From a virus: a stretch of 64,000 nucleotides of DNA. The stretch's first letter is position 1. Each line of letters starts with the position of its first letter. The DNA lies in IMG/VR virus record IMGVR_UViG_3300020419_000005, one strand, 5' to 3'. The notes below the pieces were generated by a model. That model did no database searches, was not told where the DNA came from, and saw only the letters and a list, made by a program, of their open reading frames with translations. The translations under genes were made by a program, and so were the position numbers. Shown piece by piece: positions 1-64,000 of the stretch.

Positions 1-3000
1 ATACAGATGGGAATAGAGTTCCAACTGGTACTTTTGCTAATTGATATTGTGTATTACTTCCAATATCAGATATTGTTACTCCTTCTGGAGTTCCAGTTTC
101 ATTTGCAACAAATACGTAATTATTATTTGTATCAATTTCAGTAACTGTTACTGTCCAACCAATACTAATACCACCAGACTGAACCTGTAATACGTCACCA
201 ACATTAAATGTATCACTAACTCCAGTATCAGTAATTAATGCAGAATATGTAAGTCTTGTAATTTGTCTACCGTGTACATATTCACCGAAGTTAGGTAATG
301 TAACGAACGATTCAATCTCAATAATTTGATCAGTAACAGATCCATAGATAACGTCTTGGGGTTTAAACTCTCCAGTTACTGTGGAAATGTCGTAAGTGAT
401 TCTACCACTCTGATTATCAATTAGAGCACCATTATTGTTTCTAACAATTAGAGCAGTTGCTTTAGATCCAGTTGCAGTAGAGAAGAATTTATCAGTTGCA
501 ATAAACTCACCTTGACGGAAGTTAACAAGAACTCTATCGTGGTCACTAGCAAATGTACAAGTACCACCAGATGTAACACCTTCAATAGTATCACCTGGAG
601 TAAATGTTCCATTGTAATCAATTAGTTTAATATATGTCTCGTTGTCAGTAGCAAGAACTTTACCAGTATTTGATGTAGCACCTTGAACAACAACCATCTC
701 ACCATTCTGAATCTTGATTCCAGTTCCACCACCTTGTGCAGAGAATGTATTACAAGTCATATACTTCGCTTGATACATAATATCTGCTAGATTATCTTCC
801 ATACGAACAATCTGAGCAGTTGCATTTGATGTACCACCGTAGATAACATCAGCAAGGTTAAATCCTGCTTTGATTGGTGTTGGTACATCACGTGTTCCAT
901 AAGTTGTAGGTACACGATCTACACCTGGATCTACAGCAACAGCAAGTGTATGTAATTGTGATGCAAGACCTGGACTTAGAACTAATGGTTCACCATCAAT
1001 ATATTCTGTAAGAACTATCTTAGAAGATGTTGAATTTGGATGAATATAGTAAACTGTTCCATCAAGTTCTGGAATGTTAGATCCAAGAACAATATACTCA
1101 ACTCTGTCATATGGTTCAAAATTATTAGCAACATTAATAACTCCATCATAAACAGCAACACCTGCATCGAACTGTGTTCTTAGGTATGTTGTTGGGAATT
1201 GTGAGTATTGTAATGCAGTTAATATTAAATGGAATAATTGATGTAACTTATGAGATGCAGTTATAGTAGGACGTAATTCTCTATCAGGATTAGTTCCATC
1301 AAGTGAATAAAGAGGTTGGTTAGCATTTACACCAGGATCAGGTGCAGTTCCTAATAAGATATGATCCATCAACTCTTTAATCATTCTTGCGTGATAAAGA
1401 AGACGTGTTCTAAAGAGTGTTGGGTATGCTACAAAATTACCATCAGCATCAAACCAAGAGTTAACTAACTGTAAAGTTCTAGCATTACCGTTGGTAACAA
1501 AGTCATATACTATTGCATTTTGTATTGGAACAGCAAATGTAGCATCTCCTGCATATCCAGGATACTGAGTTAAAGTTTTTTCATATGATTCTAATTGAGT
1601 ATATGTGTCGTTATACTTTAACAATCTTGCAGATTGTTTATACATTTCTGTACCACTTCCAAGACCGTGAAGAAGAACTTTAAATAATACGTGTGCAGCA
1701 GATGTCACATCATAACAAGTTCCACCTTTATATACAGTGTTGGTAGTGACAGGTGCAGTTCTTGTTATAGTTGCAAGATGACTACCATTACCCGCAGCAG
1801 CAGTTTCAACAGTATTAATAAGTATCTCCCAAAGGGTATTAATCGCAGAACTTTGTGTGGTGCAGTTTCCACTACCTGCTGAATCGTAAGTTATAGAAAC
1901 ATCACGTCTAATAGCACGTTCACCTGTAAGCGGCCATTCAGTTGGTAATGTTCTTGTAATCCCAGTCATATATGCTGTAGGATTACTTGTATTACTACTA
2001 TCAAATAGATTGATAGGAATATTCATCAATGTTGTTATAGATGCTGCCTCGTTTACACAACGAACTCCACCACCACCAATAATGTATTTTATAGCATTGG
2101 TATTAGCACTTACAAATGCGTGTTGATGATTACCACCATATTCAACAGCACCAGAAACAGCACTTACAAATGTATGTGGATATTGTTCGCTTGTAGGTGC
2201 AGGGTTTACATTAACCTTAATACGTCCATCCTTAAATCTAACTCCATCAGTAGCACCAGATATAAATGTGTGAGTGTAATTTCCACCTGCACTGATTGCA
2301 TTTTGTGCAGCATTTACAAATGTATGAGTAGTTACGTTAGTAGATGGAGTTCTTCCAGATGCTAAAACATTAACTGTGATTGTTGTTTGACCAACTGCCT
2401 TAACTGTTAAAGGAACATCATATGCTCTATCTTTCTTCCAAGTAATATTGTTTGTACCAGAAGAAACATATGTGTGTGGTGTAGTATTTGTTGAAGGTAT
2501 TCCAGTAGATAATAAAACTTGAACTTTAAATGTGTTGAAGGTTACATCAGAAATTTCTAACCAAGAATCAGCAGCAGGGTCAGTAGCACGTGGATATGTA
2601 TGATTTGTTTGATTGTTATCTTGACCACAAGTAAATGTTAGAGAATCAGTTGCAATCTTAATTTGATCACCATTTACAAATCCGTGTTGAGGAACAGTCA
2701 ACTGCATCATACCTGTAGAAGGTTCATATACAGCACCAGTACTCTGATGTATTGTAGTTGTTGTTCTAGGATATGCGTGCTCAGTAGCATTACTATCTTC
2801 TGCACAAGTAAAGATCAATGAATTATCAGCAATCTTAATATGTGATCCAGGAACAAGACTATGATTACCGATTGTGATAACCATATCTCCTGTAGTAGGA
2901 CTGTACTGAACGTTAGATGGAGTATAATTTAAAGTATTTGTAGAACCAACGTTTACATCAAATGTATTTGTACTTACGTTACTGATTGTTAGATACTGGT

Positions 3001-6000
3001 TTGAAGCAGGATCACTAGGACGTGGATATGAATGAACACTATAATTGTTATCCATTGTACAAGTAAAGTTCAATGAATTATTAACAAGTCTTATCTGATC
3101 ACCATTACTAAATCCGTGCTGATTAACTGTAAGAGTCATAGCACCAGTAGTAGGTGAATATGTTGCTCCTGTTGCAGTAAATCCAGAATCACTTACTTCT
3201 AATACTTCTAGAGATTTACCACTAGCATAATCACTGGAACGAGGGTAAGAATGGTTAGTTGCATTACCATCTTTTGTACAAGTAAATGTAATTGCATTAT
3301 CAGGTAATTTAATGTGTCTACCAACATCAAGATTATTTGTACCAATATCTAAGAATAGATTTCCAGTTGCCTCTTCGTAAATTGCATTAGAAACATCGTG
3401 AGTTCCATTAGCAGTAGTTCCTACATTTACTGTAAATGTGTTAGTGGTTGTTGCTGTAATTGGTAGTAAAGCACCACTTGAAGGATCTAGAGAACGTGGA
3501 TATGTATGAGTAGTTGCATCATTATCAAAGTCGCAAGTAAATGTTAATGAATTAGGATTAATTTGAATACTATCACCTGTTGTTAATATGTGACCATTAA
3601 CAGTAAGTCTTAAGTTACCTGTGGTTGGGAAGTATTCTGCATTTGTTGGAGTTAAGTTACCTGTTTGTGTATTTGTTCCATCAATAGTAATACTTGAATC
3701 ATACTGAGCATATCCTTCTGTTACACCATTAATTGTAACAATTTGCTGCCTCATTATCTGTATTGCAATATCTCTTGCTTGCTCAAAGATATACTTAACT
3801 TCTGTTGCTTGATTACTAATATGCTGTATAGCATTTCCGACTGTAATGTAGAACTCACTTGAATACCACATACGGTTGTTACCACCGTGCTTTAAGTTGA
3901 ATACTAATGCTTCAAGTAAATCTACAACGTCATCAACACAAGACTGATAATTATAACCACCAGAGAATGCCAAACTAGCATACTGTGACATACCACGACC
4001 AACAGCAGTTGTAGCGATAAATCTTATATTATTTTCAATTTCATTTGCAGCATCATAGTAACCATTAGTTGTAGCATTATTATAATAATCAGGTCTCTGT
4101 ATTGCTTGTCCTAATCCACCTGTTGCTGTCTCACTCTCGTAGGGAGTAAACCCTAAACGGTTTCTGATGGTTAGGATTGACATATCTCTTGCTAACTTAA
4201 ACGCATAGATTGTCTCTTCAGATTGAGCACTTACGTGAGTTAACGCTAAGTCTGTATTTAAATATAATGCAGCAGCATCATAGGATTCACTGTTACCACC
4301 GAATCTTAAATCGTGTGCTACAGATTCAATAATATCAACAATATCATCTTCACAGTTGACCTTACCACCTGGAACTTTAAACTTCTTAGATTGTGCAAAA
4401 GATGTCTTAGTTAGAATATCAACTGCTTCACCTGCAATAGTCTTAGCATTTTGCTCTAAAAGATTAGCAGCGTCAAGATCTCTGTCAGATCCAGTATATG
4501 CTTTAGGATCTATTGTAATAGTATCGTCACGATAAACAGACTCATCTGTGTATAGCATCTGATAGTAATCAGAGAAATCGGCAGCAACTTGAGCAGGGTT
4601 TTCATTTCTACCAATCAATAAACCTTGTATTGCTTTTTGTGCCAACTTCTTAGCATATTCAATCGCATCAATCATTGCAAGCAATTCATCTTCAATATAG
4701 TTGATGTTAGTCTCATTATCGAGATAACTATCAATCATTGCTTGTGTTTCAAAGTTACCACCAGTGATCAAGTCACCTGCAATAGCAGGAAGTATATGAT
4801 CTCTAATATCTCTTACACATTTTGCTCTATTAGGTATTGTTAGTTTATTTACTGTTGAGAAACCAACTTGTACTTGATATTTGTTTTCAATATAAAATAC
4901 TGACTCATCAGCGATTGCTTTTCTATTAAAGTAAATTAAATCAGCACCATCTCTGAATCTATGACCTGTAGGTCCGATAACATCTAGTAGATCATCTACA
5001 AGAGTCATAATATCAGTTTGTATCTGTGAAGATGCAGGAGATGAGAAGTAATTAGGAACACGAACCTTATATGAATAAGTTCCATCTAATGTTGTTTCAT
5101 CTAATGTAATTACATCGATACAAAGTTTTGCAACTTCTCTCCAAGTATAGATTGACTGTAGTTGCTCACCACCAATATGTTGTAAAGAACCTGATCCTTC
5201 AATATAAGCACGACCAACAATAGTTGTTTGGAAGTTACCACCAGAAATTAAGTCATCAATAATAGCAGGTATGATGTATGCTTTTGTATCTCGTAAACAT
5301 ACATTAGAACCATACATTGATCCACCACCATCACCAGGAATTACAAAGTCTGGGTATCTTGCTCTTAAACGACCAACTGCTTCTTCAGCAATATAATCAA
5401 TATTCTTACGTATAACTTCAGCACATATTCTATATTCTTCACGACTAAGATCAACACCTTCAGTAGTAAGTTCAGAACGCCATAACTCAACTTCATCAGC
5501 AGTAGCAGTAGATATTATATGATCAACGTATGTTGCATATACTGCACTCTGTTCCATAGGGAATGGTGCTTCACCAAGAATTGCGAATGATATGTTTGTA
5601 CTACTTGTGAATACAATAGGGGGAGTAAAACTACTATTGTACTGGGAAATTCCTTTGCGAATAATAAGGTTATCAATCCAACCATTGAAAGGATTAGCAT
5701 TGTTCCATCCTGCACCAATAGTGATCTTACTATTTGCATTATAATTGTTTGTGTCAGTGTATGTACCCATCTGCTGACCATTTACAAACAGTTTAGTTAC
5801 ACTTGTAGAACGAGATACTGCAATATGATACCAGTTATTAATTGTAGTAATAGCAGAACTAACAGTAATTACATCACTTGCACCTATAGATAAACGAAGT
5901 GACTGACCAGACATTAATATGCCTAACTTAGTATCGGAAGATGACTCTCTAAGATCAATAAGTCTCTGTGTACCAGTAACAGAAGCAGGACGTATCCATA

Positions 6001-9000
6001 ACTCCATTGTATAATCACCAGTAGCAGCATCTGCTCCATCACCAAATAATACAGCGTCACTTGATGGGAAAGTAGCATAAGAACTTGTACCACTGAACTT
6101 CAATGAACCAGAATCAGTTTTAAATGTTAATTTATCTTGAGTTACATTCTGATATGTTAATTTAGAGTTGGTTATATACTCACCCTTTTGTAATACACCA
6201 CTAATCTGTTTAGAGAAGATCCATTTGTTACCTGCATTAGATCCAATAACATCATATGTTGCACCCGATGTAATTGCTTTTACAGTATCACCAAATACGA
6301 AGAATCCACCAGATGATTTATCTTGATAAGCGTGTTTAGCACAACGTAAAGTTTCTCCATCTACAAAAGCATAAGGAGGAAGAACACGAGGTACATTAGT
6401 AATAGACCACTGATATGTTGCAGGAGTGCCACCTGTAGGGTCCTCTAGAGTATCTGTAATGATTCTCATATAGGATGTTATAGCATTTGCCTGATTAACA
6501 CAACTATTAGTATATCCTGCTAATGCAGCAGAAGGTGCAGTCTCAGTTACTGCTGCTTGGAATGCTGCTACTGTTCCTGGAGATGCAGTTGATCCAAGAT
6601 TAGTAATCAGAATATTCATTAACGTGATAATTGCTGATTCTACAGTTGTTTCATCAGCGAGTTCTGTGCCAGTTACCTGATTCCAATTATGAGATCCTGC
6701 TTTAGTCCAAGAATCATTTTTCATTACTACAATAGCAATCTCTCTTGCCTTAGTAAAAGCATTTACAATGGTATCTCTATCACCAGATGTTACACCATAC
6801 TGTAGAGTTTTCTTAGTTGCTTTATATACAAAGTTATTACCACCGTGTGCCAAGTTATAAACCATTGCTTCAAGAACATCAACAATATCAGATAAGCAAT
6901 GAACATCTCCACCCGATACGTTATATCCTGGATTTTGTGTCTTAGCATAATGTAATGCTTCATATGCAATAAACCATTTGTTATTAAGAATTAGATCTCT
7001 TGCACCACTGTGACTAGCACTTATAACATCAAACTCTGCTGTAATAGTAGGATCTTTATATTGTGGTAAAGTGGTTGTATTTACACTGATAACTTCATTA
7101 CGGATACATTGTATTGCTAGATCACGTGCTTTATTAAATGCGTATATTGTTTGTGCTACCTCACCATCAACGTGATAGATTGCATTACCCTGTACATATG
7201 TACTAGCAGCATCCCAGATCTCTGAGTTACCATCAACTTCTAATTGATATGCAACTATGTTTAGAATATCTACAATATCATCTTCACAATCTCTGTCTCC
7301 ACCTAATGATGGGACTGTAAATGATGGATAAAATGCTTTCATCAATCCAACTGCTTCTTCAGCAATGAATCTAGCATTCTTTCTTATCAATACAGCAGCA
7401 TCAAATGAACGTTGATCGTCTACACCTACTAATGAAGCGTTATCATAGTAGATTTGTTTGTTACGTATTGAGTCACCTGCTGTAAATTGTGATCCTGACA
7501 AGTAATTATATCTAATTTCTTGGTTTCTTACCTCTTCAAAGTCTAAGAAGTCTTGGTTATTAGCAGTTCCTTCATTATATAATTCTTCTGGGTTAATAAC
7601 TGTCTCAGAAATGTTATCTAAGATAGTATTTGGATAGGTAATTGAAGGAACACGTTGGAATATAAGACCAAAGAATGATGATGGAGGTGATAAATCAACA
7701 GTATCAATGATTTGTTGAGATGTATCATCGGTATATGGTGCAATTACAGAGACTCTTGCAGCAATTTTAGATGCAGCAGAGTATATTGTGTCGTTAAATT
7801 TGATATTAAAGTCACCAGTTTCAAATTCAGAGGTACCAGATGTACGAGAAACCACTAATCTAGCATCTACAGTACCATCTCTAAGGTTATTTTCTTCAAT
7901 TATTGCAAAATCACCTGCCAAATTGGTTATTCTTTCACCTTGTTCGTAAATTGTCTTGCTAGTTAGACCATTTACAGCACTTAATACACCATCAAATCCA
8001 GTAGATGATGCTAAAACATTGTCATTTATTTGGAAAGTACCTGCTTGATCAATAATATCGATATAATCTACACCAGTATCAATAACAATAGCAGTTCCTT
8101 CATTCTGTAATGATCTTATAGGTTTTCCTGTTGTTGGGAAGATACCAGATGTTGAACTAAATGTGAATCTTGTTATATTAATTTGAGAGAATGTAAGATT
8201 TCTAAACTTAATTCTTGAAGGTGCTTTAGGTGGTTCAGAAAATACAACAGATGGACCAGATGTTGTAAATGCAGTTCCAGGTGACTGAGCAACACCATTA
8301 ATAAGAATCAATAATTGATCATCAGTTGCAGTTACAGAATCACCTTCTACTGTCAATGCAAATTGTGTCTTAACACCATTAAAATCATTGTCAATATTAT
8401 CAAGTTTTTTAACAATAGAAGTTAAAATTTCTTCAGAGTTAGTAAGTCTTCTTTGTCTGAATAGTACTTCAGTATTATTAAACTCTGTATATATTGGTTG
8501 TGAGTTAGCAAAAGATGTAATCTTATTAATATTAGTAGCACTAAAGATATTAACTTCTTTAACAAGATCAGATACAACTTTTCTTCCTGATATATCTTTA
8601 CCTGCTGCAAGTGATAATTCACCAAACATATTAAATCCAGTTGGGTGATTAGTTTCAAGAATACTCTTTCTCCATTCGTTAATAGGAGTTTGAGATTTAA
8701 TAACATATGAGAAGTTTTGGTAGAAATAAGAGTCTTGAATCTTCTGTACAATCTCTGATGGTTTACCAACGTCATCAATAAATTGACCAGTGGTAGTTGT
8801 CATTGAGTCAATATTCAATGTACCACGAGCAATAGATAAATTATCGATCAAACCAGATGCACGAGATACCTGTGCAGTTACACGTTCTCCAATAGTCCAA
8901 GTTCCAGTATAATTTTCTAATTTAAGTATTCTAGGTCCAATCTGCCAACCTTCATTTTCGGAAACATATCCTGTTGCAGTAGCAGTTTCTAGAGATGAAC

Positions 9001-12000
9001 CTTGATATACAAGTTCTCCTCTTAAGAAACGAGATGTTTCTACAATAGCAGTTGCTAAACCACCAAATACCTCAGTAAGAAGAATCTGACGACCATCACC
9101 CTGAGTCAAGAATGTTATAAAGTTACCAGACTCAGCATCAACTTGTGTCAATGCTATTCTAAGTTGATCTGCTTCAAGTGAATTTGCTTCACCTGCAATA
9201 GCATAGTAAGTAGTTGTAGAACTTAAACTGACCAAACCTGCTGAACTTGGTTTTGGTAGAATTCCAATAGTAGATCCTAAGTCTTCTGCTCTAAGTTGAA
9301 CAGCAGCACCAGTTGTAATACCGTGTGGGAAGTTAAATTGTAGATAACCTAAATCAAGGTTTACAACATAGTTAAATTCTGATTTAAGTGTTACAGATGG
9401 TTCAGAAGAATATCCAGATCCAGGATTCTTAATTATGATTTCATTAAGTCTATTATTTTTGATTATTGCTTCTGCTTCAGCACCTGATCCACCACCACCT
9501 TCAATAACAACTCTAGGAACTGATGTATAACCAGAACCAGGATTAGTGATCTTAATTTCTGATAAAAGAGCAGTATTGAATAGTTGTAAGTTAACTGGGA
9601 ATGTGATCTCAGGACGTAAGGTGTAATCGTGTGAATATCCGAAACCAAATTCATTATTCTTAAGTTTCTTAATCTTACCAATACTTGCACCTTGTAAAAA
9701 TACAGATGCACCAGATCCTTCATTAGGAATTACAACTTCTAAGTTACCACCAGAACCTTGTAATAAATTACCTAAAATTCCTGGAATTGTATCAATATCA
9801 ATAGATGCTGTTGTGTATCCTTTACCTGGAGATGTCAATACAACATTAGTAATAACACCAGTTAATTCACCATCATCTGAAACTGTAATATTACATAAAC
9901 CACCTTCACCGTCTCCTGCAATATTAACGTTATAATAGATGCCATTAATATATTCTGTACCACCAGATAAGATACGAATTTTCTCAATTTCTCTATCAGA
10001 TGATATATCAGTAACAATAGGTAACTTCTGATAGAAACCACCTGGGTTTACAAGTTTAATATTTGAAATAGGACCTATTGCTTTAGTAGAAGTTGTACTA
10101 TAAGATGCTCTTGTAAGTCCTGTCTCAGTTGTTCCTAAAGGAGCATTTGTTTTTTCTGGTTCTACAAGAAGTGGGAATGTAAATTCAGTATCAGATAATA
10201 TTGCATTAATTCTAAATGTACCTTTATAAGGAGTTTGTATAACGTCAATAAATGATGCTTCACCTACAGGAGAATTAGATGGAAGAGTTCTTGATGGATC
10301 AAAGTAATATGAAATGTTAGTAACATCGTCATCAACAATAAACTTAACAAGTGGTTTAGGTGATGTTTGGTCAGTTAAACCTGGGATACCTTCTCTAACA
10401 ATGTTTACAAAAGGATATTCCAATTTATATTGATTATCCTTAGAGAATGACATATAATATCCAAGGTTAGATGGATCATCAAGGTCAAATATGTACTGAT
10501 GGCGACGAACAAATAATAATTCTGGATGTTTAGCGTAAATATTAACACTTCCAATAGTAGAACTTACAAATGTAGGATCTTGTACAGCAGTTGATCTTAA
10601 ACGATATATAAATCTTCTGCTATCGAGAACCTCTTCTACAAAGAATGATCCACCATATTCAGTTGTTGTAAATCCTTCAACAAATATAATTTCGTTTGCA
10701 GTAAAGTTATGCTTACTATTAGCAACACAGAATACTAAATCTGTAAATGTTAGTGCACCAGATGGTATAACATCTTTTGCAAGGTTAGATGTAAGGTGGA
10801 ATTTCTTAACACCAACTAAACCTGCTATTGTTATAATTTTACCAGTCGCATCAAATGTGGCACTTATACCTACAGCAGCAGCGTCAAGAGTGTCTCCTTT
10901 AATAAAGTTTGAATCTTCATATACTCCTTCAATTTTTATAATATAATCTTCAGCAACAAATGGTTTCCAAGTAGCAAATTGTCCTAGATTACCACTAGAG
11001 TATGAAGTGTTTGCTAAATCAACATTAAAACTACCCGCAGGACGAGTATATATCCAGTTGATACTTCCATCAGTTACTGTACCAACAGTATGAACAGGAG
11101 CAGTAGCACCAGAAACTGCTGTTGTCCCTGATGTATAAATCTTACCTGCATTGTAAACTTCATCTCCAGTTGTATAGTTGTTATTTGTAACCCACTGAGG
11201 TATTGTTGTCTCAACTAAGAATGTTTGTGCTATTGTGTTTACATCATTTACACTAGATTTAAGTAATTTTGTAGTATCAAATGTACCAATAATATTACCA
11301 ATGTCAACACTATTGGTTCCAACGTTTACTATAGTACCGTATGCACTAATTACATCTTGTCCACCAATTACAGAATACTGTTGTAATAAAGATCCTTTTG
11401 TAAATGTTGCTGCCTGATTAAATGTTACAGTCTTAACAGCATCAATAGACTGATATACTGCATCACGAATATAGAACTTAGGAATAACAGTTGTACTTAA
11501 TAGTAATTTTTTACCTAGAGGAGTTGGAATAGTAGCAGTTCTAGTTTCATATATTTGATCTGTAGATGCAAATGAGTAAGTTCCTTCAACATTATTTGAT
11601 ACAACATCAGCATAATCAAGTATTTGTAGACCCGCAGGACCTAATGCCCAATCTCCAGATGTAATCACTTGGGTATTAAACGTAAAGTCGTTCACAGCGG
11701 CTGCGACTGTAATCTGCATACCAGTTTGAACAGTACTTAATGTGAATGTTCCAGTCTTAGTTTGTTCTCTATCTAATTTAAAGCAGAATCCAGATACCTT
11801 TTTATTAGATCCAACTGCTTGTGCAGGAGTAAATGTATCACTATATTTTGCAAGTGTTGATACCGATATGTTATCAATATAACCTTTAATAGATGAAGCA
11901 ACTACAGGACTTGATTTACCGAATAAGAATACTGACTTAAGTTGTGTATCAACAGTTGTACTTGTTACACTAAGTTGCTCTATACCATTAGCAAATACTT

Positions 12001-15000
12001 TATAAACATATGTACCAACACCAGGACTTGACTTAACAAGAGCAACGTGTACCCACGCTTCATTATTAAATGTTGTCCAGTTAGTAGTAGATGTTGAGTA
12101 ATAAGTATTAGATCCTAATTTTAAAATATATTTACCGAAATTAGCACTACCTGATACACCATCAAGTTCTACTGTTGCGTTATCACCTGCATTTGGAACT
12201 ACTTGTATAATTTGTGGTGTAGTTGCTTGAGCAGCGTATTGTGCTGCACCTATAGCAATCCAAGATTCAATAGTATATGTTGATGATACATCAGCACCCC
12301 AATCTAATGATAATCTTCTAGCAGCAGAAGTAGTATCAGCAGATTGAGCACCGTACTTAAACTTTGATGTAGATAACGCAGGATCACTATTCCATCCTGC
12401 TGTTAAAGTATTATTAAAGGTTTCATCTTCATTTACAGTTGATTCAAAATTTGAAATGAATAATTCATTTGATTCAATCTTATCACCTGCAATTAAAGTA
12501 TCACCAGAATTATCATTTGTAACTGTGGTTGGTTGGAAACCAATACCACTAACCTGTTTTACAGATGAAGCAGTTAGTATATTACTTGTATTCCAAGAAA
12601 CTTTAAATATAATTGCTCTATGATCGTTGAAAGCATATTTAACATATGCACCAACATCAACATTACCAAATATATCAAATTGTACTCCAGTTGATTGTAT
12701 ATCTTCAAATGTTGCATTAGGAGCAAGCATTTTAACTACTGAAGGTGTCTTATAATCAGTAGGTGCAAACTTCATATACAAAATACCTACATTTTTAGTA
12801 TTTGCTATTGAGTATGCTGTGGCAGTTACATATCTAGAACCATAGTCATCAACAGTAATTCTAGGATTACTGAATCTATATGATGTATTACCAAACTGTC
12901 TACTCCACTGAACTTCAATAGTAGCAGTATCATAATAAGTCTCACCAACTACTATTTCACCAGTTCCCGCAGGATCATTAACACCAACAAATATACAAGT
13001 GTCATTACTTACAAATTTAAGGTCTGTCATCTGTTCAGATCCAGATGTAGTACAGATCTTACGTTTTTCTTTAATAGCACCCTGTGAGTCTAATAAAGCA
13101 ATCCACATATCATCTGGATTAGGTGAGTTAGTATCTGTTGTACCACCAATATAAATCTGACCATCAGAGTCAATAGTCAAAGATGTTATGTAATCTCTTC
13201 TAGTAGAACCAGATATACCCGCAATTTCACGTTGCCATACAGGAACAGCAGTAGGATTATTGAATCCATCAAATCCAGAAGTATATTTAGCAACAACTAG
13301 ATCAGGATTATATGTAAGGTTTACAGAATTAGGTATTGTTTCACCTACAACGTAAATTGAATGTGGAGATGTATTCTCTAAGTAAATTTTATTAAATACA
13401 CAACGTTTATTACCAGAAGCAGGTTGTAATGGTGCCATTGTTCTTGTCCATAACAATCTACCATCACTATTAAACTTAGCAATCAATCCTGCCGAATCAC
13501 CGTCAAGATCATCTGCTTCACCAACAACATAGAAAGTTCTATCATCAGCGATAGCAATATCTTTAATTTTTACAATTTTTTCAATACTACTGTTTTCATC
13601 TAATAATGTAAGAGCATAATTTGCTTTTTTATATCTTTGTGGATGAGAAACTCTAACTTCTGGAGGACTTGATGCAGAATATGCAGATCCAGAGTTTATA
13701 ATGTTGACATTATTAACAGCACCTGATTCCTCTCTAACAAGTTGCAATCTAAAATCTTGACCAGTTCCACTTACTATTTCATAATTGGGTGGAATATCTT
13801 CATTATATCCAAGACCTTGTTGACTTATAGTGACAGTTTCAACACCTGCTACAACTTTTACTCTAAAAGTTTTATTAGTTTGATCAATAATAGGAATACT
13901 ATCGACAATAATCTCATCACCGACTCTTAAATCGTGCTCATCAGCAGTTGTAATCTTTGCTAATGGTGAATCACCAGACATAGATGATGTGTACTGAGAA
14001 ACAGTAATACCTTTTACAGACTCAACTTTAGCAGATGCACCATATCCACCAGTGTCAGCATTATCAAAGAATAATTTATCGTTAACTTTATAAGATATAC
14101 CTGGGTTTTCAACCACAAATCCACTGATTTTAGCGTCTTCAAACTTAGTAGTAGTATCAATCTCAATATCAACTTGTGATCTTGTAGATACTCTAGGGTA
14201 GTAATCAAATAATTGCAGTACAGGTTCTTCTGAAATATAATTTAATTCGTTTTGTTCTAATGTTGATATAACACCATCTCTGTTTGTATCTTCTATTTCA
14301 AAAATAAATTCATCTCCAAGTTCAGTTACAAGAGTATCTGTGTCTTGGTTTGGTGTACGGTCAATGTCAATGTCCACATCTTCATATGGATCACGGAATC
14401 TAACAACATCAGCAGGAATATTTGTTTGTACAGCATCTTGACTGTAATTCCAAGTATCTGGTTGTGAGTATAATTGTGGACCACATATGTATGGGAATAT
14501 AGGTAAACCTGCTTCTGATGCGTCTATAGAAACAAAGTAAGCGTAAGTACCTTCAGGATATTCAGGTGTCTTACAAAAACGTCCATTATATTGGTCTAAA
14601 TCACCATCTTGGAACACATACTCATAATCTTCTATGTAAGTTCCTGCGGGTTTATCTGATAATAAAGGTCCATCAGTACGAACTGGATTAGGGTTAGTAG
14701 CACTATCAAATAACAGTATTGGTTTTACTCTATAAGAAGATACACATCTTTTAATTCCAGATGACTGATCAGCAGCATCAATATAACCATATGGTCCGTA
14801 TATTGGGTTTCCATCAAATGCCCAACCAATAATAGGAGAGTGTCTTAATCCAGATGAAAGTTCTCTAAGATTTCCTGTTGCAGGATCTTTAAATACATTA
14901 TCACCAAGTACATAACGTAATTGTTTAGGATCTGATAAGTGAGCATATTCACCACCGTATTGAGTGTTATAACCTGCAAACACATAACCACGAGAAGGAT

Positions 15001-18000
15001 CCATCAGTCCTGATAGTTCAGTTTCTAAGTTTTGTGTCCACTCAAATACATTTGCAGTAAACTGTGCTCCTTGACCAATAGATTCACAACGAATAGTTGT
15101 AAGACCAGTTGTATATCCAATTCCTCTATTTTCTACTGAAATACTTAATACTTTTCCTCTATCTTCACCAGTTTCTCCAATGGTTGCTTTTGCAATAGCA
15201 CCATAACCATCACCATTAATAATAATATTAGGAGGAGATGTATATCCACTACCAGAAGCGATAATAGCAATAGAAACTATACGACCATTAATTATAATTG
15301 GTTGTGCAACAGCACCCTCACCAGAGTTTAACTTAATTGTAGGAGATGAAGTATATGCAGATCCTGCTGATGTTATTGATACAGATTGAATTGGACCTCT
15401 TACAGCAGCAGTAGCAGTAGCACCTGTTCCATTGCCTCCTGAGATGCTTACAGTAGGTGCTGAGGTGTATCCTTGACCAGGTGCCTCAACTAGAACTTTA
15501 CTTACAACTCCATTTGTAATAACAGCAGTCGCAGTAGCACCGAATCCACCTCCACCAACAATAGAGACTAAAGGAGATGCAGTATATCCAGAACCACCTG
15601 CTGTTACATCAACACTGAATAGTGAACCATTTACAACAACGGTTGCTTGAGCATTTGTTCCACCACCACCAGATATTTCAATAAGTGGTTTAGATGCAGC
15701 ATCATATCCTGTACCTGCATTTACAATATCAACACTTGTAAGTCCACCAAATTTAGTCTTAACTTGAGACTTGTAAGACCAAACTGCGACACCATTTACC
15801 CAACAACCTATAGGACCAAATGATAACTCATCACGACGTGATACAGTCTCTACAATTCTTGGGAATCTACTTAATTTTCTTTGGTTTCCTGGTAAGAGAG
15901 CAGACCCAACAAACGGACCAACCTCATAGTTTGGAATACCTGTTGTAGCAATGTAAGAGTAACTTGAGTTGAAGAATGTATTTTGTACATTGGTAGTGAA
16001 CTGGTTAATTGAGTTATTAATTGCTTCTTCTGTTGATTTACCTTTATTAAGGTCAACAGACATCAAAATATTACCTTGAGGTGCATTAGGTGCAGGAGAG
16101 GCAATCTGATATGAGAATACAGTGTTACTTATACGAGATGTTACAGCAAATGTACCGTTAAACACTGTTGGGTTTGCACCATATATTGTTACAGAGTCAC
16201 CAACAAGAAGACCGTGATTATTTGTAGTATATACAGTTGCAGTTTGATTATTAAGTCCACCTGGTTCAATATTGTTTACAGATATTAATTTTTTAACATT
16301 GTATAACCAAGATGTAACTCTTTGATCTATAGATGAAGAACCAAGAGATGCAACGTTTAATTTATCACTAGGAAGATAATATGAACCAGTATCTGTAAGA
16401 ACTGTTCCTGTTGCTTCAGCAATACCAAGAACACGTAATTTTACTTCAGTATCTAGTCCTCTATTAATATAACAGAAAATATCAGAGAATATTGTTGTAC
16501 CTGCATCCCAATCTTCTACAACACCATTCTTAGAACGTGTACATTCAATAAACTGGTTAAGTGACTTTTCTTTATACTGTATTCTTTCATTATCACCCAT
16601 AATGATGATACCATTCCTTTCTGGCCAACCAATAGTAGAGTCAACAGTAATAATAGACTCAGTTGTTGTTAAAGGTTCTACAAGTGTTGTTTTATAAGGT
16701 ATTGAGAACTTTCCTTCTAATGTTTCTTCAGATATTGATAATTCATAGATTGTTCCAACACCAGTATTGATTGCGATAACGTTTTCAACTAAACAAACAG
16801 CATTTCCAACGCTTGTATCTACATCATCAGCATATTGGAATAACTGAGAGTCTAATATGTCAACAGGACTACCACTTATCAATTCTACACGAATAATAGT
16901 GTCAACAGACCAAGTTGCAGCAGATGGTTTGATTAATTCGTCTTTTGGATAAGAAACATCTACATCTTCAGAAAATAGAACTTTAAATAAGTATTCTGTA
17001 GCAGTCTTCGTACCTTTAGAGACATAAAAATCTTTTATTGTCTTTATAATCTGTGGAGCATTGATTTTAGTGTAATCAATGTCTGCATCAGGTAAAAATT
17101 GACTTACAAAACGTTCGTATAGTGTTTTTGAGAATAAAGAATCAAGGTTTTCAATAGTAACTCCAATCTCGTGAGAGGATTGAATACTTTGTGCTTCTGT
17201 TGTAAATACTTGGTTTCCTCTAATGTCATATGAAGAAACTCCAGAAACACCTCTCTTACAATTCTTAAATTGAGATGGTTTGTACTCAGAACCGTGTGAA
17301 TGTACTGTAAAACCAGTTATTTCTTGAAATCCTACATCGCAAGATGCTGCTGCTGCTTTTGGACTAGCAATAAAAACTTGAGGAGGTTCAGTGTCAGAAT
17401 ATCCATCACCAAAACTTGTTATATTAATATCAGTAATCTCACCATTGAATATTGTTGCAACAGCAGTTGCTCCTGTACCACCAATAGGATTATCAGATAA
17501 ATCTTTTCTATTATCAACAATATAAACAGATGGTGCATCATTATAACCAGATCCACCAGTTAAAAGTTGAATATCAGTTAATTTACCACCTGATACTTTA
17601 ACATCAAGTATTTGAGCACCTATAGGATCAATAATACGACATCTAGGAGGAGTTACATAACCTCTACCAGGAGAGATCATAGATATGCTTGCCACTCTAC
17701 TTTGATTGTCTAAAACTGCTACAGCAGACGCTCTAATACCAATAGGATCAACAGGAGCGTCAATATAAACTATAGGAGGAGTTGCATAGTTAAGTCCTTT
17801 TGTTAATACAGTTATAGATCCATCAATTACTTTACCGTCAGAATCTATTTGTGCATCACTAATAGTTGCACCTTGTGGATTTGTAAAACTTATAGAGGGA
17901 ATAGTATCATATCCAGATCCAGATGATTGTACATTAATTCCAGTTACTTGCCCACTAGCATCATCAATAGTTACAGTTGCTTTTGCAATAGAACCTGATG

Positions 18001-19141
18001 GATCAGCAGGAGTGTCAAATACAACTATTGGAGGGTTAGCAGAAGTATAACCTTGACCACCATCAATTAATTGTACATTCTTAATACCGTTTATAAGTGC
18101 TTCAGCAGTTGCTTCTTTTCCAGTAACACCTTCTGGAGTTAAGATAGTTGTTTTTGGAGTAAAATTAATTCTATAACCACTACCACCTTCTTTAACTATT
18201 AAATCTGTAACCTTATTATCACTTACTCTAGCAATAGCAGATGCACCTTTACCAAATTGAGGTGCAATAAGTTCAACAGATCTTACACATACTTTATCAA
18301 GTTCTGATACTGCTTCTTTTAAAATTAAATGATCATTATAAACCGTATAGTCAACGAATGGTATTTTAACAACTCCATTTATAGCAACTAAACAAGATAC
18401 TGTAGATAAAGGTGTATATGAAGCAGTATTTAATCGTAAAGGTAGTATTTTTGCACCATCAAGAGCAAGATCTATATTAATATGATCTAATATTCTAATA
18501 GGAACACTTGTGTAACCTATGAGATACTCAATTTTAGTTACTGTAGTTGATCCTGCAAGGTTTTGAGGAGGAGTTTGGAATCTAATATTTGATCCATCAA
18601 GAAAATAGTCAATATTAGGTTCTAACTGCAAACCATTGACTATAACACGTAAATACTCAACAGAACTTGGTGTAATTGGTGTTCCAAGTAGTTTTAATTG
18701 GAAACTTGTTTTAGTACCATCAAATTGTGATCTTATATTTTCTAATTCTTGTATTTTTTTATCAAATTCTAATTTATTGACACCTGGAGTAAATACAATC
18801 TCTGGTGATTTACTTATTTCTTCATAAAATATAATTTCATTATCAATCTTTATAGTACCGTCTTTCTCAAGAAAATTATCAACAGTCTCTACAGTAATAT
18901 TGTTGTCAGCAGCACCTACACGATCTAATGTTACCGATGAAGAAGAAATAAAGTTAGGATCATATTCATTACTAGAAATATCGGTATAACTTAAGATATT
19001 GTTTAGAATATCATATGGTTTACCACTTTTCTCTTGTGATTTGTAGTATTGAACTAGCAAATCGACAAAAGACTGATCCTCGTCTTTTATAAAAGCAGGG
19101 ATCTGGTCCTGTAACCTCTGGGATACCTTTACTGACTTCAT
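1..19141 (-). CDS. gp7: Giant gp7-like baseplate wedge initiator/virion structural protein, >6380 aa, 3' end outside the window
   Basis: ATG at 19141 gives MKSVKVSQRLQDQIPAFIKDEDQSFVDLLVQYYKSQE, typical of cyanophage gp7 N-termini, directly after gp6. The same frame is still open at the left edge (...YQLAKVPVGTLFPSV). The ORF track reports no terminated ORF in this frame, consistent with no internal stop. Confidence 0.85.
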   Translation of the reverse strand, partial: MKSVKVSQRLQDQIPAFIKDEDQSFVDLLVQYYKSQEKSGKPYDILNNILSYTDISSNEYDPNFISSSSVTLDRVGAADNNITVETVDNFLEKDGTIKIDNEIIFYEEISKSPEIVFTPGVNKLEFDKKIQELENIRSQFDGTKTSFQLKLLGTPITPSSVEYLRVIVNGLQLEPNIDYFLDGSNIRFQTPPQNLAGSTTVTKIEYLIGYTSVPIRILDHINIDLALDGAKILPLRLNTASYTPLSTVSCLVAINGVVKIPFVDYTVYNDHLILKEAVSELDKVCVRSVELIAPQFGKGASAIARVSDNKVTDLIVKEGGSGYRINFTPKTTILTPEGVTGKEATAEALINGIKNVQLIDGGQGYTSANPPIVVFDTPADPSGSIAKATVTIDDASGQVTGINVQSSGSGYDTIPSISFTNPQGATISDAQIDSDGKVIDGSITVLTKGLNYATPPIVYIDAPVDPIGIRASAVAVLDNQSRVASISMISPGRGYVTPPRCRIIDPIGAQILDVKVSGGKLTDIQLLTGGSGYNDAPSVYIVDNRKDLSDNPIGGTGATAVATIFNGEITDINITSFGDGYSDTEPPQVFIASPKAAAASCDVGFQEITGFTVHSHGSEYKPSQFKNCKRGVSGVSSYDIRGNQVFTTEAQSIQSSHEIGVTIENLDSLFSKTLYERFVSQFLPDADIDYTKINAPQIIKTIKDFYVSKGTKTATEYLFKVLFSEDVDVSYPKDELIKPSAATWSVDTIIRVELISGSPVDILDSQLFQYADDVDTSVGNAVCLVENVIAINTGVGTIYELSISEETLEGKFSIPYKTTLVEPLTTTESIITVDSTIGWPERNGIIIMGDNERIQYKEKSLNQFIECTRSKNGVVEDWDAGTTIFSDIFCYINRGLDTEVKLRVLGIAEATGTVLTDTGSYYLPSDKLNVASLGSSSIDQRVTSWLYNVKKLISVNNIEPGGLNNQTATVYTTNNHGLLVGDSVTIYGANPTVFNGTFAVTSRISNTVFSYQIASPAPNAPQGNILMSVDLNKGKSTEEAINNSINQFTTNVQNTFFNSSYSYIATTGIPNYEVGPFVGSALLPGNQRKLSRFPRIVETVSRRDELSFGPIGCWVNGVAVWSYKSQVKTKFGGLTSVDIVNAGTGYDAASKPLIEISGGGGTNAQATVVVNGSLFSVDVTAGGSGYTASPLVSIVGGGGFGATATAVITNGVVSKVLVEAPGQGYTSAPTVSISGGNGTGATATAAVRGPIQSVSITSAGSAYTSSPTIKLNSGEGAVAQPIIINGRIVSIAIIASGSGYTSPPNIIINGDGYGAIAKATIGETGEDRGKVLSISVENRGIGYTTGLTTIRCESIGQGAQFTANVFEWTQNLETELSGLMDPSRGYVFAGYNTQYGGEYAHLSDPKQLRYVLGDNVFKDPATGNLRELSSGLRHSPIIGWAFDGNPIYGPYGYIDAADQSSGIKRCVSSYRVKPILLFDSATNPNPVRTDGPLLSDKPAGTYIEDYEYVFQDGDLDQYNGRFCKTPEYPEGTYAYFVSIDASEAGLPIFPYICGPQLYSQPDTWNYSQDAVQTNIPADVVRFRDPYEDVDIDIDRTPNQDTDTLVTELGDEFIFEIEDTNRDGVISTLEQNELNYISEEPVLQLFDYYPRVSTRSQVDIEIDTTTKFEDAKISGFVVENPGISYKVNDKLFFDNADTGGYGASAKVESVKGITVSQYTSSMSGDSPLAKITTADEHDLRVGDEIIVDSIPIIDQTNKTFRVKVVAGVETVTISQQGLGYNEDIPPNYEIVSGTGQDFRLQLVREESGAVNNVNIINSGSAYSASSPPEVRVSHPQRYKKANYALTLLDENSSIEKIVKIKDIAIADDRTFYVVGEADDLDGDSAGLIAKFNSDGRLLWTRTMAPLQPASGNKRCVFNKIYLENTSPHSIYVVGETIPNSVNLTYNPDLVVAKYTSGFDGFNNPTAVPVWQREIAGISGSTRRDYITSLTIDSDGQIYIGGTTDTNSPNPDDMWIALLDSQGAIKEKRKICTTSGSEQMTDLKFVSNDTCIFVGVNDPAGTGEIVVGETYYDTATIEVQWSRQFGNTSYRFSNPRITVDDYGSRYVTATAYSIANTKNVGILYMKFAPTDYKTPSVVKMLAPNATFEDIQSTGVQFDIFGNVDVGAYVKYAFNDHRAIIFKVSWNTSNILTASSVKQVSGIGFQPTTVTNDNSGDTLIAGDKIESNELFISNFESTVNEDETFNNTLTAGWNSDPALSTSKFKYGAQSADTTSAARRLSLDWGADVSSTYTIESWIAIGAAQYAAQATTPQIIQVVPNAGDNATVELDGVSGSANFGKYILKLGSNTYYSTSTTNWTTFNNEAWVHVALVKSSPGVGTYVYKVFANGIEQLSVTSTTVDTQLKSVFLFGKSSPVVASSIKGYIDNISVSTLAKYSDTFTPAQAVGSNKKVSGFCFKLDREQTKTGTFTLSTVQTGMQITVAAAVNDFTFNTQVITSGDWALGPAGLQILDYADVVSNNVEGTYSFASTDQIYETRTATIPTPLGKKLLLSTTVIPKFYIRDAVYQSIDAVKTVTFNQAATFTKGSLLQQYSVIGGQDVISAYGTIVNVGTNSVDIGNIIGTFDTTKLLKSSVNDVNTIAQTFLVETTIPQWVTNNNYTTGDEVYNAGKIYTSGTTAVSGATAPVHTVGTVTDGSINWIYTRPAGSFNVDLANTSYSSGNLGQFATWKPFVAEDYIIKIEGVYEDSNFIKGDTLDAAAVGISATFDATGKIITIAGLVGVKKFHLTSNLAKDVIPSGALTFTDLVFCVANSKHNFTANEIIFVEGFTTTEYGGSFFVEEVLDSRRFIYRLRSTAVQDPTFVSSTIGSVNIYAKHPELLFVRRHQYIFDLDDPSNLGYYMSFSKDNQYKLEYPFVNIVREGIPGLTDQTSPKPLVKFIVDDDVTNISYYFDPSRTLPSNSPVGEASFIDVIQTPYKGTFRINAILSDTEFTFPLLVEPEKTNAPLGTTETGLTRASYSTTSTKAIGPISNIKLVNPGGFYQKLPIVTDISSDREIEKIRILSGGTEYINGIYYNVNIAGDGEGGLCNITVSDDGELTGVITNVVLTSPGKGYTTASIDIDTIPGILGNLLQGSGGNLEVVIPNEGSGASVFLQGASIGKIKKLKNNEFGFGYSHDYTLRPEITFPVNLQLFNTALLSEIKITNPGSGYTSVPRVVIEGGGGSGAEAEAIIKNNRLNEIIIKNPGSGYSSEPSVTLKSEFNYVVNLDLGYLQFNFPHGITTGAAVQLRAEDLGSTIGILPKPSSAGLVSLSSTTTYYAIAGEANSLEADQLRIALTQVDAESGNFITFLTQGDGRQILLTEVFGGLATAIVETSRFLRGELVYQGSSLETATATGYVSENEGWQIGPRILKLENYTGTWTIGERVTAQVSRASGLIDNLSIARGTLNIDSMTTTTGQFIDDVGKPSEIVQKIQDSYFYQNFSYVIKSQTPINEWRKSILETNHPTGFNMFGELSLAAGKDISGRKVVSDLVKEVNIFSATNINKITSFANSQPIYTEFNNTEVLFRQRRLTNSEEILTSIVKKLDNIDNDFNGVKTQFALTVEGDSVTATDDQLLILINGVAQSPGTAFTTSGPSVVFSEPPKAPSRIKFRNLTFSQINITRFTFSSTSGIFPTTGKPIRSLQNEGTAIVIDTGVDYIDIIDQAGTFQINDNVLASSTGFDGVLSAVNGLTSKTIYEQGERITNLAGDFAIIEENNLRDGTVDARLVVSRTSGTSEFETGDFNIKFNDTIYSAASKIAARVSVIAPYTDDTSQQIIDTVDLSPPSSFFGLIFQRVPSITYPNTILDNISETVINPEELYNEGTANNQDFLDFEEVRNQEIRYNYLSGSQFTAGDSIRNKQIYYDNASLVGVDDQRSFDAAVLIRKNARFIAEEAVGLMKAFYPSFTVPSLGGDRDCEDDIVDILNIVAYQLEVDGNSEIWDAASTYVQGNAIYHVDGEVAQTIYAFNKARDLAIQCIRNEVISVNTTTLPQYKDPTITAEFDVISASHSGARDLILNNKWFIAYEALHYAKTQNPGYNVSGGDVHCLSDIVDVLEAMVYNLAHGGNNFVYKATKKTLQYGVTSGDRDTIVNAFTKAREIAIVVMKNDSWTKAGSHNWNQVTGTELADETTVESAIITLMNILITNLGSTASPGTVAAFQAAVTETAPSAALAGYTNSCVNQANAITSYMRIITDTLEDPTGGTPATYQWSITNVPRVLPPYAFVDGETLRCAKHAYQDKSSGGFFVFGDTVKAITSGATYDVIGSNAGNKWIFSKQISGVLQKGEYITNSKLTYQNVTQDKLTFKTDSGSLKFSGTSSYATFPSSDAVLFGDGADAATGDYTMELWIRPASVTGTQRLIDLRESSSDTKLGILMSGQSLRLSIGASDVITVSSAITTINNWYHIAVSRSTSVTKLFVNGQQMGTYTDTNNYNANSKITIGAGWNNANPFNGWIDNLIIRKGISQYNSSFTPPIVFTSSTNISFAILGEAPFPMEQSAVYATYVDHIISTATADEVELWRSELTTEGVDLSREEYRICAEVIRKNIDYIAEEAVGRLRARYPDFVIPGDGGGSMYGSNVCLRDTKAYIIPAIIDDLISGGNFQTTIVGRAYIEGSGSLQHIGGEQLQSIYTWREVAKLCIDVITLDETTLDGTYSYKVRVPNYFSSPASSQIQTDIMTLVDDLLDVIGPTGHRFRDGADLIYFNRKAIADESVFYIENKYQVQVGFSTVNKLTIPNRAKCVRDIRDHILPAIAGDLITGGNFETQAMIDSYLDNETNINYIEDELLAMIDAIEYAKKLAQKAIQGLLIGRNENPAQVAADFSDYYQMLYTDESVYRDDTITIDPKAYTGSDRDLDAANLLEQNAKTIAGEAVDILTKTSFAQSKKFKVPGGKVNCEDDIVDIIESVAHDLRFGGNSESYDAAALYLNTDLALTHVSAQSEETIYAFKLARDMSILTIRNRLGFTPYESETATGGLGQAIQRPDYYNNATTNGYYDAANEIENNIRFIATTAVGRGMSQYASLAFSGGYNYQSCVDDVVDLLEALVFNLKHGGNNRMWYSSEFYITVGNAIQHISNQATEVKYIFEQARDIAIQIMRQQIVTINGVTEGYAQYDSSITIDGTNTQTGNLTPTNAEYFPTTGNLRLTVNGHILTTGDSIQINPNSLTFTCDFDNDATTHTYPRSLDPSSGALLPITATTTNTFTVNVGTTANGTHDVSNAIYEEATGNLFLDIGTNNLDVGRHIKLPDNAITFTCTKDGNATNHSYPRSSDYASGKSLEVLEVSDSGFTATGATYSPTTGAMTLTVNQHGFSNGDQIRLVNNSLNFTCTMDNNYSVHSYPRPSDPASNQYLTISNVSTNTFDVNVGSTNTLNYTPSNVQYSPTTGDMVITIGNHSLVPGSHIKIADNSLIFTCAEDSNATEHAYPRTTTTIHQSTGAVYEPSTGMMQLTVPQHGFVNGDQIKIATDSLTFTCGQDNNQTNHTYPRATDPAADSWLEISDVTFNTFKVQVLLSTGIPSTNTTPHTYVSSGTNNITWKKDRAYDVPLTVKAVGQTTITVNVLASGRTPSTNVTTHTFVNAAQNAISAGGNYTHTFISGATDGVRFKDGRIKVNVNPAPTSEQYPHTFVSAVSGAVEYGGNHQHAFVSANTNAIKYIIGGGGVRCVNEAASITTLMNIPINLFDSSNTSNPTAYMTGITRTLPTEWPLTGERAIRRDVSITYDSAGSGNCTTQSSAINTLWEILINTVETAAAGNGSHLATITRTAPVTTNTVYKGGTCYDVTSAAHVLFKVLLHGLGSGTEMYKQSARLLKYNDTYTQLESYEKTLTQYPGYAGDATFAVPIQNAIVYDFVTNGNARTLQLVNSWFDADGNFVAYPTLFRTRLLYHARMIKELMDHILLGTAPDPGVNANQPLYSLDGTNPDRELRPTITASHKLHQLFHLILTALQYSQFPTTYLRTQFDAGVAVYDGVINVANNFEPYDRVEYIVLGSNIPELDGTVYYIHPNSTSSKIVLTEYIDGEPLVLSPGLASQLHTLAVAVDPGVDRVPTTYGTRDVPTPIKAGFNLADVIYGGTSNATAQIVRMEDNLADIMYQAKYMTCNTFSAQGGGTGIKIQNGEMVVVQGATSNTGKVLATDNETYIKLIDYNGTFTPGDTIEGVTSGGTCTFASDHDRVLVNFRQGEFIATDKFFSTATGSKATALIVRNNNGALIDNQSGRITYDISTVTGEFKPQDVIYGSVTDQIIEIESFVTLPNFGEYVHGRQITRLTYSALITDTGVSDTFNVGDVLQVQSGGISIGWTVTVTEIDTNNNYVFVANETGTPEGVTISDIGSNTQYQLAKVPVGTLFPSV

Positions 19142-19160
19142 CTGTTATTATTCTCGGTGC

Positions 19161-21254
19161 TTAGAAGCAAGTGTCAAACTCAGGGTATTCAAATACCGTG
19201 GTTGGATAGTCAATTATATTTATCGAGGTTCCGTCAAAGTTAATTGGAGTAAAATCTAGCGGATCGAAGTTTGGAACATTAGTTCCATCAATAGTGTAAT
19301 CAATAGTGATTACTTGTGGGTTGAAAATAGTAGGATCAACGCCAGTTCCTATGTTTACGTTACCACTATCAAGTAAAACTGTGATAGGGATACGTGTTGT
19401 TCCATCAGGAGTGCTTGCTACGTTTATTGGACCTAAGCAAACTTCTCCAGTTTTGTAATTTACAGTTCCAACACCAGACTTAAGAATTACTTCTTTTTCG
19501 TCAAGTTTTGTAACCATTATTAAATTACCTTTACCATCATCTCTTACATTTACAGGTAAAAGAGCACTGGTATCATTTTCAACAAATGTACTAATACTTA
19601 ATACTGAATTTGTTGATAGTTGTTGAGATGATACAGCAAGATCTAATAAAGAATCTGTATAACCTGTTGAGTAGAATGTTCCACTCTTTACTGATGAAAA
19701 TTTAGGATCACAAGTTATAGCAGTAGAACCATCACTAGGTGAACCTGCACCAATATCACCAGGATTCACTATCGCATTACCAAAATCAACACACTGAGTA
19801 AATGTGCTTCCCAGTGGGAATCCTGTGACATTTAAACCAAGAGTCATAGTGGTTTGATTACCAACTATGGAATTCTGGGATTGATCTATCATTGTTTGGA
19901 ACGCAGATGTATCAATTCTTCCGTTAAATCTATTAGAAGATCCTTGTGTATTATAATCATCAATAGCACCTAGAACTCTAGATGCAAGTTCATTATTAGA
20001 AAGTGATGTTGAAGTTCCATCAAAGAAAACATAAGTCTTAGGACGTATGTATAAAGTGGTAGGATCGATAATCACTGGTTCGATCGCTGCCATAGAGTAT
20101 TTCAACAGATCATTTTTAATACGCTTTTTAGTAGTTGCGTTTAATGCTGCACCAGACTTAGTTTTTACTGCCACATATACTTTTCCGTACACTGGTGGAT
20201 AGACTCTTTCTCCACCATAAGCAGTAACAGACCTTGCCTGTGGATAAACCAATTTAGTAATGTACTCATAGTCGGACTCCGTGACTGCTCTGTTTTGGGC
20301 ACTGAATGCCCTTGGAGCATTGTACTTGATAGATATAACATCTTCTCCCTCTTCACCGTCCTGAGAGGCATCTACGGTCGCTATAGAGATATTTGCAGAT
20401 GATACAGCACGACCAGTATTATCTCTAACTTGTCCTATAAATGTAAACTTCTTACAACCGTTTGCTTCTGGTCCTAAAGTTCTAACATACTTAAGTCTTA
20501 TAACTTCACCTGCGATTAGTTCTCTACCGATAATACCATCACCAAATATAATAGTATATCTAAGATCATCTGTTTCTTCTAAGAAATAACCACGAGTTGT
20601 ACCATCTACATTTACAATATTTGTAATTTGATTATAGGTATCAATTTCTTCACTCTGTGCGTTAGGTGATATAGACACATAAAGTAAGTCTGTATCTACG
20701 TTGTCAACAGGTATATCATATTTTCTCTTTTTAACATCAGTTACATTGTACTCATACTCTAATAAGTTACCTTGATATATTACTGTCTTATTGAATGTCG
20801 CAATACCAGTTTGCTGATCTACCATTGAAGTCAATGCTTCTGGAACTGTAAATGTAAATGCCTGACCATCAACAGACGATACAAATACATCTCCCTGTGG
20901 AATAGTAACAGTAGATGGATAAGTTGTACTAGAACCGACATACACGGTTTGTACAGCAAATGCAACACACGCTTTTGCTGCTTTTATTGATCTAGGAGTA
21001 TAATTTAACTGCTTTGCTATCTTTACTACGTTATCTCTTATTGTTGCTGACTCTAAAAATGCTTCATTCATTGCCATATTAGCATTGAATGCAGAATAGT
21101 AAGTATTATATGCTAGTACGTCTAGTAGATATGACGCAGCAGATCCATCAAAATCATAATCTGTAAATTCTGTTCTAGTTCTTAAGTATGATTTGATCGA
21201 TTCTTTTATTTCTCCAAAGTCTAGAGAAGTTAAATTCGATGGTATTGCGGGCAT
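19161..21254 (-). CDS. gp6: Baseplate wedge protein gp6
   Basis: LTSLDFGEIKESIKSYL...DYDFDGS..SYLLDVLAYNTYY and QNRAVTESDY motifs; lies between gp25 and gp7. Confidence 0.92.
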   Translation of the reverse strand: MPAIPSNLTSLDFGEIKESIKSYLRTRTEFTDYDFDGSAASYLLDVLAYNTYYSAFNANMAMNEAFLESATIRDNVVKIAKQLNYTPRSIKAAKACVAFAVQTVYVGSSTTYPSTVTIPQGDVFVSSVDGQAFTFTVPEALTSMVDQQTGIATFNKTVIYQGNLLEYEYNVTDVKKRKYDIPVDNVDTDLLYVSISPNAQSEEIDTYNQITNIVNVDGTTRGYFLEETDDLRYTIIFGDGIIGRELIAGEVIRLKYVRTLGPEANGCKKFTFIGQVRDNTGRAVSSANISIATVDASQDGEEGEDVISIKYNAPRAFSAQNRAVTESDYEYITKLVYPQARSVTAYGGERVYPPVYGKVYVAVKTKSGAALNATTKKRIKNDLLKYSMAAIEPVIIDPTTLYIRPKTYVFFDGTSTSLSNNELASRVLGAIDDYNTQGSSNRFNGRIDTSAFQTMIDQSQNSIVGNQTTMTLGLNVTGFPLGSTFTQCVDFGNAIVNPGDIGAGSPSDGSTAITCDPKFSSVKSGTFYSTGYTDSLLDLAVSSQQLSTNSVLSISTFVENDTSALLPVNVRDDGKGNLIMVTKLDEKEVILKSGVGTVNYKTGEVCLGPINVASTPDGTTRIPITVLLDSGNVNIGTGVDPTIFNPQVITIDYTIDGTNVPNFDPLDFTPINFDGTSINIIDYPTTVFEYPEFDTCF

Positions 21255-21668
21255 TTATATTGTCTCCAATAGGAAGTCAACAGTTTGTATCAAAGTTTCA
21301 CCAACAATAGTATAGTCAAATTCAACTCGAAGAGTATTAGTATCTTCATCATCTTGAAAAACTCTAACCTGACGAACTGCAATTCTTGGTTCTAGTCTTG
21401 TAATAACGTTAATGATTTCTTCTTTTATGTCTTGTGCGACAAAGACATCATATGGTTCAAATAATAATTCTCTCAGACGTGATCCAGTTTTAGGTTGAAA
21501 TGGTCTTTCACCTATTCCAGTTAATACTAAATTACGAACTGATTGTTTAATAGCGTTTTCATTCTTAACCACAGTAAAATCTTCAGTATTCGGATTTGAT
21601 TTCATCAAAATACTGAAGTCTTTAAATGATCTGCTAAGTGTTCGTTCTGCTCGGAACTTGTACGCCAT
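21255..21668 (-). CDS. gp25: Baseplate wedge subunit gp25
   Basis: AIKQSVRNLVLT..GERPFQP..GS.L..LLFE and LEPRI motifs. Confidence 0.92.
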   Translation of the reverse strand: MAYKFRAERTLSRSFKDFSILMKSNPNTEDFTVVKNENAIKQSVRNLVLTGIGERPFQPKTGSRLRELLFEPYDVFVAQDIKEEIINVITRLEPRIAVRQVRVFQDDEDTNTLRVEFDYTIVGETLIQTVDFLLETI

Positions 21669-21694
21669 TACTCAAAACTTTCATTTGTTTTAAG

Positions 21695-21702
21695 TATTTA
21701 TC
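21695..21702 (-). promoter_or_regulatory. T4-type late promoter (GATAAATA)
   Basis: ATAAATA about 27 nt upstream of the gp25 start. Confidence 0.6.
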
Positions 21703-21767
21703 ACGTTTAGGCATAGTTACTAACCACTGACCACTTTTGACAAATTCTTCACTCATATCTGTCCTAA

Positions 21768-21905
21768 TCATTTACCTTGTCCTCGGTAACGTTTCTTCGC
21801 TTCATTGCGAGAAGTAGCAGAATACTTGCTGTGTTGTCCTGTTCCTTGTCTAGTCTTTTTTGGTTTAGATTCAATGGAATTACCCATACTAAAAGTTTTT
21901 GCCAT
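21768..21905 (-). CDS. Small basic conserved cyanophage protein (ends YRGQGK)
   Basis: Hand translation MAKTFSMGNSIESKPKKTRQGTGQHSKYSATSRNEAKKRYRGQGK; below the ORF-track cutoff. Confidence 0.7.
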   Translation of the reverse strand: MAKTFSMGNSIESKPKKTRQGTGQHSKYSATSRNEAKKRYRGQGK

Positions 21906-21964
21906 AATTTGAAATAATGTGATTAAGAGGGCACTCCTTCTATGTGGAGATCTTTTGTACTCCC

Positions 21965-22102
21965 TCAGACTGAGTGACTATAATCTATATCTATATCAAT
22001 TCCCGACTCATCAGGAATCTCTAAGACATCTTCCTCTTGACCTTCCAACATTTTTTTCATCCAATCATCAAACTCATTTTCTATTGTTTTAGTTTTTTCC
22101 AT
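21965..22102 (-). CDS. Small acidic hypothetical protein
   Basis: Hand translation MEKTKTIENEFDDWMKKMLEGQEEDVLEIPDESGIDIDIDYSHSV; follows the PAAR gene. Confidence 0.5.
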   Translation of the reverse strand: MEKTKTIENEFDDWMKKMLEGQEEDVLEIPDESGIDIDIDYSHSV

Positions 22103-22106
22103 TGAA

Positions 22107-22637
22107 TTAACCACAGAGAACGTTAGGTGAACCATAAGCAACCACCGATTTACACGGCCAGGATACTCGTGGTAATCCTACGCCTAGTGGGTCTAATAGT
22201 CTAGCAACTCTTCTCTTAAGGGCAAATACTGTAAATGTAGTAGCATTTAAAACTCGTTCGTGACCTACACCAAACTTATCTTCGATAGTTAAGATACTTC
22301 CACCGAAAGGTGTGGGTATAATACACATTGCTTTTCCGCAAGGACACAAATAATTTATAATGTTTGTAGTGATGGATCTATGCGGAGTGAAAACATCCAT
22401 CTCTAACATAATAGGAATCTTGTTTACTAATACTGTTGCTCTCTCAGGTGTCAAACCAGTTAAAGGAATCAATGGAGTGGGTGGCCACCAACAAGTCTTG
22501 TTCTTTATCTCAATAGTAAAGGGTATAGGTGAACTTCCGCAAGGTTGTTGATTATGAATAGTTGCAGGTATAGGAATCCCGTGTCCACTACAAGGTAGAC
22601 CGTTATGACTTGCAACTGGCATACACGCTTTTGGCAT
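22107..22637 (-). CDS. PAAR-like spike-tip protein (gp5.4-like)
   Basis: CSGHG, VLVNKIPI, D.FTPH, H, VARLLDP, C.SVVAYGSPNV pattern of PAAR/DUF4150 tips; baseplate context. Confidence 0.7.
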   Translation of the reverse strand: MPKACMPVASHNGLPCSGHGIPIPATIHNQQPCGSSPIPFTIEIKNKTCWWPPTPLIPLTGLTPERATVLVNKIPIMLEMDVFTPHRSITTNIINYLCPCGKAMCIIPTPFGGSILTIEDKFGVGHERVLNATTFTVFALKRRVARLLDPLGVGLPRVSWPCKSVVAYGSPNVLCG

Positions 22638-22807
22638 TAGAAAGATGCGTCCGAATAATCTTCTGCTCGTTCAAAAACAGAAGCGTATGTAAGTTCTTCT
22701 TTAAAATAGGATTGATATATCCTACCCCAGATGAGATTAAACTCTTCTTGGTTTAAGTTCTTGAATAAACATTCTCCTCTTAGATAGATGTGATAGGTTG
22801 GAGTCAT
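22637..22807 (-). CDS. Small conserved cyanophage hypothetical protein
   Basis: Hand translation MTPTYHIYLRGECLFKNLNQEEFNLIWGRIYQSY...; overlaps both neighbours by 1 nt. Confidence 0.6.
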   Translation of the reverse strand: MTPTYHIYLRGECLFKNLNQEEFNLIWGRIYQSYFKEELTYASVFERAEDYSDASF

Positions 22808-25800
22808 TAGTCGAACCTCAAATCACATTCATCAAAGTAAGGGTTTCCGTAGTTGTTCATTGTGTCTTCTAGTAACTTTGTACTCGCTGCGGAATAATTA
22901 CGATAAAGTAATGTACCCTCGAAGGGTCCCATCTCTATATAGTTGTCCGCGTTGACTAAGTTTGGATCTATGGATATAGCAGCGTGTACTACTTGGTACA
23001 ACGCACTACCATTTGTACCACTACACGCTTGCAATGGTGAGGAACTACACAAATCATCCTGTGAAAGAGCATTTCCACTTCCGTCATACCCTTTATTGAC
23101 ATCTAATATTCCATCCGTAACAAAATTGTGCCAACACGGATTTGGTAACTTACCTCCGCTACATCCCGCGATTGCTGCGTTGTTATAACCGTAAGTGAAG
23201 TTAGTACTCCCGCCATATCCGCTAACATTGTTTCCTACCCACGTTTGTAGTTGTCCTAACTCCGTCATTCCAGATAATCCGTAATCAAATGTATTCTCAT
23301 CACCAGATAGAGGAACAAATGCGTATTGACCTGCGGAAGTTCTATAACATCTACCTTCCGCTTCTCCTTGCTTACAAGGATGTGCTTTTATTCCATTAGG
23401 TAGATTTGCAATCGATCTAGGACGGGTTAATGTAGGTGCAGGTAGTGATTTAAGGAAATTCATAAACGACGTGTTTACAGACGCTCCTGCACCGCTTACA
23501 TCGCCTTCTATCTCCATAGATACACGTATGTTTGCAGTCTCTTCCTGACTAGCACAATACTTAAATGGCATAAACCCAAAAACTGACTTTTCACCATCAG
23601 CATCTAGTGTTTCATAAGGACAAGGTATATCAAAGAAACGTCTGACGTGGTACATATTAGGTTGTGCCCATTCTTCGCACCCTGATGGGTATAATGAGTT
23701 GATTCCTGCTGTATCCGCATCAACTTCCTTAGAAGTTTCATTAGACAGTGCCCACAACTGCGATATTTCTGTATTTCTTTCATTAAACTCTGGTGCATAC
23801 TGACGCAAGTTAGCAAATGTGCTATCTGTATCATAAAATGCGTTAATATCTGACCATCCTCCAGGTATTTCTAAGTTTATACAGTTCTGCGGAGTAGATT
23901 CACAGTCTTTACTCATCTCTTCTGGGTTAATATCGGGCATATCAATGTAAGCAGTTACTGTTCCTTCTCTTCTAGGTACATCATAGTCCGCTATTGTATC
24001 TGAAAAGTTACTTAAATTGTTATTTACTTGCTCTTGCATATCAGGATCTAACGCTCCAGTCTTTAAAGATGCGTCATATTGCGTATTTAATGCTTCAATT
24101 CCCCCATCTGTTCCAGGTTCTTCTAGGTTTTCCTCATATCTTTGTATTACTAATACCTTTGGTTGAGACGAGGGACTATATCCCGCACCAGGATCTTCAA
24201 TAATTACGTTTATAATACTACCTTGGTCGTCTAAAACTGCTCTTAACTGTGCTTGTTTCAGTGTTCCCATAAATCCAGACTCGTTTTTATACGCATTATT
24301 CATAATTACTGCGGTAGCATCCTTCTCACTCTGCTCTCCATCCTTAAAATCTGGATCTTCTATCTCTTTTGCCTGTAAATCTATACCAGTATCGTTCTTA
24401 AATGTCTCTTGACGGAACTTTGTAGGGTCTGCAAACCCTTGTTCACGCATTGTTTCGGGAAATTCTACTCCAAGATCGGGATCTTTGTAATCTTTTCCGC
24501 TATTAATGATGTTAACTCCTACAACTTTACCCTTTTCATCAATAATTGCCTCTATAAATGCCTCATTTAGGTTACGCTCAGGTATAAGTGCACCCTTTTT
24601 TAGTGCAACTGGCACATATGACACCCTTTTAGGGAACTCATACACTCCCCAGAACGCTGCTTTGTCTTTTATACCGTATCCTGCTAGTACATTAATACTA
24701 CCACCATTGGTTGAAGTGAATGATTGGTTGTATGTGAATGCACTTCCTGTAGTTTCATTGTTAATTTGTACCAATTCCATATATCCGCAGTTCATTTCAT
24801 CACCAAAATAGCGACACGCACTAATCATCCAGTTGTTTATACGTTCTCCTACTGCAAAGAACCCTGTATTAGAAGTATAACGGAAGAATATGCGGTGTTC
24901 GTCTGTACCAGTTCCCCAGAATGACTCATTTGCTCCAGGTTGATGAGCAGGAGCGTCAACATACACTCTAGTTTTATGTGTAACCCACGCACTCTCCTTT
25001 ATAGTGTAATTAAAGGTATGATACTCATAAGTAGGTTGAGAATTAGAGTTTTGTAGACACGGAGCGTCAGTTGTAAGGAAGTTTATACCATATACGGGTC
25101 CATTCCACGGATATGAGGTATCATAGAGGTAATATACGAACTGTCCCTCAAAAGCATCGTGAAAATTCAGTGATTTTGGTACAGAACCTTTTACTGGTCC
25201 GTTTTTTCCGTAAAACCACTCATAATACGCTGCTGTGCTTAATATTTCTACGTTAGAACCACCCCAACCTGATTGAGATGGGTTATCCATCGATTCTAAG
25301 TAGTCTCTTAACGCATAATTACCCGCTTCATCCCAATCATACCATCCTGCACGGGAAATTTCCCCAGTATTGCGTGCACCACCTAAATTTTCTATCTTTT
25401 TCTTTCCTCTTGGACCCGAAGAGGTCATTATATACCCAAATATACCCACATATGCGTATTGTCCCTGTCTAGCATCCAAACAATCAGGTACTCCCGCAAC
25501 TCCTGTCTCTAAATTTACTTCTTCTACGGGGTTTATGGTATAGAACGTGTCTGGTCCACGGTTTACTCCGTTAGGTAACTTATATTCATACAATGGTACA
25601 GCAACTTCACCCCCTTTCATCAATCCAGAGGATGCAGCGTTAGATGCGGAGGTCCAAATGTATCCTAATAGTGTAGTTCCGCTACCTGTAGTTAAATATG
25701 AATCATTATTCGCAGAATCATAGTTACTATACACCGCAACAGTTCCTGTCTGACTATCTTTCATCAAAGAGAAGTATTGTGAGTTCCTTTGACGAGGTTC

Positions 25801-26115
25801 TCTATTATATGAACGGAATTCTTCTTGACCTTCTTGTACTACTTCATCCCTACTGTATAAATGGTCTCTTAGTTTACCACTATAGTACCTATAGACTGAT
25901 ACTCTTTCCGCATTACAGTTTTCTAAACACGTTTCAGTAGGTTCTCCTAGGTAGAACACCTGATCCTTACCAAACTTATACCCACCAGGACCTACACCTT
26001 GGAACGTAATCGTATATCCCGCAGGTACGTTAGTTCCAGTATAGACTTTAGTGTAATCTTCAGAGTCAACAGGGTTCATATAAGAACGACCTGTCTCTAG
26101 GATCTTAGCGGGCAT
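22807..26115 (-). CDS. Large virion structural protein (1102 aa)
   Basis: Long ORF with G.I..V.I...G..Y beta-repeat motifs like those in baseplate proteins; baseplate context. Confidence 0.7.
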   Translation of the reverse strand: MPAKILETGRSYMNPVDSEDYTKVYTGTNVPAGYTITFQGVGPGGYKFGKDQVFYLGEPTETCLENCNAERVSVYRYYSGKLRDHLYSRDEVVQEGQEEFRSYNREPRQRNSQYFSLMKDSQTGTVAVYSNYDSANNDSYLTTGSGTTLLGYIWTSASNAASSGLMKGGEVAVPLYEYKLPNGVNRGPDTFYTINPVEEVNLETGVAGVPDCLDARQGQYAYVGIFGYIMTSSGPRGKKKIENLGGARNTGEISRAGWYDWDEAGNYALRDYLESMDNPSQSGWGGSNVEILSTAAYYEWFYGKNGPVKGSVPKSLNFHDAFEGQFVYYLYDTSYPWNGPVYGINFLTTDAPCLQNSNSQPTYEYHTFNYTIKESAWVTHKTRVYVDAPAHQPGANESFWGTGTDEHRIFFRYTSNTGFFAVGERINNWMISACRYFGDEMNCGYMELVQINNETTGSAFTYNQSFTSTNGGSINVLAGYGIKDKAAFWGVYEFPKRVSYVPVALKKGALIPERNLNEAFIEAIIDEKGKVVGVNIINSGKDYKDPDLGVEFPETMREQGFADPTKFRQETFKNDTGIDLQAKEIEDPDFKDGEQSEKDATAVIMNNAYKNESGFMGTLKQAQLRAVLDDQGSIINVIIEDPGAGYSPSSQPKVLVIQRYEENLEEPGTDGGIEALNTQYDASLKTGALDPDMQEQVNNNLSNFSDTIADYDVPRREGTVTAYIDMPDINPEEMSKDCESTPQNCINLEIPGGWSDINAFYDTDSTFANLRQYAPEFNERNTEISQLWALSNETSKEVDADTAGINSLYPSGCEEWAQPNMYHVRRFFDIPCPYETLDADGEKSVFGFMPFKYCASQEETANIRVSMEIEGDVSGAGASVNTSFMNFLKSLPAPTLTRPRSIANLPNGIKAHPCKQGEAEGRCYRTSAGQYAFVPLSGDENTFDYGLSGMTELGQLQTWVGNNVSGYGGSTNFTYGYNNAAIAGCSGGKLPNPCWHNFVTDGILDVNKGYDGSGNALSQDDLCSSSPLQACSGTNGSALYQVVHAAISIDPNLVNADNYIEMGPFEGTLLYRNYSAASTKLLEDTMNNYGNPYFDECDLRFD

Positions 26116-26389
26116 CCATTTGTGCTAGAGTTTCTTCAATTTTATTTAGTCTGTCAAAAATAGTGTCAAATACCTGTAGTAAATTACTATGCTTATCATC
26201 ACCTGGGATTTTATACTGTATCATATCAGCACCTCTACTTAAGAAGGACTCTACTTGTTGAGTACGATTGGCAAGGTTAGTAGCAGTCTTTGCTATCATC
26301 TCAAACCTCCACTCATTCTCCTCTTCTATAGATTTAAACTCAGGTACCTCTAAATCTTGAGGTATAACTAGATCTTCTTGGTTTTCCAT
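26105..26389 (-). CDS. Hypothetical coiled-coil protein
   Basis: ORF coupled to both neighbours. Confidence 0.65.
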   Translation of the reverse strand: MENQEDLVIPQDLEVPEFKSIEEENEWRFEMIAKTATNLANRTQQVESFLSRGADMIQYKIPGDDKHSNLLQVFDTIFDRLNKIEETLAQMDAR

Positions 26390-26928
26390 TAAAAATAATT
26401 AAAATTCAATACTACACGAAACTTTTGGTCTGTGCAACTGGTACCTGCGTGAGGTGTATTCACCTTAAATTTTAGCAAACGATTTGCCTTACTGTCAACT
26501 TTAGTACCGTCTTGAAAGTATGTATAACCATTATTGTCATTTAGATAGTATATTGCAGTAGTAGCACCTTCAAACTCATTAGACCCATACTCACCACAGT
26601 CTGTATGAAAGTCATATTCCTGTAGTCTATCAGTATGGTGGTTTAGGTTTGCCTTTATACGTATCAGTGCTCTTGGTTGTAAACGGTTCACTATAGGTAG
26701 TACCTTCTCATACTGAGGTCCTAGAGGTTGTCCTCCTCCATATACGTAGTTTACCATTTGCCAGTTATATATTTCTTTCGCTTGTAAGTCAGGGTCTACC
26801 ATTCGGGCAACGTGCATTACCTTCGCTTGGTTTACATACCACGGAAAATCTTGCCCCACGAAGTAGTCTCGAACATCCTCAAATTCGTTCGGGGGTAGGT
26901 AGTTATCGATTATTTCAAAGTTCATCAC
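26389..26928 (-). CDS. 2OG-Fe(II) oxygenase superfamily protein
   Basis: HTD...H facial triad (FHTD, PHAG) and terminal R..LNFNY. Confidence 0.85.
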   Translation of the reverse strand: MMNFEIIDNYLPPNEFEDVRDYFVGQDFPWYVNQAKVMHVARMVDPDLQAKEIYNWQMVNYVYGGGQPLGPQYEKVLPIVNRLQPRALIRIKANLNHHTDRLQEYDFHTDCGEYGSNEFEGATTAIYYLNDNNGYTYFQDGTKVDSKANRLLKFKVNTPHAGTSCTDQKFRVVLNFNYF

Positions 26929-26995
26929 GATTTCAGAATAGTTACGACGTTCGCGGGGGTAACGTTTCTAGCGTCAGACCCCTCTATATGCCCCT

Positions 26996-27160
26996 CTAAT
27001 GGTTACATTCGTAGTTCTCGTTGTATCTCTTCACGCTAGGAGTTATTTTATCCAATAAATCCTCAACATCTTCATATGTCTCAGTTTGATAAGTCTGCAA
27101 TGACTTCTGATACAATTCTAAGGCATTGTAGATCAATGACATCTCTCTTCTGTTAAACAT
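26996..27160 (-). CDS. Small hypothetical protein
   Basis: Hand translation MFNRREMSLIYNALELYQKS...; overlaps the upstream stop. Confidence 0.5.
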   Translation of the reverse strand: MFNRREMSLIYNALELYQKSLQTYQTETYEDVEDLLDKITPSVKRYNENYECNH

Positions 27161-27314
27161 CTGCTTTGGTGATGATTAGTTTGTCGTCTATAATATCATA
27201 TTGTATCACATCTCCTACTCCCCACGCAAGTTCTTCAACTATCTGATCAGGTAATTTAAAAGTCATTTCACCGTAATCATCCTCCTCTATGGGAACTAGA
27301 AATCGTTTACTCAT
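27153..27314 (-). CDS. AbrB/MazE/SpoVT-like small DNA-binding protein
   Basis: Hand translation MSKRFLVPIEEDDYGEMTFKLPDQIVEELAWGVGDVIQYDIIDDKLIITKADV; LP..I...L....GD.I pattern. Confidence 0.6.
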   Translation of the reverse strand: MSKRFLVPIEEDDYGEMTFKLPDQIVEELAWGVGDVIQYDIIDDKLIITKADV

Positions 27315-27753
27315 TCTTTCGTAAAATATAGCGTATCATTGGTATATAGGATTCTAGGTATTCTATGTTACTAACGTAAGAATACTTGTGTTGAAGTATT
27401 AACCCATCACCCAAATACACCCCTGCGTGTTTAATAAGACTATTGGATAAACCATCAGCAATACCGAATGAGAAGCACACCACATCATTCTTTTTTAAGA
27501 TACTCTTATACCAATCTATACCATCCCATTCTCCTTCATCCTTCTTGAATATAACTCCCCAACCCTCTGCTTCTATATCTTCTATCTTATATTCCCTTAC
27601 AAACATACTGTAATCCTTAGAGAAGGTCTGAATACCAGTATCTTTCATATAATCATAGATCAGTGTGAAACATCCTCCACCTCTCTGCTGTTTCCAAGGG
27701 CGACCTAACCAGGGGGAGTAATCATTCTCGTACTTTTTTATCAAATTGTCCAT
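27307..27753 (-). CDS. NlpC/P60 (C40) family cysteine hydrolase
   Basis: GRPW...GGCFTLIYDY (catalytic Cys) and HAGVYLGDGLILQH (His-His). Confidence 0.8.
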   Translation of the reverse strand: MDNLIKKYENDYSPWLGRPWKQQRGGGCFTLIYDYMKDTGIQTFSKDYSMFVREYKIEDIEAEGWGVIFKKDEGEWDGIDWYKSILKKNDVVCFSFGIADGLSNSLIKHAGVYLGDGLILQHKYSYVSNIEYLESYIPMIRYILRKNE

Positions 27754-27892
27754 AGGTAAAATTTTTTCTGGGGATTTTTTTATATATCAGGGTACCTTAA
27801 ATGCGTTTTCGATAATATAGCAAACCCTATACTTTTGTAGGTTAGTCAAAAAAGATTTTTTTAATATGCCACTTTTCCGATTGGCACAAGGC

Positions 27893-27917
27893 GAAAATGA
27901 TAATCGTTTTCATTCTC
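27893..27917. promoter_or_regulatory. Fur-box-like palindrome
   Basis: GAAAATGATAATCGTTTTC matches the 19-bp Fur consensus GATAATGATAATCATTATC at 16/19 positions. Confidence 0.4.
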
Positions 27918-27936
27918 ACCTGTGTCACCTCTGAGA

Positions 27937-28146
27937 CTACCAGAGATACGTAACTTTTTTATTCTCAGGGAATTGTATTTTATCCCCAACTAAAATTGCG
28001 TCATACTTAGTTAATAGATGGAATGTTTGCTTCATAAAATTTAAAGCACCCTCTAGAGATAAATCGCTGATTAACTCAGCATCAAATCTTTTCTTATAGT
28101 AAGTTGTAGTTTGGAATTGCTTGAAAGTTATTTGATTAAGTTCCAT
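27937..28146 (-). CDS. Early hypothetical protein
   Basis: ORF with an upstream TATAAT promoter and AACAACAC leader. Confidence 0.65.
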   Translation of the reverse strand: MELNQITFKQFQTTTYYKKRFDAELISDLSLEGALNFMKQTFHLLTKYDAILVGDKIQFPENKKVTYLW

Positions 28147-28376
28147 AGTGGGTTGCTTAGTGTTGTTATATTAATTATAGCGAATTATTCCCCCCTATGC
28201 GAACTAATTAGAATATATGTTAAATTGCTGTTATTATGACAATCACGTTACATAACTCTTGAAAAAAACCGCCTTGCGTGCTAACTTCCTAAGACTACAA
28301 TAACCTAAGATATTAATAGAGATATAAAATTGAAAAGTATATTTATTTTAACCTTTTTAATTTATACTAAATCTAT

Positions 28377-28739
28377 TCATTTATACCGTAAGTTTTTAAA
28401 ATGATCGTTTACTTTGTTCCCATCTATATGTCTCACTTGCCTATGATCTATATTAGTTATTTGTTCTTCTTCTATTGTTTCCGCACTTATAAAAGCACTT
28501 GCTACAAGTCTGGCAATTCTTCTTACAACTGTTTTCCCTTCTTTTCTGAGAGTTACTCTCTTGTAACCGTTTTCATTAATATGAGTCTGTAATTGTTTCC
28601 ACTTTCCCCACTTAGTAGAGAATACTTCTCCATTCTCTTTTATGTAATAATCTTCATACTGTGGTAGTGCCTTATACAACTTTCCGCTATCATCAACAAA
28701 AGTTTCCGCATCAACTTTTTTAAACGTGTAAATAGTCAT
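28377..28739 (-). CDS. NUMOD4/HNH homing-endonuclease-like protein
   Basis: YYIKENGEVFS, GYKRVTL, RLVASAFI and VRHIDGNKVND..NL motifs. Confidence 0.8.
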   Translation of the reverse strand: MTIYTFKKVDAETFVDDSGKLYKALPQYEDYYIKENGEVFSTKWGKWKQLQTHINENGYKRVTLRKEGKTVVRRIARLVASAFISAETIEEEQITNIDHRQVRHIDGNKVNDHFKNLRYK

Positions 28740-28755
28740 TATTTTAAAGGATAAT

Positions 28756-28783
28756 AAAAAAAGGACTTTGTTAGAGTCCTTTT
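28756..28783. terminator. Intrinsic terminator, possibly bidirectional
   Basis: AAAAGGACT-7nt-AGTCCTTTT hairpin with T-run, downstream of the ArdA-like gene. Confidence 0.7.
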
Positions 28784-28814
28784 ATATAGGTATTTAATTA
28801 AAACCCTTTTATGC

Positions 28815-29354
28815 TTAGAAATTGTTGAAAATGTGATTATCCCACTCGCAATAATCATAACTTAGGTTATTATCCCATATTTTGTTATAATCAATAGAGG
28901 ACTCTATCCAAGTTGGTAAGTCTCTTGAAATATAACCACAATCTGAGATTAAGTTTTCTGTGAATTCTGCTCCACTTTCCCACTTTCCCATATATGAGTC
29001 TTCTAAGTGCATCAAGTCAGCAATATCGAAAATTGAAATAAATGCTTCAATAATCTCATCAACTGGCGAATCATAGTAACGTAACTCTTGAGATACGTTT
29101 TCATATGTGTCGATATGCTCGATAGCGTCATCAATATCAAGTTCAAAAGTCTCTTGAAATTCTTGAATTTCGTCAAGTCTCTCTGTACCTTCTTCAAGTG
29201 CTATCTCTGTAACTTTAGAAAATTCTACTCCATAGTCAGTAGAGAATTGTAAACTACGGTCAACAATAGCACTAAGTTCAGTAATTCTTGACTTTCTTAA
29301 GTCTGCATTAATCTGATCTAGTCTAGATTGCTGAGAGTTAGATAAAGTTTGCAT
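28815..29354 (-). CDS. ardA: ArdA-like antirestriction (DNA-mimic) protein
   Basis: Very acidic; C-terminus EDSYMGKWESGAEFTENLISDCGY...LPTWIESSIDYNKIW...DY...HIF resembles ArdA domain 3. Confidence 0.7.
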   Translation of the reverse strand: MQTLSNSQQSRLDQINADLRKSRITELSAIVDRSLQFSTDYGVEFSKVTEIALEEGTERLDEIQEFQETFELDIDDAIEHIDTYENVSQELRYYDSPVDEIIEAFISIFDIADLMHLEDSYMGKWESGAEFTENLISDCGYISRDLPTWIESSIDYNKIWDNNLSYDYCEWDNHIFNNF

Positions 29355-29372
29355 TTGGGATTTAAGTGTTGT

Positions 29373-29424
29373 TATATTAATGATAACATAAATTTTTGAT
29401 TTATGTCAAGAAAAAAGAGAATTT
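29373..29424 (-). repeat. 52-bp promoter cassette, copy 1 (TTGACA-17-TATCAT, extended -10)
   Basis: 50/52 identical to 29728-29779. Confidence 0.85.
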
Positions 29425-29705
29425 TATACTTTCTTAAGGTTTACATATCCCTCATAATAAGTAATTGCAAGTTCTAAAACAATTTCAAAAACCTCTGTTG
29501 AAACATAAATTTCATTATCAAAAACGTAAGAATCTCTTTTCATTAAGACTTCTAAAACGTTATGGGCAATATCTTCTAAATCTTTTTGAGTAAAAACAGT
29601 TGCCTTCCACCCACCAGTATAGTTAAATCTTTTATCAAGTGTTTTAACTAAATCCTCTGTTGTAACTGTGGATAGGTCAAGAGCGAAATTTTTGATTTTT
29701 GACAT
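29424..29705 (-). CDS. Early hypothetical protein
   Basis: Likely start MSKIKNF at 29705, because the track start at 29744 lies inside the promoter. Confidence 0.65.
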   Translation of the reverse strand: MSKIKNFALDLSTVTTEDLVKTLDKRFNYTGGWKATVFTQKDLEDIAHNVLEVLMKRDSYVFDNEIYVSTEVFEIVLELAITYYEGYVNLKKV

Positions 29706-29727
29706 TTTGGGAAAAAAGTGTTTTGTA

Positions 29728-29779
29728 TATATTAATGATAACATAAATTTTTAGTTTATGTCAAGAAAAAAGAGAATTT
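29728..29779 (-). repeat. 52-bp promoter cassette, copy 2 (TTGACA-17-TATCAT)
   Basis: 50/52 identical to 29373-29424. Confidence 0.85.
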
Positions 29780-29788
29780 AATATTCTC

Positions 29789-30037
29789 TTAATATTCTCC
29801 CCATATTCTAAGATATGCGTTAATCTCTGCTAATGTGCAAGAATATTTGTACTCAGCAGCATTACCAGTAATAAATCGCCCAAAACTATTAGTTAATGCT
29901 ATCTCAAATAATCCTTCTTTAGTGTATTCTAGGATAGATGCACCAAAGTTATTATTTGGGAAATTTATCTTACTTACTGTTGTATCTGGGATATTTCCCT
30001 TTTCTGTAGCGTAAGGATAGAATTCAAACATAATCAT
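29789..30037 (-). CDS. Early hypothetical protein (F.N..GAS..GL.EIA family)
   Basis: ORF with its own promoter cassette and AACAACAC leader. Confidence 0.65.
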   Translation of the reverse strand: MIMFEFYPYATEKGNIPDTTVSKINFPNNNFGASILEYTKEGLFEIALTNSFGRFITGNAAEYKYSCTLAEINAYLRIWGEY

Positions 30038-30121
30038 TAAGTGTTGTTATTACTATGATAACATAAAAATTTGATTATGTGAGACTTTTTTTAAAATGAA
30101 TTGTTAAGAAATTATAAAGCA

Positions 30122-30158
30122 TAAAAAAAGGTTAGAGTTCCCACGCTCTAACCTTCTT
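30122..30158 (-). terminator. Intrinsic terminator
   Basis: Minus strand AAGGTTAGAG-8nt-CTCTAACCTT followed by TTTTTAT. Confidence 0.8.
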
Positions 30159-30196
30159 TAATTGAATATGTTAAGATATATTACAATCAGTTGCAA

Positions 30197-30269
30197 TATT
30201 AACCCTAGTGTGAGTTAGGATTAATAACTGGACTTACATCAAGGGAACACTAAACCCTTAAATGCCAGT
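30197..30269 (-). ncRNA. Candidate structured RNA (two adjacent hairpins) in a 3' UTR
   Basis: ACTGG/CCAGT with CATTTAAGGG/CCCTTGATG, and TATTAATCCTA/TAGGGTTAATA; G-U wobbles form only on the minus strand. Confidence 0.55.
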
Positions 30270-30274
30270 AACGT

Positions 30275-30706
30275 TTAACCTAGTGGGTAGTATCCGTTAG
30301 TGTTGAAATAGTCTATATCTGAAATAGTTAAATGCTTTTCAAATACTTTCATACCTTCATAAAATTGAATCTCAGCACCAGTTAATGTGTCTACTAAAAT
30401 CCATTGCTTTTTATGTTGCTTTATATAAACTCTATCCTTAGTTAGTTCACTAAGAATTGCGTTTAATCTCTCTTTAGTTGTTTTGGTTCTAAAACCGCCA
30501 TTATACAATTTAACTGACCTGTAACCAAAGTGTGTGTGGTCAATTTCTGCTATAACAGTATCGTAAAATTTTACGTCAACAATGTTAGAACCGTCTTGTC
30601 TAGTAATAACTTCAGTATTACCTAGTCCAGTTCCCTTAGTGTTGCACTTCATCATAGCGAAAATTGCTGATGTTGTACTGGGTTTTGAAAAAGTCAAGTT
30701 GGTCAT
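30275..30706 (-). CDS. Conserved phage early protein (GGF.T.TTKERLNA motif)
   Basis: ORF with its own promoter cassette. Confidence 0.7.
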   Translation of the reverse strand: MTNLTFSKPSTTSAIFAMMKCNTKGTGLGNTEVITRQDGSNIVDVKFYDTVIAEIDHTHFGYRSVKLYNGGFRTKTTKERLNAILSELTKDRVYIKQHKKQWILVDTLTGAEIQFYEGMKVFEKHLTISDIDYFNTNGYYPLG

Positions 30707-30777
30707 AGTGTTTTTTGCTTATGAGTCTATTCTAGCAAAGAATAGTGGTATATGTGGATTGAATTGTTAAGAGAATC

Positions 30778-30909
30778 TTAAGACTTTTTTTTCTTAGCGT
30801 CTCTAACCATTTTATTAAACTTCTTACTTTGTTTTGGACTCATACCGCAAAAATAGTTTAATAAGTTGCCTTCATATTGATCGGCAAGTGCTATAAGGTC
30901 ATTATTCAT
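30778..30909 (-). CDS. Small early hypothetical protein
   Basis: Hand translation MNNDLIALADQYEGNLLNYFCGM...; coupled to the upstream ORF. Confidence 0.5.
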   Translation of the reverse strand: MNNDLIALADQYEGNLLNYFCGMSPKQSKKFNKMVRDAKKKKS

Positions 30910-31043
30910 TAGTAAGTACCTCTTAATAAGTTCTTACTGTTGTTAAACTGGTCAATAAGTGCTTCAGTTTTAGCGTTTTGTTTCGCTATTTCCTTATCGG
31001 CAAATTTGATAAGTCTGTGAAGCATTTGTAAATCCTTATCCAT
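30909..31043 (-). CDS. Small early hypothetical protein
   Basis: Hand translation MDKDLQMLHRLIKFADKEIAK...; AACAACACTAA leader. Confidence 0.5.
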   Translation of the reverse strand: MDKDLQMLHRLIKFADKEIAKQNAKTEALIDQFNNSKNLLRGTY

Positions 31044-31119
31044 AATGTTTAAATTAGTGTTGTTTGGATATATCCAATATAAGGGAAAATTAGGATAAAT
31101 GCAATAGGAAAACAGATTC

Positions 31120-31362
31120 TTAACATTTTTTTAACAATTCATCTTTTCCTCTTTGAATATATCCCTTTTTATATGATTCAACTGAAATTTCGCTTATATT
31201 CTCTATTTCTTCTTCAGTTAAACCTGATTCTTCAAAAATTAGTGCATTATCACTAAATTTTGTTAGAGTTTCAATTACTTCTTCAAAAGAAAAATCTCTA
31301 TTGATAGCATTTTCGCCAAATGCAATTTCAAAAACTTCTTCAATAAATTCATTTTGTGTCAT
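31120..31362 (-). CDS. Acidic early hypothetical protein
   Basis: ORF track; Glu-rich. Confidence 0.6.
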   Translation of the reverse strand: MTQNEFIEEVFEIAFGENAINRDFSFEEVIETLTKFSDNALIFEESGLTEEEIENISEISVESYKKGYIQRGKDELLKKC

Positions 31363-31495
31363 TTGATTAAATCCTTATGTAATTTGATTAAAATTGATGA
31401 ATTAACATCTATAATTTCAGTTTTCTTATCATCATTTTCAGAATAATGAAAGTTTAAACACTCTATCATATAGAGTAACTCTTTTTGTGTAAACA

Positions 31496-31696
31496 TTATA
31501 CAATTCCCTCTTCAACTAATCCCATTATGTTGCCTGTTTCATCAACTATTTCCCCAGTTTCGTTGTCCCTGACACAACTGTATTCATAATCACAACCAAA
31601 TTCAAAGGATAAATCCATTGCTTTTTGTAAATCGTCAGTAAATACCTCTGAATTGAATAATCTGGGTGTTTCAACTGTGTATTTGAAATTGTCCAT
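31496..31696 (-). CDS. Acidic early hypothetical protein
   Basis: ORF with a TTGACA promoter and AAACACTAAA leader. Confidence 0.65.
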   Translation of the reverse strand: MDNFKYTVETPRLFNSEVFTDDLQKAMDLSFEFGCDYEYSCVRDNETGEIVDETGNIMGLVEEGIV

Positions 31697-31776
31697 TTGT
31701 TTTTAGTGTTTGTATGTTATGATTTATTATTGCATATAATTCTGTTATATGTCAATAAGGAAATATAAAGAGAATA

Positions 31777-32034
31777 TTAAGATAATATTCCCATTTTTGT
31801 TGCTGTTTGTTTAGTTGCTCTACGCTCTATAACAAAATCCCTTACTCTCTCTCTATCAAGAGAATCCCCACCGCCCCAAGTAACGTGAGTTCCAACTTCG
31901 CATAAATCAAGATAGTTTAAAGTTGCAAGTGCTAACTCTTCCCTAGTTAAACCGTCTATAGGGTAAAGTACATCAGGGTGACTAGGTGAATAGAATGATT
32001 CACAATAATCAAGAAATTCTTTAAAGTTGTCCAT
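31777..32034 (-). CDS. Conserved cyanophage early protein (GGGDSLDRERVRD motif)
   Basis: Likely start MDNFKEF at 32034, immediately after the AAACACT leader. Confidence 0.7.
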   Translation of the reverse strand: MDNFKEFLDYCESFYSPSHPDVLYPIDGLTREELALATLNYLDLCEVGTHVTWGGGDSLDRERVRDFVIERRATKQTATKMGILS

Positions 32035-32106
32035 AGTGTTTTTTGTAGATGAATCCATCATAACATAAAATAATGAATGATGGATATATGAATTGTTAAA
32101 TAAATG

Positions 32107-32352
32107 TTAAGAAAATAAATCTGAACATAATGATCTATGAATCATAAACAATTTATCTAAATCGCTTGAATCAAAACTTATCCATTCTGAGACGTATTCC
32201 CATCTATCAAAATCTGTAACCATTCCATCAAAATCTGGTGCTGAACAAAAATCCTTATTTTCGTCTAACCAAAATGACCTTCCAAAGTGCATAGAATGAG
32301 TTACTCTCAATTCTATTGATTGATTCCACTCATATGTTGATAAAGTAGGCAT
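32107..32352 (-). CDS. Early hypothetical protein
   Basis: ORF with its own promoter cassette. Confidence 0.65.
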   Translation of the reverse strand: MPTLSTYEWNQSIELRVTHSMHFGRSFWLDENKDFCSAPDFDGMVTDFDRWEYVSEWISFDSSDLDKLFMIHRSLCSDLFS

Positions 32353-32426
32353 AGCGTTTAAAGTGTTGTTATATCCAATATATCATAAAATAATCAATAT
32401 TGGATATATGAATTGTTAAGAAATAA

Positions 32427-32615
32427 TTAAAAGACGTAACAGTTATGAATAAACATTAATTCTTCATACTGTTCTGTTGAATATGCTCGTTTATCCTGTA
32501 TGTTGAAATCCGACCAATCGCAACCATCTAATTTGATTTCCAAATTTTCGTATTCTGAATTCCATCGATGTAAAATTTTTGTACCATCAATTTGAGAGAT
32601 AAATTTTCTTATCAT
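32427..32615 (-). CDS. Early hypothetical protein
   Basis: ORF track; coupled to the upstream ORF. Confidence 0.55.
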   Translation of the reverse strand: MIRKFISQIDGTKILHRWNSEYENLEIKLDGCDWSDFNIQDKRAYSTEQYEELMFIHNCYVF

Positions 32616-32616
32616 T

Positions 32617-32847
32617 TTAAAAAACTCCTTCTAGTGATAATTGAGTATCGGCAAATACTTCTTCTTCGATTTCGTCTATTACTTCGTTGTATTCGCCATA
32701 ATCTTCAGAATAGTCATCCCAATCATAATCCCCATTTTCAAAAATTTCTCTTGCGTGTTCCTGACTTCTTGCCATTATGGTATAAGTACCATATTTTTCA
32801 AATTTTGTTGTAACGTAGAAGCGTTTTTCTGTAGTTAGTTGTTTCAT
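32617..32847 (-). CDS. Acidic/aromatic early protein
   Basis: Likely start MKQLTTEK; C-half DYDWDDYSEDYGEYNEVIDEIEEE. Confidence 0.6.
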   Translation of the reverse strand: MKQLTTEKRFYVTTKFEKYGTYTIMARSQEHAREIFENGDYDWDDYSEDYGEYNEVIDEIEEEVFADTQLSLEGVF

Positions 32848-32851
32848 ATTA

Positions 32852-33115
32852 TTAACCCTTCGCTTCCATTTTCTGTTCAAATGCTAGTCTATCCCTTTCT
32901 TCGGGTGTAGTAACCGTTTCTGGGTCATACTGAGCGTTATATGCTTCTTGAAAGTCAAATCCTAGCATACCGTCAACGATTTCCTGTAATTCGTCAATAT
33001 CTGTTTCAAATTGACTAAACCAAAAATCTTGATTCATAGGATGCTTATTATCGTTTTCTTTACGATAGTTTTCTAGGTCAGTTTGGAACTGTTCTAAAAT
33101 TTTTTCAAAGTTCAT
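32852..33115 (-). CDS. Early hypothetical protein
   Basis: ORF with its own promoter cassette. Confidence 0.65.
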   Translation of the reverse strand: MNFEKILEQFQTDLENYRKENDNKHPMNQDFWFSQFETDIDELQEIVDGMLGFDFQEAYNAQYDPETVTTPEERDRLAFEQKMEAKG

Positions 33116-33194
33116 AGTGTTTTATGTGTTCTTGTATCCACTATATCATAAGATAATGAATAATGGATATATGAATTATAAAGAAATTGTTAAA

Positions 33195-33569
33195 TTACTT
33201 GTTGAATTGATCGTAAAAATCGTCACTATTCAGTAGTGGCAACTGTTCATAAGATAAACGACATTCGGGGTCAGGTTGCATAAATGCAACTATATCGTCA
33301 GTAAAACTGGTTACGTCTCCTTCATAGGCACTATAATAAGTGTTTTCAAACTCATAATCTTCCCATTGAGCATTTTTCCAGTTTAATAAATCCCAAGAAA
33401 AAACGTCTTCTTCAACATCCGATGAGTAATTTTCATACTGTTCTCTTGTCAATACAACTTCTTCTAAGATAAATCTTCTTCTTACAAGTGTAACTAGATT
33501 GTCTGAGTCTATTTTTTCTTGACCCATTTGTTGTGCTAGTATCTGTTGATTAGGTGTTAATTTACTCAT
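33195..33569 (-). CDS. Acidic early hypothetical protein
   Basis: ORF track; D/E/Y/W-rich. Confidence 0.6.
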   Translation of the reverse strand: MSKLTPNQQILAQQMGQEKIDSDNLVTLVRRRFILEEVVLTREQYENYSSDVEEDVFSWDLLNWKNAQWEDYEFENTYYSAYEGDVTSFTDDIVAFMQPDPECRLSYEQLPLLNSDDFYDQFNK

Positions 33570-33701
33570 TGATGATAAACCTCATAATGTTGAATTGTGT
33601 CAAGTGCTTCGATTTGATGATCGTTTAACTCAAAGTCCATATCTCTGAGTATATCATACAATTTAACCATATTGTAAATTTGATCGTTTGTTAATGGTAT
33701 A

Positions 33702-33923
33702 TTAATCATTTTCCATACCTCGCATTGAATCGTCAAATTTCCAATAGGTGTATAACCACTCGAAATTGTCTGTTAATGGTTCTTTACCATCTACAACAAA
33801 TTCATCAAATAATGCTCTTGAATCCTCTGTACGGTTTTCATCAACTGCTCTGATGGTTGATTTCATTATTGTGTCAATTAAGACATCAATAGATTTATCT
33901 AAAGTTTCGGTCATCATTGGCAT
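33702..33923 (-). CDS. Early hypothetical protein
   Basis: ORF track. Confidence 0.55.
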   Translation of the reverse strand: MPMMTETLDKSIDVLIDTIMKSTIRAVDENRTEDSRALFDEFVVDGKEPLTDNFEWLYTYWKFDDSMRGMEND

Positions 33924-34124
33924 AAATCCTCAAATCTTTTTCCTACGATAGCATCTATAGATACTGGGTCAAGATCTGACTCTTTAACGTCAAATCCTTC
34001 TTTTTTCAAATTTGCGAGTGATTCAGCAACAACCTCATCATAGAGTGTTTCTAAAATCGCTTCGTGATGTAAAACTGACATAATAGTGTTTTGTGTCTTG
34101 ATTTAATATTAAAGGATAATGTGA

Positions 34125-34358
34125 CTATTTCAAGTCTGGTAGTGCCACTTCTTTAACTGGCATAGCATAGAGTATTTTTTCAAATGTTGCTTTGCTATCT
34201 TTTAATTTGTTCTTTTTGTACCATACTCTATACATATCAACGGTATTTGATGTATCATTACCATTTGTTTCATTATTATAGAATGAGAAAAAGAACATCA
34301 TAGAGTCAATTAAAATCTGTTGCTCTGTTTCGTTTAATGTTATGTTAAGTTGTTTCAT
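34125..34358 (-). CDS. Early hypothetical protein
   Basis: ORF track; coupled to the upstream ORF. Confidence 0.55.
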   Translation of the reverse strand: MKQLNITLNETEQQILIDSMMFFFSFYNNETNGNDTSNTVDMYRVWYKKNKLKDSKATFEKILYAMPVKEVALPDLK

Positions 34359-34360
34359 AA

Positions 34361-34699
34361 TTAACAGTAAAATGAAGTTGGTCTTTTAGCAATTTTAGTC
34401 TGATCTTTTCTTTTCATTCTCAAAACCTCGAAATCTCTCTCAAGATCAAACGCTGTTTCTTTTGCTATTGGAAATTTAGTCTTACGTTGCTCTTTAGATA
34501 GTTCAAGTTCATTCTCTGTTAACCATTGATCTTTAATGACCTCTTGAACCTTCTTAAATGCCCCTACAACCGCATCTTTACCGTATCGGTCAAATGCTAG
34601 TCCTGACGTTGAATTGCTCTCGTCTAGGTCGCAATAACAGTAACCTAACTGATTTGCGATTAAACCTAGTTCTCTTGCTGTTAGATTTAATTGATACAT
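34361..34699 (-). CDS. Early hypothetical protein
   Basis: ORF with an upstream tandem TTAACA box. Confidence 0.65.
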   Translation of the reverse strand: MYQLNLTARELGLIANQLGYCYCDLDESNSTSGLAFDRYGKDAVVGAFKKVQEVIKDQWLTENELELSKEQRKTKFPIAKETAFDLERDFEVLRMKRKDQTKIAKRPTSFYC

Positions 34700-34771
34700 T
34701 TTAGTTGTTTGGATTGTAATAGTTTAACATTATTATTATAATGGATATAATGACTAGAATTGTTAAGAAAA

Positions 34772-35038
34772 TCATAAGATTGCTTTTTCCTCCATTTTGT
34801 TGTCAATTAAATAAGCAATAAAATCATTCCATTCTGACCAATCTTGATCGTAAACTGAGTAACAAATGTCTTTGATAAATTCATCATCAATTCTTTTTGT
34901 ATCCCATTCTTCCCTATCGTATGTGTCAATAACAGATAATACATCTGATTTTATGTCAACATAGTCCATAGCAAATTGCATAGGATTAGGGCAACTGTTT
35001 AACCAATTTTGGTATTCTTGTTGATTTTTATTGGTCAT
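34772..35038 (-). CDS. Acidic early hypothetical protein (YQNWLNSCP motif)
   Basis: ORF with a long structured leader. Confidence 0.65.
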   Translation of the reverse strand: MTNKNQQEYQNWLNSCPNPMQFAMDYVDIKSDVLSVIDTYDREEWDTKRIDDEFIKDICYSVYDQDWSEWNDFIAYLIDNKMEEKAIL

Positions 35039-35060
35039 TTAATTAGTGTTTAAATTGATA

Positions 35061-35151
35061 GTGGAGGAGGTTCGATTTTAAAATCTTTTCCACCGATGCT
35101 CTTAGTAGGACTAACCCACAATGTCGGGATGAGATTACCCTTGCCCTCCAC
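35061..35151 (-). ncRNA. Candidate structured 5'-leader RNA
   Basis: GC-rich island closed by GTGGAGG/CCTCCAC, with nested CCGA/TCGG and GTGGG/CCTAC stems. Confidence 0.45.
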
Positions 35152-35335
35152 ATTTATAATGTACCATATCAACGGTACAATACAATAGATGATGTGACAC
35201 TATGTGAATTGTCCTACTCTTCCCTCACTTCAAACAATTCATATGTAATCATATCAATCAGATCTACGTCAAGATCTTCTTTAAGATAATCTCTGAGTTT
35301 CTTTGAACTCATTGCTTTAATTTCTTGATAGGTCA

Positions 35336-35548
35336 TTATTTTAATTGAATGTGATAGTTAAATTTGATAGGATAAAAACCACTACTGGCAATGATTTCTT
35401 CCCTTAAATCGTCTTCATTGTCTGCTTCATAAACACCGAGTGCTGAGTCTCTGATTGCAATTTCTTCATCAAATGTTAGTTGGCACTCTGGGATACCATC
35501 GCCAAATTCACAAAAGTCAAACTCAATGTCTGTTACATCATACATCAT
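35336..35548 (-). CDS. Acidic conserved cyanophage early protein (VTDIEFDF motif)
   Basis: ORF track. Confidence 0.65.
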   Translation of the reverse strand: MMYDVTDIEFDFCEFGDGIPECQLTFDEEIAIRDSALGVYEADNEDDLREEIIASSGFYPIKFNYHIQLK

Positions 35549-35732
35549 TAGTCATTTCCTCCATAAGTGAGTCAATTTCTTCAGCACAAAATCCGCACCT
35601 CCAACCTTCAACTTCATCGTTGTAAACTGGATAACGATTTACATATCTACCTGTTCCGAATGAACATAGACTACCACAATCAACACATATTTCAGTTTTG
35701 AATGTATCTACTGGTTTACACATTAATTTCAT
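35538..35732 (-). CDS. Small zinc-ribbon-like protein
   Basis: CVDC...CGFC. Confidence 0.6.
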   Translation of the reverse strand: MKLMCKPVDTFKTEICVDCGSLCSFGTGRYVNRYPVYNDEVEGWRCGFCAEEIDSLMEEMTNDV

Positions 35733-35995
35733 TGTGCATACTCCTCAACTTCCTCTACTACATCATCAAAACCATCATCCCAATAGTTTTGGGCATCATC
35801 AAGAAATTCGACATCTGACATATTCTTATACAAGTCATCAAGGTCTGCTGTAACATAGGCAACTAAGTCCTCTGTTGACATATTGTCAACTGCTCTCTCA
35901 ACCAAAAATGATTTGAGTTCGTTAATTAGTGCGGGTGTAAAATCTTTTTTTACTTGTCTCATTTTATTATGAGAGTAATATTCAAATTGTGTCAT
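35729..35995 (-). CDS. Acidic early hypothetical protein
   Basis: ORF track; VDNMSTEDL motif. Confidence 0.6.
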   Translation of the reverse strand: MTQFEYYSHNKMRQVKKDFTPALINELKSFLVERAVDNMSTEDLVAYVTADLDDLYKNMSDVEFLDDAQNYWDDGFDDVVEEVEEYAQ

Positions 35996-35997
35996 AA

Positions 35998-36228
35998 TTA
36001 GTGTGATCTGATAGTATCATACACTCTAACTGATAAAGTTTGGTCTCCAGAGGTGTCAATTTTTTCTCTGTCACACGCTTTACCAACTATTGTCCAAATT
36101 TGGTGTAGTTCTTCATCATTGAGGAATTCTGCCATATTGTAGTAAACTTCATTGCCCTCTTGATAAGGGTCATCATCAGGGAATGTATATTTCACTCCCT
36201 CTGGTTGGTATCCTCTTGGGTCTGTCAT
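35998..36228 (-). CDS. Early hypothetical protein
   Basis: ORF track. Confidence 0.55.
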   Translation of the reverse strand: MTDPRGYQPEGVKYTFPDDDPYQEGNEVYYNMAEFLNDEELHQIWTIVGKACDREKIDTSGDQTLSVRVYDTIRSH

Positions 36229-36458
36229 TATTTCCCCTCGTTTCTAAGTGCTTCTTCTGCATCATCAACTAATTGTTTCTGATTTAGCATATGCTCAACT
36301 TTTTCTTGAGCAAATCCCTCTATCTTTTCATAGAACCAATCTGAGTCTGTAATGACATCAGTTTGATGATCTACTAATTCTGTGACATACGCTTTGATGA
36401 CTTCGGCAAGTTTGTTTCCGAATGTCTCGTCAACGCTGTTTAACATTGGGTCAATCAT
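36228..36458 (-). CDS. Early hypothetical protein
   Basis: ORF with its own promoter and AACAAACAC leader. Confidence 0.6.
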   Translation of the reverse strand: MIDPMLNSVDETFGNKLAEVIKAYVTELVDHQTDVITDSDWFYEKIEGFAQEKVEHMLNQKQLVDDAEEALRNEGK

Positions 36459-36518
36459 TTTGGTGTTTGTTAACTATAATCTATTATTGCATAGCGTTAT
36501 GTACTATGCAATTCCAGG

Positions 36519-36542
36519 TGTGACAGTATTATAACTGTCACA
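36519..36542. promoter_or_regulatory. Perfect palindrome TGTGACAGT-N6-ACTGTCACA upstream of an early promoter
   Basis: 9-bp inverted repeat; degenerate copies at 27865, 34120, 35193, 37728 and 39495. Confidence 0.7.
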
Positions 36543-37038
36543 TAATCTGAGTACCTTGCTCTTTAATTATCCTATTACTAATAGTGTGACCTAAACGTGG
36601 GTCTTTTCTATTCTTAACTGTATTGAATTTCTTTTTCAATGCAGGGATGAGTTCATCTAATACTTGTTTCGCTGTCATTCGCCATACTTCAACGATTTTT
36701 CCATCTTTGTATCTGGCATAATAGTGATGATGATATTTTCCTATTTTCTCATCAACTAGATAATTGACTTGCTTTTCCCAAGTATCTTGAACTGATATAC
36801 CATTGTATGTCGCTGTCAACTTCTTACCTATGGTTGACTTATATTCTATGGGTAAGTCATATTTGTCGTATGCGTCAGCACCAGAATAATCCTCTGCTAC
36901 TGTATGACCGAGTACCCCTGCCATATGAATCTCTCTTGATCTGGCATAACTGAATGGGTCTCCCCAACCTTGCTCTTCGCAAAGTTTGTACATATTCTCA
37001 AATAATTGCTGATAGCGTTGTTCTGGTTTGTTCATCAT
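36538..37038 (-). CDS. PD-(D/E)xK nuclease resembling restriction endonuclease PvuII
   Basis: SGADAYD....IEYKS catalytic motif plus IGKY..YYARY..GKIVEVWRM and IIKEQGTQIM, collinear with PvuII as recalled; start probably the ATG at 37038 or 37035. Confidence 0.6.
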   Translation of the reverse strand: MMNKPEQRYQQLFENMYKLCEEQGWGDPFSYARSREIHMAGVLGHTVAEDYSGADAYDKYDLPIEYKSTIGKKLTATYNGISVQDTWEKQVNYLVDEKIGKYHHHYYARYKDGKIVEVWRMTAKQVLDELIPALKKKFNTVKNRKDPRLGHTISNRIIKEQGTQIM

Positions 37039-37189
37039 AGTAAGGTGTCCTCTGATAATAGTGTTCCCCACTCAGTATAGACGTATGGGTACTGTTTTGC
37101 AAGTTTTTTAAAGTGATGGAAATCATCTAGTGATAATTCTTCATTTGTTTCGTGGTATTTTTGCCACCTAGTTTGCACTTCATTGAATG

Positions 37190-37666
37190 TCATACTAATA
37201 CCTCACCTTTTTCAATTTGATCTAACGCTCTACGAGTGCAGGGTGTTGCTTCATAGGATAGTATCTGGTCATAGTTCTCATCATATTGATGCTTTAACTC
37301 ATACATCGCCCAGAATCCTTGACCTCTACCGTTTGGAACAAATATGTATGAATACTCTTGCCAACAATCAATCATAAAGAAATCTTTTCGTTTCTTACTG
37401 ATAATTGGTTCTTCATTGTCTCCACCATAGTATGATGGTTTTGGGTCAGCGATAGGTGTAAACTCTCCTGTTTCTACATTAAACTTACTGTCAGACCAAC
37501 AGTTTGACATATTGCCACCGTCAATAAGTTTGTTTACTGATTCTTCAGTATTATAGTGAGTGAGTAATTTAACTCCTAGTCCTTCGGGGTATCCATCAAA
37601 GTGATGATATACAGATTTTATTGAACCATCTTCTAATTCAATTCCTATTCTTGATCTAGTTGACAT
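37190..37666 (-). CDS. Conserved phage early protein (MSTRS.IG...Y.H.DGYP family)
   Basis: Motif SVYHHFDGYPEGLG; own promoter. Confidence 0.7.
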   Translation of the reverse strand: MSTRSRIGIELEDGSIKSVYHHFDGYPEGLGVKLLTHYNTEESVNKLIDGGNMSNCWSDSKFNVETGEFTPIADPKPSYYGGDNEEPIISKKRKDFFMIDCWQEYSYIFVPNGRGQGFWAMYELKHQYDENYDQILSYEATPCTRRALDQIEKGEVLV

Positions 37667-37701
37667 AATTGGTGTTTGTTAACTGAATCCATTATAGACA
37701 C

Positions 37702-37724
37702 AAAAAAACCCCCTGTCTAGGGGG
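37702..37724 (-). terminator. Terminator hairpin embedded in an early promoter spacer
   Basis: CCCCT-AGAC-AGGGG then GTTTTTTTG, followed by TATAAT. Confidence 0.7.
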
Positions 37725-37735
37725 CAATGTGACAC

Positions 37736-38137
37736 TTACCAATGTGTCCCAAGATGCGTCATTGTGTTCTTAAATGTGGTAAGAGTGGAACTATTAGTAA
37801 TATCCGTTGTACTGACTCTTGCTGATGCTTCATCTTTACCTATGAGTCCGTCTTTGGTTACAAATCCCCATACAGTAACTAATGCACCTCTATCTGAGGG
37901 TGCTGTTGCAACGATTTCTAGGTCGTCTCCTGCTGATCTACTAGCAAATGACCAAGTTACCTTTTCGTTATCTCCTGTTACTAAATCCTTTTTTGATTGT
38001 AATTTGTAATCAGAGAGACTTCCTGTACCTGCTGATGTCATTCTAGCATTGATGTTTGCTAATCTGTATGCTTTCGCTTTCGCAACCAATTCAGTACACA
38101 CGCTGTTAGTTGCAGTTATAGTTGCTGATGTTGCCAT
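37736..38137 (-). CDS. Ala/Thr/Ser-rich hypothetical protein, probably late or virion-associated
   Basis: Perfect TATAAATA at 38166-38173 upstream. Confidence 0.6.
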   Translation of the reverse strand: MATSATITATNSVCTELVAKAKAYRLANINARMTSAGTGSLSDYKLQSKKDLVTGDNEKVTWSFASRSAGDDLEIVATAPSDRGALVTVWGFVTKDGLIGKDEASARVSTTDITNSSTLTTFKNTMTHLGTHW

Positions 38138-38165
38138 TTTTACTATGTACTTTGTTTCGTAATTC

Positions 38166-38173
38166 TATTTATA
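38166..38173 (-). promoter_or_regulatory. T4-type late promoter TATAAATA
   Basis: Exact consensus, 28 nt upstream of the ATG at 38137. Confidence 0.65.
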
Positions 38174-39440
38174 CCACTAATGACTCAGGAGGTAGTCCAT
38201 TGATGAATATAGAATCTACAACTGTTTGTAATCTTCTGATTATATGCTTACCATAGTTTGCGTGGCAAGGTACGGTAACATATCCTGTTTTCTTCCTGTA
38301 AAAACTCAATGCACCCGCTTCAATTTTGCCCTCTCTAATGTCCTTAGAATCGTCTGTATCCATTCTAATTACTCTACCTATAGTTTGTGCCATAGACACC
38401 ACATCTAACTGTCTCAGGAGGATACAATGGGTCAATCCTGACACGTTGATACCTTCACTCAAGATACTGTAATGGAATATAATAAACTTCTTGTTTTTGT
38501 CTCTACCATATTGAGTGAGAGTATCGAAAAACTTTTCTCTGTTTACTTTTTGTCTATTAACATATGCACCAAACTTAGATGTAATATGCAAGAACTCAAA
38601 TCCACGTTTCTCAAGTTGATATATCAAATCGGTTTGAGACATCATTGCTCCCAACATTCTGCTAGACGGTACACTAACAAGAACCTTATGTGCATCATCA
38701 CTATCAAGTGTGTCCAGTATATCAGTAACAGTTTGACTATCAAGGTCAAATGCCTGTTTCCTGTCTCTATTCTCTTTAGTATGAAATGGAACTATGGTAG
38801 GAGGAATGATCGAACCATTGTCAATAAGTTCTTTTGCTTCAATATTACAAATAATATTTCCGTATATAGTTCCGTTGTTCATTCCCCTAGTATTGCGATA
38901 ACTAATACGAGGAGTAGCAGTAAAAAAATATGTGGATTTAGAATGACGAGAAATAGACTCAGTAGGAGGACTAAAAGACCTCGTAACAGAGTTATGTGCT
39001 TCGTCAAAATAAGCACCATCAATACTAATATCAGAATCGACAACACGTTTCAAAGAGTGATAAGTTGTAAAAATAATTAGATGTTTGGTACTATTGTCAA
39101 CAAAATTCTTGATTTTATCTGACTTAGTTGTGCTGTAGTAATGTGTTTCGCCACTATGAACGTGCATCACATCAATACCAACATTATAGTTACCATCAAG
39201 ATTCTGCTCTAGAAACTCTGAGCATAACTGGTTCGCAAGTAATATGCGTGGTGCAACAACAATAAAAGTTTTAGGATACCAATGTAGAGTTCCGCCTTCT
39301 GTTGTTTTTAATCGTCTTGTAAGATCGTGTATCATACACATAGTCTTACCACCACCAGTAGGTACAATGACCTGACCTTTGGAGTGGTTCTTCATAATAT
39401 CGACAATACGTTTTTGGTGTGGTCGTAATGTAATCATCAA
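38169..39440 (-). CDS. Superfamily 2 (DEAH, ResIII-like) helicase
   Basis: LRPHQ, PTGGGKT, APRILLANQ, DEAH, TATP, LSEGIN and QTIGRVIR motifs. Confidence 0.9.
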   Translation of the reverse strand: MMITLRPHQKRIVDIMKNHSKGQVIVPTGGGKTMCMIHDLTRRLKTTEGGTLHWYPKTFIVVAPRILLANQLCSEFLEQNLDGNYNVGIDVMHVHSGETHYYSTTKSDKIKNFVDNSTKHLIIFTTYHSLKRVVDSDISIDGAYFDEAHNSVTRSFSPPTESISRHSKSTYFFTATPRISYRNTRGMNNGTIYGNIICNIEAKELIDNGSIIPPTIVPFHTKENRDRKQAFDLDSQTVTDILDTLDSDDAHKVLVSVPSSRMLGAMMSQTDLIYQLEKRGFEFLHITSKFGAYVNRQKVNREKFFDTLTQYGRDKNKKFIIFHYSILSEGINVSGLTHCILLRQLDVVSMAQTIGRVIRMDTDDSKDIREGKIEAGALSFYRKKTGYVTVPCHANYGKHIIRRLQTVVDSIFINGLPPESLVV

Positions 39441-39654
39441 AGTGTTTTAATTCACTCCATCATAAACATAAAAACCCCACGTTTCAATGTGGAGTGTGAC
39501 AGTTATTAAATTGGTTACTTGATACAATAATCTGCATCAACCTTACATAGTTCTTCTTGTAGTCTCTGGTTTCTCTCATTCCTGTCAATTTTAAATGTTG
39601 TACGAATGAGTGATAAAAACACAAGTCCAATAAAAATATATAACAAATAAGGTT

Positions 39655-39891
39655 TCATAATGTTTTATCGTAAGTATCTTTGAGTCTATTCAACTCATTG
39701 TGAATATACTCTAGTTTTTCCTGTAAGTACTCACTTGTCGGATATTCTGCTACTTGACAATGAATTGACTCTACTTGTCTCATCACTATCTGTATGTCAG
39801 GTACATCAAACTTTTGTACTTGTTCAGTTTCAAGGTTGGTATAGTTTATCCTTCCTTGATTCCAATCAAATGTTTCGTAGTCGCCACTCAT
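39655..39891 (-). CDS. Hypothetical protein
   Basis: ORF track; coupled. Confidence 0.55.
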   Translation of the reverse strand: MSGDYETFDWNQGRINYTNLETEQVQKFDVPDIQIVMRQVESIHCQVAEYPTSEYLQEKLEYIHNELNRLKDTYDKTL

Positions 39892-40085
39892 AAACCTAAT
39901 TCCTCCTGTAATCCTTTTAAAATGATTTGTTCTAATTGTGCTTGAGATAACTCATTAAGCATTGCCCAACGTGGGTCTTTTTTATCCCACTCTAACATAA
40001 ATGAACCATCCTCATTTTGTATAATGTCTAACCCTTCATTTGGGTCAGAATCCAATTCCACTTTGTTTAGTTCTTTTGGCATCAA
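39888..40085 (-). CDS. Conserved cyanophage hypothetical protein (NEDGSF.LEWD..DP.W)
   Basis: ORF track; motif. Confidence 0.6.
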   Translation of the reverse strand: MMPKELNKVELDSDPNEGLDIIQNEDGSFMLEWDKKDPRWAMLNELSQAQLEQIILKGLQEELGL

Positions 40086-40287
40086 TAACCTCTACTTTAT
40101 CAATAAGTTGATTGTAATTCCACCAACATTCTAACACCTCTTCATAACTTTGTAAAACCTTAACAGATTTATCTTTACAATGTACCCTATACCAATTTCT
40201 GTCATAAGGTTTATTTGATGTATTTGTAAAGTGTTCTAGTGGAACTATCATACGACTTTCCCTTCTTTCACTTCCATATAATCCCAA
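40045..40287 (-). CDS. Conserved cyanophage hypothetical protein (TSNKPYDR motif)
   Basis: ORF track; true start may be the internal Met. Confidence 0.55.
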   Translation of the reverse strand: MGLYGSERRESRMIVPLEHFTNTSNKPYDRNWYRVHCKDKSVKVLQSYEEVLECWWNYNQLIDKVEVIDAKRTKQSGIGF

Positions 40288-40472
40288 TTAGGGTCGTCTG
40301 GAGGGTCAATCCAAAACCAATATTCACGATTATATTCTGATGATACGAAAATCCTACCATCTTCCCTCTTATTCTCTATATATACGAAAGTGCTACCTCC
40401 CATATATGTTGCAAGGTTGATTTTTGCCTGTTCAGACTTTGCTTGAACTATTGCCAGTTGCCTTAATCCCAT
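40248..40472 (-). CDS. Hypothetical protein
   Basis: ORF track. Confidence 0.55.
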   Translation of the reverse strand: MGLRQLAIVQAKSEQAKINLATYMGGSTFVYIENKREDGRIFVSSEYNREYWFWIDPPDDPNWDYMEVKEGKVV

Positions 40473-40614
40473 TTTCTTTTAAAGAGTTCTTCGTGTACCT
40501 TTTGATGTAAATCTTTGAGTTTGATACCATTATCATTCTCAATTTGTACCTGATTAGATGTTGATGTCAACATCATACAAGACTCAAGTGCTTGTAGTTC
40601 GTCTTTTGATAAGA

Positions 40615-40941
40615 TCATCTTTTTTTAATAGGTGGTAACATTTCATTTCCAGGGTGGTCATTGGTTTTTCCCCTGTAATTCTTTACATTTTTGAAGTGTG
40701 AATCTTCAATCTCTAAATCATCCCAATCGGATTGCATAACGATTACATTTACCTGTCGTACCCCAGTTCGGAAACTTTCGTCAGGTATTTCTCTAACACA
40801 AATAGTGATGTATTCATTACATATAAAACTGATAAATCCCTCATCATTTTTATACCTACAGGGCATACCAACTTCGAGAGATTTTAAAATGTTTCTAATT
40901 TCCAATGGAATTGACTCTGATAGAAATAGTGGGGTTGTCAT
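40615..40941 (-). CDS. Conserved cyanophage hypothetical protein
   Basis: G.I.FIC..YITICV motif; coupled. Confidence 0.6.
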   Translation of the reverse strand: MTTPLFLSESIPLEIRNILKSLEVGMPCRYKNDEGFISFICNEYITICVREIPDESFRTGVRQVNVIVMQSDWDDLEIEDSHFKNVKNYRGKTNDHPGNEMLPPIKKR

Positions 40942-41483
40942 TTAAGATAGAATTCTAGGATACTTCCGTTTGCTCCCATTTTTTCAATGTCGAGTGCCAT
41001 TGAACTAGGATATATGCAAAAGTTCCCCTCCATAGGAGTGAATTGAAATTCATTTGAATTTAATAAGTTTTGATTACTAAATTCTAAATCCTTACCAGTA
41101 AACCATTGCTCTGAATTATCAAAGAATGTCATACTGGACTCTGGATTGTCAATGAAATATACTCCAGTAAATATATTATCATAATTTGGTAGTAAGTGCA
41201 ATGATTGTCCTTGTTTCAACCTATTGACATATGACTCTGTGAGTGTTAATTGAGTATTCAATCCAACTAATCCAGACATCAACTCTAATTGAGAGTATAT
41301 CAAGGTTTTCCACGCAACTTGTTTTGTTGCAACATTATTGTTTACACTTTTACCTGTCTCATTGTCAACTAAAATTGCGTTTGCGTGTTGTTTAGTTCCT
41401 TGTTGAGACTCGCATTGTTGTATGTAAATCGGTTTACCGAAAACTGGTAACAGATCAACACTCTGGAATTGTACTCGATTCAT
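40938..41483 (-). CDS. Degenerate TIGR02466-like 2OG-Fe(II) oxygenase paralogue
   Basis: Keeps F.KPIY, ESYVN, TGVYFI and P.EG.F.IYPS but lacks the HxH and the distal His. Confidence 0.6.
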   Translation of the reverse strand: MNRVQFQSVDLLPVFGKPIYIQQCESQQGTKQHANAILVDNETGKSVNNNVATKQVAWKTLIYSQLELMSGLVGLNTQLTLTESYVNRLKQGQSLHLLPNYDNIFTGVYFIDNPESSMTFFDNSEQWFTGKDLEFSNQNLLNSNEFQFTPMEGNFCIYPSSMALDIEKMGANGSILEFYLK

Positions 41484-41679
41484 TATGTTTCAAATGTAGT
41501 AGTTCACAAATTTCATCAACGACAGAGAGATTCACTTTCAATAGTTCATCATCTATAAACTCTTTAGAGTTTTTTAAATACAAATCACTCATATACAGAG
41601 CGATTGCCTTTTTAACAATGCCTCTCTGTCTCTCATCTAATATGCGTGATTTTAAATTCATCAGAATTGTGGTGTCCAT
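41455..41679 (-). CDS. Hypothetical protein
   Basis: ORF track; ATTAAATA late-like element at about 41701-41708. Confidence 0.55.
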   Translation of the reverse strand: MDTTILMNLKSRILDERQRGIVKKAIALYMSDLYLKNSKEFIDDELLKVNLSVVDEICELLHLKHNESSTIPEC

Positions 41680-41712
41680 AATACTATGTATTATAGCGTC
41701 TATTTAATGTTG

Positions 41713-42345
41713 TCAAGGGGCAACATTAAAAGATAATGTGATTCTGTTAGCGTGTCCTGACCCCTCATATCCGTGTTGCATATTTGGAGGGTGAATGATT
41801 ATATCACCTTCTTCATAAGGTACAACAGCATCTAATTGATTAAATGCGTTCATTTGTGTTGTAGGATATTGAATTATAGGATAATGTGATGATATTATAT
41901 TTCTTCTAAACTTCATCATAGGGTGCTGATTATCATTAAAATTTATATAATAAGTCCCTGAGTAAAGAACATTACTATGTTCGTGTGGTGCATACAAAGC
42001 ACCCTCCTGTCCCAATTCCAAATAACTATCAGCAAAGTGTGTCCCATCAGTTAATTCATATGCAAATGCTTGTTTATTTACTTCATTAACTGCAATTTTG
42101 ATCTCGTTTTTTAATTCTTTAAATTCTGGTAGTTCAAGTATTTGATGATCTCCTAATTGTGCCACATTGACAGATATACTAGGATGTTTATTTTCTAATT
42201 TAGAACCATCTAAATCTGCAATATACTGCATAATTATAGTTTTAAATTTTGCGTGGTTCTTTACCTTATACTTACCTACTGGTTGCATAAACAAACCATA
42301 TACGTTAGTCTGTGCTACGTTTTCTAGTGAGTCTGATAAGTTCAT
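41713..42345 (-). CDS. TIGR02466-like 2OG-Fe(II) oxygenase
   Basis: PHEHSN..YSGTYY, HP..MQH, RITLSFN. Confidence 0.85.
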   Translation of the reverse strand: MNLSDSLENVAQTNVYGLFMQPVGKYKVKNHAKFKTIIMQYIADLDGSKLENKHPSISVNVAQLGDHQILELPEFKELKNEIKIAVNEVNKQAFAYELTDGTHFADSYLELGQEGALYAPHEHSNVLYSGTYYINFNDNQHPMMKFRRNIISSHYPIIQYPTTQMNAFNQLDAVVPYEEGDIIIHPPNMQHGYEGSGHANRITLSFNVAP

Positions 42346-43064
42346 AATAATGGAATGAGTGAGAATTGATCGTCAGGTAGTGTTGACTGGGTTATAATAT
42401 CGAACCCTAAAGTAATCCTATCGCCTTCATAATCGTTGTTAACTACGACTTTGTGCATCCTTGAAAACCCAGGCCCCAAGTATATATTTCCAATTTGATT
42501 GTGTATATTATAATCATATGAACCCTCTGGTAAATACTCTCTGAATTTTGTTATTGAGTCTTTTGGGTCAATACTAATATACCCGTGCCACGGGAAATGA
42601 TGATCGTGCCAATCTAATACTTGATCTGGTTTATGGAAATTCATCCAACATTGTATCCATAGTGGGTCATCAGGGTTCACACCAAAGTTACTTAAGTGTT
42701 TCCTCGTGATTGCACTAATTTCTTTTAATAGATGATAGAACAACGGACTAGGTGAAGTTAGATTGAATACATTATAAAATCTATATCCACTTAGGTCTCC
42801 CGATTTCATATCTTGTAGTTGTTTCATATCTTCCTCTCGTGCATCTACCTGAGAAAATAAATCTGGTAGTGCATCAAGTGTCAATCCATCATTCTTTAAT
42901 GATGAATCAAACCCTGTAAAAGTATTCTTGAATAGACGATATGCTCTACCAAGTTGTACTTTCATTTCCTCTGATTCATTAGATACAACGTCTGATTTAC
43001 AAACTACCCAATCCTCGCCAGAGTCAATTAAATTTGGTTCGTAGTTACGCATTTGAGTAAGCAT
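42342..43064 (-). CDS. 2OG-Fe(II) oxygenase-like protein
   Basis: CWMN, WHDH, MHKV, RITLGFD. Confidence 0.75.
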   Translation of the reverse strand: MLTQMRNYEPNLIDSGEDWVVCKSDVVSNESEEMKVQLGRAYRLFKNTFTGFDSSLKNDGLTLDALPDLFSQVDAREEDMKQLQDMKSGDLSGYRFYNVFNLTSPSPLFYHLLKEISAITRKHLSNFGVNPDDPLWIQCWMNFHKPDQVLDWHDHHFPWHGYISIDPKDSITKFREYLPEGSYDYNIHNQIGNIYLGPGFSRMHKVVVNNDYEGDRITLGFDIITQSTLPDDQFSLIPLL

Positions 43065-43707
43065 TTTGTGGTATGGGATTCTTTGATATGTTTATATTTA
43101 CTACTGGTCTCCACGTCTTGTTTGGAGTTGTTGATGCGTGGAATAGATCTCCTTTAAATGCTACTGCTCTACCCTTTTTAGGACTAACTCTAGTCATTTC
43201 TGTGAAGTTATCCTCTTTTAAGTATTTGTTGTAGTCATAATCATTTAGTGTCCTCTCATTGTAGATTACTGTATCTCCATCAGAGTCATCTAAGTAATAG
43301 ATTACATTCCAACTGTCTGGAACATATGAATCAATGTGTGGTAACTGAGTAACATTCTGGAACATAGCGGGAACACAATTAACTCTCATTCTCATTAAAT
43401 TATATGCACTAATATAATCCATAACATTAAGTGCCATAGGAACAAATGCGTTACTTAGTGGGGATAAGTTTCCACCTTTATCACACTCATACATATAATG
43501 AAAATTACAGAACCCATTTCTGGGGTCTGCTGAGTTAGCATCCATAATTGCTGAGTCTTTTCTGTGCCACATCAGGTTGTCGTCTTTAATTAAAGATAAT
43601 AACCACTCTTGATATGTTAATGATATAAAATCATCAAGAATCACATAATTTGAGTCGATTGCAGTTATGGGGTCACTCTTAACGTTAGTCATCGAGATCA
43701 TCTTCAT
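43045..43707 (-). CDS. 2OG-Fe(II) oxygenase
   Basis: PHID, IYYLDDSDGDT, FHAS, R.VVNIN. Confidence 0.85.
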   Translation of the reverse strand: MKMISMTNVKSDPITAIDSNYVILDDFISLTYQEWLLSLIKDDNLMWHRKDSAIMDANSADPRNGFCNFHYMYECDKGGNLSPLSNAFVPMALNVMDYISAYNLMRMRVNCVPAMFQNVTQLPHIDSYVPDSWNVIYYLDDSDGDTVIYNERTLNDYDYNKYLKEDNFTEMTRVSPKKGRAVAFKGDLFHASTTPNKTWRPVVNINISKNPIPQNAYSNA

Positions 43708-43924
43708 CCTCCCCTCTGAAAACTAATAATTCATCACCGTTTTTCACCTCTTGCATTTCGGGGTGTGATGTTCTGTATGGTTTCATAGCGTCACCATAAC
43801 TGTTAGTAGGTGATCTATCCATTTCTTTTAATGTTGCTGTCATCATCTTAAACATAAATGCAAAGGTCATTCCAAATAGTGCAACAAAGAAACACAAATA
43901 AATGAATACTGTGATTTCGTTCAT
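43685..43924 (-). CDS. Small membrane protein (DUF2973-like)
   Basis: N-terminal TM helix and HPEM motif. Confidence 0.6.
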   Translation of the reverse strand: MNEITVFIYLCFFVALFGMTFAFMFKMMTATLKEMDRSPTNSYGDAMKPYRTSHPEMQEVKNGDELLVFRGEDEDDLDD

Positions 43925-44000
43925 TTCTTAATGTTCTCCCATTGAATAATGAGAAATAATCCTAGTGTTACCCAAAACACTACTTCTAGTCCATAGTTAC

Positions 44001-44732
44001 TCATAATAGTTCCTCGATTGCTTCGTCATCTTCATCAAGACCCTCTCCAGTATTGTTTTCACACTTACCGTAGTATGGATCGTGATTTTGTCGTGATTGT
44101 TCATTTCTTACTAAATCACTTGCTGCTTCCCACGGAGAAGCAAGCATAGGTCTGCCATCCCATTTTCTGTCAGCATATTGTCCGTTCTTATCTACATAAG
44201 AAACGAAACATTGTATCTGTTCTTTGTTTCCTTCATAGTTAGGTCTCCAATGTAAATCTTCGTGTCCTTTAAAGATTACGGAATCACCTGTTTCCAGAAA
44301 CAATTCGTGTTGTTCACCTTTTACATCTATAAAGAATGACCATTTATATTGTGGGTCTGCTGTAACACATATGTTACCTACCCACTCCCCAGAAGTCCTA
44401 TCTCTATGCTGATAACACTCTGTATTCTTTACATATAATCTACCATAACTAAATGTTTGCCATAATTGTTTTTCAATTAATGACTCAACAAATGGTTTAT
44501 GATACTGTCCTAATGCTTCAAAACATACAGGGCAATACATACTAAATGCCCCTGGCATTGTGGGGTCTCCCATTGGCATATCAGGGTATTGGAACTGTAC
44601 AACATCTTTAATCATATGATATTCAAGTGCTGTATGTTCACATAATTCTTTTGGAACTGCACTACGGGCAACAAAAAGACGATCCTCTACTAGAACCTCA
44701 ACTGCTACTCCTTCGTGATTAATTGTTCTCAT
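44001..44732 (-). CDS. 2OG-Fe(II) oxygenase
   Basis: SYGRLY, HRDR, L..GD.VIFKG...HWR. Confidence 0.8.
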   Translation of the reverse strand: MRTINHEGVAVEVLVEDRLFVARSAVPKELCEHTALEYHMIKDVVQFQYPDMPMGDPTMPGAFSMYCPVCFEALGQYHKPFVESLIEKQLWQTFSYGRLYVKNTECYQHRDRTSGEWVGNICVTADPQYKWSFFIDVKGEQHELFLETGDSVIFKGHEDLHWRPNYEGNKEQIQCFVSYVDKNGQYADRKWDGRPMLASPWEAASDLVRNEQSRQNHDPYYGKCENNTGEGLDEDDEAIEELL

Positions 44733-45358
44733 AATACTTTACCAAAAAATACTAATGTTAATCGACCTGTGTTGATGTCCGTTCCAAAGTAATTACCACC
44801 TGAGTGATACTTTCTACCATCAAATATAATGCAACGATTAAAACGTGCTTCGACTGAAGTATTAGGAATGAAATGTTTATTACAGTCCAATCTTAATTTG
44901 TTTAACCGTTTTCTCAATTCAACATCATCTGTAGTTACATTTGATTTGAATTCTTTTTCGTAATTGATACTGTCATCATTACTGGGTACATCATATAATA
45001 TTGTACCACATCCCTGTGGATTTGTCTCGTTTAAATATATCAAACCACCGATACCATAATCGTCATCATCCCTATGTATCCACCCCGATTCATAATCCTC
45101 TGTGCATATATGGAATGTTGCATCTAATTTCTCAAAGTATGATGCGTGTGGTATATACTGAATTAATTTTTGTGCTAACTTCTGATGAAAACGATAATCA
45201 TTTTCGTGTAGTAATGGAGTTGCTCTTGTACCTGACCAATAACCACCTGACGGATGTTTGGCAGCAGGTAAATAATTTAATTTCAATGCCCAATCTCTTA
45301 CGAGTGTGGGTGTCTCGAAGAAATCATCTATAACTGTTGTAGGATAATTATATGACAT
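44729..45358 (-). CDS. 2OG-Fe(II) oxygenase (DUF6445-like)
   Basis: VIDDFF, WIHRD, GLIYLN, FNR, YHS, RLTLVFF. Confidence 0.85.
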   Translation of the reverse strand: MSYNYPTTVIDDFFETPTLVRDWALKLNYLPAAKHPSGGYWSGTRATPLLHENDYRFHQKLAQKLIQYIPHASYFEKLDATFHICTEDYESGWIHRDDDDYGIGGLIYLNETNPQGCGTILYDVPSNDDSINYEKEFKSNVTTDDVELRKRLNKLRLDCNKHFIPNTSVEARFNRCIIFDGRKYHSGGNYFGTDINTGRLTLVFFGKVL

Positions 45359-45884
45359 AGTTAAAATTTAAAACCAACCTGTGTGAGTTTTCTCTAGGGC
45401 AACTGGATGAATGATATGTCAGACCGTCAAAAGTTACGATCCTACCTTTTTTAGGTGTCACCTTTTTAATTATATTGCCATCATTATCAAAGAAATATGT
45501 ATCACCATCACTATCATTTACATAGTATAGTGTTGTGGTATGTGGCATATCTGCATCAACGTGTGCGTGATTATAACCCATATTTGTTTGTAATAACAGT
45601 CCACCTTTTGCTCTTAACAACTGATGATTTGGATTATCTACTATAGTTAGAAACAATGGAAATAAAAAATCCCAATAACGTGATTCGTGTTCGTTTTGTT
45701 TATCATAAAATAAATGTGCAAATCCAGTAGTTCCTGTTGCATTTGCATTTATATTCTTTGCTACATCCTGTTCTCTGTATGTGACATCCTGTAAAAATGT
45801 CCACGGGAATACCGTGTTAGTCATCATACTGTAAATTCTGTCCTGATATAACTCAGGTATTATGTCATCTTTAATCGCAATCAT
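45348..45884 (-). CDS. 2OG-Fe(II) oxygenase
   Basis: AHVD, LYYVNDSDGDT, YHSS, RLVLNFN. Confidence 0.85.
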   Translation of the reverse strand: MIAIKDDIIPELYQDRIYSMMTNTVFPWTFLQDVTYREQDVAKNINANATGTTGFAHLFYDKQNEHESRYWDFLFPLFLTIVDNPNHQLLRAKGGLLLQTNMGYNHAHVDADMPHTTTLYYVNDSDGDTYFFDNDGNIIKKVTPKKGRIVTFDGLTYHSSSCPRENSHRLVLNFNYVI

Positions 45885-46470
45885 AATTAATAGTTAGACA
45901 AACTCTATCTTCATCAGTTTGGTTAACCTGTGTCCTATGTTTTAACCACCCTGGAAATACTATTATATCATTTGTTTCTACTTTTATCTCTTTCCATAAA
46001 GACATTTGAGGTTCCCCTGGACTTCCCCATCTGTGGTATTCCAACGGGTCTCGGTACTCAAAGTTTCCACCTTTATCAGGTGCTTTTAAATAACAACTAA
46101 CAACCATAGGGCATTGATTATGATAATGTTCCATAGTCTTTCCCGTTTTTTTATGTACGTTCACCCAAGAACGAACGGGTTTTGTTATCTTGTTACTGTA
46201 TCCCCAATGTGTCCATATCTCTTGCAATTTTGGTTGTAAAAATACAAGTAAGTCCTCTAACACTTCCCAATTATGTGGGGAATGTTCTTGATTATATACT
46301 GTGGAAAATGATGCACCAGTTTCTAATGCTGATCCAGTTCCATAGTTCTGTAGAGTATGGTCTATCAGTTTACCGATATGTTCTTGTAGAGACTCTCCTT
46401 CGTATGCAAACTCGTATTTGAGTTTCCATAACCAATGAACCTCATCTAATGGTTCAAGATGATGATCCAC
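45871..46470 (-). CDS. TIGR02466-like 2OG-Fe(II) oxygenase
   Basis: SWVN, EHYH, FPGWLKH, DRVCLTIN. Confidence 0.85.
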   Translation of the reverse strand: MDHHLEPLDEVHWLWKLKYEFAYEGESLQEHIGKLIDHTLQNYGTGSALETGASFSTVYNQEHSPHNWEVLEDLLVFLQPKLQEIWTHWGYSNKITKPVRSWVNVHKKTGKTMEHYHNQCPMVVSCYLKAPDKGGNFEYRDPLEYHRWGSPGEPQMSLWKEIKVETNDIIVFPGWLKHRTQVNQTDEDRVCLTINYDCD

Positions 46471-46762
46471 CTATAATCTCCATTTCTTCATTTCCTCCAC
46501 CACCTTCGACCTCAAGGTTGTTTGGAATAGAAACTTCACTATCATCACCAAGAACATCACGTTTACATATTAATAAGGCATCAATAGCACCTTCTAATTG
46601 TGATTTTTTCTTGATTGCTTGAGATCTTTTTTCAAACTCAATAGTTGTTACACCATATGGGTTTAATTTTTTGTCAGCAAATTCTGTATCATAAGATTCA
46701 ATCTCAGTATCTACCTGTTGCTGTTGCAGGTAAAAGTTTTGGATTAGTTCATCAATAGTCAT
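46454..46762 (-). CDS. Hypothetical coiled-coil protein
   Basis: ORF track; QLEGAIDAL; coupled. Confidence 0.6.
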   Translation of the reverse strand: MTIDELIQNFYLQQQQVDTEIESYDTEFADKKLNPYGVTTIEFEKRSQAIKKKSQLEGAIDALLICKRDVLGDDSEVSIPNNLEVEGGGGNEEMEIIGGSSS

Positions 46763-47571
46763 TTCTTTTTGTGGTAATTGATTGCTTTCATAGCACGAGA
46801 AATACGACCTTGAACATTGTCGTGTATCATATACTCGGCATTGATTGAGTAATTAAAAGCGTGTTCTAAATCCCAATCTTTATCAGTCGCATTATCGACT
46901 GACATATCATACCACCCTTTCTCTAAGTAAATACGTGGTATAGGTATATATTGTGCCAAAGGAGTACCCGCTTTCACAAGTGTTCCATCTTTGCCACTAT
47001 CCATAACGTGCCATTGTAATTGCACGTTGACTTGCATAGCATATCTAGGATCAAAGATCCCAGTTACAGCAGTAAAACGATCTTCATTATTCCAATGAAC
47101 GTGTTGTTGTAATAGAACAACATCATCACTAGATGTCAGTCGCCAAGGTGTTTCCACCTTTATGATATGTGCAAGTGTATCTCGTGGACTGTCAATGAGT
47201 GGTATGACCTGTTCTGGTGCGTGATTACTAATGTAATTAGTGTGTCTTGAGAATCTGCCAGGGGTCTCCCAAGTAAAAGATGCACCATCACCATTTGTGA
47301 TAATATGGAAATCCATAGGTGCAACAACTACCCATCCCATTCTCGCAATCTGCTTGATACCAGGGCAGTTTGAACTATTTTGTGTTCCTTGAAACGGGCA
47401 TTTCTTGTCCTTTGTTTCTTTTTCTTGCCAAGCACGTTTAATCTTAGATGTTGGCATAACTGGATAACATTCTGCTAATCCAGGCTCTAGACTGTGAAAC
47501 CTGACCCAAGGTTTTGGTTCTTTTTTCTTTTTCTTTTTAAATAAGTTCAGCACGTAATTCATCTCCTCCAT
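46759..47571 (-). CDS. Conserved phage protein (CPGI...GTPLAQYIP family, dUTPase-like beta fold suspected)
   Basis: CPGI, K.ETPW and KAGTPLAQYIP motifs; start uncertain. Confidence 0.6.
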   Translation of the reverse strand: MEEMNYVLNLFKKKKKKEPKPWVRFHSLEPGLAECYPVMPTSKIKRAWQEKETKDKKCPFQGTQNSSNCPGIKQIARMGWVVVAPMDFHIITNGDGASFTWETPGRFSRHTNYISNHAPEQVIPLIDSPRDTLAHIIKVETPWRLTSSDDVVLLQQHVHWNNEDRFTAVTGIFDPRYAMQVNVQLQWHVMDSGKDGTLVKAGTPLAQYIPIPRIYLEKGWYDMSVDNATDKDWDLEHAFNYSINAEYMIHDNVQGRISRAMKAINYHKKK

Positions 47572-49177
47572 AAATGTAGTCTCTCAAGTATTCATAATGT
47601 GTAGGGCAGTCATCACTTTCAACAAAGTCGTTAACTTCCTTTGCATATTTGAGATGAGCGTTCTCTATAAATGTAAACTCATCAGAATCACGTTCAGTCA
47701 ACCAATCTCGACCTAACATCATTCCTTGACCTGCTGCTATGTAGTTCATACCGTTCATATTCACATCCATAGTTTGATCTAAATCTAATGATGATCCAAG
47801 TCTTTCGTAGTTATCATTGACTCTGACTATACCATCAAACTGTTCTACTATATACTCGTTTCTTTGTGAACACCACCTCCAATAAGGATTGTCTGTTCTC
47901 ATTGATAGAGCATAGTGCATAGCAACAAACTTACTAAATCCAATTACTTCACGTTGTGCAGCGTAGTTGTACCAGTTTCTTTCTATTTGTGTTACATATC
48001 CTTTTCTTCTTGCTAATACATCAACCAGTCTGAGTATATTTTCGTGTGTTGTTAACAGTCCCGTTGACTCTAATGGTTCAACAAATCCGTATGACAGTCC
48101 TATACCAACCACATTTAAGTTCCACGCTTTTTCGTGATACCCGTGTTTTATATCAATAGTTCCAACTTCATATTTGTCAGGAGGTACATTATATCTTTCT
48201 TCTATCCACGTTTCAAACTCTGTCCTAGTCTCTGTTTCCATTGCAAAACGTGATGACCAACAATATCCAACACCAATTCTATTCCATAATGGTATTGACC
48301 ACATCCACCCGTTGTCCGCTGCTTTACAGTCAGTTACGTTGTGCATATCTTTTTCTCTGTCCTCTTGAGTTAGATATGGTATGCGTGCAAAAAATGCTTT
48401 ATCGTTTGCTAAATCTGGGAATTTAAGGAACCTAGTACCCATATATTCTTCTAATAGGACTGACTTGAACCCTGTACAGTCAATAAACAAGTCTCCAACT
48501 ACACCTACAGTCCTCTTATCTTCATTTAATCTGACTGCTAACTGTTTAATATATCTGTTTGAGACTGCGGGTGAACCACCTGCATTTATATCTTTTACCG
48601 ATCCCCTGACTTCACCTCTAATATGTGTAAATCTATCATCAAAGTTATCACAATACTCATCCCTTAGATACTCTGCAAACTTTTCAGCATCTAAATGATA
48701 TGCAACGTCAGTTAACCAATTAAAGTTTCTCCATCTATTATCTTTATTATCCCATTGCTTATTATGTTTTACTAATGCACAATTTTCTTTATTAAAGAAC
48801 TCTGCAAACGACTCTGGAGGATATTCTTCTGGGTTCATCCTTGCAAGATCAAACCAATCTTTCATACCTTCTATAGTATCAGCATAATCAAACTTACCAA
48901 ATGGATATTGAAATACTGTTCCTTTCTCTCTAAAATCTGTAAACTGAATACTGTTCTTATATGTTGCATTACACTTAGGCATCCAATCCTTATCTTCTAG
49001 ACCTAGTGCTTTTAAATACTTATTAAAGTGTCCTAATGTAGATTCTCCTACACCAACTGTAGGTTTATCTGATTCAATAAGAATTACATTTGTCCACGGG
49101 CATAATTTTAGCAATGCAGCAGCAGTCATCCAACCTGATGAACCACCACCTACAATAACAACGTTTTCAACTTTCAT
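47537..49177 (-). CDS. Flavin-dependent (tryptophan halogenase family) halogenase
   Basis: GGGSSG, GVGEST, ATYK (catalytic Lys), FIDCTGF, WMWSIP, FVEPLESTG. Confidence 0.92.
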   Translation of the reverse strand: MKVENVVIVGGGSSGWMTAAALLKLCPWTNVILIESDKPTVGVGESTLGHFNKYLKALGLEDKDWMPKCNATYKNSIQFTDFREKGTVFQYPFGKFDYADTIEGMKDWFDLARMNPEEYPPESFAEFFNKENCALVKHNKQWDNKDNRWRNFNWLTDVAYHLDAEKFAEYLRDEYCDNFDDRFTHIRGEVRGSVKDINAGGSPAVSNRYIKQLAVRLNEDKRTVGVVGDLFIDCTGFKSVLLEEYMGTRFLKFPDLANDKAFFARIPYLTQEDREKDMHNVTDCKAADNGWMWSIPLWNRIGVGYCWSSRFAMETETRTEFETWIEERYNVPPDKYEVGTIDIKHGYHEKAWNLNVVGIGLSYGFVEPLESTGLLTTHENILRLVDVLARRKGYVTQIERNWYNYAAQREVIGFSKFVAMHYALSMRTDNPYWRWCSQRNEYIVEQFDGIVRVNDNYERLGSSLDLDQTMDVNMNGMNYIAAGQGMMLGRDWLTERDSDEFTFIENAHLKYAKEVNDFVESDDCPTHYEYLRDYIYGGDELRAELI

Positions 49178-49180
49178 TAA

Positions 49181-50665
49181 TTAATTCCCTTGTTCATTAT
49201 ATAGGTGTTTTTTATAGTATTCGTATGGGTTCGGGTATCTTCCCAAAGTCTGATCCATAAAGGTTCTTCTTAGGATCGGTTCTTCAAAATCTGGTATCTG
49301 ATAACCATTTCTTGTAGATAACATTTCATAATGTTCTGGCATTATATCATATTCATAACCTCCTAGCAAGTATGCTTCACCCTCTGAAATACAGTTGATT
49401 GCTTGTATTTCCTCCCAATCACGTGTAAGTAAATTAGGAAACTCACCGTTAGAATCCATACTTGTATAATGTTTCCAAAATGGTGTATCATCCCGATACC
49501 CCATAGTATAGTGTTTAACAACAAAATCTCTAAATGATGTGAATTTACTATTTACTGAATAGTTAAACTGCTCACGTTGAAATCCATTCCATTGATTAGA
49601 TGCTGTAGGTAACACTTGTATGAGTTTAAATAGGAATTCGTGTACTGAATATAGTCCTCCAGACTCTAATGGTTCTATAAAACCTGCACTTAAACCAATA
49701 CTTACTACATTATGTGACCAGACTTTCTCTCTAATCCCTGTTGGCCACTTGAGTAACCTAAACATATTCTCTGGTATATCTACTCCTAAATGCTCTTTAA
49801 ACTCTACAAGTGCATCTTCATCCGTGATGTATTGTGAGCAAAAATTATATCCTGTCCCTATTCTTTCCCACGTTGGTACTTTCCATACCCATCCTGCACT
49901 CAATCCAGTGCATTCTGTATATGGTTTCATTTCTGTTTTCTTATCTGTATATGGTTTTCTTACTGCCCAAGTTGAATCATTTTTTAATAGGGTACTCCAA
50001 TCGTTCCACTTAACGTTTAGATGGTTCATTAATAATGCACTGAAACCAGTACAATCTATGAAGAGATCACCATCAACGTACCGATCGTCACTGCCAAGGA
50101 AAACTCTGCTAACCCCATCCACGCAGGATTGAATGTCAGTGACTTTACCTTTAATGTGTCTAACACCTTTAGGAATTGCATAATAGTTTTTGAGATAGTC
50201 TCCAAATAGTAGTGCGTCAACGTGATACCCAACAAATCTTTCCAAAAATGGAGGATATAGACGGTTATCTTCAATAGGGTCGATTATATCTGAGAATACC
50301 CTACAAAAGGTCATACTGTCAATGTTTCTACCACGTCTCCAATTATAATACTCGGTCAGAGGTATATCCGTGCCTCTTGGACCAAATGGATAATGGAATG
50401 AACCGTTTGTGTTGAAGTCAGTAAACTTGACGCTATGTTTATATGTGGCATTACAAGGTGGCATCCAGTCTTCGTCTTTGAGACCGAGATACCGTATAAA
50501 GGTATTAAAAAACTGTGTCGTGCTTTCTCCGATTCCGATTCGTGGAATGTCTGCTTCGACAACAGTTATTTCTTTACCAGTTCCTTCAAAATGTCTTGAC
50601 AACATACTTGCTGTCATCCACCCTGCACTACCACCTCCGATAATGCAGATCCTATCTAACTTCAT
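49181..50665 (-). CDS. Flavin-dependent (tryptophan halogenase family) halogenase
   Basis: GGGSAG, GIGEST, ATYK, FIDCTGF, WVWKVP, FIEPLESGG. Confidence 0.92.
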   Translation of the reverse strand: MKLDRICIIGGGSAGWMTASMLSRHFEGTGKEITVVEADIPRIGIGESTTQFFNTFIRYLGLKDEDWMPPCNATYKHSVKFTDFNTNGSFHYPFGPRGTDIPLTEYYNWRRGRNIDSMTFCRVFSDIIDPIEDNRLYPPFLERFVGYHVDALLFGDYLKNYYAIPKGVRHIKGKVTDIQSCVDGVSRVFLGSDDRYVDGDLFIDCTGFSALLMNHLNVKWNDWSTLLKNDSTWAVRKPYTDKKTEMKPYTECTGLSAGWVWKVPTWERIGTGYNFCSQYITDEDALVEFKEHLGVDIPENMFRLLKWPTGIREKVWSHNVVSIGLSAGFIEPLESGGLYSVHEFLFKLIQVLPTASNQWNGFQREQFNYSVNSKFTSFRDFVVKHYTMGYRDDTPFWKHYTSMDSNGEFPNLLTRDWEEIQAINCISEGEAYLLGGYEYDIMPEHYEMLSTRNGYQIPDFEEPILRRTFMDQTLGRYPNPYEYYKKHLYNEQGN

Positions 50666-50703
50666 ATGTCAGTAGTTTGTACTACTAATTATAACACTTT
50701 TTC

Positions 50704-51231
50704 TTATACAGATCCAAGTTCATCATATGCACCACCCCAGTTGGAATATCTTTCCCAACAAGGTACATCTGGCGTTGATAATTTACAAGGTCTGTTGACA
50801 CTTGGTTCAGCAGCATCACTCATAAACTCTGCTATTTCCTCTTCTGTCATTGTGGGGTCCATCATTTCATCAACTGATGAAGGTGATGTAGTTGCTGCCT
50901 TGACTCCCTTGATATGGTTAAACCACGTTGCATCTGATGCACCTAAGTCTTTACCTGCCAGTATGTCTTTGTAGAGCATATCTAATTGCTCTCCAATTTC
51001 ACCATACGCTACAATTCTTGCAGTTGCAGGGTCTGTATATGATTCTGTTCTTTCTATCCATACCATATCAGCAGCGGTAGGACTCCATTCTAGTGTCCAC
51101 GCTTTTGTTATGTTGTCTGGTGCGTTTACCCACATTTGTGAACAACCTCTACCAAAGAATAGTGTGTATTCTTCCCCAGGTTCTACAATGTCAGCAACGT
51201 AACCAGTAGAATCCATTAATGCTTTTTTCAT
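50704..51231 (-). CDS. Putative tail-fibre assembly chaperone
   Basis: AYG.IGEQLDMLYKDI...WF.HI..VK motif, seen downstream of marine phage fibre genes; follows the Gly-rich gene. Confidence 0.55.
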   Translation of the reverse strand: MKKALMDSTGYVADIVEPGEEYTLFFGRGCSQMWVNAPDNITKAWTLEWSPTAADMVWIERTESYTDPATARIVAYGEIGEQLDMLYKDILAGKDLGASDATWFNHIKGVKAATTSPSSVDEMMDPTMTEEEIAEFMSDAAEPSVNRPCKLSTPDVPCWERYSNWGGAYDELGSV

Positions 51232-51240
51232 AGTAATCTC

Positions 51241-52041
51241 CTACTTGTAGTTGATAACAGTAACAACACCATACTTACCATTGGAACCTCTGAATGAGTG
51301 GAAGTGTCCACCTGACCCACCTGCTCCGTATGCTGCGTGATCTTCGTGGTTATGTGAGAAGTTACCACCATTTGGCCAACCTCCTGATACAGCACCACCA
51401 AAGTGAGAAGAACCTCCGACTCCTCCACCACCACCGTGGTGTGATTGTCCTCCTCCACCCCAAACATTGAGGTCTCCACCAGAACCATTACGTCCTAGTC
51501 CACCTGAGTGTTGGTTATTTCTATTAGCACCGTGTCCACCACCTGCTGATAGATAAGGTCCGAATGATGATGAACCACCATCTCCACCGTGTCCGAAGTA
51601 CCAAGTACCTCCTCCACCACCACCAACTGTAATACCAACTGATGATATGTTTACTACATTTAATACTCGTTCTGAATATCCACCTGACGCTCCTGATTCT
51701 CCGTGACCTGACGCTCCACCGCCACCACCTTGAACTCTGATATGTATGTATTTAACACCACTTGGTCTGTTCCAAGTTCCGTTACCTGTCCATACTTGTA
51801 AGGATGAAATGTTTTCTGAACTAACATCTGTCCAACTCATTGTTGAACCGTTTGTAGTTAAGAATTTACCGTTTTGACCACTAACAGACGGTACGATCTG
51901 ACTGGATGAACCAGACATCGTTCCGTTTATAGTGATATTGCTAACTGTCAAGTTTCCGTTAGCAGTGATGTTACCTGAAGCAAGTGAAAAACCACCAATG
52001 CCAGACAGGTCTTTAATAGATGCAACTTTTAGGGTACTCAT
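51241..52041 (-). CDS. Glycine-rich tail-fibre/adhesin-like protein, His-rich C-domain
   Basis: WTGNGTW.RPSGV..I.IRVQGGGGG glycine-rich domain; 13 His residues; late promoter. Confidence 0.7.
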   Translation of the reverse strand: MSTLKVASIKDLSGIGGFSLASGNITANGNLTVSNITINGTMSGSSSQIVPSVSGQNGKFLTTNGSTMSWTDVSSENISSLQVWTGNGTWNRPSGVKYIHIRVQGGGGGASGHGESGASGGYSERVLNVVNISSVGITVGGGGGGTWYFGHGGDGGSSSFGPYLSAGGGHGANRNNQHSGGLGRNGSGGDLNVWGGGGQSHHGGGGGVGGSSHFGGAVSGGWPNGGNFSHNHEDHAAYGAGGSGGHFHSFRGSNGKYGVVTVINYK

Positions 52042-52065
52042 TTTGCCTGTTAATTTTCCTAATGT

Positions 52066-52073
52066 TATTTATA
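52066..52073 (-). promoter_or_regulatory. T4-type late promoter TATAAATA
   Basis: Exact consensus, 24 nt upstream of the ATG at 52041. Confidence 0.7.
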
Positions 52074-52084
52074 CCTTGAAGCGG

Positions 52085-52939
52085 TTAACTATAGTTATGC
52101 ACGTGTATAAGCACGAGATAAGGATTGCCAGTTCCAGGAATTTCGTGGTTATGAATTGAAATATCTGCTCTTTGCATTACTCCACTTGCTCCACTACCAT
52201 TGCTATAAAACACGTTACAACCGTAACCGTTTACAGTCCACCCAGTAGGTGTACCTGTACCACCCTCAAAACGGGTATATACCTGCATTAAGGTTGCTTT
52301 TAATGTGTTATCAACTGGTGCATTTGATAAGTTAATGGTAAAGTTACCACCACCTGTCTTTCTAATAAAAATATTACCACTATCGTTCCAGTTATGGTTT
52401 ACCGTACCAGATGTCTGATAATAGTAAATATGTTCCTGTAAACCTGCGTGTGATAATGTTCCAGTAAATGTACCGTGACCAGATTCTATATCTTGGAATT
52501 GTGCAAAAGACAAATCATCGTCACCGATCATAGTCCAAGTTGCACCTGTCTCAATGGTTACAGTATATCCGTTATCAATCTGTATCGGACCTGCTGAAAA
52601 ACCGTTAGAAAACTCTACACCACCATTGAATGTAGGTCCAACAGTAATATTTTCTTGTATATTAGGTCCGTTAGTTCTAATAATTGAGTTTTCACCAACA
52701 GAAGGACCACCACCACCTACATCATCCCAACCTGGGTTTCCTGCATTGGCATCCTGTAGATAAATCTGTGCTTGGTCTTCAGTCGTGTTATAGACCAAAG
52801 TACCATAAGCAGGTGTACCAAGTGCATTAATCTGCGATTGGTTCAACGGTGGAAGATTTAACTGTTCTGATATAGACCAAGCAGTTACAAGACCTCTTGT
52901 ACTTGCCTGTATCTGATTACCATTAATCTTTGTGGTCAT
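52085..52939 (-). CDS. Tail-fibre-like virion protein
   Basis: GTLVYNTT and GPS.GENSIIRTN...I.ENITV...NG.SAGPI.I..G.TVTI motifs of cyanophage fibres; CTAAATA upstream. Confidence 0.7.
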   Translation of the reverse strand: MTTKINGNQIQASTRGLVTAWSISEQLNLPPLNQSQINALGTPAYGTLVYNTTEDQAQIYLQDANAGNPGWDDVGGGGPSVGENSIIRTNGPNIQENITVGPTFNGGVEFSNGFSAGPIQIDNGYTVTIETGATWTMIGDDDLSFAQFQDIESGHGTFTGTLSHAGLQEHIYYYQTSGTVNHNWNDSGNIFIRKTGGGNFTINLSNAPVDNTLKATLMQVYTRFEGGTGTPTGWTVNGYGCNVFYSNGSGASGVMQRADISIHNHEIPGTGNPYLVLIHVHNYS

Positions 52940-52963
52940 AGTGTTCTACAGTCCTAATACTAT

Positions 52964-55900
52964 TTAGATAACAAGTTCCCTGATTTGGATAGTATCATTT
53001 TGTTGCGGTGCTGAACTGATACTAAAGTCAACTGCATTACCAGTAACTGTGTAGTCTACACCTGGGATTTGGGCAACACCATTTAAGAATACAAGAACAG
53101 AATATGCTGTGTGACCTGCTGATATTGCAAACGAAGTTGTAGATCCATTACCTGAGTATGTAACACCGTTATTATTATTAGTAATACCAGTTGCTAATCT
53201 ATACTTGTCAGCAGCACCATAAGTTCCAGTAACATCTAAGTTACCATCAAGGAATGTATTACCTAATATCTTCATCCTATTGGATGCGTCAGGCATTGTA
53301 CCTATACCATAGTGTGTAACGTTACTAAATCTTCTTGCTTTTATTGGCGTGGTGTCAGTCATACCAAACTGATACCAAACTCCTGCCTGATACATCCAAC
53401 CCATTGAGTCACCTGCTACCCAATCAATATTGTATATAATATCTCCGTCATTAAATGCAAGTGTAGCATCAATATCTGGTTGACCTGATCCATCATCCTC
53501 TGCTAAGAATGTCTGTCTAAGAACTGTACCATCATCATTTGAGTATGTAAGTCTTAGAGTCTGAATATTCTCCTGAGAAGTAATTCTCTTCTGGAAAGTA
53601 ACAGGACCTGAGAATACAGATTCTAACTGGTTAGATGCTCCACCAATTACAGTCAGTTTATCAGTCAGAACAACCTCAGAGAATGTCTGAATGGTTGTAT
53701 TTTCTTCACCCAATACGTTAAGTTGAGCAATATCCTCGTTTGTGATCTGACCTGTAACTGGGTTGATAACTTGGTTTCCAACGAACAGTTCACCATCAGA
53801 GTTAACACCAGAGTAGTATGCAACACCCGCTGCTTCTTTCAACGACTGTGACAGTCTGACTTGTGCAGGGGATAAAACTTCTACCTGAGTTGACGGGAAC
53901 GCTGTTGAATAATTTCCTGGTCCGAAACCTAGGTACTCAAAAGTATGACCTGACGCTCTAAGAATAGAATAACGTCTAAGTTCACATAATATAGGTGCTA
54001 CTGAGTTATCTGCATTTAGTTTCAGTGCAATCTTTCTTTCTTCTTCATCACCAAGACGTGATGTAACAACAATACTGTTCAATGTATTTGCTGTAGTATT
54101 ATATCCTAAGTTATTCTCTTGCTCTAGTAAGAAGAACTGTGTAGTTTCTTTTGTAATTGATAGTTGCTTATCTTCATTTGGATTTGGTGAAGCACCATCT
54201 GTTGTTGTTACCTTACCAAGAATTTCATTATCTGCTACTGAAATAGCAGGTCCTGGGTCTGCAAGTGGATTATCTCTATCAAATGTAGGATACACATCAA
54301 CAGTCTGCTGTGAGAAAGCAAAGTTATCAAAGTTTGATGTTGCAGGTGATACACTAGCATTAAGTATAGTTAGGTAATAGATACCATCAGCGACACCACG
54401 TTCAAACTCTTGGAATGTCTCAACTTCAAAGATATAATATGTCTTATCATATGCAGGAGAGTTAGTCTCAGATGATCTAGGTTGTATGACGAAACCAGTA
54501 ATAGGAGTTCTAGGAACTGGGAACGCATCCTTGTCTAGTACATATCTAAATCTGTAGATTCTATCCTTAAGGTCTCTTGCATCGGGGATTCTTCTAATGA
54601 ATGTAGTAGGTGTAAATCCTAAGTTATTGTACTGACTGTTTGCAATTAGAGTTGTGTAAATATCATTATTTGCTGAGTCAACCTGTATGTACCAGTTAGA
54701 TTGGTTGGTATCATATTTAATTGGGTTTGCATCATCACCTGGGGATGTACTTGTAACTTCTTTTCCAGAAGGATCAATCTTTGCTGTATGTGTTGTAGGA
54801 GCAGATGCACCCGCTGCAACTAATAGTACATTAATCTTATCAGGTAATGTAGGTGAATCTTTTCTCGCACCTATTGTATAACCCTGTATCTTTGAAGGTG
54901 GTTTACCATTTTGATTGGTGTAACCATAGAGATATAATTTTGTGGGATCTGCTGCTGCTTTTATCTTTTGAATATCTAATGTAACCCAGTTGATTGATAC
55001 TTCTGCAATATCTTCTAGTGATTTAGGTGGTATAACGTGTGTTATCTGCCCTGCTTTATCTTTTGTAAATGATGCTGACTTAAATCCTTTTGATCTTAGT
55101 GATGTATTACCAAAGTTTGAGTTAGAGTTGGTAATTGATAAGTCACCGCCACTCTCTGAGAAGAAGTGATCTCCAAATCCAACAGCGAAAACAGAAACGA
55201 CCTGTATGAATGAGTCATTAGATGCGTGGATGTGAACGTGTCGCCAACCTTTTCTATACTTTGCTAGACCATCAATATGTGCACCCGAACCCGCTGCCTG
55301 TGCTTCATAGTTACCAGTTGAAGCATTATACTTAACAAAAGCACGGTCATCTTTCTGTAGAGAGATTCCCGTAAACTGTGCCACAACCATTGATTTGAAA
55401 CCAGTTGCTTGTGAACCATCTGCGTGCATACCATTGATTCCCCAAACTGATCTTAGTGAACAGTTGAATACGTATGGTGATGCAGAGTCAACTGTATCAA
55501 TCTCAACTTTAACCAGTACGTTAGAACCGATAGCATTACCAGTTGGTTCAGAACTCATCTGATATGTAAACTGGTTGCCCTGTGCTGACGTTACAAGGAA
55601 GGATCCGTTATAAAGATTCGCATCTGCCTCAGTTGGACCCGTGACCCCTGAGATATTGACCGCGACCCCGACAGAGAAACCGTGATTAACAGGATTATCT
55701 TGAATGTCAACAGTAAACGCAGTCGCTGTCTGTCCGTTTCTGATGATCTGTGAGACTCTGAATTCATCTGAGATAGGTCCTACAATTCTATTTTCTTCTA
55801 CTCTTGCCTGTAACTGGTCTTGTGCGATAGTACCAGAAGTATCAGGAATTGTTGCATATGCTTTAGAAATCTTCTGATAGTAAAGATCTAGATCATTTCC

Positions 55901-56539
55901 ATTTGCATATTCAAAACAAGTTATTTTATGATGTGAGAAGTTAGGTGCAATGACATCAGTAAGTTCTGGTCTATAATATACACCGTTGTTGTCACCATCA
56001 AAGAATGACATCTGCCAGAAATAGCATCCACCAGTCAGTCTGAATATAGCAGAAGTTCCTGGTTCGTTAGCAGAGGATATACCTAATGACGCTTGTGTTG
56101 TAGGATATGGAACATACTTAGGTACAATTTTTGTACGTCTTAAGTCTGATCCAACAACAGAAACACCCCTTGGGCATATAACTCCACCATTAACAGAGTT
56201 AAATTTATATAAGATGTTATTTGAGGAAGTTAATTCAAAGTTAGAGTTCTCATCAAATGGAGTAATTTCTCCAAATGTTGCAACCCCAGGTCTATTATCA
56301 ATTACATATTCTGAAGGATAAAGATATATACTAAATGCGTCAAATTCGTCATTACTTAAACCAACCCTATATGAAAATCTTGCCACCTCTAAGAACGCAC
56401 GTTGTAACGTTTTAAAAGGTCGTAACGCTGAGTTACCTCGGTTGTCATACGCATCCGACGCATCAAAATCATCAGGGTTGACGTATATAATACGACCAGT
56501 CCTCGATGTGATAATATTTTTGAGACGGGTTAGTGCCAT
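52964..56539 (-). CDS. Cyanophage tail-fibre/beta-helix structural protein (1191 aa)
   Basis: IIYVNPDDFDASD...GNS..RPFKTLQRA, GSDLRRTKI and ASGHTFEYLG.GPGNYSTAFP motifs; CTAAATA upstream. Confidence 0.8.
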   Translation of the reverse strand: MALTRLKNIITSRTGRIIYVNPDDFDASDAYDNRGNSALRPFKTLQRAFLEVARFSYRVGLSNDEFDAFSIYLYPSEYVIDNRPGVATFGEITPFDENSNFELTSSNNILYKFNSVNGGVICPRGVSVVGSDLRRTKIVPKYVPYPTTQASLGISSANEPGTSAIFRLTGGCYFWQMSFFDGDNNGVYYRPELTDVIAPNFSHHKITCFEYANGNDLDLYYQKISKAYATIPDTSGTIAQDQLQARVEENRIVGPISDEFRVSQIIRNGQTATAFTVDIQDNPVNHGFSVGVAVNISGVTGPTEADANLYNGSFLVTSAQGNQFTYQMSSEPTGNAIGSNVLVKVEIDTVDSASPYVFNCSLRSVWGINGMHADGSQATGFKSMVVAQFTGISLQKDDRAFVKYNASTGNYEAQAAGSGAHIDGLAKYRKGWRHVHIHASNDSFIQVVSVFAVGFGDHFFSESGGDLSITNSNSNFGNTSLRSKGFKSASFTKDKAGQITHVIPPKSLEDIAEVSINWVTLDIQKIKAAADPTKLYLYGYTNQNGKPPSKIQGYTIGARKDSPTLPDKINVLLVAAGASAPTTHTAKIDPSGKEVTSTSPGDDANPIKYDTNQSNWYIQVDSANNDIYTTLIANSQYNNLGFTPTTFIRRIPDARDLKDRIYRFRYVLDKDAFPVPRTPITGFVIQPRSSETNSPAYDKTYYIFEVETFQEFERGVADGIYYLTILNASVSPATSNFDNFAFSQQTVDVYPTFDRDNPLADPGPAISVADNEILGKVTTTDGASPNPNEDKQLSITKETTQFFLLEQENNLGYNTTANTLNSIVVTSRLGDEEERKIALKLNADNSVAPILCELRRYSILRASGHTFEYLGFGPGNYSTAFPSTQVEVLSPAQVRLSQSLKEAAGVAYYSGVNSDGELFVGNQVINPVTGQITNEDIAQLNVLGEENTTIQTFSEVVLTDKLTVIGGASNQLESVFSGPVTFQKRITSQENIQTLRLTYSNDDGTVLRQTFLAEDDGSGQPDIDATLAFNDGDIIYNIDWVAGDSMGWMYQAGVWYQFGMTDTTPIKARRFSNVTHYGIGTMPDASNRMKILGNTFLDGNLDVTGTYGAADKYRLATGITNNNNGVTYSGNGSTTSFAISAGHTAYSVLVFLNGVAQIPGVDYTVTGNAVDFSISSAPQQNDTIQIRELVI

Positions 56540-56564
56540 TTAATTTTTATCCCTTAATTACTAT

Positions 56565-58442
56565 TTAGATTCCACCTGCGGGAGGAACATAATCTACGAT
56601 AGTATAGTCACTTACATTGTTAACAAATCCATTCACTTGTGCACTCATATCTGCACTTGAAGCATATACAATCAGATGAGATCCAGGTCCTATAACTAAA
56701 CCTTTATGTTCTACTGTTGCGTTAGCACCAATAGCAGAATCATAATAGAGATAATCTCCAGTCTCCACATCAGTTGCAGCAGTCACACTACTTACTGTTG
56801 CTATTGATCTTGTTAGACCCTGTACAGGAGGAGTATCTGGGAATGTATCAGACCCTGTGAAAGCAGCAGGTGAATCATTATCAACAAATACTTTCAACTT
56901 ACTTGTAGCAGTGTCCCAAGAAGTTACATAACCGAAAGCACCTGCTGTTACAGTACCAATAGTCTGTGATGCAGTACCAACTGTAAATGTATTACCAGTT
57001 ATAGGAGTTCCAACTACATCATAGATGAATACCTCTGTAAAAGTAGGATCAGGGTTTATATCAATAGATCCAGAGTATCCTGCTGTACCATCAGCATAAT
57101 AGAATACGGGATCAGGAGTCGTAGCAGAAATTGCAATTTCAATGTATGCAGTACCACCAGAACCTGCTGTACCAACCTTTGTAACACCAGTTGTGAACTC
57201 AGTTCCTGGGGTTGGAGTAGCGTTTGTTCCATCATTAACATCAGAAAATCTTAATGCTAAAGATGTATTTGTAGAATCAGAAATATCAAATCTATAAGTT
57301 TGATCTACATTTAACTGGAATGTTGTATCTGGTTTAACTTCTTGTCCTGATACAGTTGCCCAGATATATCCCGCTGTAAATGTTTTATCAACTGTGATAG
57401 TATCTTGAACAACAGCAGTTGCTCCTGATGTACCACCTGTTAATGTCTCACCTGTTTTAAAGATGAAGAAACCTGCTGAACCCGCTGCTGTTAATGGAGT
57501 GACTGTTACACCATCGTTATGGTTAGCATCAGTTGTACCCATCATTCCACGAGTAACTGTAACGTCATTAGTAGAAACGTTAGTTGCTTGCATAATTTCA
57601 TTACCAACAACAATGTATGAACCAGAAAGTATGGCAGCACCACTGGTTACAGTTAAAGTTGTGTCTCCCGCTGCAAAAGTACCACCCTCGTTAATAGTTG
57701 TGGTAGTTCCAGATGGAGTATATGCTGTTACGTATTGACCTGGGGTATGTGTTGCAGGAGTTGTACCAAAGGTTCCACGTGTGATTGTTAATTGCCCAGG
57801 TCCTGTAGTACCTGAGTCAAATGTTGCAGCACTGACAGTAACTACCTCGGCAGATGCAGTTCCGTCAGATAAGAATAGATAATCGTTAGCATTAATGTTT
57901 GTGGCAGAAGTAACAGGTACTGAGGTAACACCAGTTCCCATATTTGCCATCTCAATATTTAAACCCGTAGAAGTTGTTCCTCTAAATGTTGCAGTCAATG
58001 TAGAAACACTACCAGTTATTGTTTCACCACCTTGGAATGTACCCGCATTTTGTGCTGAGTCAACTCCGATAGTACTTGTGGTTCCAACTTTTGTATAGTA
58101 AGTTGTAGTGGTTGTAGTTTTTACAACGTCAGCAAGTTTTGCTGTGAAATTACTTTGACCACCTGTAATTGCTAAACCTGGGGTTGCGTCTCCAACAGTC
58201 AATCCTGGGTTTAGTGCTATCTTATACTTTGATAATACATTACCTTTTTGAAATTTGTAAGTATTAGCATCAAGTGTAAGTTCTTGAGTGTAATCTTTAT
58301 GTGCCAGTCTGTACGTTCCCGCTGAACCTCCACGGTTGCATACGTGTACAACACCCGATGTAGTGTCGTTAATATCGGAACTGTATAAGACTGTATTTGT
58401 AGTTGCAGACGGTGCTACCGCTGCTAGTCTTCCTGCTTTCAT
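56565..58442 (-). CDS. Thr/Gly-rich virion structural protein
   Basis: Two ITRG..GTT.A.H repeats; YRFDISD and FYY domain. Confidence 0.7.
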   Translation of the reverse strand: MKAGRLAAVAPSATTNTVLYSSDINDTTSGVVHVCNRGGSAGTYRLAHKDYTQELTLDANTYKFQKGNVLSKYKIALNPGLTVGDATPGLAITGGQSNFTAKLADVVKTTTTTTYYTKVGTTSTIGVDSAQNAGTFQGGETITGSVSTLTATFRGTTSTGLNIEMANMGTGVTSVPVTSATNINANDYLFLSDGTASAEVVTVSAATFDSGTTGPGQLTITRGTFGTTPATHTPGQYVTAYTPSGTTTTINEGGTFAAGDTTLTVTSGAAILSGSYIVVGNEIMQATNVSTNDVTVTRGMMGTTDANHNDGVTVTPLTAAGSAGFFIFKTGETLTGGTSGATAVVQDTITVDKTFTAGYIWATVSGQEVKPDTTFQLNVDQTYRFDISDSTNTSLALRFSDVNDGTNATPTPGTEFTTGVTKVGTAGSGGTAYIEIAISATTPDPVFYYADGTAGYSGSIDINPDPTFTEVFIYDVVGTPITGNTFTVGTASQTIGTVTAGAFGYVTSWDTATSKLKVFVDNDSPAAFTGSDTFPDTPPVQGLTRSIATVSSVTAATDVETGDYLYYDSAIGANATVEHKGLVIGPGSHLIVYASSADMSAQVNGFVNNVSDYTIVDYVPPAGGI

Positions 58443-58449
58443 TTTTTAG

Positions 58450-59784
58450 TTACCATCCTGCTGCAAAATGTTGTTGTAATCTAAGTCTGCCACCTAGATC
58501 TGGTGCTGAAATTGGACCACCAAACGAAACACCCAATGTGCCTACGTTCGCTGTTGATAGTAGTGTAGCATCAGCATCAGGGAACTGAATTGTTTTAGTT
58601 CCTGTGATATTACTTAGATCAAGGTTAACAATCCTTTGATCATCTACTTCATCAACTAATTTTAATGCGACAATAGATTTGTTGCTTAAAATCTGAGTTG
58701 CTTGCGTCGCAACTAAAGTGTTGTTTGCAAGTATATTTGTATTTAGGTTAGTTGCAGGGAACTCATATTTAAGAGTAGTTGCACCCGAAACATTTGCTAA
58801 GTCAAAGAAAATACGAGCAGTAGTATCAGCACCACTAACAAAGTAGGGGTCTGCATAGTTTTTGTTCGTAAAGTTTTGAGTTGCTTCAATACCTGCTACT
58901 GTGAACGATTGATCAGGGAATGTAACAGTTCTATCTGTTGTAACTGCTCCCGAAGCAAACGTAACTTTTGGTGTTGGTGCATTTGGATCTCCCGATGCAA
59001 TATCAGATATTGAAGGGTTGATCAAATTCTTGTTACTAACGTCTTGTTCAGTAATAGTATCTATCAGAGTTGACTGTGATGCTGAAGTTCCATAGTCAGG
59101 TAGTCTGTAGATGTGTTCTACTGGTGATTCCCAAGAGTCAGTTTCAAACTTTGCTATCTTTCCCGCATTTGATGAACCAATTATCTGTAAGTTACCATCC
59201 TGTATGATGATAGTCTTATTAGATATTGTCTGTGCAGTGTCATTACCTATAAGAGTTGTAGATGTGAAACTTCCTGTGTTAGGTAAAGCAAAGGTACGAA
59301 TACCTGCACCTGTTGACACATTAGAAATTTCAAACTTTGCTCTTTTATCAGGGTTCTGATCATCTGCTAAGAAAAAGTTAACATCTGTAAGTTCTGTAGG
59401 TCCATTCACTAAAAATTTCCCAGAACCTTGCGGTCTGAGATCTATGTTCACATTGGATGAAGTTGTGTCACCTGCAATCAATCGAATAGTTGCTGATCCA
59501 TCAGCATTATTCTGCTTCCTATAGTACATAGATGATGTACCGAAAGCAAGACCTATTTCGTTATATGCGTTTTGGTATAATCCAGTGTCTCTATCCAAAT
59601 CAAAACTAAGACCTGGTGCGGACTGTGACCCTGCACTAATTCCTTTGAAAAGTTGGTTTATCCTTGCTTTTCTATTTGGTATTAGAGGGTCAGATATGAC
59701 AACAGGTAGAATCGCTTCACCAGTTAACACTTCATCCGCTAGAGTCTCTAATTGTGAAATTCTCTTTGTTCCCACAGCACTCAA
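58450..59784 (-). CDS. Tail-fibre-like structural protein
   Basis: KRISQL, PGLSFD.DRDTGLY and repeated T.TFPD..T...Q.LSNK units; start may be the GTG at 59775; TATAAATA at 59804-59811. Confidence 0.7.
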   Translation of the reverse strand: MSAVGTKRISQLETLADEVLTGEAILPVVISDPLIPNRKARINQLFKGISAGSQSAPGLSFDLDRDTGLYQNAYNEIGLAFGTSSMYYRKQNNADGSATIRLIAGDTTSSNVNIDLRPQGSGKFLVNGPTELTDVNFFLADDQNPDKRAKFEISNVSTGAGIRTFALPNTGSFTSTTLIGNDTAQTISNKTIIIQDGNLQIIGSSNAGKIAKFETDSWESPVEHIYRLPDYGTSASQSTLIDTITEQDVSNKNLINPSISDIASGDPNAPTPKVTFASGAVTTDRTVTFPDQSFTVAGIEATQNFTNKNYADPYFVSGADTTARIFFDLANVSGATTLKYEFPATNLNTNILANNTLVATQATQILSNKSIVALKLVDEVDDQRIVNLDLSNITGTKTIQFPDADATLLSTANVGTLGVSFGGPISAPDLGGRLRLQQHFAAGW

Positions 59785-59826
59785 GCGTTATTTGATACAA
59801 TCTTATTTATACAAGTTTCACCTGTC

Positions 59827-60129
59827 CTAATCCCTTTGTCTCCAATCATCTGATCTATTGTCATTGTGAAACCAATCCGCTATGTCATCTGCACCGCTGA
59901 AACCCTTTTTATGTTTACTTGAATCCGAGTCTCCTATATCCAAGTACTTAAGAAAAGTTGAGTCATCATCCGTTTTTAATCTTCTTGCTTGACTTAGCAT
60001 TCCTCTTGCTGATGTATTTGCTTTTGATAATTTCTCTGCCCATATCATATCATCTAAACTTACTTCTTGGTTCGCTGCAATAGACTTACAGATACCTTCT
60101 AACCGAAGGCGATAGGCAGTTGATAACAT
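59827..60129 (-). CDS. Conserved cyanophage hypothetical protein (MLSTAYRLRLE...DWRQRD)
   Basis: ORF track; GATAAATA upstream. Confidence 0.75.
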   Translation of the reverse strand: MLSTAYRLRLEGICKSIAANQEVSLDDMIWAEKLSKANTSARGMLSQARRLKTDDDSTFLKYLDIGDSDSSKHKKGFSGADDIADWFHNDNRSDDWRQRD

Positions 60130-60155
60130 AAATTAATAAGTAATATTAATTTTAT

Positions 60156-60308
60156 TTATCTCTCAGATACCTGTTGTATTAGTGTGTCAATAGATCGAGA
60201 CATACTGCGATACCCCGTTCCTACGTATAATTGTCCTAGAAATACAGACACGGTTGCTGCTCCCCAGAATACATAATACCATTTACTTTTAATTTGGTAG
60301 CGTTTCAT
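60156..60308 (-). CDS. Small membrane protein
   Basis: Hand translation MKRYQIKSKWYYVFWGAATVSVFLGQLYVGTGYR... Confidence 0.6.
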   Translation of the reverse strand: MKRYQIKSKWYYVFWGAATVSVFLGQLYVGTGYRSMSRSIDTLIQQVSER

Positions 60309-60396
60309 ACTATAAATACTGATAGAATTAGGAATAAGTCAATGCACTGAAACCTGCTTTACATTATATCATATAAACTGAAAAGGAGCAAAACTT

Positions 60397-60546
60397 ATGA
60401 CACATAATATTGTCCCATACAATCAACTCAGAAATTTTCAACCATCAGAGGATCAGATGTTAGATGAATATTATGATTGTATTGTAGAATGTAGAGAAGA
60501 CCAAGGACTGTGTAAACGATATTGTCGTTCTATCCTTGAAAGATAA
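60397..60546 (+). CDS. Small CX3C-X6-CX3C protein, picocyanobacterial-like
   Basis: Hand translation MTHNIVPYNQL...EYYDCIVECREDQGLCKRYCRSILER; AAGGAG RBS; TATAAATA at 60311; terminator downstream. Confidence 0.75.
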   Translation: MTHNIVPYNQLRNFQPSEDQMLDEYYDCIVECREDQGLCKRYCRSILER

Positions 60547-60548
60547 AA

Positions 60549-60580
60549 AGAAAGAGGTCGCTAGGGGACCTCTTTTTATT
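60549..60580. terminator. Bidirectional intrinsic terminator
   Basis: AAAGAGGTC-7nt-GACCTCTTTTT between convergent genes. Confidence 0.75.
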
Positions 60581-60746
60581 CGGGAAATTTTAACATCGTA
60601 TTATGCTCTATCGTTTTTGCAGCGTCTGCTAGTGCGTCTCTGACAGTAGGTTGTTGACCTGTTGCCTGATAAGCAAGATTGTTTTGGTCTGTCATTGACC
60701 ATCTCCACTGGTGCATTTCATTACAATACCAGAGTTGTATTTGCAT
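60576..60746 (-). CDS. Small conserved cyanophage hypothetical protein
   Basis: Hand translation MQIQLWYCNEMHQWRWSMTD... Confidence 0.6.
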   Translation of the reverse strand: MQIQLWYCNEMHQWRWSMTDQNNLAYQATGQQPTVRDALADAAKTIEHNTMLKFPE

Positions 60747-60762
60747 ATGGTGTTCGTGTAAG

Positions 60763-61023
60763 TTAATAGGGAATCTCCGTATCGCACTTAACTAAGTGTG
60801 CGTCTAATTCAAATATAATCGGGTGACATAACTCTTGTATTAAATATGATGAGGATTGATAGATTTCCTCCATAGTTAACCAAGTATTTCTATTTGCCAA
60901 CTCTATCATATCTGAGTCGGGTCTGTTAATTTCGTCGAAAGTGAATGCTAAACCATTAAGATAATAAATCCTACACAATCCTATTTTGACGACATAACGG
61001 AAGTCGGAATAGATGCGGTACAT
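60763..61023 (-). CDS. Conserved cyanophage hypothetical protein
   Basis: ORF track; YLIQE.CHP motif. Confidence 0.6.
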   Translation of the reverse strand: MYRIYSDFRYVVKIGLCRIYYLNGLAFTFDEINRPDSDMIELANRNTWLTMEEIYQSSSYLIQELCHPIIFELDAHLVKCDTEIPY

Positions 61024-61454
61024 TTGCTGAATAAGAAAGGACCTTTTTTGGAACCCCAGAGCAATTCCCCTTCCTCGTCATACCCTTTATCATCAGACTC
61101 AAAAGAATCTTTAGTTAAAGTTATTGTAGAAACAACTACACCTCTGCCATTATGGGCATCTGGTTCGTTCTTACCTATCCAACCTCTCTCACTTTCAGTA
61201 AAGATTAGACTAGGCATTTTTTTATCAGCGTTAAATGTTTCTAACAGTATGTGATCTTTTTTAGAAACGACATTGTGTGTTCGCTCGCGATACACTTCTC
61301 CGTTCCAGTCATACCACTGTTTTGAACTCAGACGACCTTCATCATTGAAATACCAATAGTAATGGATATATGCAAATGAAGATGGCCACATTTGTGCCTG
61401 TCTCAAATTATGCCAGTGGTGAACCAAAAGATCCAGAAAGGGTTGTTGATCCAT
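60981..61454 (-). CDS. cpeT: CpeT/CpcT-like phycobiliprotein lyase
   Basis: W.NLRQAQ..P..FAYI, YRER and S.DKGYD..G..LWGS..GPF.F motifs. Confidence 0.75.
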   Translation of the reverse strand: MDQQPFLDLLVHHWHNLRQAQMWPSSFAYIHYYWYFNDEGRLSSKQWYDWNGEVYRERTHNVVSKKDHILLETFNADKKMPSLIFTESERGWIGKNEPDAHNGRGVVVSTITLTKDSFESDDKGYDEEGELLWGSKKGPFLFSKCTASIPTSVMSSK

Positions 61455-61469
61455 CGTATATTTTATATA

Positions 61470-61742
61470 TTATAATTGCTCTTTGAGTTCACCTAATGTT
61501 TCAGTCACGTAACTTTTGACTTCTGCATCACTTGGTAAGGTAACACCAGGTATAGGGGGTGGTGGACCTGTCATAGGTATAGGTGGAGTCTCTAATGCTT
61601 CTACCTGTAACTGTCCGTCAGGGATTCCATTCATTAGAATGTTTCCTTTATCTCCTTCTATGAGAACTGTCTCTCCTCTTTCAACAAGTTTGAAAACAAA
61701 ATTTAAGTTCTCAACTGCTTCATCTTTTGTAATTCTGATCAT
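61470..61742 (-). CDS. Phd/YefM-like small protein with Pro-rich tail
   Basis: IT..EA..NL..V...VERGETVLI N-terminus. Confidence 0.45.
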   Translation of the reverse strand: MIRITKDEAVENLNFVFKLVERGETVLIEGDKGNILMNGIPDGQLQVEALETPPIPMTGPPPPIPGVTLPSDAEVKSYVTETLGELKEQL

Positions 61743-61948
61743 AATTGATAATGTCTTTTATCTGATGGAATTGATGCTTGAATTATCTCAACCATCTCTT
61801 GAAAATTTTTAGCACCTTCTTCATCAAATTCATAAGGAACTATAGTTTGATCTCCTTCACTATTTAAAATAGTTACGGTTCGTTTTGGAAAGTCAATAAT
61901 GACTTCTTCGATTGTGGTTTCCATTGCGTCCCAATAATCTTCAATCAT
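61739..61948 (-). CDS. Conserved cyanophage hypothetical protein
   Basis: ORF track. Confidence 0.6.
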   Translation of the reverse strand: MIEDYWDAMETTIEEVIIDFPKRTVTILNSEGDQTIVPYEFDEEGAKNFQEMVEIIQASIPSDKRHYQL

Positions 61949-61954
61949 TATAAC

Positions 61955-64000
61955 TTAATTTAACATCAATGGCAACCCGTAAATATTGGTAGGACCAACT
62001 CTACAACCGAATGATGCTTTACCTGCTGTTACACCGTATCTTATAGTTCCTACACCTAGAACACTATTAGTAATAGCACCTATACCTTTAATTCTTTCTG
62101 TGATAATTGAAGGAACACCTGCACCAACACCAATGGTTGCTCTAACAGAACCAACTGTACCACCCATAGTTTCAACTATACCACAAGGTTTTGTAGTTCC
62201 CACAACAGAACGTATATAAGCAGCAGGTAATAAAGATCCTGTTAATCCTTCACTTTGTAATACAACATCAGGACCTTTTATCATAGTTAATCTACCTGTA
62301 ATAGCAATAGGTAGAGGATTTAACATACCAATCATTGTATAGATTTGGTTGTTTACAAAATTAGTTTCCCAAGCACATTCGTTGATAATCTCACCAGAAA
62401 TAGCATTCATTAATGCTTGTGCTTTATTGTTGATACTATTTGCATTGACTTCATAGTCGCCAATAGCAGTCATTGTCATATTTGCTGCTTGTATTCCATA
62501 AGTTCCTTGATAGTTTACTTCGTGATCAGCAGCAACAACCTGTGTAGATTTTGCTTGTTGTGTTCCTGCTGTAGATCCATCTTCACCTTCTACACCAACA
62601 CCATTTGATGCGTGTTGATCGTGTGAACCACCAACTTCTACTTTAAAATCTCCATTAACTTTTAAAGTGTAATCACCTTCAATAGTTACACAATGATTAC
62701 CTTTGACGTTTGTACATAAATCCTTACCAACAATTTTAGTTTCATTTCCAGGTTGGTTATAATGTGTATTACCAAAACGATCTGATATTTTAGTCTGTCC
62801 ACCTGTATCCATAACAATAGTCTTCTCTTTACCTTTGTTATTATCTTGGATAATAGAAGAACCATTCATAAAGGTTTGCACTTCCATATCATAGGATTTT
62901 AGACCTTGATACATTTCAGTGATAATATCACCTTGAGTTTGTGGTTTACCAGTTACGACATCTATACCAACCTCTCGTGTCATAAATTCTGGAGCAGTTG
63001 TGCAACTGCTAGATCCCCACAATGGCAACCAGAAATTACTCTTAGATTTTCTTATCTGTCGTCCACAATTTTTCTTTGCTAATAAAGATGTAATTAAACC
63101 AAGAATTATTTTTACAATATTCTGGAAGTTTAACTTACTAAAATCCATTTGGAAGATACTTTGGATCTTACCTACCATTGATCTAAACTTACCAATAGCA
63201 TCTCTTGCAGTTGCTATCGCAGAAACAATAACATTAATAGTTTTAGTTATCTTTTGTAGACCTGCTTTTATCTTACCCATTATGGCACCTACTGCACCAC
63301 TTACAGCAGTAGCAATACCATCATATACCTTCTGTACTATCATACCTGACAATGTAGCAGCAAACGCAGCGGTATTACTAAATGCAGACGATATTAGACC
63401 TAATATATGTGCTGCCTCAAACTTACAGAATATAGTGAAGAGTGATGATGCTACATCCATTAAAGTTGTGATAATACCTGTAGGTATAACATTACTAAGT
63501 AATGATTTTAGTTTTCCTATAACTGCTTCTATAACTTTTGCCATCACTTCTTTCATCCAAGACATAATGCCTGAGATTCCATTAGCAATCGCTAGGTTAA
63601 TACCTTTCATTGCTTTATTTAATATTTTATTATCTACCTTCTTACCTGTAATAATAGAAATCATATTACCCGCAGGATCTTTTGCTAACGATGATGCAAG
63701 ATTACCTGCTTCTCTTAACATTCTCTCTAAATCTGTCTCAAATCCTGCTCCCGCAGGTCCTGCTGCTCCATCTGCAATACCAAAAATATCGGTAGGAATC
63801 AGCATAGGGTTTGTTGCATAATGTCCTTCAAGTCCTCTACCTAAAATACCAAGAATACCTCTATCTGTTGCTTCTCCACCATCTGAATTTGCAGGTTGTT
63901 CTCCTGTCTTATTAAATGGAGTTCCTCCTGCTACATCGGTTCCTGAGTAATCTTGTGATTGTTCTGGTAGTGGATCTGGTGCCTTTGTTGGGTCTGCTAT
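61955..64000 (-). CDS. gp5: gp5-like baseplate hub/spike protein, 5' end outside the window
   Basis: V.G-type 8-residue beta-helix repeats (VGKD..TNVKGN..VTIEGD..LKVNGD..VEVGG); frame checked open from 63805 to 64000. Confidence 0.75.
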   Translation of the reverse strand: MADPTKAPDPLPEQSQDYSGTDVAGGTPFNKTGEQPANSDGGEATDRGILGILGRGLEGHYATNPMLIPTDIFGIADGAAGPAGAGFETDLERMLREAGNLASSLAKDPAGNMISIITGKKVDNKILNKAMKGINLAIANGISGIMSWMKEVMAKVIEAVIGKLKSLLSNVIPTGIITTLMDVASSLFTIFCKFEAAHILGLISSAFSNTAAFAATLSGMIVQKVYDGIATAVSGAVGAIMGKIKAGLQKITKTINVIVSAIATARDAIGKFRSMVGKIQSIFQMDFSKLNFQNIVKIILGLITSLLAKKNCGRQIRKSKSNFWLPLWGSSSCTTAPEFMTREVGIDVVTGKPQTQGDIITEMYQGLKSYDMEVQTFMNGSSIIQDNNKGKEKTIVMDTGGQTKISDRFGNTHYNQPGNETKIVGKDLCTNVKGNHCVTIEGDYTLKVNGDFKVEVGGSHDQHASNGVGVEGEDGSTAGTQQAKSTQVVAADHEVNYQGTYGIQAANMTMTAIGDYEVNANSINNKAQALMNAISGEIINECAWETNFVNNQIYTMIGMLNPLPIAITGRLTMIKGPDVVLQSEGLTGSLLPAAYIRSVVGTTKPCGIVETMGGTVGSVRATIGVGAGVPSIITERIKGIGAITNSVLGVGTIRYGVTAGKASFGCRVGPTNIYGLPLMLN

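Follow-up and report, generated by a model that had tools for sequence, protein, structure and literature searches.

What is the role of the structured, non-coding stretch of about 150 nt that a cyanophage carries between the stop codon of one of its early genes and a strong terminator? To our knowledge, T4-like cyanophages do without MotA/AsiA and RegB, the way in which they switch off their early genes is almost undescribed, and lytic phages have so far yielded very few RNAs that act in trans. For the cyanophages, a 2025 review names only CfrI and Rfam-predicted elements (PMC12197685). Here we examine this stretch within the window, the whole 64-kb piece of DNA that was analysed. An earlier note on this DNA had proposed a small RNA derived from the 3′UTR, one loop of which is antisense to the leaders of the early genes. 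We find that the region is best explained as a lineage-specific structured non-coding RNA module that is transcribed as an early-gene 3′UTR. As a candidate RNA regulator of the phage's own early genes, the element is credible but unproven.

The phage behind the window is a T4-like cyanomyovirus (Kyanoviridae); the GC content is about 35 %, and the minus strand carries all genes. The gene order parallels that of Prochlorococcus phage P-RSM6: a giant structural protein is followed by gp6, an island of small early genes, a pair of tryptophan halogenases and finally tail fibres. Since even gp6 is only 57 % identical to its P-RSM6 counterpart, the window phage represents a lineage apart from P-RSM6. 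The giant open frame (2-19141, minus strand; at least 6380 aa) runs past the window edge and is syntenic with the 25.7-kb 'virion structural protein' gene that adjoins P-RSM6 gp6. The two tryptophan-halogenase genes stand in tandem (47537-50665, minus strand), as they do in P-RSM6.

The element itself is surrounded by a mosaic island of cassettes (Table 1). The promoter of the element-bearing mRNA was found by a consensus scan and is followed by the leader AAAAACACUAUG. Just downstream of the element, two further genes of the early island code for an ArdA-like anti-restriction protein (28815-29354, minus strand; phrog_36653, Pfam ArdA below threshold) and for a homing-type endonuclease of the HNH/NUMOD4 kind (28377-28739, minus strand). 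Two promoters (29380-29409 and 29735-29764, minus strand) have the near-identical consensus TTGACA-18-TATCAT with TG and an AACACUU leader after each, which suggests a duplicated cassette.

Table 1. Positions in the window of the element, of the mRNA that bears it and of the related early-gene features
Feature	Position	Strand	Remarks
Sigma-70-type promoter, extended -10	30729-30758	-	TCCACA-18-TAGAAT; consensus scan; drives the element-bearing mRNA
Kyano_Gp96 early gene (Pfam; phrog_554)	30275-30706	-	143 aa; the element is its 3′UTR
Stop codon TAA of the Kyano_Gp96 gene	30277-30275	-	
Hairpin 1	30269-30227	-	Outer stem ACUGGC/G-CCAGU (invariant), internal loop, inner 7-bp stem UUAAGGG/CCCUUGA (covaries)
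Loop 1, UUUAGUGUU	30254-30246	-	Invariant in 9/9 variants; reverse complement of the leader motif AACACU(AAA)
Hairpin 2	30226-30197	-	11-bp stem; its U·G pair is fixed in all variants; a single compensatory switch from C-G to A-U
Loop 2, ACUCACAC	30215-30208	-	(A/U)CUCACAC across variants; CUCACAC core invariant
AU-rich linker, variable	30196-30159	-	Relatives differ in sequence, with a 25-nt indel
Intrinsic terminator	30158-30125, then U7 (to 30121)	-	13-14 bp stem; kept in relatives
Promoter of the next cassette	30055-30083	-	
AACACU leader motif of the next cassette	30040-30045	-	
ORF of the next cassette	29789-30037	-	
AACACU-type leaders, about 12-15	28146-39446	-	
Best predicted contiguous target, leader AACACUAAA of ORF 31496-31696	31702-31710	-	9-bp match to loop 1, -7.6 kcal/mol

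Folding of the region agrees with what had been described from inspection, namely two minus-strand hairpins between a stop codon and a strong terminator. The 166-nt stretch reaches a fold z-score of -3.9 against shuffles. The two hairpins are separated by 0-3 nt, the whole module measuring about 150 nt. The view that G-U pairing favours the minus strand also holds: folded alone, the two hairpins give z = -3.2 on the minus strand vs -2.0 on the plus strand, and the invariant U·G pair favours the minus strand. Loop 1 has a predicted unpaired probability of at least 0.93, and the leader of the element's own mRNA one of 0.75-0.99. Some relatives have an MFE structure in which the outer stem is lengthened instead (AUUUA/UAAGU). 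This extension is broken in the L002- and L003-type variants, and the covarying inner stem was preferred.

The element lies directly past an early-gene stop codon and ahead of a terminator, in keeping with the proposed derivation from a 3′UTR. A conserved structure and an intrinsic terminator directly past the stop codon are the arrangement of a terminator-ended 3′UTR-type sRNA. A consensus promoter scan of the 3′ end of the upstream gene revealed no convincing promoter belonging to the element, which is thus best read as a 3′UTR. One internal candidate picked by eye in that 3′ end, TTGAAA-N18/19-TATAGA, failed the consensus scan and decays to TATTGA in relatives. Public runs that hold this DNA are mostly metagenomes; five RNA libraries contain small shares of it, and four of them were mapped on the window as assembled contigs. 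These four metatranscriptome runs cover the early island in patches. Over the element there is a single RNA-library contig, which has a depth of about 3 and spans 30009-30236; it covers hairpin 2 together with the terminator and the promoter of the next cassette. Assembled contigs do not resolve RNA ends, and this one could be DNA carry-over.

How widely is the element distributed? Protein-guided and pattern searches gathered relatives from 4 IMG/VR contigs and 12 metagenome contigs. Counting the window, there are 9 distinct variants, all from one narrow clade of P-RSM6-like cyanomyoviruses. Each complete copy sits behind the same Kyano_Gp96-family gene and before its terminator, and the Gp96 relatives at 89-97 % amino-acid identity all bear the element. 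Searching IMG/VR with a hairpin-2 pattern gave no contigs beyond the same 4, and a looser hairpin-1 pattern produced 88 matches that are mostly due to chance. The covariance model R1 detected no extra copies in the window or in two long relative contigs, indicating that the element is single-copy. The same model found nothing at 5 loci with a 47-49 % identical Gp96, in the surroundings of two remote relatives of the downstream ORF (loci L096 and L097), or in 49 kb of P-RSM6 that include the syntenic region. In the cultured-phage collection, there was neither a DNA match for the element region nor a protein match for the downstream ORF; the upstream Gp96 protein matched only 4 Synechococcus-phage records, at 39 % identity or less. 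The element had 0 matches in cellular genomes and none in G001, the nearest virus record (a 17-kb fragment).

Within this narrow clade the stems have changed in a coordinated manner. RNAalifold run on a plain MAFFT alignment independently returned the same two-hairpin structure, with 97.7 % of cells able to pair and both-side changes at 4 pairs. In the model-fitted alignment, these values are 99.5 % and 5 pairs. Sliding the partners by 1-3 columns left pairing at only 25-58 %. Three pairs (alignment A2) or 4 (A3) with both-side changes are in the inner stem of hairpin 1, which occurs in five forms: UUAAGGG/CCCUUGA, UUAAGGG/CCCUUAA, UAAAAGG/CCUUUUA, UAAAAGU/ACUUUUA and UUAUAGG/CCUAUAA. The earlier note had staked its proposal on a conserved loop sequence, and both loops are indeed fixed over the 9 variants, save that loop 2 starts with either A or U. 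Over these same variants, the linker ahead of the terminator has diverged, the 25-nt indel included. Indels of 1-2 nt are present in the element region and, not being triplets, argue against coding.

The mean column identity of the 9 variants is 93 % and, because the clade is shallow, the independent covariation events are few. Compensated stems, fixed loops and a free linker are nevertheless the pattern that a functional RNA would show even in a shallow clade, and we consider it very probable that the element is a real, selected 3′UTR RNA structure. The 25-nt linker insertion forms an extra small hairpin, AACUUAGAA..CUAAGUU, in L001 (3520-3590) and likewise in L003, L103 and L105; it is missing from the window and from the L002-type variants.

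The proposed counterpart of loop 1 is a motif in the leaders of the early genes. In the 25 nt that precede predicted start codons, no hexamer is more enriched than AACACT, which is present in 12 of 79 leaders vs 1.15 expected (p=2e-9). The motif lies 9-18 nt past the -10 box and 0-14 nt ahead of the AUG of promoter-proximal genes. Promoter-proximal early genes with an AACAC(U/C) leader have no Shine-Dalgarno sequence, whereas internal, coupled genes keep GGAG-like sites. Enrichment is confined to the 25 nt before starts, AACACTA over the whole window not being above chance (24 observed vs 18.5 expected). AACACT is also the top hexamer in the relative G002 (12/94) and ranks second in the relative G003. 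The motif is missing from P-RSM6, which has GGAG leaders, and from the more distant Gp96-carrying phages. The motif and the element thus have the same narrow distribution, and their co-occurrence in one clade only amounts to one evolutionary event.

Two other sets of hairpins were considered and set aside. Convergent anti-leader hairpins in P-RSM6 would have no usable leader motif to act on, because the leaders of that phage carry a Shine-Dalgarno sequence. In the window, a 27-aa hydrophobic ORF (43922-44005, minus strand) overlaps both of its neighbours by ATGA and is probably translated into a small membrane peptide; it contains a perfect 7-bp UAGUGUU/AACACUA hairpin that is also found in G002. 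As this second hairpin (about 43960-43990) lies within an ORF overlapping its neighbours, it is probably a coding coincidence and was not retained as a further element.

Direct comparison of loop 1 with the leaders recovers the relationship on which the earlier note was built. Loop 1 is perfectly complementary to AACACTAAA (31702-31710), and the claim that it pairs over 7-8 nt with at least seven other early leaders is also borne out: at least 7 contiguous nt are complementary in 9 of the 79 predicted leaders and at least 6 nt in 16 of 79, but AACACTA is at chance level window-wide. Among transcript-strand 9-mers, only 0.025 % reach the number of leaders matched by loop 1. The leader motif to which loop 1 is complementary is both real and clade-specific. 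AGTGTT occurs 18 times on the transcript strand; the two loops together offer seven hexamer slots, and the probability of its falling in them is 0.002. When all intergenic hairpin loops of the window are generously counted, the expectation of such a match becomes about 0.05 (at most 0.054), a corrected value that is suggestive and not decisive.

Pairing energies give a similarly graded picture. Leaders reaching -8 kcal/mol or better number 12 of 79, compared with 2.8 % of coding-sequence windows (Fisher p=3e-6), and shuffled loops match this count of 12 leaders in 1.3 % of trials. The energy distribution over all leaders does not differ from that over coding-sequence windows (Mann-Whitney p=0.16). 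The duplexes formed by loop 1 and the leaders are weak, from -4.6 to -7.6 kcal/mol for 6-9 bp. The leader of the element's own mRNA offers loop 1 7 bp in the window and only 6 bp in relatives (AACACUUUU). Because the loops never vary, covariation between loop and target cannot be assessed. Taken as a whole, the element presents a conserved seed that is predicted to be accessible and whose complement recurs in the initiation regions of early messages, as a 3′UTR-type base-pairing sRNA does.

The second loop points in another direction. In Yfr1, a cyanobacterial RNA of 54-69 nt, two stem-loops flank an unpaired stretch of 16-20 nt that holds the ultraconserved undecanucleotide ACUCCUCACAC (PMC2190773). 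Replacing UCCU abolishes the binding of Yfr1/Yfr10 to the target ppa; in Yfr10 a hairpin loop exposes the motif, to which Yfr2 base-pairs (PMC6778093). The CUCACAC of loop 2 is the 3′ seven nt of ACUCCUCACAC, which is 7 of 11 positions with UCCU missing. The likeness to Yfr1 that had been noticed from the sequence therefore stands for the CUCACAC core; membership fails because only this core is present, inside a hairpin loop, and close mimicry is not supported in view of the missing UCCU, the lack of a covariance-model match and the different architecture. The phage element resembles Yfr1 and Yfr10 in exposing CUCACAC, in being a small hairpin-rich RNA that ends on an intrinsic terminator and in belonging to the picocyanobacterial world. 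Yfr1 carries its motif in an unpaired stretch between stem-loops, whereas the phage motif is in a loop and its hairpins are joined by 0-3 nt; the phage architecture is therefore closer to that of Yfr10, with a motif that is still incomplete. The phage element further differs from Yfr1 in being a phage-encoded 3′UTR of about 150 nt.

No Rfam family accounts for the element. The covariance models of Rfam 15, including the cyanophage wcaG, manA, glnA and PhotoRC RNAs, gave no family match in the window at the gathering threshold, and a permissive search of 30050-30350 (E up to 10) matched neither Yfr1 nor another family. What remained were sub-threshold chance matches of 13-20 bits, against gathering scores of 50-80. 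The loop 2 complement, GUGUGAG, was not found on the transcript strand of the 64-kb window, so that a target of loop 2, if any, lies elsewhere, possibly in the host. The idea that the two hairpins mask each other in a kissing pseudoknot was not supported: only ACAC of the ACACUA in hairpin 2 is in the loop, which leaves 4 bp at -2.7 kcal/mol unless the stem opens, and the loops show no covariation.

We propose, at a probability of about 0.4, that the best mechanism is an early-made 3′UTR RNA that pairs, through its loop 1, with the AACACU leaders of the early regulon. The terminator-ended 3′ part would accumulate, either while still within the mRNA or once an endonuclease has released it near the stop codon, and the exposed loop 1 (UUUAGUGUU) would base-pair with the AACACU(A) motif. 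Its targets would be about 10-15 promoter-proximal early messages, its own mRNA included, whose short leaders have no Shine-Dalgarno sequence. Such pairing may occlude or alter ribosome loading or the access of RNases. With the RNA itself being made early, the output of early genes would be coupled to early transcription, and the element may serve as a feedback or timing device. Structure, conservation, strand, terminator, motif and complementarity are observed features of the DNA and its relatives; we infer from them the release of the RNA, its pairing in vivo and the direction of its effect. Half of the conserved surface stays unexplained by the pairing of loop 1 with the leaders, as no site in the window is complementary to loop 2.

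The element might instead act purely in cis and govern the processing or stability of the Gp96-family mRNA, for example as an RNase III or RNase E site, as a barrier to exonucleases or as a dock for an RNA-binding protein that reads the loops. In a sub-variant of this explanation loop 1 pairs with the AACACUA leader of its own mRNA, so that this single gene would be autoregulated. Either way, the other leader matches would be functionless. RNase III and RNase E processing sites are found, for example, between the early genes of T7. Hairpin 1, with its irregular succession of lower stem, internal loop and upper stem, appears to have a shape that is typical of RNase III sites. Also in favour of a role in cis are the position, which in every complete copy is right behind the stop codon of this one gene and ahead of its terminator, the lack of an own promoter, the 7 bp that the own leader gives loop 1 in the window and a corrected significance of the trans match of just about 0.05. 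However, a stability hairpin needs no invariant loops beside covarying stems, and the 3′ end is already protected by the terminator hairpin. Relatives moreover reduce the own-leader match to 6 bp, no cognate RNA-binding protein was identified and the neighbouring genes are without known function. We regard an exclusive role in cis as possible, though somewhat unlikely. A different effect on the same transcript would be that of a put-like processive antiterminator, in which adjacent stem-loops modify RNA polymerase and promote read-through of the terminator into the next cassettes. The shape would be compatible, with two stem-loops 0-3 nt apart in about 75 nt, 40-65 nt upstream of a strong terminator, and one RNA-library contig does cross that terminator. 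Yet read-through is not needed because the next gene has its own strong promoter, no Rfam family matches, and antitermination leaves the invariant loops and the leader-motif match unexplained. The known put RNAs belong to lambdoid phages, where they contact the enterobacterial RNA polymerase. Antitermination is hence very improbable here.

Coincidence would mean that the match between loop and leaders arose by chance and that the hairpins are kept only through the shallowness of the clade, as a functionless leftover of a mobile promoter/terminator cassette. The small sample (9 variants of a single narrow clade, with a mean column identity of 93 %), a window-wide chance of the loop match of about 0.05 and the location in a mosaic cassette island are all compatible with such an origin. 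Against this, the linker has diverged with indels while the stems changed only with compensation and the loops not at all, and both the shuffle and the slide controls were exceeded; we think coincidence quite improbable. Finally, the RNA may be directed at the host, with the CUCACAC of loop 2, by itself or along with loop 1, pairing with host RNAs and partially imitating the Yfr1/Yfr10 seed, so as to touch Yfr1 targets or titrate Yfr2-family sRNAs. Its core is invariant and exposed and equals the 3′ seven nt of the ultraconserved Yfr1 motif ACUCCUCACAC (PMC2190773); Yfr10 shows the same motif in a loop with which Yfr2 pairs (PMC6778093), and the 64-kb window, having no complementary site, points to a target outside of it. 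The phage loop nevertheless misses the UCCU needed for the binding of Yfr1/Yfr10 to ppa (PMC6778093), Rfam returned no match to Yfr1 or others even at E up to 10, and an identity of 7 nt could be due to chance given the many known seed sequences. A host-directed function by itself is improbable in our estimate; it could coexist with the pairing of loop 1 and the early leaders.

Several described systems share part of these properties. The c4 RNA of P1/P7 and the CI RNA of P4 are immunity RNAs of temperate phages, released by RNase P and each acting on one operon (ant, and the P4 alpha operon). They are like the element in being phage-encoded structured RNAs from a longer transcript whose exposed loops pair with short complementary stretches at or close to the ribosome-binding sites on messages of the same phage, as is proposed here; they are unlike it in that the present phage is a lytic T4-like cyanophage with about 10-15 dispersed candidate targets that have a common leader motif. 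Enterobacterial sRNAs of the CpxQ, SroC and DapZ type derive from 3′UTRs, depend on Hfq and RNase E and usually have linear seeds. The element corresponds to them in its place directly past a stop codon, in using the intrinsic terminator of the mRNA, in a conserved single-stranded seed upstream and in having no promoter of its own; its candidate seed, in contrast, is held in a hairpin loop.

Within the T4-type phages, the proposed role is closest in kind to that of T4 RegA (and of the RegB nuclease), an early phage product that recognises a short signal at many early initiation regions and shuts the messages down. RegA and RegB are proteins and the candidate is a base-pairing RNA, so that the analogy is functional only. 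T4-type phages also carry promoter-early stem-loop (PeSL) cassettes in their hyperplastic early regions. Here too, a terminator stem-loop is followed by an early promoter (30158-30055); unlike the PeSL, the two hairpins of the element precede that cassette and are single-copy, with no repeats at other cassettes.

A bolder and still tentative extension of the pairing model, which we hold to be rather doubtful, is that a private AACACU signal replaces the Shine-Dalgarno sequence in a lytic T4-like lineage and that the loop of an early 3′UTR RNA reads this signal to time or shut off the whole early regulon, as an RNA counterpart of T4 RegA; the Yfr1-like second loop may then act on host RNAs. The AACACU leader, as a lineage-specific Shine-Dalgarno substitute, is worth attention in its own right. 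Should the trans model fail, the element would still be a new conserved 3′UTR structure in an abundant group of ocean viruses. By combining a covariation-backed structured RNA, a defined recognition sequence of 6-9 nt and about a dozen defined leaders, the candidate provides a directly testable hypothesis.
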